In this document: positions 1 to 64,000 of the stretch, piece after piece
Numbering within the stretch: the first letter of the stretch is position 1
How the letters are laid out: each line of letters starts with the position of its first letter
Assembly (NCBI GenBank): GCA_044892505.1
Contig: CM097882.1
Coordinates: 572,880,001 to 572,944,000, forward strand
Length of the DNA stretch: 64,000 nucleotides
Source of the DNA: Schmidtea nova
Taxonomy: Eukaryota
Direction: 5' to 3'
Made by a program: the position numbers and the translations under genes
The notes under the pieces: generated by a model
Databases searched by the model: none
The model's input: only the letters and a program-made list of their open reading frames with translations
What the model was told of the DNA's origin: nothing

Positions 1-159
1 ATGTCCCAATTATTATTTTGCAATAATCAATGAATAAAATGATCATTTATTTAAATATTTGTTTTTCCCGTCAAACTAAATTAGCAATAAATATTTTGTG
101 CTATAAATACTACTTGAATTATTAAAATAAAAAATCATATTGAATGGGTAAATTAATAC

Positions 160-300
160 TTAAACAAACATGACAAAGATTTAATTAATGAAAAACGCCA
201 TTTATATAACATCCGTACTATATATTTCGACAGACTACCTGCCATTTCAGGTATCTAGAAACAAAATTATAAAGTTTTATTAAAATTAAATAAATAAATT
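160..300 (+). pseudogene. Degenerate remnant of Penelope-like RT around the (Y)VDD motif
   Basis: Shares the block cgaca.act.cctgccat..caggtatcta.aaac with 13715-13850 and, inverted, with 15160-15240, which lies in a Penelope-like RT/GIY-YIG fragment. No ORF remains. Confidence 0.35.
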
Positions 301-1267
301 TTTTTAAATACTTAAGAAATTTTTAAAATTTGTTAATAATTATTCATTTTTAAATTAATGTTTGGATTGATTTTTAATAAATTAAAATAATATTTGAAAA
401 TTTTAAATCTTTATCTAATTATATTTTATAATTTGTTTTAATATATTGAATTTACCATAGTTATTTTCTGAATACCTGTTAATGACAGGGAGTCTGTTAA
501 AATATATAATACGTATGTTTTATAAATTAGGGTTTTCAATGATTATTAAATTGTTTATTTCAGTTAGAGATTTATGTTGTGTTAATTTGCACTACTTTAT
601 TGTATTAATTTTAAATTATATTATGAAAATGTCTATAAATTTAACGTCCATTTTAAAGTTTGACTTTGTACAACTTAGTGATTTTATACGCATATATTTG
701 TATAAAAATAATGATAAAAAACTTGAAATTATAAATGAATATTTTAAATTATAAAAACAAATTAATTAAATTTTAAGAGACATTTTAAAATTTGCATTTG
801 CGGCGGATAGTTCTATAGTAGTTATTAGATATTGTTTTGAAAGAAATTTAAATTATTTAAAATAATTTTTTTCAATTTAAATTATTTTACCAACAAATTT
901 CAAATTAATAAAATGATCAAAGTGATTAAAATACTCCAAAAGAATCATAGAAAATTTTAATCTCTCTTAATGATTGTATTTACAGAAATCCATTGATTCA
1001 CTTAATTGCATTGAGTGTTTTAATGCACCATGTGCTGTTTTAATCAACCGAATCATTCACTCTCTCACGGTGCTGATTCCGGCGGATGAAACGTGAAAAT
1101 TATAAAATCAATCATAATAATAAATTACTGCGTCAATAGTATTATTTTAATAATATTGCGAAATTTTATAATTATTAAACTGATAAATTTTTAAAAAAAT
1201 TTGTTTAACTTAATCAAAATTTAAAACCATATAATTAATTTTTAAAAATACATAAAATTAATTAAAT

Positions 1268-1939
1268 TGTTGGGGTGAAAAAATTTAAAATACTTATAAA
1301 ACTTATGCAAACAAAAAGTTATAGATGAATATAACAATTTAAAATTTAGGGGGGGGGGGGTCCCAGGTAACGGTATTGCAAAATTAAAAATAATATAATT
1401 ACTAATTAATAAGTCAAAAAATCAGTAATAATCTCCGAAGAAAACTAGAATTCCGAAGATGGAAGATGCATTGATGACTCATTAGATTGGGACCAAATGT
1501 GTAAATTGGATAATTATTCGGTTTCTCGGCAACCAAGTAATTGTATAATTTAGACTTTCAGAGCGTCACCGGGATTAGTTAAAATAAATCCGTAATCAGC
1601 TTTTATACCAAAAGGTATTTAAGCAGAAAAAGCATTTCAAAGAAGGAAGAAGAAATCCTAGAGAAGAAACTTAGAAGAAACCTATTTTTAAAAAATCATA
1701 GAGAATAGCAGAGAAATATCTCTAAGAAAGAATTATAAATGCTTAAACGAAAAGTCACAGTTTACCCGAAGTACCATCCGTTCCATCGTAAAACTCACTC
1801 GATATTAATTCGGAATTGTATAAAGTGATTTATTCTGTGAATGTGTTAAATAAATTCAAAACTCTTAATTATTTGTTGGGTTCTGTATTGGTTGATCAAA
1901 AGGACGCATGGAGTGAGGAATTCAAATCCTATCAAAACA
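1268..1939 (+). mobile_element. Degenerate solo-LTR-like sequence related to the 45925-62893 LTR family
   Basis: Starts TGTTGGGG. The 3' end (tttgttgggttct...ggagtgag...aaaaca) resembles the U5 end of the full-length LTR. No TSD found. Confidence 0.5.
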
Positions 1940-2520
1940 TTTGTAATAAAACCAAACAAAATTAATTAATTATTTGTAGAAAATAATCAAAATACCTATT
2001 TCGGTAATAAATATTGGTTTTAACGTTTTCGTCTGCCTGAAACATTGGCAAGACCAAACTTATTGCGATTACAGGACTAATGGTGGTGATGTAGAATTTT
2101 ATTGCCAAATGGGGTCCCATGTGTCTTTAGTAAAGAATGTTGGGGATGTATTGATTGGTGCAAAATAATAAAGTTAAATACTCAGAGAATTGTGTATAGA
2201 ACAATAAAAATGGGTAAATTCATAAAAATTCCACAATTGACAAGTAAAGTACAAAAATTAATTAAAAATTTGAAAAATTAAGATTTTCCGGTGGAAACGA
2301 ATATGAATGTATGCCAAATTATGAATCAAAATAAAATAAAATAAATGGTGGATTCCCAGAGAAAAATATTAAGAGACTACAAATTAGTTAAAAATAATAA
2401 ATAAACTTAATTGGCTAATGAAAACTCCGATCTAATGGAAAACAAATTAAGTAACTAGATCGTTTCCTTGGACCAGCCAATACGTGGCCATAAATTAATA
2501 AAACTAATAGCTAAATATTT

Positions 2521-2750
2521 TAATATTAATATCAATAATTTCCAAAAGACTATAGATCAAAAATATTTTTTAAACAAGTACACAATATTTTGGCACAACT
2601 TTTATCAAGTGTGAAATACACACTTAATAAAGTCTGTGCCGAAATATTGAGTACTTGTTTCAAAGAATTTTGATCTATATTCTTACCATTGTGGGAATTA
2701 TTGATATTGATATTAAAAAGATCAAAGGTGAAACAAAAAGATAATTATGA
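2521..2750. repeat. Palindromic (hairpin) MITE-like repeat, copy 1
   Basis: ~100-bp imperfect inverted arms centred on aagtgtg-aaata-cacactt, followed by the tail aaagatcaaaggtgaa...aaagataattatga seen in other copies. Confidence 0.7.
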
Positions 2751-2991
2751 TGCTAAATATTTTGTTGTTGCGAGATGTCTCTTCATTGGTCAATTATATT
2801 GCACTTGAATAATTCGTTGTTATTATTAGATTAGAGAAAGAGAGAGAGATAAAAGATTCCAAAAATTTTCAGTTGGCCAATTGGTTAAAGATAAATTATT
2901 TTTTAAGCGATTCAAAAAGATATTATAATTTAAAGAAAAGACAAAGTAGTTTTTTGATTATAAGCAGTACAAAGTAGTCAATCAAATTAGA

Positions 2992-3872
2992 CAGGCCCGG
3001 TTTTAGGCATAGGCGACGTCGGCAGCTGCCTAGGGCGCCGATTTACAAGTGGGCGCCAAATAGTTCTGCTTTTTTGTCAAGTAAATTAAATTAAATATTT
3101 TATAAACTTTCTATCTTTATATTGATATATACATATGTATGAATTTGTATATATATATGTATGTACGTAAAACATGTAATTCCATCGTTGTTTTAGTCCG
3201 ATACCGATTACTTATTTCTTTTAAAATTTAAAAAAATACAACTGAAAATCGATTTAAAAAAATATTTTGCAAGTTTAAAAAAGTTAACTGAAAAGCGGTT
3301 TTTAAAAAAATTTAGCATATAGCATGCTCTGAAATTTTTTACGGCACGATGATTCTAAAGATATTGATGGTACAGATTTGTTGAACGAATTGATATTTAT
3401 AGCTAGACATATTCCAAAAAACTTATTGCCGGAAGATGTACTTAATTATATTTGTAAAAATAATATAGTGGACAGCGTTCCAAATATATTTGTTGCTTTG
3501 CGAATTTTATTAACCCTACCAGTTTCTGTGGCAAGCGGTGAACGAAGCTTTTCGAAGCTTAAACAGATCAAAACATATATAAGATCTACAATGTCACAAG
3601 AACGGCTTGTGGGATTAGCAATATTGTCGATTGAACACGAAATGGCGCGTGATATAGATACGAAGTTGCTGCTTGAAGATTTCGCTAAACTAAAAGCACG
3701 AAAAATTAAATTTTAAATGGTTTTTGTTTTTATATATATTTTTGTGTAATAAATAAATGAAGTATAGTTATTTTATTTTCATTTACTTCTTTAATTATTG
3801 GGTTTGTTTCTAAACTAGAGGCGCCATTTTTTTAGTTTGCCTAGGGCGCCAAATACTCTAGCGCCGGGCCTG
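2992..3872 (+). mobile_element. Non-autonomous hAT element, internal-deletion derivative of 23192-26649
   Basis: TIRs caggcccgg/ccgggcctg and a perfect 8-bp TSD aaattaga (2984-2991, 3873-3880). Near-identical to both ends of the long copy. Keeps only the C-terminal dimerisation-domain coding segment (3378-3716). Confidence 0.95.
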
Positions 3873-4289
3873 AAATTAGAAAGCGTACAAAAGAAGTGAT
3901 CGCATATAAAATGTGCAGATAAAATTTTAAATGTTGTTGATCAATTTGTTGTTGAGTATGGAGTTATTGTATTTCAAAACAAAGAGCACGTGGAGTCAGA
4001 ATTGTAATATCGACTTTTATAAACAAGGCAACAAAATAAAAAGTGGATTTTAAAAACAGAATACAAAGTCCAAACGGTGCTATATAAAATGAAAAAAGAT
4101 TGCCATTTTAACGTCATCAATTTTAAATTATATAATTTATACAAATTATTCTAAAATTGAAATAAATATTTAGAAAAAACTGAAACCTCACTTTTTTCAT
4201 TTCATTATTGGTCTATTTTATTTTTTATCATTTCCTTTAATTTTATTTTTAACACGAATTTTCGGAATTCCATTTTTAAATGCTAAATA

Positions 4290-4975
4290 TCAAATAATAA
4301 TAATAATTTAAATCAATAATTTTCATATTAATAATTGTATGACTATAGATCAGCGATTATCAACCCGTGGTACACGAACCCCAAGAGGTACGCGAAAAAA
4401 GCTTAGTAATGATGGATTGTAAAAATATACTATTCTCCTCTCGTCTCGATCAAGTTTCAGAGCAATGTCAAACAGTGGACAAAAAAAATGTTTTAGCGCT
4501 CACTATTTACAAATAAAATATTGTTCGAAGTTATGTTTTTTCGTTTAAACTAAAATTGTATATCTGCTGCGCAATATTTAATTTTTTCGGCCGCTACATC
4601 TTTTTCAGCACTTCATATTTGAACATAAATTGTATTAGTCATAGTCAGATACCGTGCACACAATTCTTGCATCTAACGTAAGTGGTACAATTTAGGATAA
4701 TGAACTGCCAAGGGGTACGCAAGCTAATAAATGTTGATAATCGTTGCTGTAGATCAAAAGTTTTTTGGTTGTTAGGTACACGATATTTTGGCACAGCCTT
4801 TATAAAGTGTGCATTTATATTTTTAAAATACACACTTGATAAATTCTGCGCCGAGATATCATGTATTTGACAATTAAAAAAATTTCGATGTAGTCATGCA
4901 AATATTAATATGAAAATTATTGATTTAAATAAAAAGATATCAAAGGTGAAGCCAAAAGATAATTATGATATTAAT
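4290..4975. repeat. Palindromic MITE-like repeat, copy 2 (carries a hAT MITE insertion)
   Basis: Same arms (gactatagatcaaaa...ggcacagcctttat..aagtgtg / cacacttgataaa) and tail (tcaaaggtgaagccaaaagataattatga) as copy 1. Confidence 0.6.
4351..4746. mobile_element. hAT (Charlie-type) MITE
   Basis: 14-bp TIR cagcgattatcaac / gttgataatcgttg (13/14). 8-bp TSD ctatagat / ctgtagat (7/8). Non-coding. Confidence 0.8.
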
Positions 4976-7900
4976 ATCAAATAATACGACATTGGTTCCA
5001 ACTAGTGATTTCACTGGTCTATAAAAGCATAATTTGAACGCAGTCTAAAACTATTGATTTATTACTTTTGTTTTAAAAACGTTTCAGTTCATTAATTAAT
5101 TTTTATTTGACTATTATTTAGTTGTTACAAGCTCTTTATCACTAATTTCGTTTGATGGCTTTTGTTATTAACTCATAACTTGCCGCGTGTAATTTATATT
5201 TTATTTCTTATTCATATTTTATCTAATTTAATTGAATTATTTGCAAATTTTGTTTGAATTTATCATGATAAATATTTTTTAAAATTTTTTTATTCTGTTA
5301 ATAATCAAACATTTATCATTTTTATCATTAATTAACTGATCACTTTTAATTATTTTCTCTTTTCATTTATTTATTGAATTTGATTTCACATACATTACAC
5401 TAAAATTATTTTTAATTTTTTGCCTATTTTTATATGTAATTTTGAAATAATATACATTAGATAAAAATCAAAACAACAATATGGCTGACAAATATAGACA
5501 ATAACACTTTCAAATTGTATTTATACTTCAATTTAATAAGGTTGGTAAACCAAAGCGAGACCGCCTTCACGGTTATTTTAAAATACTTTGACTTCTAATT
5601 GGCTCTTTCGCTTTCTTAAATTTCTTTTATCGTCTGTTTTTTGTGAGCAAGTGGCAACTGGCCAATAANNNNNNNNNNNNNNNNNNNNNNNNNNNNNNNN
5701 NNNNNNNNNNNNNNNNNNNNNNNNNNNNNNNNNNNNNNNNNNNNNNNNNNNNNNNNNNNNNNNNNNNNNNNNNNNNNNNNNNNNNNNNNNNNNNNNNNNN
5801 NNNNNNNNNNNNNNNNNNNNNNNNNNNNNNNNNNNNNNNNNNNNNNNNNNNNNNNNNNNNNNNNNNNNNNNNNNNNNNNNNNNNNNNNNNNNNNNNNNNN
5901 NNNNNNNNNNNNNNNNNNNNNNNNNNNNNNNNNNNNNNNAATCTAATAATCAAAATTATTGAAACAAAACAATTTGATTAGACAGACGACTCTTGCTCAT
6001 AGGCCACCTTAAAATTATTTAATTATTTTATTGACAGCTCGGGGTTTCCATACAGCCATTAAATTGATTCGGTTTTCTTAATTAATTTGTATTTTTGAAA
6101 TAATTTTTATGGGACTTCCACTGATTTTTTACTATTATCTTTGTATTTGTCTCACTATTTGCAACCGTTTTCCTTTCAAAATATTGATTTTTAATTTAAT
6201 TTATTACTTTTTAATTTTTGCACTTTTATTGATTTTACCACAGTTTTTCGAGCATTGAAAGTTATTTTGCACCAATTAAGACCACTTCAACATTTATTTG
6301 ATTTGCCCTATTGTTCTCCCAGCATTATTATTTTCAGTTCTCCTCTTTTATTGCAACCTCCACATTGATAACACTGTAGAACATTTCTTGGTGCAATTTA
6401 GTGAACCAAGTTTTTCGAAAAACCTTTACTTCTATAGTCTTGATCTTTTTTTATTCTTTTCTGAACTTTATTTGTTTTAACACATTGCTGGGAGGAGACT
6501 CATATTGGCGTATTTTACCTTTCTTTCATTTACTACACTACACTTAAAAGAATTTAATCCTAGAACCTCTTTCATATATTCTTTTATAATTATTTATTAA
6601 AAATGGTAAAAATCTTTTTTAACACAAAAATTGAAAATTATTTACATAATAGGTTAAAAAATTTATTGCTATGTTGTGAAAGTTTATTTATTTGTATATA
6701 TAATATATATAATACAAATAAATAAATATAATATAAATAAATAAATAAATATAAATATAAATAAATATAAATAAATATAAATATAAATATTAATATTAAT
6801 ATAAATATAAATANNNNNNNNNNNNNNNNNNNNNNNNNNNNNNNNNNNNNNNNNNNNNNNNNNNNNNNNNNNNNNNNNNNNNNNNNNNNNNNNNNNNNNN
6901 NNNNNNNNNNNNNNNNNNNNNNNNNNNNNNNNNNNNNNNNNNNNNNNNNNNNNNNNNNNNNNNNNNNNNNNNNNNNNNNNNNNNNNNNNNNNNNNNNNNN
7001 NNNNNNNNNNNNNNNNNNNNNNNNNTTGTGAAAAATTGAGTTATGTTAAACTTTCGCGCCTCCTTTTGCATTAGTCTGTGCTTTCCAGTTATGAAATCGA
7101 CGACGGAGATTAAGAAATTGGCTACTAAACCACTTATCAAAAACTTTTATTTTTGAATTGGCCTCTTAATCTGTTACCAAAATTGACAAATTCTGGTCAC
7201 TGTATCATAGAGTTCGGACGTCTTTTAGTCAAGCACTTTTTTCATCGCATAATTGAAAATAATGTGATCATTTACTTATAAATGACCTTTTTTCAAATTA
7301 CATATTATTTGAATAATTTATTATAATTTATTATATTCCTAAATATTATCCATCTAATAATTACTATTTGTTATCATTACTATTTTTTACTAAAAATGTT
7401 CCTAGTACGTTATATAATCTTGACTAACCAGTAGCAAAGCATCCTTCAAATTTCGTCCAATCGTTTTGTTGGAACGGCAATGGTAGATCCAGGTTTCTAG
7501 AATTAGGGACCGCCAAAATATTTTTGATCCATTTTCCTTTAAACAATGACTCAATATCAGTTGAAAATTTTATTCTTTCAGATTTATCTGCTTCAGACAT
7601 TTTATTATTTGTTGCAATTGAACATTTGATCTATTTATTGTTTATTATAAGCCAATTGCTTTTGCGCAAAATTTATTTTGATTCAAAAACAATTTGACAT
7701 TAAAAAACCAGTCTAAATTTAAATAAAACAATAGTAAAACTTGCTTATAAGTAAAAAAAAGTTCATAAACGCATTTCTTCTCGAATGGTAATAGTCTACT
7801 TATTGTTGGGATTGTTTAGATTAGTGCAAAATAAAGTTTAAATGCACAGAAAATTGCGTGTAAACCAATAAAATGTATCATTAGGCAAAATTCAAAACTA

Positions 7901-8460
7901 ACAAATGAAGTGCAAAAATTAATTAAAAAAATTTTTAATTGCTATTTAACGAGTATGAGCTGGTGGAAAATAATGAGACGAGTACGAATACATTAATTTC
8001 AAATCAATGTCAGGCAATCAATGTGATGACAGGAGTCCCGAGCTTGACATGCCTTTTTTGTTTAATTTGACAATTTGCGTACTATTAATACAAAATGTCC
8101 TATTTTCGTTTACTATTATTGGTCAAATTACTCCAAATAATGAATTTTGTTTTACACAATTTTCATATTTTCTACATATTGGCTTACATTTCTTTTTGTT
8201 ATTACTTTATGAGATTTCCTTAGGTAAGGATTTATACTTTTTGCAATGGTATTAGTTTCATTTCCTCCTTTAATATTAAACCGTTTTTTATTTTGCTTTC
8301 AGTTTTGTCACAAAAAATTTAAGTAATATTTTTAAATTTATATATTTTTATTCTTAAGATAAAAGATCAAATTTTTACGATACAACACAAATATTCGGCA
8401 CTGCTGTTTAAAGTGGCTTTTTTATTTTTCTTGAAAACGACAGTACCGAAAATTGACGTT

Positions 8461-8619
8461 TATCAAAACAAATTTGATCTATTGTAATATAATTAAAATC
8501 TATGAAATTGAAAAAATATATATAAAAAGTGACCAAAATAAAAATAGTATGATAATATGATCATAATTGATCAAAACAAATTTGATCTATTGTAATATAA
8601 TTAAAATCTATGAAATTGA

Positions 8620-8669
<50 letters not shown>

Positions 8670-8820
8670 GACCAAAATAAAAATAGTATGATAATATTAA
8701 TAGTATGATAATATGATCATAATTAATCAAAACAAATTTGATCTATTGTAATATAATTAAAATCTATGAAATTGAAAAATATATAGAAAAAAAGTGACCA
8801 AAATAAAAATAGTATAATAA
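8461..8820. repeat. Tandem repeat, ~3 units of ~115 bp, with a (TA)n expansion
   Basis: The unit atcaaaacaaatttgatctattgtaatataattaaaatctatgaaattgaaaaa...aagtgaccaaaataaaaatagtat occurs three times. Confidence 0.7.
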
Positions 8821-9997
8821 TATTTTTTGAATTTTTTAAGAATTTCTAAAACCAGATCAAATAAAAATGAAATTTTTCTCAATTTTCTGAGACTTATGAT
8901 GCTATCATTGTATGATACTTGTTCTTGGTTTTAATTAAATTTTAAGTCAGAATTATTGTATAAAATGCACAATTTTAATTACGTCACCGCAATTAATCAG
9001 TTTTATCTAGTTTGAAAGTGAGATTACCTAATCTCTTGATTTATTGACAATGTTTATACAAATGTTATTGTAATAATAATACTATTATAGTAAGTTTAAA
9101 GTAATTAACGTTTACCCAAGAATTTTCTGTTATTTATCATAACATCACGTTAGTAAATTGGATAGAAATATTTTGTTTATCTAAATCATTTATTTTCATT
9201 TTTTCAGACAAAATATCAAAAGAAAATTTTTTATTATTCTATATAAATTTTTACATTTTGTCTGAAATAAAAACTAAAAAGAATATCAAATCGAAAAAAG
9301 ATCAAAGGTGAAGAAGATTAAAGATTTTATCTATATTAGTTGATTTAATTTATAAGAAATTTAGAAAATATTTAGAAAATATTTAAAATAAGAGCTATTG
9401 CTTGTCATTATGACCTTTTATCTTTTTCACTATGGTTTTGTTTATTTTCAATTTTTTTGAATTTTATTAACTTTTTTCCTCGAAATGTCCCTATGCTTTT
9501 ATTTTATGTCCATTTCAAGTTGAAATCTTAAATCTGCTGCAAAACTTTGTAATTAAATTTAGCCATATTTTTTTTTTGGCTGTGACTAGATTTTATCACT
9601 GTTTTCATCATGTTGTAATTAAATATGTCGTTATTTATAATTTATCCTAATGATACATGTGCTCTATGCACAGTTCATTATAATAATTTCCTTTGAAATA
9701 TTTTGAATGGATAACTACCATAACAGACAATTGTTGGGCTGGTGAAATCAGAAAATAAATTAGTGTAAACGTTAGGAAAAACAGAAAAAATAAATTATTT
9801 AATCCATAGACACAGAATCTCGTAGAGTTAAAACAGAACAAAATATAAATATTCTAAAAGTAACTAGAATAAACAATAACTATATAATTTCAAATTTATC
9901 TTTTGTGCACAAATAAATTGTTGATTACGCCTAAAGGCATTTCAACCATAATTCTTGTTTAATTGTAACAAAAAGAATATTTATATGTGTGTATGTG

Positions 9998-10033
<36 letters not shown>

Positions 10034-10035
<2 letters not shown>

Positions 10036-10520
10036 GTAGCGGACTGGCAAATTTGAGCGGCCCGGGAAACCCCAAGTGGACCGGCCTCAAAAAAAAACAA
10101 TATAATATAAAATAACATTTTAATATAATATTACATATAAATACATACTTAATAAAAAATAAATAAACAAAAGATTCTTAACCATTTAAATATTTACTAA
10201 TACCAGGAGCATTTTCTCTTATTTTCTCTATTATTGTATAATTATTTAAATTAACCAAAATATCCTTCTCTATCGCCATAAGCATCAAAAACTGCAAATT
10301 ATCTTGTGACAAGGAAGATCTGAGTCTATTTTTTATAATTTTTAATTTGGAAAAACTACGTTCACAAGCTACTTGCGTCGAAGAAAATGTTAAAATAAAT
10401 TTATATGCAAAATAAACATTGCTGTATACTTTGCTATATAAATTATATTTAGCCAAGAAATTAAAACAGCAATAAATACAATTTTTGCAACTCTTTTTGT
10501 TTTTGAGGCATACTTCACTT
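10034..10520 (-). mobile_element. 3' end remnant of a hAT transposon
   Basis: ORF 10178-10456 encodes a hAT dimerisation-domain motif (TQVACERSFSKLKIIKNRLRSSLSQDNL). TIR-like cagtagcggactggc at 10034. The partner end was not found. Confidence 0.7.
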
Positions 10521-11379
10521 ATTATTTCTGAATCTGAATCAGTTAATTCATCGGTAATATATAATATATGTATAAAAAATCATCAATGAGATGTAAACGA
10601 ATTATCAGCAAACAAATTTGAATTAAAAATAAAACAAATAAAATGAATTGCAAAAACAATTTTTATAAATAAATTAAAGTTATATGATTGTGAAATTACG
10701 TAGTCACAATTGGTTTTGTTGTTCATTCACTCAGATCTATACGAGTTAGTGAACCGTTGAATTGCCGCGCAGTTTGCTGTTGCGGGCTTTGGTTTTGCTT
10801 AGTGGCTGGGTGGTCTGATAAAACTTATTCATGCATGAAAATGTGAAAAAAATTAAAAAAAATTGGAAATTACGTGCATGCAGTCTAGACAAAGTCGGCA
10901 TGCGAGAGCACACTTAATGTCCGAGCGACTGGTGTTATGGGTCGGTGAGATGATAGAAAGCCGCAGCATACACCTACAGTTTTTCGCTGAAATGTGCATA
11001 ACAAACCCGCATCAGTAGTGGACACACCGATATCAAAGAAATCACAATTAAAACGCTCGTAGAACATTTTTTTTAAATTAAAAATTTACACAGATTTAGG
11101 AGAAGATTCCACAAGCCAGCTTCGAGCATGCAAATTTTGTGGATTTTGTTTGTAATGGTTACTATGATTTTATGTTATTTAATAGATATTCTATGATGTT
11201 TATTATTGTTATATAAAATTGTCATTTATAAATATAAATATGCTTCCTCAGTAGCTCACGCTGCGAGGGCGCAAGCCATTTTTGTGGGACTTTTTAGATC
11301 CATGAGATGGTGAGTGAGATGAAAGTATTTTATATGTAAATATTTTTATAGAGGTTGACATAGAGATAATTTACTAAAC

Positions 11380-11830
11380 TTTTTGATAAATCATTTCGGT
11401 AGTTCTGATCGTTGTACACAACGACAGTTTTGATAAAACCTTTCAGTAGTTCTGATCTTTGTACATATCGATAGTTTTTATAAACCTTTTGATCATTACA
11501 CATAATGAATAGTTTTGATAAAACATTTTGATCGTTACACATAGTGAATAGTTTTTGGTAAGATATTTTTAATAGTGATAGTTATTGATTGTTGTATATA
11601 GTGATAGTATTTTGAGTGTTGCACAATTTTTATTACATAGCAATGATTTTGAGTTTTACATAGCGATAGGTTTTCAGGTTTGCACATTTTTCAGCGAAAA
11701 TTTTGAATTTTACACGAAATTTAAATCTCACATAGCGATTTAAGTTCAGAATTAAAATTTTCGCAAGATGAATTTGATCAAGAAATATTTGCACATAGCA
11801 ATGCAGCGACATAGTGATGATTTTGGGCTT
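11380..11830. repeat. Degenerate minisatellite-like array
   Basis: Recurrent ~35-40-bp units gatc.ttacaca(t)a..ga.(t)agttttgataaaac, decaying to cacatagcgat cores. Confidence 0.5.
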
Positions 11831-13381
11831 TTGAACAGTTATACTTAGTAAAGGAGATTTCCGAGAATTTTTAAAAATAAATGTATTTTTACGATGTATC
11901 GCTTTATTTTGTTGTTTTCGAAATTCAAGAATTGTAGCTAACTTATATCTTTAGTTGAAATACGATTTGTTCGGGAATTTGAGTGTAGATGACGATAGAA
12001 TAACAGCGTAAGGCCTTCTTGCGGCAGCAGAAACCCGTGAAAATAAATGGGGAGTAGTTCCAGCGACGGAGCTCACCGGCCCATTATTTTTCCTCACCTT
12101 GCGCATTTCCAACCTATCTTTACAGGAAGTAGGTAGGAGCGCTTGAGTGAGATAGTGTATATTTATGTATGGCCATGGATAGGGCATCCCTAGCATAGTG
12201 ACGTATTGTTTTCGAAACTCTTCCATAAACCCAGCACAATAAATTGTTTTATTACCATAGCAAGATTTATTTTATCTTACAATGGGTTTCTATGGAAACG
12301 GAAACACTTATTTTCTTCTTCGTGTTGCAGAGAATATTTAGAAATTTCTATCCGTGCCCCTACAATCCTGTATCTAGAGGACTCGAACAATTCAGTATTT
12401 AATATTTACCACAGTTGTCAAAGGTTAATTAATGTTGACGTTGATGATTCTTAGGTACATTACGGTGAAAAGTTACCAGAAGTGCATTTGCCAAATCTGT
12501 TAGGGAAAATGTGAAGCTTTTAAGTCATAAACTACTACTTAAAACTCTTTGAACATGATCCTAAGAATTAGGACAAGGAGTTGAAATCAGTAGAAGTTCA
12601 AAAAAAATGTTTCACTTTAGCAATTGAAGCATTTGTCAAGTTACATGCTTGTAATCTTTGGCGTAAACATAACCAAATAATAACCTTGAAAATCGGGGAA
12701 TCCTGACAAAGACGTTTTCAAATTCGTTTATTAAAATTCCATCCAGTGATCTCACCTCGGTGACCCCCAAGATGATCTCCCTTCTAGGGACAGCATTCTC
12801 GATATCCTGAAAGCGAGAGTTAAAGTCAACCAATATTTGGCACATAATTATTAACTTTACTGCCATCTTGCGACTGGTTCAGAATATTAAATTTTGTGCA
12901 CTTTTGACGTCATCACATGCAATGTTACTATCTGTCCATTGCTATTAAAAAGGTGTGTTAGCTGTGCATTCGAAATTAGTTACATTATCCGCTAGATTAT
13001 TTTGTTCGACATAAACATAACCATTTATTGCAATCTTATTTTTTCCTTGCGGGTCACAGGGGTGAGATCATTGGGTGGAATCACCGAGGTTAGTAAATCA
13101 CCTAGACTCGGGATTTGGCTCCATCGGACTCCTACTTGTTTAATCACCTCAATAAATCCATATGATATCAGAAGTTTCTCACAAGAAACGATTTGAAAGA
13201 TTAAGTGACGAATCTTTGGGCAAAAAGTTTTAGACTTTTTTACAAAATCGCTTTTATAAACCTGGTAACACACTGTAAAGATATTTCAATGCAAATGAAA
13301 TTTATTTTGAGAAATGTAAACTGCATAACTTACTTATTGTAAATAGGAAATATATTTGCTTTTATTCATTTATTTCTATAT

Positions 13382-13400
13382 TTATTGGGCGCACCACGTA
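13382..13400 (+). repeat. Orphan mariner right-TIR remnant
   Basis: ttattgggcgcaccacg followed by TA is identical to the outer 17 bp of the 18267-19561 mariner right TIR. Confidence 0.5.
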
Positions 13401-13714
13401 TTTGTTACAAACTTTATTATTATTATGGATAGCCAAGTCCAAGTGATATTTGCATCCAGTTTAACGCAGTGTATATATAAGAAAGAAATCATTTTATTTC
13501 TGCGAATGGCATCAACACTTGTAAATTTTCAATCAAGTAAAGTTCTGACTTTCTTTTTTTTAATATATCATTTTTTCAGCATCAACAGATCATTTATGAT
13601 CACTGGTCTGTTCTTATTTAACTATGACTTTTCATGAAAGTTTGTATTATTTTCATTAGCAATCAAAAACAAAATATTTCTATATAAATTTCTTAAGCAT
13701 AATTGGTAGTACTT

Positions 13715-13850
13715 AAACAAACATGGAAGCGATTTAATTAATGTAAAACGCAATTTATAAATCATACGAACTATACATGTCGACAAACTCCCTGCCATCT
13801 TCAGGTATCTATAAAACTATGCTAAGATCAAGTTAAATAAACAAATTATA
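13715..13850 (+). pseudogene. Penelope-like RT remnant
   Basis: Translates RTIHVDKLPAIFRYL, a decayed RYVDD-xxxIF motif. Homologous to 160-300 and 15160-15240. Confidence 0.35.
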
Positions 13851-14269
13851 AAATATAATTAGATTTTTTAGATTTATTAAATATTATTTTAGAATATAAA
13901 TTTTAACTTATTAAGAATCAAACCACAAATTAATTTTAAAATGATTAATTATTAACAAATTTTATTTAAAATTTCTAAAAAGTTTAAAAAAATTTATTTT
14001 TAAAAAATTTTATTTATTAAATTTCACCAAAACTAATTTCTTCATTCAATTTAATTAATACAACAAAACACACATATTAACACACAAACTATTTAAAAAC
14101 ATTTAAAATACACGTATTCGCAGCATTCTGTACATTAAGTTTAGGATTTAAAGATCTTATCAACAGTGCTTCAAATATAATGCGTTCATAATGATTATTA
14201 ATATTTTTTGATAAGATTTAAAAATCAGAGATGCCAATCTTTCTGTTACAGATTTTATTTTGATTACTA

Positions 14270-15240
14270 ATAATAGACACTCCTTTCAGTAGACCATGTT
14301 CAAGAACTTGCGTACAGAGATGACGGAAAGTCTTTCCAAGTATGTGGCATTACACCCATTACATGTAATTTGATAAATGAGATCTGAACACAATCCAACT
14401 GGAGTTTGCGCTTTACAAACAAACATACTACTCACTTTGTACGAATTGGAGAAAATTCTAAAGTTTAAATCGCTTAATTGCTTTCCTATTTTCCTTTTAT
14501 ACTCTTTAAACCTCTCCGGATACAGCAATACAATCGTGAATTTAGAATTTTCTTGTTTGATAGATGCTATACTGCTATTCATTCCATCATCCAAATTGTC
14601 AGTATTAGTACATTCACACTTACATGGATCATTAGAATTATTTATACATTTATAAACAGTTTCTTCATCATCATCATCAAAATTCTTTTCAAATAACCAT
14701 TTTTTATTAATAGTTCCACTAGTTTATCAATGTTTTTTACAGAATATTTGAAAGTGGAGAATAAACACAATGATATACATCAATCTTTTTACCATATTTC
14801 TCTTATTATTTAAACTCACAAAAACTTTCTGGAGAAGTTTAAAGANNNNNNNNNNNNNNNNNNNNNNNNNNNNNNNNNNNNNNNNNNNNNNNNNNNNNNN
14901 NNNNNNNNNNNNNNNNNNNNNNNNNNNNNNNNNNNNNNNNNNNNNNNNNNNNNNNNNNNNNNNNNNNNNNNNNNNNNNNNNNNNNNNNNNNNNNNNNNNN
15001 NNNNNNNNNNNNNNNNNNNNNNNNNTCGCGTTTGATTAACAGGTGTAAAAACGCTATCGAGGATTGATTCTCGGTTTCCCATGTAAGCACAGTGTTATTA
15101 TGTAAATCATTCATATAATTTAAAATTAGCTACACGCAATCTTGTTTTTAAGATAGTTTTATGGATACCTGAAAATGACAGTGGGTCTGTCTAAATATAT
15201 AGTTCGTATGATGTAAAAATAGCGTTTTCCATTAATAATT
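14270..15240 (-). mobile_element. Penelope-like retroelement fragment (RT C-terminus plus GIY-YIG endonuclease), decayed, spans an N-gap
   Basis: LHNNTVLTWETENQSSIAFLHLLIKR resembles the Penelope RT thumb motif. LIYQITCNGCNATY(L/I) followed by a frameshifted ..EH resembles GIY-YIG. Confidence 0.7.
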
Positions 15241-15404
15241 GACAGTGTTTATAATATATATTTTCCTTCGACACCTTTTTGACATGCCGTCAGTGATACT
15301 TACGACTTCTATTCAATTTTTATTGTTACTTTGTTTCTTTATAATTATCTTGTTTTTTTAATTTTTCTACTATATTCACTTCATCAATGATTAGAGAACA
15401 TAAA

Positions 15405-15836
15405 GGGAACTTCTTAGTTAATGGTGACGATTTGAGAGTTCAACAATAAACGCGTCTTTTGGTAAAGATGACGCTGAAGTGATATTGTTATTTGATATTA
15501 ATATCAATAATTCCCATAATGATAAGACTATAGATCAAATTGTTTTAAATAAGTAAACAATATTTTGATCTAGTCTTAGCATTATGGGAATTATTGATAT
15601 TAATATTTAAAAAGATCAAAGATGAAATGAAAAGATAATTATGATTGTTATTTGAGTTTAGGATGCCAAAAGTTTCAGAAGGACATAACTGATGCTTCAT
15701 CTCGTCAAGTCGGTGAAGGCGTGAGTCAAGGGTCAACTGAAACTTCTGACATCCTCATCTCAAAAACGTCATCTTTACCAAACGACGCGTTTATTGTTGA
15801 ACTCTCAAATTGTCACCCATTACCTTAGGAGTTCCC
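15405..15836. mobile_element. MITE with ~69-bp TIRs, possibly PIF/Harbinger-like; contains a short palindromic-repeat copy
   Basis: gggaact...cgcgtcttttggtaaagatgacg at the left and its near-perfect reverse complement at 15768-15836. The TSD is ambiguous (TAA/TTA context). Confidence 0.75.
15480..15650. repeat. Palindromic MITE-like repeat, centre-deleted copy
   Basis: atcaataattcccataatg...gactatagatcaaa / ttttgatcta...cattatgggaattattgat, plus the family tail. Confidence 0.6.
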
Positions 15837-16632
15837 ATTAATCTAACTGTTAGGTAGATCTAAATATCAAATCTATTTTATTAATAATAATTAATGTCAT
15901 TTATTCACAATCAACGTTTTACGCTTACTAACGGTTTTATTCCAAAAGGTTTTTAACGTAAATTTTTTTTCTTTTTGACAAGTGGTTTCCTAATCATTTT
16001 CAGACTAAGATAGATTACAATGGAAAGGAAAGAATTAACTCAATGAAGTAGTATAAATCCTTCAAGTGTTATTTTATCTATTGCTTTGATATATTTAGTA
16101 TATGACGCTCTCTGCAGAATATTTCTTAACATTTTGCTAGTGATATAACAAGCAATTAAAAAGACTTGTTAAATATATTAAAATCTAAGGATTGTCACGT
16201 CCCTATCCAACGTAACATTGTGTAACTAATAAGCAAAATAAACAGTTCCGACAAAATAAAAATAAATAAAAATCTATGAAACTAAGTCACGCTTCCTCTT
16301 AAAATTAAGCCCTAAAGGATTTGTAATTCAACATTTTCTAGATGAAAAACTTTTCAAAAAACATAATATTCTTTTTTCAAGGGGTGTTTCTATAATATGT
16401 ATGATTTTATCTTTATAAAGAAGCACTAAAGCTAATCAAATTAGAACACTCTTTAGCAAAAACTAACCTACCTGTTCATAACTGATGATTTTTCATTATC
16501 TCTTTTCATACAACTTAACAAATATTTTACTTTTAATATCTCTCATTGTAACCTTTTGCCACATATTTTACCAAGTATCTGTTTTAAAGTCGTGGCAACC
16601 AACATTCAAGCTGTTATAGATTTCATAATTTA

Positions 16633-16674
16633 TGTTGGGGTCAGTATTTAAACCATAAAAGCAAAATCCAAACA

Positions 16675-16756
<82 letters not shown>

Positions 16757-17548
16757 TTAAAATCAAAAAAATTACCAAAATAACTAAAAGTGCAAAACTT
16801 AATTAAAATTTATCAAAAATTAAAAATTAATATTGATTGGAAAAATATGTATGGTTAAGCGCCAAATCATAAGACCAACTCAAAGATAGTAAAAAAAACT
16901 TAGAAAAAAGAAAAAGTCCCTAGAAAAAGTTATTAAGAAATAACTTATTAATTAAAACTAATTAATCACTCAATAGAAAGCCCGAGCCAATGGGAAATTC
17001 GAGCAATGAGGAAAACCCGAGGAGCAAGAAGACCCTTGAGATCAAAGACGGGTAATTATCAGGGAAATTTGAGATGAGCCCATCAGGCGGGTAAACAAAT
17101 TAATCAATAACTATCATCATTAACCCTAAAGATTTGGTTAAATTCATTATTGCTTTGATTCGATAATTCCCGCTCAAAAATAGTATAAAAACAGAGTCAA
17201 ACCAAGACAAAGCCCCAGTTCGTCGAAAACATTTAAGTTAAACTTTCAAAAAACCTTTAGAAGAGTTAAGAAGCGATTATAATAAAACATTACACAATTA
17301 AACGTACCAGAAAAGACGATTATCACTGGGTTATCTGCCTTAACATTAAATCAAATTAATAAACGAAAGAAAGTGCAAATTATTTTAAATTGTATAATTT
17401 CAATAAATTGTAATTAAGGACAATGTGTAATTTGTTGTGACAGTCAAATAAAATTATTTTGTGTTGGATATTATTGATTTTGATATATAAAAGGACATGA
17501 GGAGTCACATTTTGAACCGATATATTATTTAAATAAAACAACCCAACA
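16633..17548 (+). mobile_element. Solo LTR, relative of the 45925-62893 element
   Basis: TGTTGGGG...ACCCAACA termini, 4-bp TSD TTTA on both sides, family motif gaaagcccgagccaatgggaaattcgag, TATA-like agtataaaa, internal (TA)n. Confidence 0.85.
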
Positions 17549-18266
17549 TTTATATGTAGTCCTTTGTTTATGATTTTGAATATATATCATTTAAAGTGCA
17601 TTTTGAGTGGCAACAGCTTCTTGTGTAAATTAAATCTGTAGGTCATTTTAAATAAACAAAAAAACACAAATATTAAAAGACAATATATAAGCAAACTATT
17701 AATTTGTACGAGTAGTTTCTAAAAAAGTAATTAATGTATGAGGTAATATTTTAACATAAGTCAATCATGCAAACTACATAAAATAATAATTTGATATAAT
17801 TTATTTAAACGCTTCACACGTCTGTGGGAGAACTATGTCAAATCTTTTTAGTCCCCTCGACATATTTTCGAGAAATTCGGAACTCTATGAGACCAAAATA
17901 ATAACTAATTGACTATTTTGGTGGAAAATTTTAAATATAGATAGAAGTAATCTCTGCTGACTTACGGTAGTATTGTACTGTAAAAAATTCAACACTAAGA
18001 CTTTAATACTTCTAAATTTTTCAAGTTGGAAACATGTTTATTACACATGCTAACATTATTTAAAAACAAACGAACGAAAGCAAAAATTATGCGTGAGTTC
18101 GTGCGTTGATGGATGATGAGTGACTCATTGACATATTACGATTCATAACGTTTTGTATCGTTTGTATGTTTGCTAAGTGAATTAGCAGACTTACATTTGG
18201 TGAGACCAATTATAATAAAAATGCTTATTTATTTCCATTTTGTCAATATAATATTTTTTCAACGTA

Positions 18267-19561
18267 CGTGGTGCGCCCAATAAGTCGTGAGTCTAATATA
18301 GAAATAATAATAGTAAAAAAATTGATACAGACATATATAAACTTCAACATATATAGGTAAAGAAAATGTATTTTGTTTTTTTATAATCCATTAGTGTTTA
18401 AGTATATTTTTGCGAACATTCGAAAAATGCCTATGGAAACTATTCAATACCGTAGCGTTATTTGCTTTCTCTTTCTGAAAGGAAAAAATAGAGAAGAGGT
18501 TCTTTCTGAACTGAAAGCTGTTTACCAACAAGAGTACCCATCCACAGCAACAATGTATCGTTGGTTCAATTACTTTCAGAGTGGTAGAACCTCCGTGGTG
18601 GACAAAGAAAGATCTGGAAGACCCTCAGAAATTGATGAAAAAATAACGCAAATGCTGCAGACAATCGTGCTAAACGAGAGAAAAATAACGACGAAAGAGC
18701 TCACAACCCGTCTAAATGTGAGCAAAGGCACTGTGCATACTCTCCTCACTGAAAGTGGTATTCGAAAACTATGTTCCCGTTTTGTGCCACGCTTTTTAAC
18801 GGTGGAAATGCGACAACGACGCTTGGAATGCTGCTTGGAGAATCTGCAGATCAGGACCAATGTTGGAGACCGTTTCATTGATAATATCATCACTGTGGAT
18901 GAGACACCGTTGTCCCTTTATGTCTCCTAATCTAAAAGAGAGTCTCAAAAATGGAAACTGCCAGGAAAAAGCAGCTGACTGAAAATGCGGTACTCAACTT
19001 GCCACCGAAAGGCTCTCATGCTGACGGTGTTTTGGGACGCCAATGACATTATTCTGACCTACTTTGGTGAATCCGACCTGAAGATCAATAGTTCTTACTA
19101 CTCCAACATTGTGCAGCATGTAAGGAAGGCACGACGCAAGAGCATAGTGCGTGATCTCTATTTCTTTACACGATAATGCTCCCATCCACACCAGCAGCGT
19201 TTCTATGGCCAAAATTGAGCGTTGCGGGCTCAATTTGCTTCCCCATCCATCATACAGCCCCGATTTGGCTCCCTCCAATTTTTTCCTGTTTAACCATCTT
19301 AAGAAGCATCTGCGGGGCCAGGTGTTTGCCAACAAACATGATTTGAGAGCAGCCATGGAGAGTTTTCTGGGAGAAAAGCCTCCAGAATTCTTCAAAAACG
19401 CCTTCAAAAACCTCGTTATTCGCTGGGAAAATTGTGTCAGTGCAGAAGGAAATTATTTTGAGATATGATGCCTATTTACCGTGCTTGTTCTAAATACAAA
19501 GTTTTGTGTTGATATCTTAAGTTTTTCTATTTTGGTCTCACGACTTATTGGGCGCACCACG
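18267..19561 (+). mobile_element. Mariner (Tc1/mariner) transposon, 1295 bp, defective
   Basis: 25-bp perfect TIR cgtggtgcgcccaataagtcgtgag. TA on the left, AA on the right. Length typical of mariner. Confidence 0.95.
18427..19468 (+). pseudogene. Mariner transposase pseudogene
   Basis: N-terminal HTH region (WFNYFQSGRTSVVDKERSGRP), ITVDETP, HDNAPIH, YSPDLAPSNFFLF. Stop at 18928-18930 and a frameshift near 19150-19170. Confidence 0.9.
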
Positions 19562-20056
19562 AAGATACTACTGCAAAAGGAGCATTTCGTCTGGAATGGT
19601 TAACAATTTATCCTTGGTTAGGTTACTCTGCCGCTGCAAAAGGCCCATTTTACCGCTTGTTGGTATTGTTTCAACCTGTAGTACATTGCAGTTTATTTGG
19701 AGCATTTATTGTAAAGCCATGCGTTCAATATAATAAATTTAATGAATTGGCAAAAGGTTATGCATCCACCCAATGGCATCGTGATGCAATGAAACAATCA
19801 GAAAATTTTCTTAGAGTAGCATAAGTGAAACAAGCAAACGTATATCAACTTTTAGACAGTGCTCATGCCAAAGAATTTGATGCAAATAGAGTGAAACTTC
19901 GATCTATAATAGCTTCGATGTTTTTTGTGCGTGTCATGATCTTCTTTTTTGTGGCAAAACTGACTATGGGGCTGTACTCACAGACTTACTTCATTTTCGA
20001 GTGAATTCTGTAGATAAAATTTTGCAACAGCACTTAGAATCAGGGGCTAAGAATGC

Positions 20057-20093
<37 letters not shown>

Positions 20094-22650
20094 TCAGTCC
20101 CAAAATGAAATTATTGATACTCTACAAAGTTCTTTGAGAGAAACATTGATCAATGAAGTTAAAGAAGCTCATGTTTTCTCTGTTTTAGTCTATTAAACTG
20201 CTGACATTGCAGGGATAGGACAGATATCTATTGGAATTCGCTACTTATATCAAGATGAAAATAATATATTCAAAATTCATGAAATATTTATGGGATTTTC
20301 TGCTCTATCTGACTTAGATGCCAAATCTATATCTAAGGTAATAATGAAGACAATACAAGATTTAGGTCTAAATCTTAACCTTTTGGTTGGTCAAGGATAC
20401 GATGGATGTGCTACAATGTCTGGTCAAATAGGTGGGGTTCAAAAATTAATACGAGACTTTTACCCTAAAGTAAAAGTTTTTTCATTGCGCAAGCCACCGT
20501 TTAAATCTTGTGATTAATGACACAAACAAAGTGAATGAAATAAGAAATACCGTTGGGACAATTAAGGAAATAATAAACTTTTTCCAGGAATCTACTCTAC
20601 AAAGAAATATGGTGACCAATATTCCATTACTATGTGAAACTCGCTGGTCTGCTAAACATAAAGCAATAAGAATCTTTAAAGAGAAATTTAAAGAAATAAT
20701 TGTTGCTTTGAAAAATATTGCTGAAAATGGTAACTCACAAACAAGGCAAAAAGCACACATGCTTTACACTGCAGCAACTAATAATATTTTTGTAGTAGCA
20801 CTGCACACAATTGCTTTATATTCACCAAAATTAGAACCAGTTACTACTGCGTTGCAAGAAGTTCAACTTGACCTGCAATCTCTCAATACAGAAATTGGCA
20901 AGCTAATGAAGATTTTCCATCGGCACAGAGAATATTCAGGATAAAATTTCAAACTTATCTTTCAAGATATTAATAAATCATGTGACTTAATGAATATTGA
21001 CCTTAAATTACCCCATATTGGAAAGATAATGACACACAAATCCAATCAACCAGCAGATTCTATTGAGGAGTATTTTAGAAGATCGATTTTCATTCCTTAT
21101 TTAGATTCGATTATTTGTGCCTTGAATGAGCGTTTTTTGATAGCCATAGTACACCCTTTTTGCTTTTGCAACTGCACCCACATGAAATGAAATTGTTGAC
21201 AAAAACTAATTTTTTAAAGATTGCAACATATTTGGAACAGTTTTATTGAAATCTTTTTATGGATAACTTTTTTAGTGAAGCTTCTACATGGTATGAAACT
21301 TACGCTGAAGATGAAGTGGATACATCAAAGGTGGAATATATAGATTTATTAGATAAGGCTAAAAGATTTTATCCTGCAATTTTTCAAGCTATTAAAATTG
21401 GCCTCACTCTGCCAATCACAAAATGTATGGTGGAATGCTCATTTAGGACATTACGAAGAGTAAAGACATGGACAAGGTCAACCATGACAGAAGAACGATT
21501 GTTAGGTTAATGTATGATGAGCGTACATAGAAAAAGAATTAATGGCAACGAAGAATTTGTGAACGCTTCCATATCAAAGTTCGCAGAGAAACCGAGAAGA
21601 TTAGAATTTTTATTTTTAGAAAATGACAAAAATAAATGACAGGTTTAATTTAAAAATCTTATTCTGTTTTGCAAGAGTTATTTTATTATTTTGTTTTAGA
21701 CTTATTTCTTTGATATTCATATTATATAAATGAATTTTTTAGAACGTAAAGTTTGTTTTAATGTGTCAATTAAAATTTCAAAAATTTTGTATTGTGTTGG
21801 GCTATTATTCTGCTAAGATCGGTTTACTGACCTAACTCCTTGTGCTCTTTAATGATCGAAATCAATGAACCCAACACAGAACAATTAATTCACGATCAAC
21901 ACAAATTACAATTTTTGTTATGTACACTTCTGATCAATTTACTCTCTCTTCCGGATTCGGATTTGATTCTTTAGTTAAAGGATAATTTTTCACTTTGTCT
22001 TTCTCGAAATCCTCAGGATCCCTCTTTGTTTGTTTTCAACACTTGTTAATATTTTCGTTTTAACTGTCAACTTGTCGGCCCCGTCCTCTGCTATGCACTG
22101 CCTTTTCTACCTCTCGCAATTAACAATTAAATTTTATCAATATCTAAAAGTTATCCAATCTCAGGTTTAATTGTTTTACTAACAAATTATTTTGATTGTC
22201 CTCGGGTTGATTTTCCCTAATTGCCCTGCGCAATTTCCCGACTTTGATCTCTCGGGTCTCTCCGCGCTCGGGCTTTCCTCATCGCTCGGGTTTCCCCTTG
22301 CCTCGGGCTTCCCATTGTCTCGGACTTTCCATTGAGCGATTAATTAATTTTAATTAGTTTGTTTTTACTATATAACTTTCTCTGGGGACCCCTTACTAAA
22401 TTTCTATTATTATTTTTGGGTTCGTCTTTTGATTCGGCATTCAACCATACCCATTTCCCCCAATGAATATTAATTTTAAATTTTTGATAAATTTTAATTA
22501 ATTTTTGTACTTTTATTTATTTTGATATTTCTTTGCTTTTATTATTCTTTCTTGTTACTTTTGTGATTTTTATACTAACCCCAACAATTGTATTATTTAG
22601 AAAATGAAATAGGTGCACTTGCACCACCTTGCACCTCCCTGCCAACGCCC

Positions 22651-22653
<3 letters not shown>
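19562..22653 (+). mobile_element. Decayed hAT transposon (PRKRIR/ZMYM1-like transposase)
   Basis: Fragments: TTF-type zinc finger remnant (EWLTIYPWLGYS), GQGYDGCATMSG, LCETRW, ECSFRTLRRVKTWTRSTMTEERL. Many stops and frameshifts. GC-rich TIR-like end ...ccctgccaacgcccatg at 22653. Confidence 0.8.
21795..22586 (-). mobile_element. Solo LTR, same family, inserted in the 3' subterminal region of the decayed hAT
   Basis: tgttggg...ccccaaca termini, 4-bp TSD ATTG on both sides, four inverted copies of the ggaaacccgag-type motif. Confidence 0.85.
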
Positions 22654-22727
<74 letters not shown>

Positions 22728-23191
22728 CGGAGAAATAAGTAAAGTATTTGCAGTAATATAATACTATAAAATAGGAACAAATTGGTACNNNNNNNNNNNN
22801 NNNNNNNNNNNNNNNNNNNNNNNNNNNNNNNNNNNNNNNNNNNNNNNNNNNNNNNNNNNNNNNNNNNNNNNNNNNNNNNNNNNNNNNNNNNNNNNNNNNN
22901 NNNNNNNNNNNNNNNNNNNNNNNNNNNNNNNNNNNNNNNNNNNNNNNNNNNCTTTCCATTTTAAGCAGCATTCAGTTCTCTATTGACTTCTTTACTATTG
23001 CCTTTCATCAAGAGAAAACGAATAACACTGCGATATGGCATGCTTTCTATGGACATTTTAAAAAAAGTGCTAATTTTTTTTAATGAAATAATATCTCATT
23101 AAAAAAATAGCAGTAGACTGAATATTTATTAACAGTTTTGTTTATTTCATTTATTTACTTTTATAAGAGTCTCACTAGCTAATGGTACACC

Positions 23192-26100
23192 CAGGCCCGG
23201 CGCTAGAGTATTTGGCGCCCTAGGCAAACTAAAAAAATGGCGCCTCTAGTTTAGAAACAAACCCAATAATTAAAGAAGTAAATGAAAATAAAATAACTAT
23301 ACTTCATTTATTTATTACACAAAAATATATATAAAAACAAAAACCATTTAAAATTTAATTTTTCGTGCTTATAGTTTAGCGAAATCTTCAAGCAGCAACT
23401 TCGTATCTATATCAAGCGCCATTTCGTGTTCAATCGACAATATTGCTAATCCCACAAGCCGTTCTTGTGACATTGTAGATCTTATATATGTTTTGATCTG
23501 TTTAAGCTTCGAAAAGCTTCGTTCACCGCTTGCCACAGAAACTGGTAGGGTTAATAAAATTCGCAAAGCAACAAATATATTTGGAACGCTGTCCACTATA
23601 TTATTTTTACAAATATAATTAAGTACATCTTCCGGCAATAAGTTTTTTGGAATATGTCTAGCTATAAATATCAATTCGTTCAATAAATCTGTACCATCAA
23701 TATCTTTAGAATCATCGTGCCGTAAAAAATTTTCCAGTTTAAGACAATCCTCTAATATTTTCTTTGACGAAATATATTGCAAATTATGTATGTTGTATAG
23801 AAATCCAAATGTTGAATTTATCGTTGACATTTGGGTGAATCTTTGCTCAACAGATTTTAAAGCTCTATCCAAAACTGCGAAGTAAAAGCTGATCTTAAAT
23901 TTTTCTTTTGGGTTCTGAATGGGCTCATCGTTGGCTTCATATTCGAACTTTTTTTTTTGTTTTCTGATACGCTGAGTTTGTTTAAAGATTGGGGAAATTT
24001 CTGATTCTTCAGCAAGTTCTCGCGCATCTACCAATATTCTTTCAAAACCTTCATCATTTCGGGAGTTGAATAGAAATTTTTTGGTATCTTCTAGTAGCTT
24101 AATAGCATCTTGAATATTAATTTTCTTAGATTGAAGTTGTTTGCTTGTAATATTTATGTTGAAAAGAATATCATACCAGATAATAACAGAAACTATAAAC
24201 TCGAAATTCGAAATAGCTTTAGCAAGGCCCTGTGCTTCTATACGTGAAGTATTACCAGAAACTCCTGTTTGAGAAGTATCTTGAAAAATATCAATAAGTG
24301 CAGCAATAACTTTACTTAGCTGATAGCGTAGAGGTTTAAGGGCATCGATTCGGCTCTCCCATCTTGTATCGCTCAATGGCTTCACTGTCAAGTTTGAAGC
24401 ATGACGTTTTAAAACTTCCCATCGACGTGTTGAAGCGGCAAAATAGACATATATTCGTTGCACTAACATAAAAAATGATGTAGCATCTAAACAACAGCTT
24501 ACAGCGTCATTAACAACCAGATTCAATGAATGCGCAGAACAAGGAACAAATAGTGCTCGTGGATTTAGATTCAGAATTCGCCGTTGCACGCCATTTTCTT
24601 TGCCTTTCATATTGCTACCATTATCGTATCCTTGGCCACGCAAGTTCTCAATAGGTAATGACATATCTGCTAACATCTGAACGATTTTATCGGTCATACC
24701 AGCACCAGTTGTATCTGTTAGTTTCACAAATCCCAAAAAATGTTCTCTTATGCATATGGGATCTAAATCACAATTTTCTGTATTTGTATGGACAAAACGA
24801 ATAATCAACGTCATTTGTTCAGTATGGCTAACGTCTGGTGTGCAATCCAGGATTATTGAAAAATATTTAGCCATGGAAATCGATTTAAAAATTTTTGTTT
24901 TAATACTCTTAGATAAAAGTTGTATTAACTCATTCTGAATATCTTTTCCCAAATAATGAACTTGTGTTTCATTGTTCTTTATTCTGCGAAGATGCTCACC
25001 CATAATTGGATCAAAAGAGGCCAAATATTCTACAAAGCTAAGGAAGTTTCCATTTCCAGGAGAATACAATTTTTCATTGATTCCGCGAAATGCAATATTT
25101 TGCGTAGCAAGCACTTTAACTAGACCTATAAGACGCTCTAAGACTTGTTGCCAGTGTCTCTCTTCTTGTTTTATGAGACGCAAATTATCCTGGTCAATAG
25201 TTTTATTCTTTTTTAAACGCAATTCTAGCTCCTTCCAGGTTTGAAAATTAATTAAATGATCCTTATTTTTCTCATGTCTTTCTAAAATTACAGACATATT
25301 TTTCCAATCGCTTGATCCTTTCTCGGAGAGATGTATTACACGTTGGTTATTATTAAAAATTTTGCAACAAAAGCAGAATGCCGAATTAGTTGTTTTGGAA
25401 TACTGTAGCCAATGACGCCGCATTTCTTCTCCATTTGCAAGTCTCCTTCTATAAAAATTCTTTGAAAATTTTCTATGGCTCTCATTTTGAGGAAAATCAA
25501 ATTCTTCAATTTGTTCTGATCCGTGTTCAACCAAAATTTGCCTCAAACGGTCAGAACGTAATTCATGTGAATTTAACCAAGTTGCCGGATCACTATAATC
25601 AAGACTCGAATTTACGCTTTCTAATATTTCCAAAGTTTCATTAATTAAAATTTCTTCAGTGTCTTCTATAGTTTCTAATACAATTTCTTCTATAGGTTCT
25701 TCAACAGTTTCTTCAATTGTTTCAACTTCAGTTTCTTCTATAGTTTCTTCCACATTCGTATGTGGAAACTCAGTCAAAATAGGCACCTCTGCATTTCTAG
25801 TTGTAGAGTTCCTATCCATTTGCTCTTCCAAATTGCAGTCTACTTGTTTTCTCGGAGTCATTTCATTTCGATTTTTATCTTGTGATTGTTGACGACAAAT
25901 ATATTTCAGAAAAGCACCTTCTTGCTTTTTTTCTTCATTTTTCTTTTCAGCTTTACGTTTTCTATTTTGTGCGCCAGATAATTTTTTTCTATCTGCCATT
26001 ATGCTACCTCAAGTAAAAATTAATAGAATATAATAGATTTAATAATAGGTTTTTAAAAATCCAATATAAATTAACTTACTGTGTTGTATATATGTAAAAA

Positions 26101-26649
26101 TTATACTGGAAGTACGACCGAAATTATATATACTTTAAATAAAAAAAATTTGAGCCCTGCACTAATTAAATTTTATTTTTTTTTTCACTTTCTGTTTATT
26201 TATTTTTTAACTTTTTTAACATTTACTTTAGTCTTTTAAAACTTTACTGCATGTGACTTTATTCTTTTAAAATAAAACTAAAAATTATTGCGTAATTTAA
26301 AAAAATTTCAGAGCATGCTATATGCTAAATTTTTTTTAAAACCGCTTTTCAGTTAACTTTTTTAAACTTGCAAAATATTTTTTTAAATCGATTTTCAGTT
26401 GTATTTTTTTAAATTTTAAAAGAAATAAGTAATCGGTATCGGACTAAAACAACGATGGAATTATATGTTTTACGTACATACATATATATATACAAATTCA
26501 TACATATGTATATATCAATATAAAGATAGAAAGTTTATAAAATATTTAATTTAATTTACTTGACAAAAAAAGCAGAACTATTTGGCGCCCACTTGTAAAT
26601 CGGCGCCCTAGGCAGCTGCCGACGTCGCCTATGCCTAAAACCGGCCTTG
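23192..26649 (-). mobile_element. Full-length hAT DNA transposon, 3458 bp
   Basis: Perfect 8-bp TSD ggtacacc (23184-23191, 26650-26657). TIRs caggcccgg / ccggccttg (imperfect). ggcgcc subterminal repeats. One long ORF. Confidence 0.97.
23369..25999 (-). CDS. hAT transposase (ZMYM1-like/DUF4371 type), 876 aa, lacking the last 7 aa
   Basis: TTF zinc finger (WLQYS...AFCFCCKIF), SIILDCTPDVSH, GQGYDNGSNMKG, CSAHSLNL, DTRW and the C-terminal ASGERSFSKLK dimerisation motif. Acidic low-complexity N-terminal repeat. Confidence 0.9.
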   Translation of the reverse strand: MADRKKLSGAQNRKRKAEKKNEEKKQEGAFLKYICRQQSQDKNRNEMTPRKQVDCNLEEQMDRNSTTRNAEVPILTEFPHTNVEETIEETEVETIEETVEEPIEEIVLETIEDTEEILINETLEILESVNSSLDYSDPATWLNSHELRSDRLRQILVEHGSEQIEEFDFPQNESHRKFSKNFYRRRLANGEEMRRHWLQYSKTTNSAFCFCCKIFNNNQRVIHLSEKGSSDWKNMSVILERHEKNKDHLINFQTWKELELRLKKNKTIDQDNLRLIKQEERHWQQVLERLIGLVKVLATQNIAFRGINEKLYSPGNGNFLSFVEYLASFDPIMGEHLRRIKNNETQVHYLGKDIQNELIQLLSKSIKTKIFKSISMAKYFSIILDCTPDVSHTEQMTLIIRFVHTNTENCDLDPICIREHFLGFVKLTDTTGAGMTDKIVQMLADMSLPIENLRGQGYDNGSNMKGKENGVQRRILNLNPRALFVPCSAHSLNLVVNDAVSCCLDATSFFMLVQRIYVYFAASTRRWEVLKRHASNLTVKPLSDTRWESRIDALKPLRYQLSKVIAALIDIFQDTSQTGVSGNTSRIEAQGLAKAISNFEFIVSVIIWYDILFNINITSKQLQSKKINIQDAIKLLEDTKKFLFNSRNDEGFERILVDARELAEESEISPIFKQTQRIRKQKKKFEYEANDEPIQNPKEKFKISFYFAVLDRALKSVEQRFTQMSTINSTFGFLYNIHNLQYISSKKILEDCLKLENFLRHDDSKDIDGTDLLNELIFIARHIPKNLLPEDVLNYICKNNIVDSVPNIFVALRILLTLPVSVASGERSFSKLKQIKTYIRSTMSQERLVGLAILSIEHEMALDIDTKLLLEDFAKL

Positions 26650-26960
26650 GGTACACCACACATACCGACATCGTGAACCGACAAAATTTAAATTATATCT
26701 TATAGATCAGTAATTATACCTTAATTATTTTATTATTTTTTAAAAATATTCTCCTACCGACAAACAAAAAATTTTGATATTTTTATTTAAAATAATAATA
26801 ATAATAATCTACTCTGATTTATTTACTAAAATTTTAAGTATAACATTTTGTAACTAAAATATATTCAATCTAAAAATTAAAAGTTTAAAAAAATGTTTTT
26901 TCTCTACTATGTCAAATATTATCCTAAAAATTATAGATATATATATATATATATATTTTT

Positions 26961-27089
26961 TCACCTTTGATCTTTTTTATTATTATTATCAATAATTCTC
27001 ATAATGACTTGATAAAGGCTGTGCCGAAATATTGTGTTATTGTTTATAAAAAAAAAATTTGATCTATAGTCATTATGAGAATTATTGAT

Positions 27090-27159
<70 letters not shown>

Positions 27160-27360
27160 ATAATTATCTTTTTCCACCTTTGATCTTTTTTTATTATTAT
27201 TATCAATAATTCCCATAATGAATGACTATAGATCAAAAATTTTTTTTAAACAATACCACAATATTTCGGCACAGCCTTTATCAAAAAATACACACTTGAT
27301 AAACGCTGTGCCGAAATATTGTGGTATTGGTTAAAAAAAATTTTGATCTATAGTCATCAT
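26961..27360. repeat. Palindromic MITE-like repeat, two adjacent copies joined by (TA)n, runs into an N-gap
   Basis: Reverse-orientation tail tcacctttgatct and arms gactatagatcaaaa...ggcacagcctttatcaa / ttgataaacgctgtgccgaaatattg...ttttgatctatagtc. Confidence 0.7.
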
Positions 27361-28191
27361 NNNNNNNNNNNNNNNNNNNNNNNNNNNNNNNNNNNNNNNN
27401 NNNNNNNNNNNNNNNNNNNNNNNNNNNNNNNNNNNNNNNNNNNNNNNNNNNNNNNNNNNNNNNNNNNNNNNNNNNNNNNNNNNNNNNNNNNNNNNNNNNN
27501 NNATTCTAACTTATAATATGTACTACTAACCACTAGTAAAGCATCCTTCAAAATTAGTCCAATCTGGATTGTAAATATTTCGTTCGCTAACTATGTCGTA
27601 TTTTTGCTTGGATTTAACAATCGGTCCAAGGCTTTGTGGAAGGTCAAAATTGAGTTGGCCCTTAAAATTGATGGCTAAAATTTTGCTGATTCTTTTTGCT
27701 TCCGATAACGATTCTTTGTCGAGAGAATAACTTTTTGTTACATATTTATAATGACTGTTCATTTTAATCTTTGAAAAAACGGAATTTTACAGCGATTTAT
27801 GTTAGATTACAAACCAATGGGAATTGTTCGGAGATTTATTTTATTAAGAATATTATTATTTGATGTTACTTTTTATTTGTAAGTAGCGTGAAATTTGTTT
27901 TACTTTATTGAAATAAAATAATAATTTCCATACAAATTACAAAATTAGAACGATATATAATTTCCTGATCGCTTCAGTTACACTTCTAACGTGACAAAAT
28001 TTGTAAATTCTAATAATAATATCTATAATTTATGTAAATATTGTTCAAGTCAAGACAGTAGACATATATTTAAATCATGTCCAAGAACAAACAAATTATC
28101 ATCAGTATTTTCAACAATCCCTTGACCCCTGAGACTAAACATATTGTTAAAAAACTCCCAAGGATCACCAAAAAATTAAATTATATAAAAT

Positions 28192-28930
28192 TGTTGGGTT
28201 TTATTATTAAGTCGGTACAAATCTCTGATTCCTCGTTCTCCTTTTACAAAATAAGTCATCCATTTAATTTTAATACACAATTACATTGTCGTTAACACTT
28301 GTTAACAGCCTGTATTTTTCAGCGATAGGGGTAGGTCTTCCAATGGGAGATCCCACTTTCTGGTACGCACTAATTGATTTGAATTGAAACTCTGTATCTA
28401 ACCTTCCGAATAACTCACAAACTAGTTTCGATAAATTGGCAAGAATATTAAATTCGCTTCTCTTTAAACAGTGTTCTTTTCATTGAATTATTACTCGGCG
28501 CCTTTTGATCAATTAATTTTAAAAAACAATTATGTTATTTAGGTTCGAGTTCCCTTCACCATTCGAGTTTTTAATTTTCCCAAAGGTTTCCCGATCCTTA
28601 ATTGGTTCGGGATAATCGGTTTATCTGTCGTTCACCCGGGCTTCCCATTATCCAATTTTTATCCAATAATTAAATAATTTTGTTGATGACTCGGGTTTCC
28701 CATTAGGTATTTATTTCTTTTATTTGTTTTTTTCTTAATATTTCTTTCTGCGGACCCCTTTTTGATTTTATATTACCATATTTGAATTTATCTCGTCATT
28801 TGGCATCCTCCCATACCAGTTATCCACTCTAAATCTTATTTTTTTAATTTTCCATTTGTTAATTAATTTTGTTACTTTATTACTTTTTAAGTTTTATGTA
28901 ACAATACTGCATTGATTGTATCCATCAAAA
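28192..28930 (-). mobile_element. Degenerate solo LTR, same family
   Basis: tgttgggtt left terminus, conserved block gcgataggggtaggtc...ttctggtacgc and ctcgggtttcccatt motifs. The right end is approximate. Confidence 0.65.
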
Positions 28931-29553
28931 AAAAAAGTTTTACAATTTTGAAAATGTTTCTTATATTATTCAAACAACTTTAATAACATTATTCAAACAA
29001 TGAAGATTTTTAACATCAACGATGCTTGAGCAAGAAAACATCAAACATTATATATTTCGAAGATATCATTAATTTAAATTACAAATTTACATTACTTTTA
29101 AATAGTTAATTATTTATTATATAAATTTATCCTTTATAAAATTTATTTTATAAATATAAAATTAATTAATATTTCATACTTTATTAAATTAATTATTTAT
29201 GTAAATTAAATTAAATTAAATATTTAATTTAACTTAATGCTTACCCGGCAATTTTCATAATTGATAATATTTAATATTATTTTTAGGACTTTATCATCAT
29301 AATAGGTGGATTGATACTAATTTGGTAAAAGTTTACTTAAATTAAAAAAATCGCTATAATACTTAAGTAAAAACTGAATTAAATAGATAAAATATAAGTA
29401 CAATAATCAAAGAAAAATATTTAAAATATCATTTAATTAAAATTTGTTATAATAATTAATCTTTTAATTGTTTTAATCCACAGCCCCTAATAAAATTCAA
29501 TTATAAAAATAATTAAAAATAATCAATTTTAATTAATTAATTTTAAATATTCA

Positions 29554-30264
29554 ATGGATCCAAATTTGCCTATTACTCACATTATTTTGGATTTAGACGG
29601 ACTTTTAATAGATTCCGAAATCCTATTTGATGCGGCAATAAATGAAATATTAAAACCCTTCAATAAAACAATGAATTTTGAAATTAAAGAAAATTGCTTA
29701 GGGAAAAAACTATCAGAAAGTATTGCTATAATTATTAAATTGCTCAATGTTCCATTAGATGAAACTGACTTTATTTCACGGTATCAAGATATCAAGCACA
29801 AGGTCCTTCGAGATATTCAACTAAAAGAAGGAGCAAACAAACTAATAAATTACTTTTGGGAAAATGAAATACCCATGGCGATTGCAACTGGGTCGTCTGA
29901 TGAGAGCTTTGCTTTAAAAACTAAAGACTACAATGATTTATTCTCGAAAATACATCACAAAGTCTGCTCTGGAAGTGATAAACTCGTGAAAAAAACTAAA
30001 CCTGCTCCAGATATTTTTATTGAAGCTGCGGGACGATTTTTATCTGGTTTACCATTGTCACCAAGACAAGTTCTCGTTTTTGAAGACGCCGCCAACGGAG
30101 TTATAGCTGGATTGTCGGCAAACATGAAAGTAGTTTGGGTTCCAGATTCAAGAGTTAACACCTCGACTTTTAAGAATCATCCTGACGTTATGATTTTGAC
30201 AAGTTTGAAAAAGTTTCCACCTTCAAAATATGGTCTACCCGTATCTTCTGAATTCGATCCATAA
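29554..30264 (+). CDS. PUDP: HAD-superfamily phosphatase, pseudouridine-5'-phosphatase (HDHD1/PUDP, Gs1-like) type, 236 aa, intronless
   Basis: All four HAD motifs are intact: DLDGLLIDSE, ATGS, KPAPDIF, FEDAANG. Complete from ATG to TAA. Confidence 0.85.
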   Translation: MDPNLPITHIILDLDGLLIDSEILFDAAINEILKPFNKTMNFEIKENCLGKKLSESIAIIIKLLNVPLDETDFISRYQDIKHKVLRDIQLKEGANKLINYFWENEIPMAIATGSSDESFALKTKDYNDLFSKIHHKVCSGSDKLVKKTKPAPDIFIEAAGRFLSGLPLSPRQVLVFEDAANGVIAGLSANMKVVWVPDSRVNTSTFKNHPDVMILTSLKKFPPSKYGLPVSSEFDP

Positions 30265-30584
30265 TAATATTCACCCAACATTTTCAAAGAAACATGTCAA
30301 AAATCTCTGATTTTAAAAGCATTTATATCGTATTATTAAAAATAAGTACGGTGAATTTATTTAGGATGATTTATACTTTTACTTAAGAATTAATCACTAT
30401 CACAATACTTTTACGAAACTTCTATGGTAACGATGTTGCTAGCAGTCATCAAATAGAATTTACTCATCTTTATTTTCGCTATAGAATTTTATAGTCGGTA
30501 ATCAGTTTTTGAAATTTAAACTAGAACATATAGATCAGAACCGCATTGAATACATTCACACATACATTAAAATTTATACATATT

Positions 30585-31282
30585 TGTTGGGTTTGTTTTC
30601 AGTCGGTTTATTTTCTTACTACTCGTGCTCCGTTAATTGTTAAATTAACCAAGGCCCAACACAATAAATTTTTATTGCGTTCTATTTAACAATTTACCAC
30701 GACTAAAAATCAATACTATTTTCTCAATTTTCTACACAAACTTTCTGCACTCTTCATAAGCGATAGGGGTAGGTCTACCAAGGGTACACTGCCCTTTCTG
30801 GTACGCTTTGTTTTGCCAATGTTAGATTTACCGTTGCTTCTTTCTCACTTACCAAATAAGTATCTGACGACAATTTTCTTCGATTAACTGGCAATTCGAT
30901 GTTATTTCTTTGTCGCTTTTATGGTTTTTCAACTTGTCAACAATTTGATTACGTTTCCTAACTTGGAATGTAATTTGATTATGAACTTTTATAAATTGCT
31001 TTTTGTTAATTACAATTTGTTATAATTTTATTTACTTAATCCGCGCTTTTTGTAATTTGATTTCATCTCGGCTTTCCTCTTTTTCGGGCTCCCCACTAGC
31101 CCGGGTTTCCCATGCACTCGGGCTTCCCATTGACTCAGGTTTTCTACATAATTAATAAATTATTCACTAATTTTTAATTAATTTTTATTTATCGAAAATC
31201 TTTTTATCCAGCGACTTACCATTGATATTTTATTATCATATTCGTACTCGTCTCCCAATTTATTTTCGGTGTTTTATTTTCA
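30585..31282 (-). mobile_element. LTR fragment of the same family, 5'-truncated, abutting the aldolase fragment
   Basis: tgttgggtt left terminus, internal cccaacacaataa, gcgataggggtaggtc block and cgggtttcccat repeats. No TG..CA end on the right. Confidence 0.7.
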
Positions 31283-31757
31283 ACGTTTTCCATCATCGCT
31301 AAATAAGAAGGATTTTGTTGACTGATTTTTAAAACACTTCTCCATTTTTTAAAATGACATCCTTCCTTCTTATAAATTGTACATCCTTCGTCAATTCATC
31401 AAAGGTTCCTTGACGCGGAAAAACTCCAGTATTGCCTTTTATTCCAGGTATGATCCCTCGATCTTGCAAATTCTTGATTAACGGTTGACCATCATAGCCT
31501 TTCTGATAAAGGGTTTCGTGATATAAAATAACACCAGAAATATGTTTAGCTAACACCCGATCCGTTGTAAAGAACAGTTGTCTGTATTGCTTTCGGTTTG
31601 TCTCTGTTTTGTCTATATTTATACTTTTGAATCTTTTCTCAAGTGTTATGTTTTCATCAGTAGCTAGAATACCTTTTCCAGGAGATATTATTGCATTGGT
31701 AATGTCTTTTAGTTCTTTTAGCTGATGTTCAGATAAATACCTGGCGAATTCTGGCAT
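31283..31757 (-). pseudogene. Class I fructose-bisphosphate aldolase, N-terminal fragment, frameshifted
   Basis: PGKGILATDE, NRKQYRQLFFTTD, ISGVILYHETLYQK, GIIPGIK. In another frame WRSVLKI..PSYLAMMEN. Truncated well before the Schiff-base lysine. Confidence 0.9.
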
Positions 31758-32040
31758 TAGATTTGACAAATATTTATCAATAAGTAATTCCAAACGAATA
31801 TAACATATTTTTACCTCTAACAACCTCTAATTAAAATCCTAACAACAATGAATATTTTTATCCATTTTAATTCAACTATAGTTTCTATATAACAGAAACA
31901 ATAATAATACATTATCATTACACGAACAAAAACTGTTCAAATAAGCTCACAACATGATCTATGATTATCCATTACTTCCCCTTGAAACATTAGTGTCAAC
32001 TTCAATGTAACATTTAGCTTTACTTTTTCTACTTGATATG

Positions 32041-35000
32041 TCATGATTCAAAATCCAATGGACATATATTACTTATTGGTCTTCTTAATAATTTCTCCTT
32101 TACTTGTGCTAATACTACCCGGACTTCCCTGTCTTCTCCAAGAATAATCTCCTTACCTCTTGCTAGAGGTCATTTCCCAAATCCTGTATTCCTCTCCAAT
32201 AGCCACATTGCCTCTCCTACCTTAATCCCACGTTTTTTATAAGTTTACTTTGCTCACCCACGCAAACTCGGAACTAATTCCTTTAACCACCTGTTCTAAA
32301 CCTGATCCGTCAATTGCTGTACTCGTTGCCATCTTCTCCGTATATTCAAGAAATCATTTTTTAGAACTCTTTCTAGTTATTTTTTTCTTTTCCAGCTAAC
32401 TATTAAAAAGTCATTAGGAGTTATTACTTGCTCTTCTTTTTCTCTCGTAGTTTGCATCACCCGTGGTCAGGAATTCAGTATCATTCAACTCTTCATCTGT
32501 GACATCCGCCTTCTGTAAGACTGCATTGATCACTCGTTTCGCACACTTTATCATAGCCTCAAATATTCCTCCAAAATGTGGAGCAATTGGTGGATTGAAT
32601 ATCCAACGAACTTCATTAGCTGTCAATGTCCTATGAATTTTGTAGTTATCTAATGTAATCTGTTTAAATTCTGAAGTAGCACCAACAAAATCTGTGCTAT
32701 TATCTGAGAGAATCATCTCTTATGGCCCTCTACGACTTATAAATCTCAGTAAAGCTCGTATGAATGAATCTGTGTCTAAACCATAGGCAAGTTCCAAATG
32801 CACCCTCTCGATTGCATACTCGTGAAAAGACAGAGATAGCGCTTTAAACAGTTTTTCTCCGACTGGATAATCATGGCTCATGTGAGTCCATTTTGTTTTA
32901 TCAAAGCCGCGTCTGTGTGCGAGTTTTTCTGTTTCTGCTTTTTCTCGCGTCTCTGTGCACACTTATTCTAATTTTCAACCTCGCATCTGTGTGCGTTTTT
33001 ATTCTAATTTTCAAACTCACGCCTGTGTGCGCTATTGTGATTTTAGGTTTACGCATCTGTGTGCGCACTCCATGTTTTTTCTAGCTCGCGTCTGTGTGCG
33101 CGGTTCAGCTGGATTTTGATTGTTTTGTATTAAAAGTTGGAATTTTTGAATTGTTTTTTAGAATTTATAGATTATTTAATCGTATTAATTTTGGAATTTA
33201 TTGATGGTTTTTAATCGAATAATTCGGAGCCTTTGTGTTAGAATTTTGAATTTAATAAACGTGCTGGACCGGATTTAGTTTCTGTTTTTTTGCTGATTTT
33301 ATTTTCGTTCGTATGGAGAGAAATATAAATATCCGAAGCCTGTATATCATAGCTTATGTTGATCATGGAAAGTCTAACTAAACAGATTCGCTAGTAACTA
33401 AAGATGGTATCATAGCAGTTTCCAAAGCCGATGAGGCTAGATTTACAGACACGAGAAGAGACAAACAGGAAAGATGCATAATCATAAAATCTACAGCTAT
33501 TTCCATGTACAATGAAATGACTGAAGAGAGTTTGGCTGATGTCAAAGTTGTTCAACCTGTAACGTTAAGTGACGATGGGAAGACTGACAAAAAAGTATTT
33601 ATAATTAATTTAATCGATTCTTCTGGCCACATTGATTTCAGCACTGAAATGGAAGCGGTATTGCGAGTTAATGATGGAATACTTGTTTTTACAAATTGTG
33701 TTTCCGGAGTCTGCGTTTGAACAGAGACCTTATTGCGGCAGGCTATGGCTGAACAAATCAAACAGGTGTTGATAACGAATAAAATGGATATGGCAGTTCA
33801 AAGTTTACAATGCGAACCAGATTATTTATGTCAAAACTTTCAAAGATTTACTGAAAGTTTCAATGCTATCATATAGCAATATGGTGAATTGGAAGGACCA
33901 ATGGGAGATATTCAAATCACACCTGAAAACGGTATTATTGGTTTCGGATCACGATTACAAAGCTGAGCCTTTGCTGTTAAAAACTTTGCTGATATTGGAC
34001 ATATACAGTTGGCATGCTTCCCAATGACCTTTCAGTTAAAACACCAAGCTTGTATCGTTTCAAAAGACCCCACAAAACCAACTGCTGATTTTGCAAATGC
34101 TCTTAATGGTTTCGTTAATCTGAAATCCGAAATAGGTGGTCATTAATTGACTCAAACCTACCGTTTTTATACTCCTACATTCATAGCAGTGATTTTCATA
34201 TTCTTTGATTACCTTTTTTGCCCGCAATATCTAACACATTTCATTTATATCACTAAGAATGTGATTTACGCCAGCATAATGAAATCTTCGTTCGTTATAA
34301 TCTCCAATAATCAACCAAGTTATCTAACTTTTCTCTGCTAATATAATCGGATATTTCACATCTCGTGACAACCATTTTGCTTGACAAAGCCTTCTGTAAC
34401 TTCTCATCACTTTTTCCTCATCTAAAGTTGGATTTAATTTTCTTAACTCGTTCGTTTTAGGTATAGTTTTCGTCTTTGCCAGACTGTTTTATTCCTTCCC
34501 AAAAACCTTCTATTGTGTCTGTCATATCACCATTAATTTCCCCTCCATTATCTCGTTAACTGATAATTCACCATGAACCCGTTGATTTAACTTAATTTTA
34601 CTATTATGAATAAAACGATGCACCCATGCTTACACTTAAATTAATCTTTTCCAATTAGAATATGTTTCTGGTATGAAACAGTCTACATGGTATGGTGACT
34701 CTATTATTTGATTACTACCTAGTGTAATCATTGTTGTAGTTCTTCTTTCCTGCTTTTGATCATCACCACCCACTAAAGTAGTTTTAGGCCACTGACCGTC
34801 ATCCCTCCGTAAGTATTATGGTCCGATCCGCCAAAGTTGATTTGACTCGCACATTTCCGCAGTTATGCCTTTCGTTATCAAATCTGCTGGATTTTCTTTA
34901 GTCGGAACACATCTCCACTGTGAGGCACTCGTATTTTCTTGTATGTTTGCTACTCAGTTTGCGACAAAAGGTTTATAATTTCTTGCATGTTGTCGTACCC

Positions 35001-38000
35001 AATATACTACATTCATACTATCGATCGAAAATGTAACGGCATTTATTTCAACCTCTAGTGCTTTAGTCACGTTCTTACTAGGTTTTAATCCTAAGCAAGC
35101 GGCCATTAGGTCCAGCCTCGTTACGCTAACCATCTTTACCGGCGCCATCCTTGACTTATTTGCAACCATATTTGTTCGTATCCCGTCTTCGTGCTCTTCT
35201 CTAATATACACTATTGCACCATACACTTGGATCGACGCATCCGAAAACACGTGAAGACTCCAATTGTTTAGTGATTTCATAATTAAACATCGTTGAATCT
35301 TGATCATTATTAATCTTGATGTTTCATCTAACCATTGATGAAATTTTAAACAAATCTCAACGTTTAATTCTTCATCCCAATCTGCACCTGAAAGCCAAAG
35401 TCTTTGCATGATTATTTGTCCTCGAACAATAAATGCTTCGATCAAACCAATTGGGTCAAAAACTCTCGCTAATAAACTCAAGAAATTTCGTTTTGTTAAT
35501 TTTTCTATTTTTGGCATTCTCATATCAAAACCAAATTCATCGCTGCTAGTGTCCCATTTTAGCCTAACGTTTTGAGCACTAAAGCAGAACTTTCTTCAAG
35601 TATTAAACATTGCGCTGGCTCTTCAATTGGTATTTTTTCCGCCACCTCTCATGAATTAGTCATCCACTTTCTTATAGACATTCACGCAACTGCCAAAGTG
35701 TTACACAAACTATATCTTAACTCTAATTCTTCTACTACATCCTCAATCGAATCAATAGATGTAGACTCAATGATCGTTTTTGCAGTTTTTGGAAATTCAC
35801 CTTCAAACTCTCATGCATCTTCCTGTGAAACGAATTGAACCAAAAAGGTCGAAGCATATATCCCAAACACCACTCTTGTAAATTGATATTCTTGTTGATA
35901 TCCTTGTCGTCCCTCCATAGAAATCTGAGATATCTTTGCTCTTTCTTCGGCATACAGACTTGTGGATAAATCTCCGCGATGCCGCATTCTAAAGCTACGC
36001 TGAATTTCCGAAACCGTATTAATATTTTAAATAAATTGCCTTGAAGCTTTGGTCCGACCTCAAAAATGTGGTTTAGTGATACTCCATCACACTTTGCCGA
36101 AGCATCGAAAACTATTCTTAGTTTTGTAGTTTCTTTTTCCTGCCAGTCTGTTTTGCCCATCGATTCATCTACTTTTTTAATATAACCCTTTTTTACGTAA
36201 TCTAAAAAGATTTTATCATACTCTGTAACCAATACATCTTTGTGCTATCTTTTCTCCAGACTTAAGAGTCTTTTTTTCCGCCATAGTTTGATTGTTTGAT
36301 AACATTTATGGACTTTCTGGCCATGGTAATGGTACCTGAAAAATGTTGTCTGTTTTTATCATTTCATTTCTTGTTTCGTCAACTAATTTGGTGACATTTG
36401 TGACATTGTCATCATTTGGTGACATTGTCACTTCTTCTATCCCAATATTGTCAACTTCCCAGAATTGTTGTAGCTGCTGTTAGAGAACTTCATTTGTTGT
36501 GAAATAAGATTGAATGAAGTGAGTCTGTCAGCTGCATGGAATACCTGATTGTTCATTCCTAATGAAAGTGCATCTCAATGGAGTTAACCTAGCTATCGGT
36601 TCTCCTTCACGTCCGCATATTTCTTTTATTGCTCTTTGTAGACCCGTGTAGTCAGTTACAAGAAGCGCGTCTACTGATGATCTAGTTCCAGCCGTTGCAA
36701 ATCTGATTTATCTCAAATTGTTCCAATTCTGACTTGCTTTTTTCCAATCAACCACTCGCAATTCACTTGTTACCTTCTCCACCGAACAAGCCTGAAATTC
36801 TTTGACCATCATACCATCGACACTCATTAAATTCATCATGACTCTCTGAGCCTCTAAATTTTCTCTCTTGCCCTCTATTACTCCAACTGGAACATTAACT
36901 TTTGATCTTGACAGTTGTAATTCTCTAGAAACATGCTTACTAACGTAACTGACTGTACTTGAATCGTCTAGTAATGCGTTAACCTTTATTCTCTTTCCAT
37001 TTGTTTCTAAAAATAGTGGGTATTGTTCTCAGGCTTATGTAGCGCATATCATTCAAATTCTGACCTGTAACTAACCTGGTGACAATTGTTTGAGGTTTTT
37101 TATTATTGTCCTCTTCCGATTCCTTCATTCTTCGAATATGTAATAAACTATGATGTTTTCCTCCACGATCTTTTTCTACAAAATCCTTGCCAGGTGCATT
37201 GTCTTACTCCATGAGCTTTCCCTAAGCAATTATAACACAATCTCCACACTGAACTTCCATTTTTCCTGTGATGTACTGACAATCTTTTGAATTGTAGACA
37301 TTGATCTAGATAATATGCACCTTGACATTTAAAACACATCAACGTTATTTATCTTGAAGAACTACTATGGCTCTCAACCTTTGCTTGAGTTTTGTTTCAT
37401 CTCATTGTAGGAATTTATAAAGTATGAATACCTTCGATTATCAACCCTTTCAGCAGCCTTGAGGTTTTTCTGCCGATATTGTCAATTGAAATTCTTTTCA
37501 CGACCAAAACCATACAATGTTTCATTGTCGATCGAGTTAGATCAGCTTCATTTTGTAACCATTCTTTTAGGCGTGTTATTGATTTTTCACGTTCCTCTTT
37601 TGCTTGCTCCCTTTTGCATCGAATAAATAAAGACGCTGGTAATCTTTTCAACAATTATTACTAGAGACAGCCTCTCTGTAGGTCCTCTTCTCTCCCAATA
37701 GCTTTGAACCTTACTTGCATTGATTCCAACAGTCCAACGAAAATATCTAAATCTTTCATTTCTCCTTCACAAACTGGCCAAAATTTATCCACAGTTTCTA
37801 ACATAGTAAAATAACTACGTTCTTCACCTCCGTAACGCCGTTCCAAATATAATTCAGTGTATAATTCAGTGTCACTGTCATTCGCAGAGGTTCACCGAAC
37901 AAGTACTGTTTAAGATGCATCATTTTATATTCTGCCGTTCCATCTGTCTTGTCTATTCCAGTATTAAAAGCAGCTTTCCACGTTTCAAACTCTACCACTT

Positions 38001-38369
38001 TTCGATTGAAAATTGGAATCTTTATTTCCTGCAACCGATTTAAACTTTTCTTCATTTCCCTTGGCGATTCAAATTCCGATGTTTTAAACTCCTCGCTCAC
38101 AATACTTTGTTCTGTTCTTTTTTTGCATTAATTTATCTACCTCCTTCTTCTTCGTTTCGAGCTCACAAATATTTTTATCAAACCAATACAAATTCATACT
38201 GTTTATTTAATTTCAACATTACTCGACGAGTCTTAGCCATTCGTCCAATGTCTTTTCAAATTCTTTTTCATAGGCTACAAATGTGTCCTTTATATCCTTG
38301 ACCATTTCTGTCAACAATAAATTTCGTGCTCGAGTTGCTTTCCATTTCGGAGACAGTTGTCGGGTCCAT
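32041..38369 (-). mobile_element. BEL/Pao LTR retrotransposon internal region, heavily decayed
   Basis: In order on the minus strand: Gag (EIKIPIFN...FETWKAAF), CFKC/CYNC knuckles, protease (VNALLDDS), RT (KLRIVFDASAK, GPKLQ, YLRFLWRD), RNase H (LHVFSDAS), integrase (SDNSTDFVGA, WIFNPPIAPHFGG), C-terminus ending CPLDFES*. LTRs not identified. Confidence 0.9.
33313..33995 (+). pseudogene. EEF2: Eukaryotic elongation factor 2, N-terminal G-domain fragment
   Basis: [65 protein letters not shown]. Several stops and frameshifts, no introns. Confidence 0.92.
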
Positions 38370-38410
38370 AAATTTCAGTACTCCTCATAATCTTCATAAC
38401 CAACTTCTTT

Positions 38411-38623
38411 TTAACACAGGACCAAATGAATAGTCGACCCATTTAAAACATTATAATATGATAATTTTCTGTGTCCTTCTAATTGTCTGCCAGCATAAAT
38501 AAACCTTTGCTGCACAAGCGGAATTTCTTCCATCACATTTTCAACTTTGTCAATAATTCTTACTCCCAGAGAATTGGATTTTCCCGTCAAAGTCTTCATA
38601 AAAATCTGCCTTTCCTCTCTCAC
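38411..38623 (-). pseudogene. Ubiquitin-like fragment just upstream of BEL gag
   Basis: [10 protein letters not shown]...[32 protein letters not shown]. About 8 residues are deleted relative to ubiquitin and LRGG is absent. Confidence 0.8.
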
Positions 38624-39339
38624 CTCATTTTCTAATTAAAAGAACATTTATTTCAAAATTTATTTAAACATTTATTTCTCTCTCAATCGAAAAGAAACCA
38701 GAAACAATAGTTTATTTAACAGGATTCTCATTTGGTCAAACATCATCAACTATATCCACCAGTGAATCAAAATTGGCTTTTCGAAATGCCGTTTCAATTA
38801 GTTCTATTGTGAAGATAATTTACTCCAACGTAAAAAAACTATCTACAAACACTGTTTCTGAAACATTGACAAAACCGTTCATATCTGGAATCCCGTCAAA
38901 TTCAACGACAGTCCTACCAACAACTGGATTGCATATTTCGTCTACAGAATCATCAAGCAATTTGCTAATTAATAAATATTATGAATTCGATACATTAGTT
39001 TATTGTATCTTCCTGCATTCATCAGTTTTTATTTAAATTAATTTTCTTTTATATTCTATGAGTTTTTTATATGAAAATCGAAAAATTGTTCCAGAAAATA
39101 TGTAAATTTTTCTTAACTTTAAGTAAATTCTGTAATTAGTGTTTTTTTCTTATATTTGTGCTTTTTACGTGTATAATTAATGCACTTTTGTTCAATTGAA
39201 TTTTTCAAAGTGTTTTATTTAATTGTTTGAATTGTTTTGTTATTAATTTGTATACTCGGTGTTTCTCATTACGGTTTTTTCAATTTACTTCTTGCTTGCT
39301 TTCTACATGTTATTTTATCGCTTCAAAAAAACAAAAAGC

Positions 39340-39914
39340 TGTTGGGTTTAGTTTTTGCTCAACAAAATAATAATATTAAAATACAATTGAAATAAAAATG
39401 TTTAAAAAATTATAACATTTAAACAAAACATTCTTCAAAAATCTCATTAAGAAATCCGTGATAACTCATACGGATACAGATAGCTCATAGCTATCTTTTT
39501 TTATAATTAGATTTTCGCAGAATTGAGATGATTGTTGTCTCTTATAATTCAATTATTTTAGCCTGCGACTCTGATTATTTGATTTTATATCAGGCTTTCC
39601 ATTAGTTCGGGTTTCACATGTACTCGGGTTTTCTACATAACTAATAAATTATTCATTAATTTTTAAATAATTTCTATTTATTGAATATCTTTTTCTAGGG
39701 ACCCCAATTGATATTTTATTATCATATTCGTACTCGTCTGTCCATTTGCCGTCCGTACATACCAATTTGCCCCGCGATAAGTAATTTTTCAATTTTTCTT
39801 AATTTTTAATTAATTTTGAACTTATTTATAAATTGCAAATCTTACATTTTCCAGCCTTTTCTATTGATTTTGTACTTTCGTCTCATGTTGAACCATTTTA
39901 GATTAACATCAACA
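39340..39914 (-). mobile_element. Degenerate solo LTR, same family
   Basis: tgttgggttt left end. 39590-39770 closely resembles 31130-31260 (ctcgggttttctacataa...tattttattatcatattcgtactcgtct). Right end catcaaca. No TSD. Confidence 0.65.
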
Positions 39915-40025
39915 ATTGCATCAAGTTGACAGCTAAGCTGTCAAAATATAATGCAAAAACATTTTAAAAAATGGTGTACTTTTATTTATTTGAATAAATT
40001 TTTCTTTTATTTTTCAGTTTATTTA

Positions 40026-40066
<41 letters not shown>

Positions 40067-40753
40067 GTTAATAATTGAAGATTTATTGTTGTTAAATTAT
40101 ATTCAAATAAAACTGCTTCCGTAATAATTTGTCTTATTCGAACAAATTTAAAATAACGAATTAATCAATTAAATAATAATGACAATTATGCGTGCCAGCA
40201 TTTATACTTATAATACTTTGACTATATAATAAAATTTATTACTTATAATACAATTTATGTTATTTATAAATTAGTTAATTAAATATCCCTAACAATTATT
40301 ATTATTATTATTTAAACTAGCAGTCATTAATATGTGACAAACAAGCATTAAAATGTGCATAAATTTGGCGTTATTTACGTCGATAAAATATTTTACTTTA
40401 AAATTTTTAATTTTCTTCATCTTTGATTTGTTCTTTGTGATTTCATTTATTTTCATTCTTATGAAATAAAGTAAAAATATCTATTGGACAAATTTTCACC
40501 ACTGCCTTTTTATCACATGTTCTATTTTCAAAAATCAAAGAATCCTTAAGTACTGTGTAAGTGAGACCTAATAATTGACACAGGGGACAGACATCAAAAG
40601 TTTGTCCTCAAAAGTCGTTAAAATTTGTATATTTTACTGAAAGACAAATATATTAAATGTGAGTTATTACTTACTATCATGCTTTGCTGTCCATTTAATA
40701 AAGATACGTTAATTTAATATTTTCAAAAGTTACATATTTATAAAAAATTTCTT

Positions 40754-41617
40754 TCAAATAGAATATAATTTACTACGATATGGGAGACGAAGTAATTCGG
40801 GTTTAAAATTCTCTAAATTATCTATAACCATTAAATTTTTATGAAAATCATGTAACGATACATCTATTATCGGATCCGCGATCCAAACAACTTTCATTCG
40901 AGCGGCTAGTGCTGCATCAACACCATCAGCGGTGTCTTCGAATACCAAAATGTTGTAGGGTCCAGATGGAACGTTGTCTTTAAATCGAGAAGCAGCAATT
41001 TCATATATAAATGGTTGGGGTTTTCCTTGGCGAGCTTCAGGGTCAGAACCGTAGCATACAGCGAAACTGATTTTATCAAATATCAGCTTGTGACGTGAAA
41101 TTTTGTATTTGTAATTTTCTTCGTTAGATTCTGTGACAACTGCCATTGGCATTTTGTGTTTCCTAAAATATTCGATGATTTGGCTGACACCGGGTAACAA
41201 TTCAACGTTCTTCAACAAGCATGGCGTTGATTCTTTATAATAATTAATGAATTCTTTCCTTGTCATGGGTAATCCTAGCTCCTTGACAATTATCTTCGCG
41301 GCACTTTCTATTCTTTTATTTTTCAATTTACGTTTCAAAGACAACGACAAATACTTTTCATACGGGTAGCATAGTTTATTTACAAACAACTCGAAATACC
41401 TTACTGAATTCAACAGTACTCCATCCAGATCAAAAATAACGTGTGTAATGGGCGCATTTCTAATTTCAATATCATTTAATTCCAGACTTTTTGGACTTTT
41501 GTCTTTTTTAGATTTTTTGTCATTTTTATTTTTCGGACTTCCACTTTTGTTGGGGCTTCCTTTTTTTGGACTACCTTTTTTGGGACTTGTTTTTTTAGGA
41601 CTACTGCTTTTCGGCAT
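40754..41617 (-). CDS. HAD phosphatase (HDHD1/PUDP-like paralogue) with an N-terminal SPKK-repeat basic tail, 287 aa from ATG
   Basis: DLDGVLLNS, VTES, GKPQP, FEDTADG. N-terminus MPKSSSPKKTSPKKGSPKKGSPNKSGSPK. Open and intronless. Confidence 0.85.
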   Translation of the reverse strand: MPKSSSPKKTSPKKGSPKKGSPNKSGSPKNKNDKKSKKDKSPKSLELNDIEIRNAPITHVIFDLDGVLLNSVRYFELFVNKLCYPYEKYLSLSLKRKLKNKRIESAAKIIVKELGLPMTRKEFINYYKESTPCLLKNVELLPGVSQIIEYFRKHKMPMAVVTESNEENYKYKISRHKLIFDKISFAVCYGSDPEARQGKPQPFIYEIAASRFKDNVPSGPYNILVFEDTADGVDAALAARMKVVWIADPIIDVSLHDFHKNLMVIDNLENFKPELLRLPYRSKLYSI

Positions 41618-42000
41618 ATTGATCAAAATTTAATTATTGTCGGTTGATTATAATTTTAATATTGAATAGTAATTTTTTAAATTTTATTTCATATGATTAT
41701 ATGTAAGATTTAATAATTTAATAATTTTTTTATTTTCAGACTATAGATTAAAAATATATTTTCATCTTATTTAAAGCAATATATTTGATAAAGGGAGTGC
41801 CGAAAAATTCGTTTGAATAGAAAAAAAAATATTTTTGATCTAATGAAAAATAGAAAATAAATGAAATAAATGAAAATAAAATTACCAAAAGATAAGAGAT
41901 AAAGTATGAAATTATTTCATAATTTTTTTTTACATAGTATATCATTGAAAGAAATATAAATGGTGCCTTAATGAAATTTTTAATTGACAGTATAATTTTG

Positions 42001-42747
42001 GGTGTCAGGACGAAATTACACAAGACGAAATTACACAAGACGAAATTACACGAGACGAAATTACACAAGATGAAATTACACGAGACGAAATTACACAAGA
42101 TGAAATTACACTGAGACGAAATTACACTGAGACGAAATTACACGGGATGAAATTACACAAGACGAAATTACACTAATAATAATTTTTAATAATTTATTAA
42201 TAATTTATTAATAATTTAATAATTTAATTATTATTAATTATTATTATTAATTATTATTAATTATTATTAATTATTATTAATTATTATTAATTATTATTAA
42301 TTATTATTAATTATTATTAATTAATTATTATTAATTATTATTAATTATTATTAATTATTATTAATTATTATTATTAATTATTATTAATTATTATTAATTA
42401 TTATTAATAATTATTAATAATTTAATAATTTATTAATAATTTATTAATAATTTATTAATAATTTATTTAAACTTTTTACGCATTTTTTTTATTAAACTTT
42501 TTATTAAAACTTTTTATTAAACTTTTATTAAAATTTGAACTATCTTTTTAATTTTATTTTTTACTATTTTTTAGTGTAATTTCGTCTTGTGTAATTTCAT
42601 CCCGTGTAATTTCGTCTCAGTGTAATTTCGTCTCAGTGTAATTTCATCTTGTGTAATTTCGTCTCAGTGTAATTTCATCTTGTGTAATTTCGTCTCGTGT
42701 AATTTCGTCTTGTGTAATTTCGTCTTGTGTAATTTCGTCATGTAACC
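42001..42747. mobile_element. Foldback/Mutator-type non-autonomous element
   Basis: Perfect 9-bp TSD ataattttg (41992-42000, 42748-42756). Long TIRs built of ~15-bp tandem units gacgaaattacacaa around an (attattaatt)n centre. Confidence 0.9.
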
Positions 42748-42824
42748 ATAATTTTGGTATTTGAGTGTAAAGTCATTTACATTCATATAGAAAACATAAT
42801 AAATATTATTGAATTGACATTTAA

Positions 42825-43048
42825 CCCTTAAATGCATCTTGTTGCCAATTGTCTACATTCCAGCTTTACTTAATTTTTATCAAAAAGCTGAGTGTGTGCC
42901 TTTACGAACACACATCGGTAAACATAGACAATAAGTCTAATGTGAGATTAAAAAATTGACATTACTTTAGGCGGGTAAGTTATATGACTATATTCCTATA
43001 TAAAACTATATTCTAAAATTCAAAACAAAAAAATCATGCATTTAAGGG
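42825..43048. mobile_element. piggyBac-type MITE
   Basis: TTAA on both sides and a 13-bp perfect TIR cccttaaatgcat / atgcatttaaggg. Confidence 0.8.
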
Positions 43049-43269
43049 TTAAGTTGGGGGCTTGCTATCCCTAGCTTTACTAGCGAAATTCCGTATCATA
43101 CGTCGTCTGACATTGTTAAGATCAATAAGATATATATGTTGGGGTTATACATAAAAGCACAAAATTAAAGAAAAAAGAAAAATGTGCAAAATTAATTAAA
43201 TATTAATTTAAACTTCAGTGAAAAAGAAAATCTATCGTCTCTTTTATGACAAAGCAAACACCAAAAGCT

Positions 43270-44916
43270 GACGAATGACTCCGTTGTTCTTACAATATTG
43301 CCAAACTAATTTCTAAATCAGGGAATCCGCATTTAATTGGAGAGAAGCTTCTTTTACCTGTCGTAGAAGAAGTGTTGCGCACTAGTACATCATAGCTCTC
43401 CTAGTGTCATCACCAAATCTATTCGTCTCAGTGATGATACTGTTCGAAGAAGAATTGATGAAATGGCTGAAGATATTGAAGAAAGTTTGTGATATTCTGA
43501 AAAAACAAAGATTTGGCCTGCAACTGGATGAATCTACGCTACCAGGCACTGAAGCACTGCTCTTGGGTTATGCTCGTTTTATAAAAGATAATAAAGTAAT
43601 GCAAGAATTACTGTTTTCTAAGGAGTTGGAAACAGACACTCGAGGTGCGTCTATTTTTACGGCAGTTAAACAATTCTTCAAAGAACAAGATATACCAATG
43701 AAAAACATCATTGCTTGTGCTACAGATGGTGCTCCCGCATTAACAGGAAAACACAGGGGATTTCTTTCTTATTTAAAAATGGCAGCACCAGACGTTTTTA
43801 CGATACATTGTGTAATTCATCGACAGCATTTGGTTGCCAAAACATTGAGCTGTCGTCTTCATAATTCCCTCAGTATTGTTGTAAAATCAGTGAATAAAAT
43901 TAAGAATTAACCCCTCAATTCTCGAATATTACGTCAATTGTGTGATGAGAATAACGAAGAATTTGACAGTCTCCTTCTTCATACCGAGGTGAGATGGTTA
44001 TCCAAAGGAAACTGTTTTAAACGATTTTATTCTCTGTTCGGCACAATCGTGCAATTTTTACAGGAAATTAAATGCAGTGATTTGAGTGCTGATCTCTTGG
44101 CATGCAAAACGGATATTGCGTATTTAACTGATTTATTCTGTATATTCTATGATTTAAATTTGCACCTCATTAAGGCAAAATCTAAATTTTGTAATTTCAG
44201 CGAAAACATTGGTCGTTGGAATTTGTCTCATTTTCCAACTCTTAAACTACAAATTGCTGACACTGATACTTCTTTAGTAGATGACGACCTCTTGATTTAT
44301 TGTGATCATTTGAAATCTCTGATTGAAAGATACAAAGATCTGATAAATATGGAAATCCCGGACTGGATGCTAAATGCATTTACATATGTTTGTGGAAGTG
44401 ATACTAATCTTGTAATTCAAGAAGTCTTAATTGCTGTAAAGAACGACTGTGAATTGAAACCTCTCTTCAAAAAATCGTTCGCGGATTTTTGGTCGCAGAA
44501 AGAAATTCCTGAAAGATATCAAAATTTGTGGGAGGCAATTAAACTTTATTTTCTTGCTTTCTCATCGTCTTACATGGCTGAACGCGGATTTAGTGCGGTT
44601 TCTAAACTTCTTACCAAGCAAAGAAATTGCCTGCAAATTGTAAAAAGGGGAAATTTGAGACTACATCTAAGCAACATCGATCTTAGAGTGAGTGAATTGG
44701 TTGCAAAACATCAGTGTCATCCATCTCACTAAAAGTTCTGAATAAAAGTTGAGTTTATCAAACATTGTTCTGCACTATTAAAATTTATTTACATGTAACA
44801 CATTTTGCAATTTAATACATTTTGTATATTATATAATTAAATAATTTTTAGGGGGCGGTGGCAAATCAAATTGTGTCTTAAGGGGGTGATGGTTAAAAAA
44901 AGTTTGAGAAACACTG
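43270..44916 (+). mobile_element. Decayed hAT (Charlie/Buster, ZBED5/SCAND3-like) transposon, 3' portion
   Basis: FGLQLDEST, ACATDGAPAL, IHCVIHRQHL, HTEVRWLSKG, SYMAERGFS, HQCHPSH*. Right TIR tttgagaaacactg ends at 44916. The left end was not found. Confidence 0.85.
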
Positions 44917-45924
44917 AACTCGAGTATCCTTTTTAATAAAGGTTGAAATTTGATTCTTGAGTAATAAAGAAATAGGACGAGAAACACTAAAAATGAGATC
45001 TCATTTGCTATGCGACAAAAATCAAATGGATGAAGGAAAGATGAGAGTGACGATATTTAGATTAAAATTTGTTTAAATATTGCAGTTTTTGAATATAATA
45101 TATTTTTGGAAATAACGTCTTATATTATGATTAATAATGGAAATGTTTCTATGAGAAATTCCAAATTTAATAAAGATTACATAAACTAAGAGAAACCATA
45201 TGAATACATAACTTTAATTTTGCAAAATATTTACTTTTTCACAAATAAAATAATTCTTGCTGGAATAGATGAACTGGCGGAGATAATTCCAAGCCTTGAT
45301 TCGATAGGGATGATATTTATCCATGATAAAATCCAGATCTACAACAAACATAGTTAAATCATTTTATTGTGGTAAAATCATATCAAGCGTGTTGTTGATA
45401 TTATAAAAACTACAATAGAACAAATAAAATTTGACCGTACGTTAGGGAAAAAGAGAAGATATGCGTATGGTAAATAATTTACTAAAAAAATATCGTACGC
45501 GTATTGTACGTTCCTATTCCGCACTTATGATGAGCTTTGAATATTTGTTTATTCTGGTGAGTTGTTGATCATCAATATGACCTTGACGTCGTTATGGCTC
45601 ATCATCAACAACTCAACATACAAAGCATTAGTTTAAACATCTTGTTGCCGTCACAATGTAACGTTGGTAATGTAACAAATGGGTGGATTTCCGCAAACTG
45701 TGAGCGTCGAAAAATCAAGACTATGATTGACCGAAAATCGAAATGGGTTCAAGGGCCACCGATAGAAGGTTTAATGCCCATTTAATTCCCTCATTCATCA
45801 ATTAATCTATACAAATTGAATACCGGAAATTTTAACAAATATTCACATCAATAATAATTTATTATTACATCAAAGTAAACTATTTTCCAACATCAAAATA
45901 TTAACAAAACCTAATTCATGAAAG

Positions 45925-46778
45925 TGTTGGGGTTGTTATAATCACAGAAAATAAAATTAAAATTGCACAAATCAATAAAAATATAAAAATTGGAAAAATA
46001 ATAATTAATGTTCAAACATTAATTAAAAACTTTACAAAAAATTAAAATAAAGTTTGAGCGAGGGAAACTGGTATGGGAAGATGCCAAATGAGGAGACGAA
46101 TTCAAATATGGGTATATAAAATTGAAATAGGACCCCCAGAAAGAGAAATTAAGAAAATACAAATTAATTAAAAAATAATTAATCGTCTAATGGAAAACCC
46201 GAGCCAATGGGAAACCCGAGCCTATGGGAAACCCGAGCGATGGGGGAAACCCGGGGCATCAACAAAATCATTTAATTATCGAAATAAATTTAATGCCCCG
46301 AGAAGAGACGAAAAACCATTAGCGGCGAAACTCAATTAGGCGGCGGTCAAACAAATTTAATTATCTCATTTTCTCCAGATCCAATTAAGCCGACAGGATG
46401 ACAACAAAAAAATAGTATATAAACGGAGAGCAAATTGCCGATATCGCCATTTGGTCAAAGACAAAGTTTCGAGGCCAACCGATTGAAGAATAAAAGTAGG
46501 CAACGTGAATCAAATCGTTAGAAGACATTTGAAGGAGACGTCGAAAGAAAACCAAAAGTAGAGTTTATACTTAATCTATTGCGTGTCAGAGAGGGAGATA
46601 TCCCATTGGGTGTTCTACCCTCACGCGAAGAGTGCAGAACCGGCGTAACTTTTTGTGATAAAAAGAGTTGTGATCAATTGACAAATAAAGAAAGTTATTG
46701 TGTTGGGTCTTGTTTATTTTGTAATTGAAAGAGAACACCGGAGTCAGAAACTACCGACTTAACACCAATAACCCAACA
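45925..46778 (+). repeat. 5' LTR
   Basis: Direct repeat of 62040-62893. Differences seen at 46061/62176, 46378/62493 and 46705/62820. Confidence 0.97.
46416..46423 (+). promoter_or_regulatory. Candidate LTR TATA box (TATATAAA)
   Basis: Mid-LTR position downstream of the repeat array. A similar aaaatagtata(t)aaa occurs in solo LTR 16633-17548. Confidence 0.55.
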
Positions 46779-46782
46779 TATT

Positions 46783-46800
46783 TGGTGAGCCCGACGTGAT
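46783..46800 (+). promoter_or_regulatory. Primer-binding site, tRNA-Trp type
   Basis: TGGTGAGCCCGACGTGAT lies 4 nt after the LTR. Its complement ATCACGTCGGGCTCACCA matches the 3' end of metazoan tRNA-Trp as I recall it (ATCACGTCGGGGTCACCA) at 17/18. Confidence 0.85.
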
Positions 46801-47163
46801 CAGAGTCGGTGAAACGTTGTTAAAAAAAAAATATAATAATAAAGAATCAAAAGAAAATTATTGATAAATCCGACGTGATAAAAGTCGGTGAAGCGTTGCA
46901 AAAAGAAATCGAATATTTATTGGCAAAAAGAAATTAAAAGTTGCTAAAAAGTTTGGAAATTGTGAAATTGATTAAAAGAAAAAAGTCAGTAAATCGAATC
47001 AAGGTTTGATAAAAGTTTGTTGATAATTGTGGAAAGATTTATACTGTTGAAATTAAAATAAAAGGTAAAATTTATAATTGATATATTAAAATTTAGAAGA
47101 GAAAAAGTTGTACCAAACCGACCATATTACGAATTGAGAAGTAATAAACAACCAGAAACAAAA

Positions 47164-50100
47164 ATGAGTAATACAAACAATCAGGATGATACGCCCATGT
47201 CCACCAGCAACGGCAATGGCAATGACTATGCTAGCTGCCAGAAACTGCCAGTAAATCAGTATGGAGGCGATCCAGTGGAATTCGTTGATTTTATGGCGGA
47301 TTACTACATGTACGCTACAGCCTATGGATGGAGCCAAGCGACAATGGTGCAAAGATTGCCACTATATCTGAAGGGAGCAGCGAGAGAAGCCTGGCAACAA
47401 ATTGACAAAAGAACAATTGCGAATGACTGGACGAAATTGAAAGATGCCTTAGCCGCGAAACTAATTGGAGGGGATATAAAACGGATAATGCGGCAGAAGT
47501 TCTATAATCGAGTGCAAAAATCAGAGGAATCGGTAAGTGAATTTGCGTACCACTTGACTACTCTTGCAGAGAAAGCATTCGAAGTAAAGCCGGAACAGAT
47601 TGAAGTGGCAAAGCAGGTGAAAGAATTGTTACAAGACCAGTTCTTAACGGGAGTCAAAAAGGAGATCAAAAAGGCATTATGTTATGTGGACTTCAATAAC
47701 TTTGATGAGTTAATCAAAAAGGCGATGAAAATTGAGTTAAATCTGAAAAGTTCACAGCAAAAATCAGAATCGTTTGCCATCATCAATGAACCCAGAGAAC
47801 GGTCCATAACTCCAGTCAGAAACAATCGGCTTCAGCAATCAATTAGTCCATCACCAACGTTTAGACAAAGATTTGAGCCAAATAAATCAACAAATGTTCA
47901 AATTGATGAAAAAGAGAGGCCAATTCAATGCAGCCATTGCCAACGAATAGGACATCATGTTAATCAATGTTGGTTCAAAAATAGATCTCCAAAAAGTCCA
48001 ACTCCAATTCAGTGTGATTATTGTCAAAGGATGGGACATAACAGCAATCAATGCTGGTCTAAAAACAACGTTCAACGAAGCCCAAAACGAATGTGGCCAG
48101 ATTGGTTGAAGGGTAATGGTGAGAAAAGTTTTAATAAACTAAATTTTAATGATCAGCGTAATAACGATAATGTGCAATGTTACAATTGTGGAAGGAAAGG
48201 ACATGTCTCTCGGAATTGTTTTGCTAGATCGAGGTCTCCATCAACTTCGCCATCCCCACAAAGAGATAGAGTGAACCTTCAAGGGCAAATTCAATGTCAT
48301 TCATGTAGAGGGTATGGACACATGGCTAGATCATGCCCGAGGAATGTCGACAAATTTCAGAAACCTATATTAAAAAAATCAATAAGATTTCAAAATGATA
48401 AACTGCAGACAGACAACGTGGCTTTTGTTCAATCAGATGATTTCAATGAAAAGATTGAAAACCAAGTGAAAGAAATGGGTCGACGTTTAGATCGTTTAAT
48501 GTCCAAGTTTGAATCTGATGATGAATTGGATAATCACATGATGTATGGATCGCAGCAAGACATGACAGAAGCTGACACGACAACTGGGTGTACAAAAGAC
48601 GATTTGGAAAGCGAAAAGGCTACCATGATGATGAAAAGACTTGAGAAATTACTAGAAGCTAGCGTGGAAGAATCATCTAAAATATTGGTATCGGTTAAAA
48701 GCCTGAGTCAAATGTCGTTAAGTATGAGAAAATTGAAAGGCGCGATTAATTTGTGTGCTAATTATTATCAAATAAATGTAACAAATAGAGAAGAAATTAA
48801 AGAATTGATGAGAAAATTTGGGAAAGCGTTTCGAGAAAATAAATGGTTAGATTTTATTTCTATTGATGTTGTTAATGAAAATGATAAAAATGTGATTACT
48901 TGTCGTTGTGAAGCCTATGATCGCGTAAAAGATTTAAAAAGGAGACTAAGAGAGAAATGTGAAGGCTGGGTAGTCGAATTAAAGTTTAAAAATAGAGATT
49001 TAGAAAATGATGAATATTTAATAGATTGTGGTCTTATACCAGGGAACAAAAATGAATTACAAATAGCCAGTATGATGAGTAACAGTGAAATGACAAGAAG
49101 TGATCCGATGCAAATAGTAAAGGAGCTAAATGATGTTTTATGTATTGGTGACGAAAACGAAATTAAAGAAATAGTAAAATTAATAGAGGAATCTGAATTT
49201 GGGCAAAAGGAAAAATTAGAACTTGCTAATGCGATACGACCCTATTTGTTTAGAAGAACGGGATATAGACAATGTTTAAAGAGAATAATGAGAAAATTGG
49301 GTAAAGAGCTTAGAAAAGATAGAGTTGAGTTAAATTCGTTAACAATTGCAATAGAATATGAAGATATTGGGAAAACTGAGTATGTAGAGGAACACTGGTG
49401 TACGAAAGTTCGAAAAGTGCGTAAAAGAGCTGCGGAAATGTTAGGTAAAGATGGAATTATAGTGCTGAGATATAAAGGGGAAGAATTGGATGACGATGAA
49501 TATTTATATGACTGCGGATGTGTGCCACAGGAACTGGATGAATATGGGTATTTAAGTACTAATGGAAGTCAGGGGTATTTGATAAATCGCATAATCGCAA
49601 ATAAAGAATATAATTCGAGGATGCTTGACAAAGTTGAATTTTCAGACACAGATGAGCAAACAGAAGAAATAAAGGAAAGCGAAATTGAAATAGTTACTGA
49701 TGATTATAATGGGGAAAAGAGGGTTAATAATAATGCTCAGACAGCAGAAATGGCAGTTATTGAAGATACAAATATCGAAAAAGGTGAAATAAAAAGTGCG
49801 AATACGAAGACTAGAACATTGTATGAGATGAAGAAAACCTTAGTAAAATTAGAGCAGGAAGTTGAAGAAACAAGTGACGTAATAAGAAATTTGGTTGGAG
49901 TCGTATACCCAATTCTAAAAATAGAAACAGAAACGGAAGAGGAATTGAAAGGAATAGTAGATGAAGTGAAAATCAGACTTCCAGGAGTAGTGCGGAAATT
50001 GGGCAAAGAGGATAGCTTTTGTAACTGTGAAGTAATAGAAAAGTTGATCGAAAATGGGATCGATAAAGAAGTAGTGCTAATAATTCTAACCTACGTTGTT

Positions 50101-53100
50101 TCAGAGATCGGTATTCATGCATTTACAAAGTCAGACAAGCTTGATAATTTAATTGACATTGCGGCTCGACTAATAAATGAGTCTTTAATTAATTGGCTGA
50201 GAGAGCGTGGAGGGTGGAAAACATTAAATTTATCGATAATAAAGAAAAGAAAGAAACCGGAAAATGATTCACCGCAAAGGCAATTAAACGGAAGAGTAAG
50301 TCCAAAACTAAGGAAGACGATGATATTCCCTTGGATAATGTTCATGATGATTATTCTATGTGCAGTTATTGCACAAACGACGTCATTGGTGGCATACGAT
50401 TGTTCACAAACCGAAATGGGGAAAATTTACTCAGTGGTTGATATGTCAGAGTGCCCAGACGCATACCCTCGAAAATTAAAGATTGAAAACGAAGTAAAAT
50501 ACCATGTGTATCAAGAGTCAGATTTACGGCGTACTAAAGTTAGAGAATGCATTGTAAAACGAACCACTTTTGTATTCTTCTGTGGTAAATGGAGCCATAC
50601 GTCATTAATCAAAATGCACGCCATTCCACGACCGGTGGATGTATTGCCGGAAAATTGCTTAACAGCCTTCCAAACGGGGGAATTAAAAATCAGCCCTGAA
50701 ATTCGATTAAAAGCGAAATTAAATCATCAAATTCGAGAAACATTAGTGGTGAAGGGAGTGATGAAATCAGACGGTGACTGTGAAGGTGAACCGTATAAAA
50801 TAAATGAGAAAATAATTAAACACACAGTGGTAATAGAGGAATACTTAACCGAATTGAGAATGTTCGAAGGATCTTTTGATGATGATACCGGAAAACTACA
50901 AACTCACCCATTTTGTAATATGAAGCAAACTAGTTGTCACACGGGAGAGTCAATCCTCGTTTACGATGTTAAAACCAATATATGTAACCTGGCTCATTTA
51001 AAAACAATGAATTTCAAAGAGTTAACCGGAGAGCAATTTAGGGAGAGACCAGACAACTTTAATATGAATTATAAACAAAATGGCACAGTAAGGTCAACTC
51101 CACTGTGGACAAGACAAACAGCGATGGTTTTAATGTCAACCTTGCCAACGGACAGCATGCGCTTTATTAAAAAGGAGATTACGAGCAAATGTGGTCAAAC
51201 AGTCTATGTAACAAATTACAAAGGAGTATATGTGGCAAAAACGACTGTACATGAAGCGAAGACGAGAATTCACAGAGATGATATAAAACTAACTCATTAT
51301 TTTAATAATAAAATTGATTATTTATTTCATTTTAGCCAAAATACCATGGAGAACATATATAGAGAAATGATCTTGAACGATTGTAAATTGAATAAAGAAA
51401 TACTTCGAAATCGAATGGCGATGGCGGTTACAAACCCGAATTTAGTAGCACCCATGCTAATTTCAGAAAATGGTATATTTGCTAGAATCTTTGGAGAAGC
51501 GCTATACAGTTACCGATGCAAAGAAATTACAGTGAAAATCGCAAAATATGAGAAATGTACAAATGAATTGCCAGTAAGTGTTGGCGGGAAACTACGATTT
51601 ATGGAACCGATAACCCGAATACTGCTGGAGGAACAAGTTAAACCAAAAACCTTGCAATGTAATCGATTATTAGCTCCATTATATCGCTTAGCACAAGATT
51701 CATGGATAGCGCTACCAGATTACCGAGGAGTAAGAACACCAGATAAATTGGAATTGACGAATTTGGAATACTTAATAAATTTTACATCAATGAATAAAAT
51801 GGCACAAATGGGTTTATATGCGAGCGAAGACATCGAAGAAGCCCAAAGAAATTTGTTATTTCCGTCAAAAAAGGAACGCGTGATTTCAGAAATGATTGAT
51901 ACCATATTGCCGAATGGAGAAGGGAAAGTTAACTACGAATACTTGCTGACACCTGATCATTTTAAACGAGCTACTTACAAAACAATGGAAAAGATTTGGG
52001 GAAAATTTATGTTTTTGGGACAAGCCTGTGCAGGTTTAATTGGTATTTATGTAATTGCAGTAACGGTAAAGGTGATAATATCACAAGTATTGTCCACTCA
52101 CAGGATATATACAATTTCCGGATGGTCATGGAAAATGATAATTGGTTGTATTCCATTTTTGGCTAGATTCTTCATTACAAGTCATCAATACAAAGAAATG
52201 GCAAATGTACGAGCGCAATTGAGAAATGATCAGAAAAGCGAAGAATCAATATGCGATCATGAGGATAAAAATAATGGTCCTGATAATGAGAACGGTGGCG
52301 GCAGATCAGAGCAAAATAATTTTCGAAGGAGCATAATGAAAAGTAGAATAGAACCCGAAACCAGGCTCTTGCTTGAACCAATGCCAAAATTAACAGGAAT
52401 TGACACTCTTTCTAAATGGTACACACCAACATTAATACCAACAGCTCCAATATACCCAAGTGAAAAGTTGAGAGAAATGAAGCCAGTTGATGAGATTAAA
52501 ATCGAACTAGAAAAGATTGAGCCATCAAGCGCCGAAATTGAAAGAAAGAACATGCTTGGGTTACCATGTAGTTACGCATTGATGACAATAGAAATTGGAG
52601 GAAAACAACCTAGAATATCCATACAGTTTAATGAAAGAAAAGTGGAAGCATTATTGGATTCAGGCTCGAGTCACAGTATAGTATCGGAGAGTTTCTTAAC
52701 GAGACAGGAAAAAGCGAAAATAAAGCCAACAACAAAAATTATTAAATCAATGACGCATAACGTATTAAATATTATTGGAAAACTAGAAGTAAAGTTGAAT
52801 ATAGGAAATCAGGAAGTAATTCATTGGGTATCAGTAATGAGAAAAAGCCCTGTCAAATGTTTGATTGGCATGGATATCATGGAACAATTACAAGGAATCT
52901 CACTGGACTTAAAGACGGGCAAATTAATAAAAAGGCAGACTGATGAGGTAGTGCATGAAGCAGGAGAGGTCTTTTTAAATCAAACGTTGGAAGTACCACC
53001 AAAAAGCGAAGTGATATACTACGCTAATGTAGAAAATGTTTCCGAAGAAGAGTGTATATTCGAACCAAATCAAAAACTAATAGAAAAGTACGACGTACCT

Positions 53101-56100
53101 ATGTGTGACGAAATAGTAAAAATTAAAGACAAAACCGTGCCAGTAAGAATAGCTAATTGTAGCACAAAATCTGTTCAGATGAAACCCAAAACAAAGTTGG
53201 GAAAACTGTCAAAAATGAAAGGGGAAGAAGTGCAAAAACTACCTAGAAATATCAAAATCTATAAAGAACCACAAGTGACAAGTGATGATCTAACAGAGGC
53301 ACAAAGACAAGAATTTGCGGCATTATTGAAAAGGTATAAAAATGCATTCGCGAAACATGAGTATGATCTAGGACTCACTCAGATAATTGAACACGAAATA
53401 CCATTGCTTGATGAAACTCCTATAAAAATACGACCGTACAGAATTCCATATATACATCAAGAAGAAAGCGATCGGCAAATTAAAGCCATGAAGGAATTCA
53501 AAATAATAAGAGATAGTTCATCACCATTCTCATCCTCAATAGTAGTAGTGAAAAAGAAGGACGGTGAATTACGATTTTGTGTTGATTATCGGAAATTAAA
53601 CCAAGTGACAAGAAAAGACACATATCCTATACCAGTTCCGCAAGAAATGTTTGATCAGATGGGAGAAGTACAATTCTTCACAGTAATCGATCTTAACAAA
53701 GGATATAACCAATTTAAAGTCAAAGAGGAAGACAGGAGAAAAACGGCATTTTCAGATGGGAAAGGACTATATGAGTTTAATGTGCTGCCATTCGGTCTAA
53801 CGGGAGCACCAGCTACATTCCAGAGAGGTATGAATTTTGTTTTGCGTGATATACCACATGCATTAGTCTATATTGATGATATAATAATATTTTCAAACAA
53901 TTTTCAGGGACACTTAAAAGATGTGGAAATAGTGTTTAAACGACTAATAGAAGCCAATTTAAAAATAAAACCTTCAAAATGTGAATGGGGAAAATCAGAA
54001 GTTGTTTACGTAGGGCACATAATTTCACGGAGAGGGTTACAACCAAACCCAGAAAATGTAGAAAAGATCAAAAAGTATCCGATCCCCAAAGATGCGGATC
54101 AAGTCCGACAATTTCTTGGATTAGCGAGCTATTATAGGAAATTCATAAGGAATTTTTCTCATGTAGCACAACCTTTAAACATGTTGCTAAAAAAGCAGAC
54201 TAAATTCAAATGGGTAACAGCTCAACAAGAAGCATTTGATAAATTAAAAGAGAGTCTTATTAAACAACCAATATTGAGATGTCCGAACTTCAAAAAACCA
54301 TTTATACTGATGACAGATGCAAGCAATTTTGCATTAGGAGCAGTACTTGGACAGCAAGTAGAAGGTGAGAAAGATCACGTAATTGCTTATGCAAGCCGTT
54401 CATTAAAACCGCATGAAAAAAATTATTCCACAATCGAAAAAGAAACGCTAGCATTAGTATATGGGATAACTAATTTTCGACAATATTTGGTTGGGAGAAA
54501 GTTTATTGTATTTACGGATCATAACCCATTACAATGGTTAATGAAGCATCGAGATTCGGCAAGCAAGCTGATTAGGTGGTCAATTGCATTACAGGAGTAC
54601 GATTTTGAAATTAAGTACCGTACGGGGAAGTCAAATGGAAATGCGGACGCAATGTCGAGAATCCCTGAAGAAAATATTATTCAAAATGAAGTAAATTATG
54701 AAAATACGATATTTATGGCAATTAAAACGGCAAATAATATGAAGGAATTACAGGGTGATCAGGAAAACGATGTTGAAGTGAATCAATTGCGGAAACATGC
54801 TGTCACAATAAAAAGAGAAAGTGACTGGAAGCACATTGCGAAAGAAAAACATAAATACGTCATCCATGACGGGTTGTTGAAATGTGTGAAAAATGAAAAC
54901 TTATTAATAGTAGTACCGGCAAAACATCGAACAGCATTACTGTTGTTGTATCATGATGGGGCATTGGGAGGGCATTTATCTGCTCGAAAAACATTATCAA
55001 GATTAAAACAGAAATATTACTGGGATACGATAGAGCAAGACGTCAGACAATGGTGTCACACTTGTGAAGTTTGTCTGACCAGGCGAAACACAGGAAGAAA
55101 AATAAAAGTTCCTTTAAAACCTATGACCGTGCCGGTAGCACCAATGGAAATGACAGCAATGGATATTGTTGGTCCACTACCAGAAACAACCAATGGCAAT
55201 AAATATATCATCGTATTTTGTGATTACCTAACAAAATGGCCGGAAGCATATGCAATGCAGAATCAAAAGGCAGAAACTGTTGCGAAAATATTTGTAGAAA
55301 ACATCATATTTCGGTACGGAGCACCAAGAAAATTGCTCACAGACCAAGGAACAAACTTTCAAAGCGAATTATTTAAATCTATAACCGAATTATTCGGAAT
55401 CCTAAAACTTAATACATCCCCATATCACCCACAAACAGATGGGTTAGTCGAAAGATTTAATGGAACATTAATTAACATGATTTCGTCGTATGTAAACAGG
55501 AAACAAAAAGATTGGGATTTGTTCATTAAGCCATGTTTGTTTGCATATCGAAATGCAGTGAATGAAAGCACCGGTGAAACACCATTTTATCTTATGTACC
55601 TACGACGAAACAATATGCCGATTGACTTAAAGTTTCAACCACCAATCTCACAATACATGGACGTATCCGATTACAAAGTAGTAATGCAGGAAAGACTGCA
55701 ATCAGTATGGGTCAAAGCGGGATTGAAAATAAGGCATAATCAAGAAGCATATAAAGAATGCTATGATAAACGTGCGCATGCACATGATATTAAAGTTGGA
55801 GATTTGGTGTACATAAATAAACCAGAGCCAACGAAAGGGCTGTCTACCAAACTACAGCGACCATTTAAAGGACCTTATTTGGTGTGTGATACAACCGAGA
55901 CGAATTTAAAATTGCGTCCACAAAATAATAAAAAGGCGGGAACGATTGTCATTCATGTAAACCGATGTAAGAAAGTTCCGCTGGAAGAAAGATATCCCTT
56001 GAGGTCAAAACCAAGTAACGGCGAAAAAGAAAAAGTAATTAAACAAAAATTTACAAAAAACCCTACTCAATTAAACTACCTAAGTAAAACGTTGTTGATA

Positions 56101-57267
56101 ACAACAGTGATGATGATCAATGTTTTGTGTGCGTCGGCAATACGAACATTCCCAGCATATGCAATGAAGAAAGTCCCATTATTAGAAAAGATCGATGTGT
56201 ATTCAACATGTACCCAAATAGTATGGATCTATTATTGCGAAGTGACGGAAGAAATAGAGATAAATAATCTGCTAAACTATTTCGAGCCCCCAGTAAAATT
56301 AAACTATAACAAAAATACACATGTCGCTCGTGAATTAGCAATGAATTATAAATACCCTTGGATAATAACACGAGTGAATCTTAAAGATAATTTGACAAGA
56401 GTCCATGATCTAATACGTGTCAGTGTATGGACAAAAAGACTACAAGACCGCGTATCCATTGAACCAGTAATCAATGGAATTAATGTATATTGGAACTCTC
56501 ATGAATCCCAGCAAGTAAAAACTGTCTTTCAAAATTATGCTATCGATACACTGAACAGCAGAAAACCATTTATAAAATATGTTAATTTAAAATTATTTCA
56601 GATGTATAATATTCAGATACAATATTTTGAAAAGTTGTTGTATGAAAATGGAACAGACAGCACCGATCAGTGGGTTCTAATCCATTCCAGTCAACACACG
56701 ATAAACTTGATCAATGAAACAAACAGAGTTATCTTTCATGTGTATAATCAGACGATAAATGTCACCCGTCAAACGTACCCCAATCAAAGAGCTGTTTTAT
56801 ACTATTGTGGAAAAGTACAAGGAATATTAGAGAACAGAAATGAATCAAAGATCTTATCTTTCCGACAACTACGGTCAAAATCAAACTCTAAAATAGTGCT
56901 AATAAAAATCAAGTATTATCGGCGAGCCAAATACTCCAATCTTTGGCAATTAACCTTGGTAGAGGATAAATTTGTTCGAGTGTCATATACTGAGATGGAC
57001 AGTTACCCACGGAAGTTAAATCAATCAACGCGAATCACAACCGCTCACATCAAGGTGTTAAATCCAAGCAATAAAACTATATCAGCTTCACCTACGGAAA
57101 ATGAATTTCTATGTGTAACATTATTAATAACAATTATCATTATAACAATATTTGTCATTATTCTCATATCTGTCATCATCTTTGAAATTCGAAAAACTGA
57201 AAGACATTCTACGAATCAATCCGAGGCCCCGAGACCTTGGATCGATTACGAGGAGACGTTTGTATAG
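47164..57267 (+). CDS. Single polyprotein Gag-Ubl-Ubl-Bcl2-like-Env-PR-RT-RH-IN-second glycoprotein, 3367 aa from the first ATG
   Basis: Uninterrupted 10.1-kb ORF. The track start at 47134 is a TTG; the first ATG is at 47164. Domains are listed separately. Confidence 0.95.
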   Translation: MSNTNNQDDTPMSTSNGNGNDYASCQKLPVNQYGGDPVEFVDFMADYYMYATAYGWSQATMVQRLPLYLKGAAREAWQQIDKRTIANDWTKLKDALAAKLIGGDIKRIMRQKFYNRVQKSEESVSEFAYHLTTLAEKAFEVKPEQIEVAKQVKELLQDQFLTGVKKEIKKALCYVDFNNFDELIKKAMKIELNLKSSQQKSESFAIINEPRERSITPVRNNRLQQSISPSPTFRQRFEPNKSTNVQIDEKERPIQCSHCQRIGHHVNQCWFKNRSPKSPTPIQCDYCQRMGHNSNQCWSKNNVQRSPKRMWPDWLKGNGEKSFNKLNFNDQRNNDNVQCYNCGRKGHVSRNCFARSRSPSTSPSPQRDRVNLQGQIQCHSCRGYGHMARSCPRNVDKFQKPILKKSIRFQNDKLQTDNVAFVQSDDFNEKIENQVKEMGRRLDRLMSKFESDDELDNHMMYGSQQDMTEADTTTGCTKDDLESEKATMMMKRLEKLLEASVEESSKILVSVKSLSQMSLSMRKLKGAINLCANYYQINVTNREEIKELMRKFGKAFRENKWLDFISIDVVNENDKNVITCRCEAYDRVKDLKRRLREKCEGWVVELKFKNRDLENDEYLIDCGLIPGNKNELQIASMMSNSEMTRSDPMQIVKELNDVLCIGDENEIKEIVKLIEESEFGQKEKLELANAIRPYLFRRTGYRQCLKRIMRKLGKELRKDRVELNSLTIAIEYEDIGKTEYVEEHWCTKVRKVRKRAAEMLGKDGIIVLRYKGEELDDDEYLYDCGCVPQELDEYGYLSTNGSQGYLINRIIANKEYNSRMLDKVEFSDTDEQTEEIKESEIEIVTDDYNGEKRVNNNAQTAEMAVIEDTNIEKGEIKSANTKTRTLYEMKKTLVKLEQEVEETSDVIRNLVGVVYPILKIETETEEELKGIVDEVKIRLPGVVRKLGKEDSFCNCEVIEKLIENGIDKEVVLIILTYVVSEIGIHAFTKSDKLDNLIDIAARLINESLINWLRERGGWKTLNLSIIKKRKKPENDSPQRQLNGRVSPKLRKTMIFPWIMFMMIILCAVIAQTTSLVAYDCSQTEMGKIYSVVDMSECPDAYPRKLKIENEVKYHVYQESDLRRTKVRECIVKRTTFVFFCGKWSHTSLIKMHAIPRPVDVLPENCLTAFQTGELKISPEIRLKAKLNHQIRETLVVKGVMKSDGDCEGEPYKINEKIIKHTVVIEEYLTELRMFEGSFDDDTGKLQTHPFCNMKQTSCHTGESILVYDVKTNICNLAHLKTMNFKELTGEQFRERPDNFNMNYKQNGTVRSTPLWTRQTAMVLMSTLPTDSMRFIKKEITSKCGQTVYVTNYKGVYVAKTTVHEAKTRIHRDDIKLTHYFNNKIDYLFHFSQNTMENIYREMILNDCKLNKEILRNRMAMAVTNPNLVAPMLISENGIFARIFGEALYSYRCKEITVKIAKYEKCTNELPVSVGGKLRFMEPITRILLEEQVKPKTLQCNRLLAPLYRLAQDSWIALPDYRGVRTPDKLELTNLEYLINFTSMNKMAQMGLYASEDIEEAQRNLLFPSKKERVISEMIDTILPNGEGKVNYEYLLTPDHFKRATYKTMEKIWGKFMFLGQACAGLIGIYVIAVTVKVIISQVLSTHRIYTISGWSWKMIIGCIPFLARFFITSHQYKEMANVRAQLRNDQKSEESICDHEDKNNGPDNENGGGRSEQNNFRRSIMKSRIEPETRLLLEPMPKLTGIDTLSKWYTPTLIPTAPIYPSEKLREMKPVDEIKIELEKIEPSSAEIERKNMLGLPCSYALMTIEIGGKQPRISIQFNERKVEALLDSGSSHSIVSESFLTRQEKAKIKPTTKIIKSMTHNVLNIIGKLEVKLNIGNQEVIHWVSVMRKSPVKCLIGMDIMEQLQGISLDLKTGKLIKRQTDEVVHEAGEVFLNQTLEVPPKSEVIYYANVENVSEEECIFEPNQKLIEKYDVPMCDEIVKIKDKTVPVRIANCSTKSVQMKPKTKLGKLSKMKGEEVQKLPRNIKIYKEPQVTSDDLTEAQRQEFAALLKRYKNAFAKHEYDLGLTQIIEHEIPLLDETPIKIRPYRIPYIHQEESDRQIKAMKEFKIIRDSSSPFSSSIVVVKKKDGELRFCVDYRKLNQVTRKDTYPIPVPQEMFDQMGEVQFFTVIDLNKGYNQFKVKEEDRRKTAFSDGKGLYEFNVLPFGLTGAPATFQRGMNFVLRDIPHALVYIDDIIIFSNNFQGHLKDVEIVFKRLIEANLKIKPSKCEWGKSEVVYVGHIISRRGLQPNPENVEKIKKYPIPKDADQVRQFLGLASYYRKFIRNFSHVAQPLNMLLKKQTKFKWVTAQQEAFDKLKESLIKQPILRCPNFKKPFILMTDASNFALGAVLGQQVEGEKDHVIAYASRSLKPHEKNYSTIEKETLALVYGITNFRQYLVGRKFIVFTDHNPLQWLMKHRDSASKLIRWSIALQEYDFEIKYRTGKSNGNADAMSRIPEENIIQNEVNYENTIFMAIKTANNMKELQGDQENDVEVNQLRKHAVTIKRESDWKHIAKEKHKYVIHDGLLKCVKNENLLIVVPAKHRTALLLLYHDGALGGHLSARKTLSRLKQKYYWDTIEQDVRQWCHTCEVCLTRRNTGRKIKVPLKPMTVPVAPMEMTAMDIVGPLPETTNGNKYIIVFCDYLTKWPEAYAMQNQKAETVAKIFVENIIFRYGAPRKLLTDQGTNFQSELFKSITELFGILKLNTSPYHPQTDGLVERFNGTLINMISSYVNRKQKDWDLFIKPCLFAYRNAVNESTGETPFYLMYLRRNNMPIDLKFQPPISQYMDVSDYKVVMQERLQSVWVKAGLKIRHNQEAYKECYDKRAHAHDIKVGDLVYINKPEPTKGLSTKLQRPFKGPYLVCDTTETNLKLRPQNNKKAGTIVIHVNRCKKVPLEERYPLRSKPSNGEKEKVIKQKFTKNPTQLNYLSKTLLITTVMMINVLCASAIRTFPAYAMKKVPLLEKIDVYSTCTQIVWIYYCEVTEEIEINNLLNYFEPPVKLNYNKNTHVARELAMNYKYPWIITRVNLKDNLTRVHDLIRVSVWTKRLQDRVSIEPVINGINVYWNSHESQQVKTVFQNYAIDTLNSRKPFIKYVNLKLFQMYNIQIQYFEKLLYENGTDSTDQWVLIHSSQHTINLINETNRVIFHVYNQTINVTRQTYPNQRAVLYYCGKVQGILENRNESKILSFRQLRSKSNSKIVLIKIKYYRRAKYSNLWQLTLVEDKFVRVSYTEMDSYPRKLNQSTRITTAHIKVLNPSNKTISASPTENEFLCVTLLITIIIITIFVIILISVIIFEIRKTERHSTNQSEAPRPWIDYEETFV
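47242..48336 (+). other. Gag: capsid-like region plus four CX2CX4HX4C zinc knuckles (47929-48336)
   Basis: YGGDPVEFVDF...LPLYLKGAAREAW, RVQKSEESVSEF, DQFLTG. Knuckles CSHCQRIGHHVNQC, CDYCQRMGHNSNQC, CYNCGRKGHVSRNC, CHSCRGYGHMARSC. Confidence 0.92.
48853..49065 (+). other. Ubiquitin-like domain 1 in the polyprotein
   Basis: ISIDVVNENDKNVITCRCEAYDRVKDLKRRLREKCEGWVVELKFKNRDLENDEYLIDCGL follows the ubiquitin pattern (..ITLEV.PSDTI..VK.KI...LIF.GK.LED..TL.DY.I). Confidence 0.75.
49339..49596 (+). other. Ubiquitin-like domain 2 in the polyprotein
   Basis: TKVRKVRKRAAEMLGKDGIIVLRYKGEELDDDEYLYDCGC is paralogous to domain 1 (L.[FY]K...L..DEYL.DCG). Confidence 0.7.
49900..50230 (+). other. Bcl-2-like domain
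   Basis: BH2-like LINWLRERGGW (50185-50217) is preceded by a hydrophobic helix (GIDKEVVLIILTY, BH1/alpha5 position) and a BH3-position helix (VVRKLGKE), and followed by a hydrophobic anchor. Confidence 0.65.
50386..52180 (+). other. Chuvirus-type (class III-like) envelope fusion glycoprotein with preceding signal segment (50320-50385) and TM (52006-52090)
   Basis: LVAYDC start, DGDCEG, CGQTVYVT, FNNKIDY, DCKLNKEILRN..AMA..NP, GEALYSYRC, CTNELPV..FMEPITRIL, GLYASEDI....LLFP, WGKFMFLG...AGLIGI, GWSW. This motif order is the one I recognise from chuvirus glycoproteins. Confidence 0.85.
52580..52920 (+). other. Aspartic protease
   Basis: VEALLDSGSSHSIV (DSG at 52657-52665) and LIGMD. Confidence 0.92.
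53400..54200 (+). other. Reverse transcriptase (Ty3/Gypsy type)
   Basis: SPFSSSIVVVKKKDGELRFCVDYRKLN, LPFGL..APATFQR, YIDD (53869-53880), YVGH, FLGLASYYRKFI. Confidence 0.97.
54300..54670 (+). other. RNase H
   Basis: LMTDASNFALGAVL, YSTIEKETLA, VFTDHNPL, NADAMSR. Confidence 0.96.
54940..55980 (+). other. Integrase (HHCC, DDE, GPY/F)
   Basis: YHD..GGH, CHTCEVC, MDIVGPLP, TDQG, YHPQTDGLVERFN, FKGPYLV. Confidence 0.96.
56092..57267 (+). other. Second predicted type I membrane glycoprotein fused after integrase
   Basis: Signal-like LLITTVMMINVLCASA, then ~320 aa with 8 N-X-S/T sequons, then a 28-aa hydrophobic TM (57106-57189) and a 25-aa tail. Family not recognised. Confidence 0.7.
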
Positions 57268-57663
57268 TGAGATACAATTATTTGCATGCAATTATGGTAG
57301 ATTAATAGTTTAGTATCTAGTGACATTTTCTTTTATAATTGTTTCATGTGGATCTGCACTCTTCGGCATGGGAAAGTGGGAAAGTGATTTGATTGGCTAA
57401 TACTAAAAGAGTGAGGGGGTAGAAAAAGGGATAGAAAAATCAAAAGGGGGGTATATAAGGTAAACTTAGACATCATAAAATTTAAATTAATCTTAAACAA
57501 AAGTAAAATTTCAAATAACTAAGAAAACTTCAATTAAATCGGTAATTTTATATTTTTATTTATACCGCTACCAACTAAGACAGTATCCTTTGGGTACTCC
57601 ATCTTAGTCCTAGCGTCAAAATTAAATTAATTCAAATTTAAATTATAATCGTTTTAGTAAGAA

Positions 57664-59112
57664 ATGGAGCAGATACAATGGGCCAGAGAAACGTACGACA
57701 GCTATCTGAAGATGATGAGAAATCATGCCGGCCAAAGAAGATTCCAGATAGTCAACAATTTGCAAATTCCAAATTATCTAAGGTTGGACGACAGAAAAAT
57801 GAAAGTCCAAGTATTCACTATAGACAGAAAATCAAAATTTCAAATGACAAAGGAACTAAAAATATCAGATAAAGACGAATACTATATCCACGTCATCAGA
57901 GGGACGGTGGAAATTCTAGACGAAAATGATCAAATATGGTGGGAGATCAAAAAACTTTCGTCATGGAAAATCAAGGAGCCAGCAATCGGGAAAATATTAC
58001 GAGCAGCAAACGAGGATGCCACAATTGTAGTGGAAACAAGGATCAAAAACGAAATTGATGATGTACCCAGCGAGGAGCCAATGCAGAAAGAAAATCTTGA
58101 ACTCCTACAAATAACAAAGGAAATGTTAAAAAGAAAATTGTCCTTTATTCGGAGGGAAATGGGTATAGAAGAAATTCGGAACAAAATATTGTTCATTGAT
58201 GCCGAATATGGAACCAGCATGACTGGAAAGATGATTCCCTTGGCGGTGGCCATTATGAACTATTACGGGAAAGTTGTGAAAAATGTCTTCTTAACACCTA
58301 GAGGAAGACTCAAACATTTCAATTCAAACATCCATGGAATAACGGAGGTGGCGAGCCGAAATCAAAAAGACCAGTACGAAGAGATGAAGGAAATCCAAAA
58401 ACTGACAATCGGGAAAATACTCGTAGGACATGACCTACATGCAGAATTACAATTCCTAGGGATATGGGTAAATCATCTTTATGGCATACGGGATCTAGCT
58501 ACTGCTCAAGCGTTGCAATTGAAAGGAGTGACAAGAAGAGGGGAATGGTATAAGCTCAAAACCATAATGAAGGAACTCTATGGAGAAGAGATGCAAATGG
58601 GTATTCACTCAGCTTTAGAGGACGTCAAAAGCATTCGGAAGATATATTTGGGACTAGAAAACCTTTGGATCGATGATATATCAATGCCTAAGATAGGGCC
58701 ATCAAAAAAGTATTCATTGCAAGAATATAAAACTAGGCAACATATGGAATCGATATCTGAAATTCCCAGATTAGAAAGAACGATAATGATCGTAGACGAG
58801 ACAAACATGGAAGTGGATGAAATAGATACAGGAACAGAAAAGAGTAATCAAAAGTTGAAATGGGCAACTGAAATGTATTTAGAGGAGATTGAAGAGAATT
58901 GCGAATGGATGGAATCCACAAAATTAACAAGAATCCAATTATCGATGGAATATGGCCCAATGGAACAAAAGGAGGATCGCAAAAGGAAAGCTTCAGCATC
59001 CAACGTCGACGTCGGGGAAACAATGACCATCAACGGGGTGGTGTATGAAAAAGAAGAAACAATTATCAGATATCGAAATGGGGCAAAGCGGCTGGAAATG
59101 AAAATGAACTAA
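57664..59112 (+). CDS. ORF2, 482 aa, with a central REX4/ISG20-like DEDDh 3'-5' exonuclease domain (~58186-58650)
   Basis: FIDAEYG (Exo I), IHGIT, KILVGHDLHAEL (Exo II), IRD, YKLKT, MQMGIHSALED (Exo III). Confidence 0.85.
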   Translation: MEQIQWARETYDSYLKMMRNHAGQRRFQIVNNLQIPNYLRLDDRKMKVQVFTIDRKSKFQMTKELKISDKDEYYIHVIRGTVEILDENDQIWWEIKKLSSWKIKEPAIGKILRAANEDATIVVETRIKNEIDDVPSEEPMQKENLELLQITKEMLKRKLSFIRREMGIEEIRNKILFIDAEYGTSMTGKMIPLAVAIMNYYGKVVKNVFLTPRGRLKHFNSNIHGITEVASRNQKDQYEEMKEIQKLTIGKILVGHDLHAELQFLGIWVNHLYGIRDLATAQALQLKGVTRRGEWYKLKTIMKELYGEEMQMGIHSALEDVKSIRKIYLGLENLWIDDISMPKIGPSKKYSLQEYKTRQHMESISEIPRLERTIMIVDETNMEVDEIDTGTEKSNQKLKWATEMYLEEIEENCEWMESTKLTRIQLSMEYGPMEQKEDRKRKASASNVDVGETMTINGVVYEKEETIIRYRNGAKRLEMKMN

Positions 59113-62021
59113 AATTATATTAATTATATATGTGATTATTTATAAATAAATTTAGTAATTCTGTCTCAGTTCGTTAAAATGGCGCCCACCGGTCAAACCC
59201 CCACAACAAAAAAAAATTTTTTTTTTAATAAATAAATAAAACACAAAAAAGAATTGAATAAATAAAAATTCTGAAGCTAAATAAAAACCAACAACCTTTA
59301 ATCACCGGGGGTGTACTCTCCTGGACANNNNNNNNNNNNNNNNNNNNNNNNNNNNNNNNNNNNNNNNNNNNNNNNNNNNNNNNNNNNNNNNNNNNNNNNN
59401 NNNNNNNNNNNNNNNNNNNNNNNNNNNNNNNNNNNNNNNNNNNNNNNNNNNNNNNNNNNNNNNNNNNNNNNNNNNNNNNNNNNNNNNNNNNNNNNNNNNN
59501 NNNNNNNNNNNNNNNNNNNNNNNNNNNNNNNNNNNNNTCATTATACGGTCACTATAAGTGCGATATCAAAAGATAATTTCGATCCTTATAAGTAGTATAT
59601 ACAATGATTAAAATTCAGGACGAAATAAAAACAAAAAACTCTAAATCAATCTCCCTGAGTAGTGATTGAAAGTTGTCAATTATTATATTATAGTTATTAA
59701 TCAGATTATTGGTATTATATCGTCAAAGGGATGATGGAATCAATAAAACAAACATTGGCAAAAAAAAAATAAATAAATAAATAAAACAGAATAAAATAAT
59801 AATAAAATGAAATTATCATAAATATCATAAAAGCATAAGGCGAAGACAGTTATTATTAAATTCATCAACATTGTGATCACATTATTAGAATATCACTCTA
59901 TTATCATTAGTAGTATAAGGGGCATTATCATTATTATTATTATTATTGTTGTTGTTGTCATTGTTGCTATATGATGACAATTTTAAATCTAAATAAAAAC
60001 CAACAGCCCTTAATCGCCGGGATCATACTCTCCTGGACAGCGATTGAGGGTTGCCAGTTATTATTGTTATTATTATTATTATTATTATTATTGTTATTAT
60101 TATCATTATTATTATTATTATTAATTGATAGTATTGTTAATTTTTCAATAATTAATTTTTCCAATAATAGTTTATTAAAGATTTATCGAGGCCCTCTACA
60201 CATATACTAGTCAGCTTGTTAAGGGAAATCTGTCTAAGGTCAGATCCTGCTTAGTCGACACACACCAACACAGGATTTTTGCCTTTCGATGAGAATTTTC
60301 CCCATACACCGACATATTATCTATCTTTAAAGTATCATTGATATTAAAAACTAGGAAAATAAAAGGATTTTCAAAAAATTATTAATTAATTTACAAAAAA
60401 AATCAATTATTCTGTCAAAATTATTTTGACTTTTCATTCAATTTTTGACAATCTGAAATTAAAATATATCGATATAAAATAGTCGCAAATATCAATTTTT
60501 AATCAATATTTCTATTTTAGTACTAGTCAATTGTGACAGCTGTAGTCGCGTCTTTTCTGAGAGCTTTTCATCACTTTTCAATATTAAAAATTTAAAAAAA
60601 AAAATAAATAAATAATAAACAAAATATATATAAATATGTATAAGTATAAAAAGAGTATACGTATATATATATATATGTATATGTATATGTATGAGTATAG
60701 GTGTATATATATGAATATATAGATAAAAGTCAATTAAATAAAATGAAATAAAATTTACTTATTGTTATTATAAATGATATTTTCAAAATTTCAAAATGAA
60801 TAATAATTGAAATTCATAAACTTTCCCCTGGTTTTCTAAATAAGAAATTAATTCGTTTCTGGAAATACTATTAATTAACACATATCATCGCCAAATTGTC
60901 TATAATGAATCGGCTTTTCAAGATGACTAAATATAAAATGAAGCCTCGAGTAAGTTTGCGAGCAATGATCGATTGATATTCCGTCTGATCACTAGTCTGC
61001 GGGGGGATACATGGAACCAGATGGTGGACAGGTTCTGGATTGATGATGTGCACGGGTAATACGATGATCCCATATGGTAGCATTAGTTGAAATTGCCATT
61101 TCATGGTCTTTATGATCAATTATTGCTGCCTTTGTGTCTACAATGTCGGAAATATCGATAATGACGCAGCCGCTACTCCAGTAATTATTTTCCTCGACGA
61201 TTATAAAATAATGAGAGAAAAAATTCTTTCGCGTCGCTTATATTTGCGGCGCCCTCTCTCATCTTTGGGAATTAACTGAATTTGATCTCGCAATTATTCT
61301 CTGTAGAATGACAGTCCCAAAATCTAATTATCTTCCAAGCTGAGAGTAATTGAATTTCAGTGACGGTTCGAATTTTTACCCGTTACTATATCAACCAAAA
61401 AAAAATGAAATTTAATAACAGTTCTTGAATAATTTTGTTGACATTTTCCTATGCGCATTTTTCGTGTTCTTCATCTACGAAAATTAATTGCATTTCGCTC
61501 CAGAATTTTCCCTGGAGAATTTATATTGAATCATTAATAGAAAGCACGAGTTTGCAGATGCCCAATCTTAGAATTTGATTTTATGAAAAGAATTCGGANN
61601 NNNNNNNNNNNNNNNNNNNNNNNNNNNNNNNNNNNNNNNNNNNNNNNNNNNNNNNNNNNNNNNNNNNNNNNNNNNNNNNNNNNNNNNNNNNNNNNNNNNN
61701 NNNNNNNNNNNNNNNNNNNNNNNNNNNNNNNNNNNNNNNNNNNNNNNNNNNNNNNNNNNNNNNNNTGGTTATTATTATTAATATTAGTACTATCATTAGT
61801 ACTGNNNNNNNNNNNNNNNNNNNNNNNNNNNNNNNNNNNNNNNNNNNNNNNNNNNNNNNNNNNNNNNNNNNNNNNNNNNNNNNNNNNNNNNNNNNNNNNN
61901 NNNNNNNNNNNNNNNNNNNNNNNNNNNNNNNNNNNNNNNNNNNNNNNNNNNNNNNNNNNNNNNNNATTGTTAGGAGGTATGATCAAAAATATGTGTATAT
62001 GTAGATTCGAGGACGAATCTT

Positions 62022-62037
62022 GAAAATAAAGGGGAGA
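62022..62037 (+). promoter_or_regulatory. Polypurine tract
   Basis: gaaaataaaggggaga lies 2 nt before the 3' LTR. Confidence 0.85.
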
Positions 62038-62039
62038 TA

Positions 62040-62893
62040 TGTTGGGGTTGTTATAATCACAGAAAATAAAATTAAAATTGCACAAATCAATAAAAATATA
62101 AAAATTGGAAAAATAATAATTAATGTTCAAACATTAATTAAAAACTTTACAAAAAATTAAAATAAAGTTTGAGCGGGGGAAACTGGTATGGGAAGATGCC
62201 AAATGAGGAGACGAATTCAAATATGGGTATATAAAATTGAAATAGGACCCCCAGAAAGAGAAATTAAGAAAATACAAATTAATTAAAAAATAATTAATCG
62301 TCTAATGGAAAACCCGAGCCAATGGGAAACCCGAGCCTATGGGAAACCCGAGCGATGGGGGAAACCCGGGGCATCAACAAAATCATTTAATTATCGAAAT
62401 AAATTTAATGCCCCGAGAAGAGACGAAAAACCATTAGCGGCGAAACTCAATTAGGCGGCGGTCAAACAAATTTAATTATCTCATTTTCTCCAAATCCAAT
62501 TAAGCCGACAGGATGACAACAAAAAAATAGTATATAAACGGAGAGCAAATTGCCGATATCGCCATTTGGTCAAAGACAAAGTTTCGAGGCCAACCGATTG
62601 AAGAATAAAAGTAGGCAACGTGAATCAAATCGTTAGAAGACATTTGAAGGAGACGTCGAAAGAAAACCAAAAGTAGAGTTTATACTTAATCTATTGCGTG
62701 TCAGAGAGGGAGATATCCCATTGGGTGTTCTACCCTCACGCGAAGAGTGCAGAACCGGCGTAACTTTTTGTGATAAAAAGAGTTGTGATCAATTGACAAA
62801 TAAAGAAAGTTATTGTGTTAGGTCTTGTTTATTTTGTAATTGAAAGAGAACACCGGAGTCAGAAACTACCGACTTAACACCAATAACCCAACA
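62040..62893 (+). repeat. 3' LTR
   Basis: Direct repeat of 45925-46778, followed by the TSD AAAG. Confidence 0.97.
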
Positions 62894-64000
62894 AAAGGAT
62901 CCATTTCAAATAAACGTAACATATCAAAAAGTACAACAAAATTATTAAAATCATGTCACCACAGTATCAAAGTGTTCGGATTATTTAAAAATTGGCCGCA
63001 GTTTTACTTCACAAATCCTTTAGTCAAATTGAATGTTAACTTGATCGGTCAGATGCGTCTAAAACGAATATTACCTCAATTGTGAACATTAAAACATTAA
63101 TTCCCAGAGGAAACAAAACTAAATAATCTCAAAAAAGCAAAGATTTTCATTCATTCTTTCACACATAATTCTTTAAAAAAAACTGAACACCGCTTAATCC
63201 AGATTCCTTAGCACAGAAGGCTGCCGTTAATCTACTGTCATACTCCCCTAAATTTCGGCTCACGAACAGCATTTTATTTTTATTATTACTGAAAATCTTT
63301 AATTTGCCTTACTCCACTCGAGAAAAATGCGTTCGGGTACAGACCTCTCATTAATAAATGAAATTTGTGTTTAATTTAAATTAGAAAGATAATAGAAAAT
63401 CTTTAGATTTTAAAATTTTGTCGAAGCGTAAGCAACGGCAGGTTTCGAGACAGCTGATTTTCCAAGACAATAGGCTAAAAAATCATGGGAATTATTAAAA
63501 TCTTTAAACCATATGAGAGTTAAACACCTCAACAAATTCTCGGTTGAATAGAGTCGAAATATTATATAAGTTTAAAATCTATATATCCAATGCTAATTAA
63601 GCGAACATCAAAAATGCAAGATTTTGATTGGGTCATTTATATTATAGAAAATAAGTTTCTATATGTTGTGCCTATTGATTTTATGTATCTAATTTTAGAA
63701 ATGTGATTCTTGGGAATCAGAAATCGGAATACACCCTATAACGATGACTAGCATCCTCTATAATGCTAGTTGGTGTGTGTATTCATGATTACTCATGAAT
63801 TTTCTTTGTTTTAAGTAAGATATTTACTTAAATTTATCATTCAAATGACTTTTTTTAGTAATGTATGAACATGCGAAAGGATTTATATTCGAAAAAAAGT
63901 AAGAAACTATATTAAAATTTATTATTTTATTACATTAATAACATTAATATCCAGAGATATCTATTTTTTTGCATCATTTTGGACTTTTTCAAAAATCGAA

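Follow-up and report, generated by a model that had tools for sequence, protein, structure and literature searches.

The giant Ty3/gypsy elements of planarians known as Burro/GYPSM1 have, in the passages devoted to them in a review (Arkhipova & Yushenova 2019, PMC6431247), a Ubi2/SUMO-like domain (PF11976) between MATH and BCL-2 and an in-frame env between BCL2 and PR. A ubiquitin-like domain (Ubl) at this position is therefore already published, for Burro elements. Furthermore, GAG-ENV-POL errantiviruses with an HSV/gB-type envelope have been described in Platyhelminthes, for example as Smed_errantivirus_1/2 (Chary & Hayashi, PMC13524379). Here, we analyzed an element of 16,969 bp, LTR to LTR, in a stretch of 64,000 nucleotides from Schmidtea nova (GCA_044892505.1, contig CM097882.1, 572,880,001 to 572,944,000), which is called the window below and whose numbering is used throughout. 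The element has LTRs, the gypsy Pol order, and a gB-type Env between Gag and Pol, and belongs to that published GAG-ENV-POL group (PMC13524379). In a by-eye count, 78 of 92 residues (85%) of window residues 1142-1233 were identical to the Env of Smed_errantivirus_1 as printed there.

Layout and copies of the element

The features of the element are collected in Table 1. As the LTRs of 854 nt differ by only three mismatches and the flanks are compatible with a 4-bp target-site duplication (AAAG), the insertion is young. Behind the 5' LTR, at 46783-46800, there is a primer-binding-site-like stretch, which we take to resemble the 3' end of tRNA-Trp. The Pfam order in the single long ORF is Gag, CCHC knuckles, a weak Bcl-2 match, a gB-type fusion protein, protease, RT, RNase H, and integrase. 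Only about 20 aa separate the first Met from the start of the capsid region. The Bcl-2-like domain scored about 30-35 bits in the sister family E, and its top matches in the PDB were Bcl-xL (E 0.06). According to hydropathy, the first clear membrane segment lies behind the Bcl-2-like domain and directly before the envelope, with a weaker peak inside the Bcl-2-like core; this segment would likely anchor the Gag-side product in the membrane and act as the signal for the envelope. Late-domain-type motifs are placed in the Env-protease spacer, outside Gag. About 500 aa of the polyprotein follow the integrase (about 55700-57264). No Pfam family reaches its cut-off in this stretch, which ends in a strong TM segment and is possibly a second membrane protein.

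Table 1. Features of the element in window coordinates.
Feature	Position	Strand	Remarks
5' LTR	45925..46778	+	854 nt, TG...CA; 3 mismatches to 3' LTR
Single Gag-Env-Pol ORF	47062..57267	+	3,401 codons stop to stop; first Met at 47164
Gag capsid region	47230..47751	+	Retrotrans_gag E 1e-6
Nucleocapsid	47929..48336	+	four CCHC knuckles
Unit 1 helical half	48607..48840	+	from alignments to homologous unit 2 helical half
Ubl1 (predicted)	48841..49077	+	profile vs PDB; no di-Gly; Lys at Ile44 position
Unit 2 helical half, predicted four-helix bundle	49105..49317	+	AF2 block, pLDDT 88-93
Ubl2 (predicted)	49324..49566	+	predicted beta-grasp; no di-Gly; Arg at Ile44 position
Acidic, quickly changing linker	49594..49806	+	43% identity family A vs B; net charge -11
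Bcl-2-like domain	49894..50229	+	PF00452 E 9.2e-5, 23.4 bits, below Pfam cut-off 31.4
Hydrophobic segment	50314..50370	+	hydropathy 2.15
gB-type fusion glycoprotein with C-terminal TM	50377..52278	+	PF24664 (Monjiviricetes) E 2e-87
PTAP and YPSEKL late-domain-type motifs	52438..52470	+	between envelope TM and protease; putative function, from known L-domain motifs
Protease, RT, RNase H, integrase (gypsy order)	52603..55431	+	Pfam
ORF2 with RNase T-type exonuclease domain	57661..59112	+	PF00929 E 6.9e-6
3' LTR	62040..62893	+	purine tract directly upstream

A genome search with the region gave 144 scored matches among 2,212 candidates. The best 30 of these 144 loci differed from the window copy by 0-3 nt over 801 nt, and a by-eye count among the matches listed found an open frame of 3,401 aa in at least 19 and of 3,402 aa in at least 3 of them. 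Elsewhere in the window, there is a large, MITE-like inverted repeat of 15-nt tandem units (42001-42754), and two HAD-hydrolase ORFs lie on opposite strands (29533-30264, plus; 40754-41629, minus) with a Pao fragment between them and hAT and Tc1/mariner pieces nearby.

The helix-bundle and ubiquitin-fold unit

A sequence-only reading of the locus had proposed two tandem Ubls of about 70 aa at 48853-49596 (aa 598-845 of ORF 47062-57267), between the nucleocapsid and the Bcl-2-like domain, that share L[KR][FY]K...L..DEYL.DCG. The paralogy is borne out: aa 640 and aa 802 are the first residues of L[KR][FY]K, aa 647 and aa 809 those of L..DEYL.DCG, and the two segments are identical at 26 of 94 positions (E 2e-10). 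When the first 1,100 aa were shuffled 20,000 times, the L..DEYL.DCG pair did not arise once, and as the motif was taken from these very sequences, this shows only that the pair is not due to chance. The proposed order of the domains holds as well, but the two Ubls are not adjacent, as some 80 aa with a predicted four-helix bundle separate them, and each comprises about 80 aa rather than 70. In addition, the proposed coordinates miss the start of the first unit, whose helical half lies upstream of 48853. The repeat unit thus has about 160 aa and consists of a helical half followed by a Ubl.

The suggested check for a beta-grasp fold came out positively. For Ubl2, this fold was predicted confidently except for the last strand (pLDDT about 50, model residues 151-160), and the pTM of 0.75 obtained for the model of helix bundle plus Ubl suggests that the two halves form a packed unit. 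The single-sequence model covering Ubl1 was poor (pLDDT 44), and its fold comparison found no Ubl; the assignment of Ubl1 therefore rests on profile matches, in which a six-sequence profile searched against the PDB found the Dsk2 UBL (E 8.9e-5) and ubiquitin entries, with nearly all of the 60 matches listed belonging to the ubiquitin family. PF11976 matched the window segment with E 0.011 and 15.9 bits (cut-off 23.8) and 3 of 14 members at E<=0.5, and the structural Z for SUMO was level with that for other Ubls. Both segments are thus predicted ubiquitin-fold domains, Ubl2 by modelling and Ubl1 by profile match.

For residue numbering, 22 units were mapped onto a natural ubiquitin from locus L062. 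The hydrophobic patch Leu8-Ile44-Val70 that is typical of ubiquitin mimics and shuttle-factor UBLs is not conserved among these units: position 44 is Ile in 3 and charged in 11 of the 22, Leu8 is kept in none and Val70 in 4, with positions 8 and 70 aligning less surely. A Gly-Gly after the last strand (Gly75-Gly76) is present in 0/22 units, and the one GG of family D lies within the loop preceding this strand. In the window, neither Ubl is followed by Gly-Gly within 30 aa after the motif, as had been stated from the sequence. Glu54 (21/22), an aromatic residue at 55 (21/22), and Gly60 (22/22) are shared, and this conservation at 54-60 is partly circular, as the locating pattern held those residues and two of the loci (L053/L056) were found with that motif.

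The locus that supplied the reference ubiquitin (L062:2657-7753) has a 1,699-aa frame in the one copy read, with a near-intact ubiquitin ending in Gly-Gly that is presumably preceded by HECT-, glutathione reductase-, and Hsp70-like stretches and followed by a Pao/BEL-like Gag; about 100 listed matches share its 62.6-bit score.

Distribution, duplication, and selection

Seven families were read in the Schmidtea nova genome, with one to four copies each. Two units are present in families A (the window element), B, C, D, and G, and a single unit in E and F. Outside this genome, P0005 and P0008 have Gag and one unit; in L053 and L056, one full unit comes after a degenerate Ubl-like stretch and is followed by a Bcl-2-like stretch and gB. 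The degenerate first Ubl scored 5.4 and 7.9 bits and is devoid of the conserved position 54-60 motif.

In a tree of 17 units, from which unit 2 of family D (missed by the pattern) and units close to the sequence start were omitted, the unit-1 copies formed one clade (100/99) and the unit-2 copies grouped with the single-unit elements. The Ubl-only tree with 19 rows supported the unit-1 group more weakly (81/84), and a constraint uniting the four A/B units was rejected on it (p-AU 0.0003). According to these trees and the rejected A/B grouping, the duplication is old, older than families A-D, and the copies have not been homogenised.

The sequence-only reading had also recommended examining conservation across copies. 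In a comparison of one A copy with one B copy, dN/dS was 0.20 (0.08-0.44) for Ubl1 and 0.11 (0.04-0.23) for Ubl2, and, judged from this one pair, both are under purifying selection. In the same pair, the helical halves gave 0.12 (unit 1) and 0.53 (unit 2; 0.25-1.17), the Bcl-2-like region 0.38, and RT, RNase H, capsid, and envelope 0.01-0.04, with 0.02 for the capsid.

We also observed a high-copy cassette (L066:3925-9339, L067:1-729), whose first ORF combines a helical stretch, a SUMO-like domain, a retropepsin, and ankyrin, and which continues with TRAF (RING, zf-TRAF, MATH), followed by the RING end of an ORF that bears BIR. Its Ubl scored 14.7 bits on the unit profile, and its helical stretch ranked only 14th.

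Role of the units and comparison with described systems

We see about an even chance that the units are non-conjugated docking adaptors for host proteins that act beside the Bcl-2-like domain. Going by signal-anchored polyproteins in general, envelope release would leave Gag, NC, both units, and the Bcl-2-like domain on the cytosolic side as a tail-anchored product. The units would face the cytosol and remain with the membrane-anchored Bcl-2-like piece once signal peptidase has released the envelope and the protease of the element has removed Gag. Binding could occur via a family-specific acidic/aromatic face at ubiquitin positions 52-60, and some of this face may be packed against the helical half. 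The units would likely serve to influence host survival or ubiquitin/SUMO signalling in the particle-making cell.

As the capsid region is preceded by no more than about 20 aa and the first hydrophobic anchor follows downstream of the units and the Bcl-2-like domain, the units could alternatively be a structural spacer from capsid/NC to the C-terminal membrane anchor that needs no host partner. They would then take the place of a matrix domain and direct capsid assembly to the site of envelope production, and the packing suggested by the pTM would suit such a tether. However, families with long open frames have one or two units, unit 1 and unit 2 keep separate lineages and are not interchangeable, and the unit dN/dS is well above that of the capsid, so that we regard a mere tether as unlikely. 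Ubiquitin mimicry, in which the Ubls engage proteasome receptors, ubiquitin-binding domains of ESCRT, or DUBs like ubiquitin does, appears decidedly improbable to us, although the predicted fold is that of ubiquitin and position 44 is still hydrophobic in some relatives. In the relevant part of a published study, ubiquitin fused to Gag replaced the late domain and drove ESCRT budding, but only with L8 and I44 intact (PMC2958808), whereas the window Ubls have Lys/Arg at 44 and Asn/Glu at 8. Moreover, separate PTAP and YPxEKL types of motif precede the protease in families A, B, D, and G, and YPxEKL alone in C; the single-unit families E and F, with neither PTAP nor YPxxxL before the protease, would suit mimicry better. 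Scarcely credible is a processing signal like the ubiquitin inserts of pestiviruses: the Ubls do lie between functional modules of a polyprotein, and BVDV ubiquitin inserts are among the fold matches, but no unit has the Gly-Gly after the last strand, and the element encodes a protease itself. The missing Gly-Gly, the missing Ile44 patch, and the separate PTAP/YPxEKL motifs together disfavour cleavage-signal and Ile44-mimic models and fit an integral adaptor. Consequently, the view of the sequence-only reading that the Ubls are interaction modules rather than cleavage sites is retained, but its suggestion of proteasome or ESCRT decoys is disfavoured for ubiquitin mimics.

[quoted passage not shown] Like these, the helical half is a helical bundle of about 80 aa, and the helical profile gave weak in-register matches to the LEDGF IBD (E 0.37, profile 9-55 on chain 7-55) and matched the Elongin A TND with E 0.95. 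In a set of 580 sequences, of which 530 scored and which comprised 10 TNDs, 10 reversals, and 560 background windows, ranks 1 and 2 went to the LEDGF-like IBD of the host and to one TND, but the remaining 8 host TNDs ranked 45-258. All these matches were non-significant, unrelated helical proteins outranked LEDGF in the profile search, and the hhalign probability was 2%. Likewise, a host-TND profile gave the 16 helical halves no higher scores than the same sequences reversed (P 0.33), and the Pfam families listed for 12 or 15 members included neither TND nor LEDGF. The model of the helical half has four helices, whereas the TND is depicted with five (PMC9987994). That the helical half is a captured domain of this type, making the unit a nuclear chromatin/transcription-factor tether or decoy, is therefore quite doubtful, and we attach the same doubt to the broader notion that a clan of flatworm envelope-bearing retroelements carries a captured TFIIS/LEDGF-type IBD fused to a ubiquitin fold inside Gag-Env-Pol, duplicated into two specialised copies. 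If the helical half were TND/IBD-like, this would be relevant to the access of non-lentiviral elements to chromatin, and with a captured IBD, a retroelement would itself encode a form of the host tether hijacked by HIV integrase. About 30 short TFIIS-N-terminal-domain matches were seen in tandem with about 1.2-kb spacing (G000:C1:216191207-216252340).

The accessory module is now defined more exactly than in the published mention found, as a unit of helix bundle plus Ubl in one or two copies that is conserved throughout a clan of planarian-type retroelements that have been spreading recently, and the results turn work away from cleavage and Ile44-mimic models. The hosts in which these elements make particles are long-lived and rich in stem cells. 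A host partner of the module as docking adaptor could reveal the way in which a retroelement handles the survival pathways of its host.

Among integral (type II) Ubls, such as the Dsk2/Rad23 UBL, the SUMO-like domains of Rad60/NFATC2IP, and the tandems of ISG15/OASL, none stands out as nearest to the window Ubls, which differ by lacking the Ile44 patch and by being split by a helix bundle, whereas the Ubls of ISG15 are joined. With Smed_errantivirus_1/2, the element shares the GAG-ENV-POL order, the gB-type Env, and its multi-copy nature, but "ubiquitin" and "Bcl" do not occur in the main text of that paper, where the accessory region is undescribed (PMC13524379). With Burro, it shares one ORF with Gag, CCHC knuckles, a Ubl before BCL-2, an in-frame env, and PR-RT-RH-IN. 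However, it has 17 kb and about 3,400 aa, whereas Burro has >30 kb and an ORF1 of about 4,900-5,100 aa, and the MATH/TRAF, BIR, and ankyrin cargo of Burro had no Pfam match at E<=0.1 in either ORF of the window element. Compared with the published description, the element thus resembles the Burro elements without being one in size or cargo. It has two Ubls, each with a helical partner, whereas the Burro passages of the review mention no such partner (PMC6431247). The layout is overall largely known and is a variant of the published arrangement; beyond that arrangement, the missing Ile44 patch, the two-domain unit, and its old duplication are new.

Follow-up and report, generated by a model that had tools for sequence, protein, structure and literature searches.

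The window, a stretch of 64,000 nucleotides from Schmidtea nova (contig CM097882.1), contains an intact, young Ty3/Gypsy retroelement that has been copied recently. The element lies on the forward strand, as do all of the features described below, and measures 16,969 bp (~17 kb) with both long terminal repeats (LTRs) included. The LTRs are 854 bp long, have TG...CA ends (5' LTR, 45925-46778; 3' LTR, 62040-62893) and differ from each other at 3 of 854 bases (851/854 identical). A 4-bp target-site duplication, AAAG, is found at 45921-45924 and again directly 3' of the 3' LTR. The primer-binding site (46783-46800) begins with TGG and presumably resembles the 3' end of tRNA-Trp, and a polypurine tract (62021-62039) precedes the 3' LTR. 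Together with a Gag followed by protease, reverse transcriptase, RNase H, and integrase (PR-RT-RH-IN), these features are those of a Ty3/Gypsy element.

Between the LTRs, one frame is free of stops from 47062 to 57267 (3,401 codons), and from its first methionine, at 47164, it encodes a polyprotein of 3,367 amino acids without stop or frameshift (47164-57267). Pfam assigns to it, in order, Gag, CCHC knuckles, a weak Bcl-2 match, the glycoprotein family Monjiviricetes_fusion (PF24664), protease, RT, RNase H, and integrase. A sequence-only reading of the window had proposed a stop-free frame running through a glycoprotein into the protease, and a gag-env-pol order in a Gypsy backbone; both proposals hold, and the open frame extends from gag to the integrase. 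In a genome search with PF24664, 68 loci were scored out of 3,412 candidates, and 17 of the 68, the window copy included, share the unbroken 3,401-codon frame, which is therefore no assembly artefact. Most of the 30 loci fetched show 95-99.6% amino-acid identity, and many genomic copies carry stops or frameshifts. The window copy represents family A; sister families B and C are 75-82% identical across the polyprotein, family F is 62% identical, and families D and E are about 36% identical. Giant relatives, about 5,000 aa in length and equipped with MATH and ankyrin domains, follow the same plan. One such giant from the same genome (~4,993 aa) carries a 33% identical PF24664 envelope in the same slot, which is occupied by a PF24664 glycoprotein in every genomic family whose frame is undeleted, the ~5,000-aa giants included.

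The polyprotein opens with Gag (47164-48345), which comprises a capsid domain and CCHC knuckles (Pfam PF03732, E 1e-6, and PF00098, E 2e-6; four knuckles can be read by eye, and two are scored by Pfam). Two weak ubiquitin-like repeats follow (aa ~596-662 and ~757-824; 48847-49533). They have no Pfam match in the window copy, and weak ubiquitin matches (E 0.1 and 0.028) appear in sister families only; the second repeat is kept as far as the distant families. The Bcl-2-like domain (49921-50217) retains the BH2 motif, with a degenerate BH1. Its Pfam match stays below the cut-off in the window copy (E 6e-4) and reaches E 9e-6 in one relative, and a family profile of six sequences, compared with the PDB, retrieved Bcl-2, Bcl-xL, and Bax (E 4e-5). 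The domain ends ~35 aa upstream of the signal-like segment of the envelope. The earlier placement of the glycoprotein as an in-frame insertion between Gag and protease is thus right in position, but the two do not adjoin, as about 660 aa of cargo separate Gag from the envelope. On the other side lie the aspartic protease (52603-52896; Pfam PF00077, PF13975), RT and RNase H (53548-54600), and an integrase with H2C2 finger, core, and C-terminal part (54913-56016), the latter enzymes again assigned by Pfam. The spacer between PR and RT has no Pfam match; a possible dUTPase-like domain at 52954-53241 is suggested by position only, as in the planarian element Burro (PMC6431247).

Downstream of the polyprotein, ORF2 (57664-59112; 482 aa) encodes an ISG20/REX4-like DEDDh exonuclease domain (~58171-58680), which matches ISG20L2 (E 2.6e-7) and has glutamate as its third acidic residue. 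The exonuclease is present in families A-F and was not found for the giants within the stretches fetched. A splice-acceptor-like site (57652-57657) lies 6 nt before the ORF2 ATG; it recurs at this place in families A, B, and C, and the same pattern occurs at 2 of 97 polyprotein ATGs. ORF2 is thus spliced-looking, and its product may be made from spliced RNA. Bdelloid LTR elements likewise have an accessory 3'-5' exonuclease ORF (ORF3) after pol, with the D-to-E motif variation seen in ORF2, but the bdelloid enzyme is described as RNase D-like DEDDy (Rodriguez et al. 2017, PMC5408684), whereas ORF2 is of the DEDDh type.

The stretch originally flagged as a glycoprotein (50320-52180, corresponding to aa 1087-1707) had been described as a Cys-rich ectodomain bounded by a signal-like segment and a transmembrane segment (TM). 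Both boundaries were recovered. The internal signal-like segment (aa ~1087-1106; 50320-50379), recognized by hydropathy, is predicted to be cut by signal peptidase immediately upstream of the mature N-terminus, and in alignments it coincides with the signal peptides that named chuvirus glycoproteins (G) carry. The TM (aa ~1652-1677; hydropathy 2.2) is part of a segment at 52003-52278 in which membrane-proximal region, anchor, and conserved cytosolic tail are arranged as in chuvirus G. The ectodomain between them (50380-52002) is assigned to the chuvirus-related, HSV gB-type class III proteins by Pfam, homology, and predicted fold. It contains 2 sequons and 14 cysteines, 13 of which are at least 90% conserved among 100 homologues; at 2.6%, however, the cysteine richness is modest. 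Every motif of the chuvirus series listed by the sequence-only reading could be found by eye in the translation.

Homology searches bear out the chuvirus-type identity proposed for this protein. Pfam PF24664 matches with about 294-295 bits (cut-off 27; E 9e-88), covering positions 5-633 of the 653 in the profile. A phmmer search against 1.84 billion representatives gave 1,414 matches at E up to 0.001, and among the best 150 of these the best full-length matches are retroelement polyproteins. A protease or RT follows the glycoprotein in frame in 10 of 18 long matches scanned. Named chu-like virus glycoproteins account for four of the 30 matches looked up, with 24-27% identity: those of Tacheng tick virus 4 (E 1e-39), Lishi spider virus 1 (E 8e-38), soybean thrips chu-like virus 2, and Wufeng shrew chuvirus 2.

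Consistent with these matches, the glycoprotein is predicted to adopt a class III fold (gB/G-like, with a long central helix and a beta-rich fusion domain). An AlphaFold2 model of the ectodomain, built from a 100-row alignment, reached a pLDDT of 90.9. Compared with solved structures (PDB), the model retrieved herpes gB as top match (E 1e-14, probability 1.0, TM ~0.45, 10-13% identity), and among predicted viral structures (BFVD) the top matches were G proteins of chu-like viruses (TM up to 0.76). Significant profile and structural matches to chuvirus or class III proteins, on which the sequence-only reading had staked its case, thus exist, the structural ones for a modelled fold. The sequence profile also matched herpes gB (E 0.005); searching solved structures with the ectodomain as a single sequence returned nothing relevant, whereas profile and fold did match gB. 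Between families, the glycoprotein is under strong purifying selection. The ectodomain is 85% identical to that of family B (pN 0.087, pS 0.668), with a dN/dS of ~0.06, and TM and tail are 92% identical with a dN/dS of 0.04, both ratios being rough because dS is near saturation.

We consider it likely that the envelope is an intact, long-resident gene of a compact Burro-like Ty3/Gypsy element, which encodes a predicted class III glycoprotein within one Gag-cargo-Env-Pol polyprotein and which would fuse element particles with neighbouring host cells. The single frame, the homology, the purifying selection, and the recent copying argue for this reading, together with the predicted fold. From hydropathy and alignment, we infer a membrane topology in which Gag, the ubiquitin-like repeats, and the Bcl-2-like domain would be synthesized first, in the cytosol, before the first signal segment starts translocation into the ER. 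Signal peptidase would then free the N-terminus of the mature glycoprotein, whose start aligns with named chuvirus G, and the cut signal segment would stay behind as a tail anchor of the Bcl-2-like domain. Cellular Bcl-2 proteins are tail-anchored. The TM would stop transfer, leaving the fusogen lumenal and PR-RT-RH-IN cytosolic, at first tethered to the same membrane; a second signal segment, discussed below, would export a second surface protein, and the protease of the element would release Gag and Pol. With no frameshift involved, Gag, Env, and Pol would arise in a 1:1:1 ratio, which splicing may shift. Flaviviruses, by analogy, process one polyprotein likewise. That the env signal is predicted to serve a second time, as tail anchor of the Bcl-2-like domain, offers a possible reason for the stability of the gag-env-pol order in these elements. 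The likely purpose would be enveloped spread from cell to cell within an animal, and the Bcl-2-like domain may serve to keep producer cells alive. A weaker hydrophobic stretch (hydropathy ~1.1) follows the TM; were this stretch to span the membrane, Pol would end up on the lumenal side. The missing canonical BH1 and the sub-threshold Pfam score of the Bcl-2-like domain count against the envelope reading, as does the finding that env is not needed in cis for copying.

The latter finding comes from a giant relative family with an in-frame env-less derivative: all three loci checked (3/3) are without G, and the two that were mapped share one junction. This derivative has itself been copied and amplified; therefore, env is dispensable in cis for copying within the genome. 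Intracellular retrotransposition and help in trans would both be compatible with this. Its amplification would also suit a glycoprotein kept folded for something other than entry, be it an ER membrane scaffold or topological spacer that gathers Gag and Pol, or a receptor-blocking or host-cell-fusing protein. Such a role would agree with a Gag made tethered to the ER and with the ectodomain, in which a canonical furin site was not found. Yet a spacer has no need of a 540-aa ectodomain held at a dN/dS of 0.06 with 13 conserved cysteines, and the furin site is often absent in gB-type proteins (PMC13524379). We regard a non-entry role as unlikely on balance.

As to the origin of the envelope, the sequence-only reading had suggested capture from a negative-strand RNA virus or from an element already carrying the gene. 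The best 150 of the 1,414 matches supplied the sample for a tree of G: of 176 candidates, the 142 that covered 430 aa or more of the region were reduced to 124 by removing 18 near-duplicates. In this FastTree phylogeny, midpoint-rooted and hence with an arbitrary root, 20 of the 124 sequences form one clade (SH-like 1.0) that includes the window protein and leaves the four named chuviruses outside; with this root and these four viruses, the window protein is not nested among chuvirus G. Fifteen of the 20 have a protease or RT downstream in frame, and one has a Bcl-2-like domain upstream. Tree distances to the named chuviruses amount to 3.8-4.2 substitutions per site, compared with up to 3.1 within the clade. 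The identities of RT and of G are correlated across 10 elements (Mantel rho 0.69, p 0.003), and the two trees disagree at deep nodes. Because the clade is separate and deep and G covaries with RT, the envelope appears to be a long-standing resident of these elements. Of the two origins suggested, inheritance within a retroelement lineage that already carried the envelope fits these patterns, while a capture from an RNA virus, if any, could only be ancient. A recent capture of a chuvirus G by a Gypsy element, giving rise to a new retrovirus, might be read from the chu-like virus G as best match among viral structures and from a signal, cysteines, and anchor on the chuvirus plan. It is nevertheless very improbable and already largely refuted, given 26-27% identity to named chuviruses against 33-90% to the envelopes of related elements, the separate deep clade, the covariation with RT, and the ancient origin argued for gB-type GAG-ENV-POL elements (PMC13524379).

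Hardly credible at all is a decaying passenger with no current function, as the stops and frameshifts in many copies might suggest, since a dN/dS far below 1 between families already refutes it, alongside many unbroken frames and a confident, complete fold; the downstream Pol forces an unbroken frame, but not amino-acid conservation. The glycoprotein gene is probably functional.

The in-frame layout itself, which the sequence-only reading had implied to be new, is already on record. GAG-ENV-POL elements of the gB type have been described in nematodes, bryozoans, and flatworms (Chary & Hayashi, eLife 2026, PMC13524379), and the window element has the features of such HSV/gB-type errantiviruses: gag-env-pol between LTRs, a gB-like ectodomain flanked by signal and TM, the C1a cysteine pattern, and near-identical copies. 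The closest comparison in that work is Platyhelminthes_Rhabditophora_Smed_errantivirus_1, a Schmidtea element with the same order and an HSV/gB-type envelope. Over env domains I-II, 203 of 251 residues are identical (48 differ, no indels; counted by eye), with the same cysteine positions in the flatworm C1a pattern, and both elements are multi-copy, 45 copies being listed for Smed_errantivirus_1. Smed_errantivirus_1 represents a sister family and not the same sequence. The table of the same paper gives no LTR or primer-binding site for it, whereas both are clear in the window element, and the terms Bcl-2, ubiquitin, exonuclease, and fibronectin are absent from the main text (PMC13524379).

The planarian giants Burro and GYPSM1 also have one ORF with an in-frame env (Arkhipova & Yushenova 2019, PMC6431247). 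As described there, Burro combines Gag with CCHC knuckles, Ubi/SUMO-like and BCL2-like domains, env, and PR-RT-RH-IN. The window element follows this order, with the weak ubiquitin-like repeats in the Ubi/SUMO-like position; the Bcl-2-like domain directly before the in-frame env is a weak but consistent point in common. Burro exceeds 30 kb, however, with an ORF1 of ~4,900-5,100 aa, against 16,969 bp and 3,367 aa in the window, and it carries MATH, BIR, and ankyrin domains (PMC6431247), none of which Pfam detects in the window element with its 854-bp LTRs. The element is thus Burro-like but not Burro, as it belongs to the errantivirus class and has neither the size nor the MATH, BIR, and ankyrin domains of Burro. 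The same paper relates the env of Burro to gypsy Env and to the fusion proteins of mononegaviruses (PMC6431247), whereas the fold predicted in the window is class III. After piwi loss, Burro is expressed in a tissue-specific manner (PMC8532177); passages of PMC11410931 add nothing on env.

With the Jingchuvirales glycoproteins (PF24664), the window protein shares the family profile, cysteine pattern, signal and anchor layout, and predicted fold; unlike them, it falls in its own clade and sits inside a Gypsy polyprotein. The ORFs scanned in the element include neither a viral L gene nor a viral N gene. Anakin BEL/Pao elements are named beside these glycoproteins as a related system (PMC7642597), and chuvirus G insertions are known from arthropods (PMC10084718). 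The layout being known, what the window copy mainly contributes is a compact example that was active recently, whose LTRs are clear and for whose env selection has been measured. Less known are the amplified env-less derivative of a relative, the spliced-looking DEDDh exonuclease ORF, and a membrane protein encoded after the integrase.

This second predicted type I membrane protein (56086-57267) comprises a signal-like segment (56086-56142), an ectodomain of ~320 aa, a TM (~57109-57186), and a short tail that ends in T-x-V in the window copy; the region contains 9 sequons and sits at the usual position of env, after the integrase. No segment of the PR-to-IN stretch of the window exceeds the same hydropathy threshold. 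The succession of signal, ectodomain, TM, and tail recurs in families A-E, in the 4,993-aa giant, and in all three public polyproteins that extend past the integrase (3/3); family F has a flagged TM and a signal segment that was read by eye only. Set as a prediction beforehand, signal, ectodomain, and TM were present at all seven loci (7/7) of a related lineage of giants; as a control, no Gypsy family that is both unrelated and env-less was found. Purifying selection on this ectodomain is weaker, with a dN/dS of about 0.19 that is rough because dS is near saturation. A class I PDZ-type ending, seen in 8/8 of the first genomic ORF ends, was rejected as a general feature, as it is present in 0/3 public polyproteins and 0/7 new loci; the seven new loci end in aliphatic runs, and the general feature is a hydrophobic last residue only. 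A rule that G and the second membrane protein always occur together was likewise rejected, since the env-less derivative keeps the latter.

A fibronectin type III (FN3) fold is suspected for this protein in the window. The post-integrase protein of a giant relative matches Pfam fn3 just under the cut-off (E 2.6e-5; 24.8 bits, cut-off 25), and an FN3-like motif is common to families D and E and to P0003 and P0006. The window copy has no Pfam match to FN3, and a host-FN3 profile scored it no better than shuffles (45/50 reach the score). Its Atlas neighbours are FN3 membrane proteins (0.81-0.85), which we take as a lead only, and a model of the ectodomain from a 10-row alignment reached a pLDDT of 33.8. 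No description of the protein was found in the texts and search listings surveyed; the extended data of Grohme et al. 2018 may cover it or ORF2.

In herpesviruses, gD and gH play the triggering role for gB. By analogy, the polyprotein might supply a two-part envelope, with a conserved gB-type fusogen before Pol and, after the integrase, a fast-changing type I surface protein that would bind targets and trigger fusion. We put this forward tentatively, as a possibility rather than an expectation. No homologue of gH/gL was found. The text of PMC13524379 poses as an open question the means by which gB-type errantiviruses gain entry to cells when they have no partner glycoproteins of the herpes kind; for an answer, the second membrane protein, which is conserved, offers a concrete candidate. 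A two-part envelope, if true, would provide gB-type errantiviruses with the entry partner they are missing, and a spread restricted to certain host tissues might be explained by ectodomains that are specific to each family.

The polyprotein of the Burro-like element continues in frame beyond the integrase into a predicted membrane protein (56086-57267, plus strand), and a predicted membrane protein occupies the same position, in frame and 3' of the integrase, in all families examined, both in the window and at related loci elsewhere in the genome (L058, L060, L062, L064, L066, L104, L106 and L109-L115). It is likewise present in all three public polyproteins that reach beyond the integrase (P0003, P0006 and P0016). 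The ectodomains of these post-integrase proteins are mostly unalignable between lineages, and fibronectin type III (FN3) repeats are detectable in those of one giant family.

Several related public polyproteins contain more than one apparent aspartic-protease-like domain (P0001, P0003, P0004, P0005, P0008 and P0013), and in P0003 one such domain lies 3' of the integrase. P0006 (HBK71150.1) is a gag-env-pol-type animal retroelement polyprotein whose database source is a Flavobacteriaceae MAG, an assignment that probably reflects contamination.

Downstream of the polyprotein, pattern matching identified a splice-acceptor-like site (57652-57666) ahead of the ATG of ORF2, the exonuclease ORF. Families A, B and C (the window; L032, L034 and L068) have such a site 2-6 nt upstream of this start codon, and the same search did not find the pattern in families D, E and F. 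ORF2 is followed by ~2.9 kb of non-coding internal DNA (59113-62039), which contains AT-rich repeats and three N runs and differs in length among element copies. Several dispersed repeats (at 16758, 22269, 28687, 31090 and 39590) resemble the first third of the LTR (45976-46250) with 71-75% similarity; they contain a 17-bp subrepeat and are possibly old LTRs from other families.

Elsewhere in the window, decayed BEL/Pao pieces (PF05380; 31082-39850, minus strand) are flanked by two 85% identical repeats (31118-31261 and 39607-39747), between which lies an aldolase fragment (PF00274; 31329-31826). A long hAT transposase ORF (23369-26008, minus strand) has flanks that match 2997-3872 at 99% in inverted orientation; a broken hAT (43386-44732) and a mariner fragment (18361-18930) are found on the plus strand. 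The large palindrome at 41994-42754, with 15-bp repeats surrounding an AT-rich core, is MITE- or foldback-like. Two oppositely oriented HAD-like hydrolase ORFs (29533-30264, plus strand; 40754-41629, minus strand) are likely host genes.

Comparison of L111/L116, L113 and L118 with L115/L117 revealed an env-less derivative of a giant family, in which an in-frame deletion of ~1,800 codons has removed all sequence lying between Gag and protease, including env. Both mapped env-less loci (n = 2) have the deletion junction in common, and at least six loci carry frames of 3,329-3,343 aa, so the derivative lacking env has in turn given rise to further copies.

Follow-up and report, generated by a model that had tools for sequence, protein, structure and literature searches.

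What does an LTR retroelement gain from a second membrane protein encoded behind its integrase? Enveloped Ty3/gypsy elements have been described with one envelope gene, and we know of no published Metaviridae element that needs a second glycoprotein. The window considered here, a 64,000-nucleotide stretch of Schmidtea nova DNA taken at its full length, holds an element whose polyprotein frame runs on for some 390 codons behind the GPY/F end of the integrase, and a first-pass annotation had taken this extension for a second type I membrane glycoprotein, unrelated to the glycoprotein encoded upstream (gp1). Our analysis agrees: the extension encodes another type I membrane protein, gp2, which bears no relation to gp1, is fused behind the integrase and is conserved in relatives. 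Because it is conserved in divergent families, is under purifying selection and has a confidently predicted fold, we judge it to be more than chance, and our confidence is high that gp2 is genuine: a type I protein of the FN3 fold that is maintained by selection.

Results

The element that carries gp2

The complete LTR element (45925-62893, 16,969 bp; Table 1) is flanked at both LTR ends by the target-site duplication AAAG (45921-45924 and 62894-62897). Since the two LTRs, of 854 bp each, differ at 3 positions and the duplication is present, the insertion appears to be recent. The sequence resembling a primer-binding site may be tRNA-Trp-like. By Pfam and motif reading, the order of the polyprotein is Gag-CCHC-Ubl-Bcl2-gp1-PR-RT-RH-INT-GPY/F-gp2, where the Ubl and Bcl-2 matches are weak and the GPY motif was read directly from the sequence. 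LTRs with a target-site duplication and the Pol order PR-RT-RH-INT are the features of a Ty3/gypsy member, and a gB-type, chuvirus-like env sits in frame between Gag and Pol; the element is of a type already known, Burro-like and a GAG-ENV-POL gB-type errantivirus (PMC6431247 and the portion of PMC13524379 available to us). Between integrase and gp2 lies a linker whose pattern, R/Q-Y-x-[LF]-R-[SP], is common to families A-E, P0003, P0006 and the 2993-aa family, and which probably marks the true end region of the integrase. By analogy, the motif might act as a chromatin tether. Downstream, ORF2 matches PF00929 with 27.1 bits (cut-off 24) and ISG20L2 at E 7.9e-08, and an acceptor-like TTTTAG lies just ahead of it (57652-57657).

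Table 1. Coordinates of features of the element within the window, with the observation on which each assignment rests.
Feature	Position	Strand	Basis or remark
5' LTR	45925..46778	+	854 bp, TG...CA; 99.65% identity with 62040-62893
Primer-binding-site-like sequence	46783..46800	+	TGG start; sequence reading
Single polyprotein ORF	47062..57267	+	3401 codons stop to stop, first ATG 47164
Bcl-2-like domain (candidate)	49921..50217	+	PF00452 E 0.0064 (0.00057 on sub-region), under Pfam cut-off
Internal signal-like segment 1, ahead of gp1	50317..50373	+	hydropathy peak aa 1086-1104
gp1, gB-type/class III-like fusogen	50338..52278	+	PF24664 Monjiviricetes_fusion E 2.1e-87
gp1 TM	52024-52080	+	hydropathy peak aa 1655-1673
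Pol: protease, RT, RNase H, integrase, GPY/F	52603..55977	+	Pfam RVP, RVT_1, RT_RNaseH, Integrase_H2C2, rve
RYPLRSK motif, INT-gp2 linker	55990..56010	+	conserved pattern R/Q-Y-x-[LF]-R-[SP]
Internal signal-like segment 2	56086..56142	+	KD19 1.73, aa 3009-3027
Predicted signal-peptidase site after A-S-A (aa 3024-3026)	ends 56139	+	small -3/-1 residues
FN3-fold domain 1 (predicted)	56173..56436	+	Z 8.7, rmsd 3.1 A, 83 aa vs fibronectin EDB
FN3-fold domain 2 (predicted)	56437..56694	+	Z 8.1-8.2, rmsd 2.4-2.7 A, 74-79 aa vs CD148 and CD45 FN3
FN3/Ig-like domain 3 (predicted)	56695..56985	+	within three-domain fibronectin matches
Ser/Thr/Asn-rich stalk	56986..57105	+	pLDDT <50; dN/dS 0.58-1.2; sequence unconstrained, variable
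gp2 transmembrane helix	57124..57180	+	aa 3355-3373, KD19 3.48 = ORF maximum
24-residue cytosolic tail ending E-T-F-V-stop	57193..57267	+	class I PDZ-type motif
ORF2, DEDDh exonuclease, ISG20L2-like	57661..59112	+	ATG 57664; Pfam and homology match
3' LTR	62040..62893	+	purine tract just upstream; pair comparison with 5' LTR

Topology and sequons of gp2

gp2 comprises the last 391 codons of the ORF, in frame behind GPY/F, and position 56092, from which the first-pass annotation had counted it, is codon 3011, within the hydrophobic, signal-like segment that had been noticed there. Signal and transmembrane segments were assigned by hydropathy and, by eye, from small residues at -3/-1; such residues are seen, again by eye, at the signal segment of other families too. 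The transmembrane helix had rightly been called very hydrophobic, being the strongest such segment of the ORF, and is found in all complete relatives examined; the ORF closes, as reported, with DYEETFV. All eight sequons that had been named are present and lie on the luminal side (NLT 3110, NGT 3196, NET 3218, NQT 3229, NVT 3233, NES 3260, NQS 3320 and NKT 3337), against two on gp1 (NGT 1340 and NFT 1573), and a ninth, NQS 3385, is located beyond the transmembrane helix on the cytosolic side. Shuffling the sequence 10,000 times gave 4.6 sequons on average, compared with the nine present (p 0.029), an excess that is modest taken alone; glycosylation of gp2 is likely. Judged by hydropathy and pattern, the arrangement of a type I membrane glycoprotein (signal, sequon-bearing ectodomain, single TM, tail) is common to all families, and four hydrophobic segments alternate along the ORF (signal 1, TM 1, signal 2, TM 2), the same in families A-D.

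Predicted fold of the ectodomain

Modelled from a 26-row alignment, the ectodomain forms three all-beta domains with pLDDT 82 and pTM 0.72; a single-sequence fold, at pLDDT 30, was discarded. The Foldseek search that the first-pass annotation had proposed returned three-domain FN3 fragments as best PDB matches, fibronectin at E 3.6e-10, followed by FN3 tandems of neogenin, LAR, Tie2, CD45 and contactins, all at 8-15% identity. Whole-model TM-scores are 0.2-0.3, which we ascribe to a different arrangement of the domains. Superposition of the three domains on fibronectin by VIA-align covers 244 aa with Z 8.9, and the Z values from this tool, including those in Table 1, are only slightly above the level reached by common arrangements, but they agree with the Leu-x5-Tyr pattern described below and with two further comparisons. 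Atlas leads fall without exception within the FN3 clan, with scores of 0.81-0.85 that lie below the tool's 0.9 mark, and the only PDB matches by sequence, both sub-threshold, are to FN3 of neogenin and ELFN2 (E 0.7-1.7).

FN3 domains, seven-stranded beta-sandwiches of about 90 aa, are recognised by a strand-B Trp and the Leu-x5-Tyr tyrosine corner. Domain 2, the best conserved of the three, has a Trp in most rows, an invariant Leu-x5-Tyr (L169 and Y175 in the alignment) and the NGT sequon; L-x5-Y is present in domain 1, and in domain 3 the tyrosine-corner motif is degenerate in the window family and intact in P0001 and P0002. An internal repeat test is suggestive only (P 1.5e-4 for domains 2 and 3, 0.017 for 1 and 2, 0.28 for 1 and 3). 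The gp2 ectodomain is predicted, on the strength of the model, to be a tandem of three FN3-fold domains on a stalk, so that a protein whose family had gone unrecognised now has a predicted fold; a Pfam search gave no family for gp2, and Pfam fn3 (PF00041) matches none of 11 gp2 members, a miss that divergence can explain. With no Pfam match, with low TM-scores and with domain 3 superposing best, on its own, on bacterial beta-sandwiches (Z 7.7-8.8), FN3 membership is read from a predicted model. In a viral structure library the matches were only phage and other FN3 proteins, equally weak, pointing to no specific viral donor, and no host donor gene was found among the scored own-genome candidates, a set crowded by element copies. 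We infer that the FN3 domains were captured from a host surface protein.

Conservation, co-descent and selection

In the own genome, 109 of 3100 candidates were scored and yielded a list of 111 matches; by hand count, 19 of these 111 have the stop-free 3401-codon frame. Thirty copies were fetched for their similarity and are to that extent a biased sample; among these best copies, 27 have an uninterrupted frame between the integrase end and the stop codon, and every one of the 27 ends in ETFV. gp2 is fused in frame behind the integrase in at least five families of the genome, A to E: besides the window family A these are B (3402 aa), D (3390-3393), C (3345) and E, and there are fragments of others. 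Outside the own genome, a representative search gave 3 proteins and profile searches 2 and 1. In the metagenomic P0006 a single chain contains both an integrase with 70% identity to that of the window and a gp2 with 24%, and P0003 starts within the integrase end. The homologues in other elements, a search for which was suggested at the outset, include families B-E, P0006 and P0003. Scans of metagenome contigs and one scan of viral contigs gave no gp2 locus. No GT..AG joint was found among the 15 joints listed (four contig sets of one study, all 30 bins), which says nothing on splicing or expression.

Trees of integrase and of gp2, with six rows each, agree in their order: (A,B,D), then C, then P0006. 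Support is moderate, and the agreement indicates that gp2 is inherited with Pol. Purifying selection on the gp2 ectodomain is clear: pairwise NG86 dN/dS values for its core, rough since dS is 1.2-2.4, are 0.129 (A-B), 0.096 (A-D) and 0.163 (B-D), A-C being saturated, compared with 0.03-0.05 for gp1, 0.01-0.02 for RT and 0.02-0.04 for integrase, and near-neutral in the stalk (Table 1). Between A and B, gp2 has changed at about four times the rate of gp1 (identity 66% versus 92%, dN 0.20 versus 0.04), and the corresponding identities of the cargo are 60% for the Bcl-2-like domain, 77% for Ubl and 54% for ORF2.

The tail and the sequons among relatives

A class I PDZ motif is S/T-x-hydrophobic at a free C-terminus, with positions -2 and 0 fixed and -1 free. 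The tail of gp2, already read as such in the first-pass annotation, fits a conserved class I PDZ-type motif, T-x-[VIL]-COOH being kept in 8 of the 9 lineages that have a complete tail: ETFV in A and D, ETIV or ETIL in B, ETRV in E, ETYV in G, KTSV or ETSI in F, STLV in P0001 and P0006, and VTQV in P0002. The -1 residue varies freely among F, I, R, Y, S, L and Q. Chance occurrence of T-x-[VIL] would be about 1.3% per sequence, a figure to be read with the lineages being related and hence not independent. Family C is without the motif and ends shortly past the transmembrane helix, with its 3345-codon ORF retained.

When 7 window sequons were mapped, NGT recurred in 7 of 8 other covering rows and NET in 6 of 8, the remaining five in at most 3 rows, while the count per three-domain relative is 4-9 wherever it was taken. 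The proposal that gp2 shields the fusogen has in its favour the eight luminal sequons and against it that just two of those mapped, NGT and NET, are shared by most families and that the short form described below has a single sequon; a conserved glycan shield is weakly supported by these patterns.

C-terminal membrane proteins in the wider clade

A distant family (2993 aa; 52% identity in RT and 38% in gp1) has exactly four hydrophobic peaks, and its C-terminus consists of a signal, one short domain with one sequon, a stalk, a TM and the residues STLC, the latter shared by both short-form families (2992 and 2993 aa). Comparison of the short-form domain with domain 2 gave P 0.001 in hhalign and an HMM score of 8.3 bits that equals the best of 500 shuffles, which is suggestive only of homology. 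The other matches of this domain are weak as well: Fn3_ELFN at E 0.31, Pur_ac_phosph_N at E 0.084, unrelated families at E 0.014-0.027 and antibody V domains at E 0.2-2.4. In the one giant gp1-bearing relative, ankyrins follow the integrase, and then comes a different C-terminal membrane protein with three internal repeats and the tail IMMV, in which homology to gp2 was not detectable (P 0.16-0.73).

A C-terminal membrane protein of some kind is found in every gp1-bearing family read (A-E, the 2992/2993-aa families and the one giant element). The expectation that the region would accompany gp1 held for gp2 itself in families A-E and not in the giant relative, which carries the nonhomologous protein. 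The make-up of the C-terminal membrane protein varies, and neither the exact gp2 ectodomain nor the PDZ motif is obligatory in every gB-type element.

Discussion

We propose that gp2 serves as an attachment and positioning protein for cell-to-cell spread beside the fusogen, a reading to which we assign a probability of roughly 0.5. By standard ER topogenesis, Gag, Ubl and Bcl2 would stay in the cytosol, signal 1 would insert, gp1 would become luminal and TM 1 would exit; Pol would then be cytosolic again, signal 2 would insert, gp2 would become luminal, and TM 2 would leave the tail in the cytosol. Signal peptidase might free gp2 after A3026, the predicted site, and the integrase would need a second cut to shed the signal remnant. 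Separate expression of gp2 from an ATG of its own was considered and rejected, no Met being conserved ahead of the signal segment. With neither a frameshift nor a stop in the ORF and with no conserved ATG ahead of gp2, synthesis of gp2 would be equimolar with that of Gag, gp1 and Pol. On the cell surface, the FN3 ectodomain on its stalk would bind a host partner and the T-x-V tail would dock on PDZ scaffolds, gathering the element at cell contacts, where the gB-type gp1 would perform fusion.

Receptor-binding subunits often diverge faster than fusogens. The fast divergence of gp2, however, equally matches host-manipulating cargo, and its rate is close to those of the Bcl-2-like, Ubl and ISG20-like exonuclease cargo and unlike that of gp1. 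The main rival, which we consider doubtful, is a decoy on the expressing cell: an ectodomain like that of cytokine receptors or phosphatase receptors, without a signalling domain, that soaks up ligand or occupies PDZ scaffolds, protecting or reprogramming the carrier cell with no role in entry. The fold is common to cytokine receptors, RPTPs and RTKs, the 24-residue tail has no catalytic domain, and the IAP cargo of Burro1 is reported, via Lee et al., 2026, to protect stem cells (in the part of PMC13465017 available to us). If this were true, the host-manipulation kit of the element would reach from the cytosol to the cell surface. A C-terminal membrane protein is, on the other hand, found in every gp1-bearing family read, whereas no ORF2 was seen downstream in family C; a structural role would fit the fixed position of gp2 and its equimolar synthesis with gp1.

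The same polyprotein, topology and one-to-one synthesis would also suit an obligate partner of gp1 (a chaperone, a trigger or a glycan shield) in a two-protein spike of the kind that the first-pass annotation proposed, as would eight luminal sequons versus two on gp1 and the 4-9 counted per three-domain relative. We regard this as unlikely: identity is 92% for gp1 but 66% for gp2, the number of gp2 domains varies between three and one, most families share only 2 of the 7 sequons checked, a single sequon is present in the short form, and most gB-type errantiviruses, in the accessible part of PMC13524379, are described with ENV alone. Co-folding of the gp1 and gp2 ectodomains, in two runs without alignments, scored 0.00 and is evidence neither way. 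It is less likely still that the gp2 segment mainly tethers Pol or integrase to the membrane during assembly as an uncleaved or late-cleaved anchor, with the ectodomain secondary. From the topology, signal 2 would indeed remain on the integrase and anchor its C-terminus up to the second cut, even after signal peptidase has acted; an anchor needs only a hydrophobic segment, however, which leaves purifying selection on 270 luminal residues and the tail motif unexplained. Finally, a captured host exon set riding as a neutral passenger, for which one could cite the neutrally evolving stalk and that no donor gene or function has been identified, is largely refuted by dN/dS of 0.10-0.16 with dS above 1, a frame kept across lineages at 24% identity and the conserved tail.

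Returning to attachment and positioning, we note that the loss of the tail in family C, the single domain of the short form and the nonhomologous protein of the giant relative speak against it. One might tentatively go further, at clearly less than even odds, and suppose that entry is split in two as in herpesviruses, between the gB-type fusogen and an attachment protein made from captured FN3 adhesion domains. A single polyprotein threaded in flavivirus style would supply both, with Pol lying between the two as a cytosolic loop, the PDZ tail would lead to cell junctions and cell-to-cell spread, and the domain number and sequence of this dedicated receptor-binding protein would be swapped among families to change target cells.

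Target-cell choice and access by these very abundant elements would become more tractable with a second, conserved surface protein that combines an adhesion fold and a scaffold-binding tail, in a host whose stem cells supply the soma as well as the germ line. A membrane-threaded polyprotein (cytosol-lumen-cytosol-lumen-cytosol) would be an addition to retroelement biology, and the gp2 domain, being small and folding well in prediction, is directly testable for ligand and PDZ partners.

Among known elements, the GAG-ENV-POL HSV/gB-type errantiviruses of Platyhelminthes, including Smed_errantivirus_1, share with the window element, as far as the available part of PMC13524379 goes, a Ty3/gypsy Pol, a gB-type ENV between Gag and Pol and many near-identical copies; about four-fifths of residues agree by eye over 156 aa between gp1 and the Smed_errantivirus_1 ENV row printed there. 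The text of that paper and its 7 supplements contain no match to fibronectin or FN3, the text none to PDZ, and a post-integrase membrane protein is undescribed there. The giant gypsy elements Burro and GYPSM1 of planarians, with a single polyprotein Gag-CCHC-Ubl/SUMO-BCL2-env-PR-RT-RH-IN (PMC6431247), have the same order and have Ubl and Bcl-2-like parts in common with the window element, and differ in size (>30 kb and ~4900-5100 aa, compared with 17 kb and 3401 aa). By the strict description of Burro1-4 (>30 kb, with BIR, ankyrin or MATH cargo), the window element, at 16,969 bp and with no Pfam match to ankyrin, BIR or MATH in its ORF, falls outside. The FN3-TM-PDZ module behind the integrase is present in the window element and absent from the account of Burro in section 7 of PMC6431247. 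In the literature on gypsy elements that we covered no FN3 or PDZ-tailed protein is described; Grohme 2018, Jurka 2007 and Lee et al., 2026, which lie outside it, may annotate one.

Host FN3 surface proteins (fibronectin, neogenin/DCC, LAR/CD45/CD148, contactins, Tie2 and cytokine receptors) resemble gp2 in tandem FN3 domains and type I topology; gp2, in contrast, shares at most 21% identity with them, is without an Ig domain and without a catalytic or signalling tail, and comes from a retroelement polyprotein. Many host FN3 surface proteins also end in PDZ motifs. Herpesviruses enter with a gB fusogen and a separate, Ig-like receptor-binding gD, and the likeness, as analogy only, lies in a class III-type fusogen combined with a distinct beta-sandwich membrane glycoprotein; unlike that set, gp2 would be FN3 rather than V-type Ig, there is no gH/gL, and a single polyprotein has Pol between its two glycoproteins. 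Class I PDZ motifs, S/T-x-hydrophobic on a short cytosolic tail, are known from viral envelopes such as HTLV-1 Env and rabies G. There the motif sits on the fusogen itself, whereas in the window element it is carried by the second protein.

Results

The 2992/2993-aa families (loci L099/L100 and L096/L097) are distant relatives of the window element, with 51-52% identity to it in RT and 38% in gp1, the gB-type fusogen, and carry a short version of gp2, the membrane protein behind integrase, that is made up of a signal, one beta domain containing a Cys pair, a basic stalk, a TM and a tail STLC, and is followed by a diverged ORF2. In a giant relative (L104:8451-9998, L105:3-1187), integrase is followed by ankyrins, after which comes a membrane protein at the C-terminus with three mutually similar Cys-containing repeats of ~85 aa (likeness scores reached by 0, 0 and 8 of 500 shuffles) and a tail IMMV. 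A gp2-like piece directly adjoins a gp1 piece in the decayed locus L071 (620-1317), which probably holds a copy, either nested or rearranged, that belongs to a further family.

The ATG of ORF2 in the window is preceded, 6 nt 5', by a TTTTAG acceptor-like site. Identity of ORF2 between family A, that of the window element, and family B is only 54%, and behind family C no ORF2 was seen. Between ORF2 and the 3' LTR there are masked stretches and a short motif repeated at 59284-59327 and 59995-60039.

Features outside the Gypsy element and from ORF2 to its 3' LTR
Feature	Position	Strand	Basis or remark
Internally deleted copy	about 3000-3870 (2993-3872)		99% match to ends of hAT-like element (23192-26647)
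hAT-like transposase ORF	23369-26008	-	inside 23192-26647
HAD-hydrolase-like ORF, intron-free	29533-30264	+	by eye
Aldolase-like fragment	31329-31826		window
HAD-hydrolase-like ORF, intron-free	40754-41629	-	by eye
Large palindrome, 15-nt repeats either side of AT-rich core	41994-42754		window
ORF2, ISG20L2-like DEDDh exonuclease	57661-59112	+	sequence comparison
2.9 kb without long ORF, ORF2 to 3' LTR	59120-62039		window sequence

Discussion

A Y-x-L-R-[SN] motif lies in frame 5' of the first ATG of the polyprotein (47119-47145), resembles the motif after GPY/F (55990-56010), and is common to the ORF starts of three divergent families (window, L049 and L099). Its position ahead of the ATG in all three hints that the polyprotein start may be non-AUG or spliced. 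The motif is similar to the chromatin-binding motif of foamy-virus Gag.

Signal 1, the hydrophobic segment before gp1, follows the Bcl-2-like domain (window 49921-50373). After cleavage, it would be left on this domain as a C-terminal membrane anchor, and the domain so anchored would be like host Bcl-2 proteins, which also have a C-terminal membrane anchor.

Follow-up and report, generated by a model that had tools for sequence, protein, structure and literature searches.

A predicted cupin–exonuclease gene after pol in Burro-like LTR elements of Schmidtea nova, with catalytically dead sister versions under selection

Introduction

What does an exonuclease gene do inside an LTR retrotransposon? 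The question arises in a 64,000-nucleotide stretch of the Schmidtea nova genome (contig CM097882.1, positions 572,880,001 to 572,944,000 of the forward strand), hereafter the window, whose own numbering is used below, on the plus strand unless stated otherwise. A preliminary description of this DNA had noted an intact open reading frame, ORF2, between two LTRs and had supposed that its product, once captured, either trims small RNAs or double-stranded RNA in evasion of silencing or processes cDNA ends. Exonuclease cargo is already known from rotifer LTR elements and KolobokD transposons, counter-defence proteins are known from few animal retrotransposons, and in the animal group concerned RNAi knock-down and PIWI biology are established.

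Architecture of the element

ORF2 lies in a Burro-like LTR element of 16,969 bp. The 5′ LTR (45925–46778; 854 bp, TG...CA) is preceded by a 4-bp target duplication, AAAG, at 45921–45924, and AAAG is found again after the 3′ LTR (62040–62893). The two LTRs are 99.6% identical, with three mismatches over 854 bp, and the element is a large, recently active jumping gene. The primer-binding site (46783–46800), complementary to the 3′ end of the host tRNA-Trp, is separated from the LTR by a 4-nt spacer, and the polypurine tract occupies 62022–62037. ORF1 (47164–57267) encodes a polyprotein of 3367 aa comprising, in order, Gag, zinc knuckles, a weak BCL2-like segment, a fusion glycoprotein, protease, RT, RNase H, integrase and a membrane-type domain. 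The glycoprotein, at aa 1059–1705, is of the Monjiviricetes type (Pfam PF24664, E 2e-87) and places an in-frame env after gag and ahead of pol, a Burro-like trait; the BCL2-like segment ahead of it is a weak match that falls under the curated Pfam cut-off (PF00452, E 0.006). No Pfam match to MATH, BIR or ankyrin domains was obtained in ORF1.

Burro, or GYPSM1, elements are giant Ty3/gypsy elements of planarians, and the available account of them (PMC6431247) describes a single long ORF1 carrying Gag, CCHC knuckles and a BCL2-like segment, an in-frame env with a mononegavirus-type fusion protein between gag and pol, the series PR-RT-RH-IN, and accessory ORFs; the domain order of the window element is the same. 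The two differ in size, at 17 kb and 3367 aa in the window versus more than 30 kb and about 4900 aa in Burro (PMC6431247), and an exonuclease or cupin ORF, present here, does not appear in that account of Burro. Because of its 17 kb size and the lack of a MATH, BIR or ankyrin match in ORF1, the element, assigned from its domain order, is filed as Burro-like rather than Burro-1.

Past the integrase (about 55980–57264), ORF1 encodes a second predicted membrane protein of ~330 aa, with a hydrophobic leader, a transmembrane segment and 49–59% identity among families A, B1, B2 and B3 (defined below), for which Pfam gave no convincing match. Its C-terminal YEETFV presumably resembles a PDZ-binding end.

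The exonuclease domain of ORF2

ORF2 (57664–59112) runs intact from ATG to TAA over 482 codons. Residues 173–340 (58180–58683) constitute a predicted REX4/ISG20-type exonuclease of DEEDh composition, and the three motifs recognized in the preliminary description were confirmed: Exo I as FIDAE (D179, E181), Exo II as GHDLHAE (E261), and Exo III as HSALED (H315, D320), the last being H-x4-D with His rather than Tyr. The subfamily proposed at that time also holds. In a single-sequence phmmer search against the PDB, ORF2 matched ISG20L2 (E 2.6e-7), ISG20 (1.1e-5), the PolC exonuclease (0.006) and SDN1 (0.01), and with a family profile the first two improved to 4.8e-32 and 9.8e-24. The nuclease model has a DnaQ-like fold and superimposes on ISG20 with Z 19.4 and an rmsd of 2.1 over 159 aligned residues; the ISG20L2/REX4-type comparison gave Z 18.2, with PAN2 (15.6) and DnaQ (14.5) lower. 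By both sequence and fold, the nearest relatives are thus ISG20, ISG20L2 and REX4, the nearest named sequences being RNA exonuclease 4. Identity to a REX4 query is nevertheless only about 30%, compared with 49–57% for the host's own intron-bearing REXO4 gene. Even with E relaxed to 1, this copy of ORF2 matched no Pfam family, though its sister copies score above the RNase_T threshold.

The Glu in Exo II, already remarked on as replacing the usual Asp, lies opposite D94 of ISG20. It is compatible with catalysis because coronavirus nsp14 is active as a DEEDh enzyme in which the Glu is catalytic (PMC7654266, as far as that source goes), and because the 51 catalytically intact rows of the ORF2 family are split between 29 Glu and 22 Asp; Glu and Asp also alternate among relatives of nsp14 ExoN. 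The latter is a proofreading subunit of a replicase, however, and has no specific similarity to ORF2 past the superfamily (PMC7654266). The Exo I D-x-E is found in 49 of the 51 intact rows, the other two having gaps. Judged from its sequence, this copy of ORF2 is probably an active nuclease.

Its substrate is less easily predicted. Arg53 of ISG20 reads the ribose 2′-OH and may give that enzyme its RNA preference (PMC9157404, in the portion available). The equivalent residue is N220 in ORF2, and Arg occurs at this position in none of the 51 intact family rows versus 41 of 42 cellular rows; an RNA preference is therefore not to be assumed, and DNA is a possible substrate. With ISG20, ISG20L2 and REX4, then, ORF2 shares the fold and the Exo I–III motifs, but it differs in the Exo II Glu, the lost Arg53 equivalent, HGI in place of SGI, and an N-terminal cupin. 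By fold, its nuclease is a derived offshoot of the REX4/ISG20 subfamily and no ordinary member.

The last 140 residues of ORF2 are modelled with low confidence. They include a possible nuclear localisation signal, RKRK (residues 439–442; 58978–58989), in an acidic region; a basic cluster occurs in five of five active families, although its position varies. A short C-terminal beta-rich segment (59008–59109), also of low model confidence, can be aligned in families A–C and in protein P0002. The full ORF2 model, with pTM 0.64 and 131 residues at pLDDT <50, suggests that the two domains may pack as a unit.

An N-terminal cupin domain

Residues 1–130 (57664–58053) are predicted to form a cupin, or double-stranded beta-helix (DSBH), domain, which is new beyond the preliminary description. 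Modelled alone from 39 sequences, they gave a confident structure (pLDDT 88), whose matches were cupins, AlkB-type oxygenases and the N-terminal domain of vaccinia C16, effectively tied at Z 7.2–9.3; among the matches listed, cupin and 2OG-oxygenase folds dominate (best Z 9.3). The C16 domain was the top Foldseek match (E 3.9e-4, Z 8.4), and the title of PDB entry 8ag5 has C16 bound to Ku70/Ku80; many cupins and AlkB-type folds score equally well (Z 7–9.3), so this match shows a shared fold only. Identity to C16, cupins and AlkB-type oxygenases is 5–16%. The model thus supports a DSBH fold without naming a family, and residues 1–140 found no usable match in the ESM Atlas.

Metal ligands in these folds are HxH...E...H in a cupin or HxD...H in an AlkB-type enzyme. 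ORF2 has neither an HxD nor an HxH motif in residues 1–130, unlike metal-binding cupins and AlkB enzymes, and a metal enzyme is unlikely because only P36, N37 and H76 are nearly invariant (39 rows). An AlkB-type demethylase activity was considered and rejected, the metal ligands being lacking.

Copies, families and selection

A genome search with ORF2 yielded 2255 candidates, and 150 of these, when scored, comprised 139 family A and 11 sister-family matches, so the genome holds at least 139 matches to family A. When 83 near-full ORFs, drawn from 101 loci, were clustered, they fell into families A, B1, B2, B3 and C, with L072 standing alone. ORF2 is kept after pol in all five families, at 37–58% identity: pol was present in eight of ten upstream stretches examined, with ORF2 following it in all eight, and the other two were family C copies from which pol is deleted. 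The end of ORF1 lies directly upstream of ORF2 in 29 of 30 fetched copies, and all three Exo motifs are kept in 80 of 81 full-length copies. Among family A copies with an identical nuclease segment, 32 of 36 kept the full frame; older copies carry stops. The copies were found by similarity to ORF2, and elements that lost the gene are therefore uncounted.

Internally deleted family C elements made up nine of 23 fetched stretches (L122, L123, L161–L166 and L173). In these, env and pol are gone, and gag is followed directly by the ORF1 end and an open ORF2 of 471 aa; the retention of ORF2 is partly by choice, as the elements were found through it.

Pairwise dN/dS was 0.7–1.0 among the youngest B2 and C copies (0.98 for the youngest B2) and 0.10–0.24 between sublineages of A, B2 and B3, where the family A copies had been chosen by nuclease identity, which lowers their dN. 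The lowest value in C was only 0.31, and the sole B1 pair, at low divergence, gave 0.58. Between families, nuclease dN was 0.17–0.44, but dS was saturated and the ratio is thus not quantitative. The dN/dS comparison that had been suggested as a check therefore reveals purifying selection between sublineages and families rather than a decaying passenger, and we regard it as virtually certain that the gene is real and selected. Its parts diverge at very different rates, identity between families A and C being 89% in RT, 53% in the nuclease and 31% in the cupin; ORF2 evolves like a host-facing gene.

Catalytically dead sister versions

A genome search with one dead version revealed two further autonomous and recently amplified families here, D1 and D2, in which the same gene has lost all catalytic residues. 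It lies after a complete env-pol ORF1, in the same place as ORF2, and its frames are open in dozens of copies. In D1, pN/pS was about 0.1–0.2 for pairs without the truncated L178 and higher, at 0.4–0.6, for pairs with it; for two D2 copies, pS was 0.13–0.23 and pN 0.01–0.02. The dead versions of both families are under purifying selection. Their tRNA-Trp primer site and 3-nt LTR spacer are those of the active B2 and B3, and families A and C, both active, have spacers of 4 and 5 nt. Because D1 and D2 were amplified without catalytic residues, retrotransposition in this group needs no ORF2 nuclease in cis; a supply in trans by the active families is possible. A single genome thus contains seven families that carry the gene, of which five are active and two dead, alongside derivatives present in single copy, a natural experiment that separates binding from cutting.

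Catalytic residues are lacking in 21 of the 72 family rows, and in the tree the dead versions form a clade of about 20 rows. P212, R213, D236 and G274–R276 are kept in dead copies, although these may be structural rather than nucleic-acid binding; Pfam recognized no family in the dead versions.

Three degenerate versions, each with a long open frame, were found away from any recognisable element and have lost most or all catalytic residues: L072 (844–2607, minus strand; 588 aa), L195 (532–4155, plus strand; 1208 aa) and L197 (4312–5853, minus strand; 514 aa), each in the numbering of its own locus. L072 and L197 are single-copy by genome searches of their own, and L195 appeared once. Neither L195 nor L197 has an ORF1 match nearby, and the surroundings of L072 hold no more than decayed remnants of RT and IN. 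All three are candidates for domestication. L072 was also considered as the cellular donor and rejected, for its branch falls within the family and only one of its five catalytic residues is left.

Wider family and origin

A search of representative proteins returned 2186 at E up to 0.001; among the best 150, about 70 are members of the ORF2 family; of the others, those that carry a name are REX4. A quick tree was built from 115 nuclease domains after 21 short rows had been set aside; it drew on 40 of the 66 cellular rows that remained and on no rotifer DEDDy rows. In this tree, whose search was not optimal, the 72 family rows fell on one side of a long branch with SH-aLRT 99. A tree joining the family to the host REXO4 scored above this quick free tree, with p-AU 0.685. 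The phylogeny that had been proposed as a check gives the family as one clade on a long branch and does not reject a grouping with the host REXO4, which is one possible donor.

Seventeen metagenome loci carry relatives, and 13 of them, mostly short, have no ORF1 match. L134 has the layout of the window, and in L125 the gene lies upstream of gag. Upstream neighbours of the ORF2 homologue include an adjoining TRAF-MATH in L126 and TRAF-MATH plus RING in L128; such ubiquitin- and apoptosis-type cargo is described in Burro (PMC6431247, in the portion available). IMG/VR scans gave no relatives, and P0002 matched generic RNase_T clusters only in the ESM Atlas. A search of longer proteins (1198–3420 aa) gave no polyprotein fusion and matched nothing but fish REXO1, with E no better than 7e-8; this is weak evidence.

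Expression signals around ORF2

The longest word common to the five intergenic regions is the 10-nt ATTTGATTGG, a reverse CCAAT box (57387–57396), whereas 300 shuffles gave 8 nt at most. Common to all five active families, it is likely an internal promoter element and suggests that ORF2 may have its own promoter. A TATA-like box belonging to this predicted promoter lies at 57452–57458, with similar words seen by eye in B1, B2, B3 and C. A 116-nt 5′ UTR intron, GTAAT...TTTAG, is predicted at 57542–57657, ending 6 nt before the ATG; a donor-like word at −123 to −140 and an acceptor-like word at −2 to −6 occur in four of five families. Within it, at 57581–57596, is a hairpin-like GTATCC-TTT-GGGTAC, with look-alikes by eye in B1, B2 and B3. 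A possible poly(A) signal, AATAAA (59145–59150), is located 33 nt past the stop codon, a weak candidate in an AT-rich context. Also downstream of ORF2, AAAATGGCGCCCACC (59166–59182) has look-alikes in B1, B2 and B3; we take both it and TGGCGCCC, likewise past ORF2, to resemble a YY1 site. The latter was considered as a second primer site and rejected, since the true one comes after the 5′ LTR.

Discussion

The reading that we favour, at a probability of about 0.5, is that ORF2 is a host-directed accessory that binds single-stranded 3′ ends, in the active lineages breaks them down as well, and so dampens silencing or RNA sensing. The protein would be expressed from the internal promoter with its short 5′ intron, as a free, unpackaged product, and would enter the nucleus through RKRK. 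It would bind, and then presumably degrade, single-stranded nucleic-acid 3′ ends; the targets would most likely be RNAs that serve silencing or RNA sensing, or by-products of the element that set these pathways off. Dead versions would achieve as much by holding their targets sequestered, so that binding would be the conserved core and cutting optional. Because selected sister versions have lost the cutting site, ORF2 likely acts on host defences rather than on copying; the predicted separate expression unit, fast divergence relative to RT, the company of ubiquitin- and apoptosis-type cargo, and dispensable catalysis all argue for the same conclusion. It is also in keeping with the silencing of Burro elements by planarian PIWI (PMC8532177) and with a RIG-I-like response to dsRNA in planarians (PMC8797187), as these are described in the portions available.

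Several points count against a host-directed role. The fast evolution of ORF2 also fits relaxed constraint, and dead and active versions may differ in function. Moreover, piRNA 3′ ends are 2′-O-methylated and resist many such enzymes. Of the activities suggested at the outset, two fare poorly. That the processing of cDNA ends depends on ORF2 is unlikely because the autonomous D1 and D2, with the same primer site and spacer as B2 and B3, lost catalysis yet are under purifying selection. Trimming of dsRNA is unsupported, since the closest enzyme, ISG20, is described as cleaving single strands (PMC9157404, in part) and arenavirus NP is absent among the 50 matches listed.

One rival is a protein-binding adaptor. 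Its cupin and nuclease folds might jointly attach to a host protein and block it, much as a poxvirus DSBH protein of the C16 type binds Ku, any nuclease activity being secondary. The selected clade of dead versions and a cupin that lacks the canonical metal motif, with C16 as its top Foldseek match, speak for such an adaptor, but that match is one of many tied folds, and the five catalytic residues have survived deep divergence in about 50 rows; we consider this explanation unlikely. A restriction factor aimed at viruses or at rival retroelements, in the manner of ISG20, TREX1 or PML-like exonucleases, would benefit element and host alike. The closest enzymes are antiviral (PMC9157404) and PML-like DEDDh enzymes restrict retrotransposons (PMC10123124), in the parts of those sources at hand; three single-copy loci with long open frames persist outside recognisable elements, and pol-deleted family C copies kept ORF2. 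Those same loci, however, have lost most or all catalytic residues, and at least seven related families have been co-amplified in one genome, making such a role distinctly unlikely.

A replication factor, trimming the 3′ ends of element RNA, primer remnants or cDNA ends before integration, would explain the fixed place after pol in seven families and is at ease with the 4- and 5-nt spacers of the active A and C; such roles have been proposed for rotifer DEDDy ORFs (PMC5408684) and the KolobokD DEDDh (PMC9587614), as far as these accounts extend. It is improbable all the same, as D1 and D2 amplify without catalytic residues from the primer site and 3-nt spacer of B2 and B3, the gene is outside the polyprotein (the lack of a fused form among proteins of 1198–3420 aa being weak evidence), L125 has it upstream of gag, and divergence is much faster than in RT. 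That ORF2 is a decaying or neutral passenger is scarcely credible: the values of 0.98 among the youngest B2 copies and 0.58 for one B1 pair, and the stops in older copies, might be so read, but dN/dS near 1 in young copies is the expected pattern of post-insertion mutation, and strong selection between sublineages and families refutes it.

The host-directed reading can be taken further, though only as a tentative proposal that we find somewhat doubtful: the cupin–exonuclease may be an anti-defence module of Burro-like elements, maintained by selection as both cutter and dead decoy against the small-RNA or RNA-sensing machinery, from which the host kept at least three dead single-copy genes. 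If true, it would be a retroelement suppressor of animal RNA defence derived from a ribosome-maturation nuclease.

The nearest precedent is the DEDDy ORF3 of the rotifer Juno and Vesta LTR elements and Terminons (PMC5408684). Like ORF2, it is a stand-alone 3′–5′ exonuclease ORF after pol in which DEDD has become DEED, but it is of the RNase D/mut-7 type, whereas ORF2 is DEDDh of the REX4 type, and the available account of ORF3 includes no cupin and no selected dead lineage (PMC5408684); the two are independent captures. The rotifer half of the DEDDy precedent cited in the preliminary description is thus in print, and the nematode half was not found in the literature searched. KolobokD also carries DEDDh cargo, resembling exuperantia, TREX and ERI1, but is a DNA transposon (PMC9587614), and PMC6338049 and PMC5718144 mention DnaQ-like domains as accessories, all within the portions available. 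A cupin–exonuclease architecture was not found in Pfam, the ESM Atlas or the literature searched, and a REX4-type enzyme joined to a cupin, with selected dead sisters, is unreported in that literature, the original Burro paper (Grohme et al. 2018) standing outside both statements. That paper reportedly lists further Burro domains, and its figures or supplements may already annotate the nuclease.

Some minor observations concern the surroundings. Part of the 5′ LTR (46000–46250) is 71–75% like window positions 16758–17021, 22269–22600 and 28687–28897, with 17-nt repeats. Elsewhere the window encodes a hAT transposase, intact at 876 aa (23369–25999, minus strand), and HAD-family hydrolases in two ORFs without introns (29554–30264, plus; 40754–41617, minus). 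Across the genome, tRNA-Trp gave 1984 pattern matches, and at L217 (G000:C3 from 128,022,754) tRNA-Trp genes form a tandem array with a spacing of ~282 nt.
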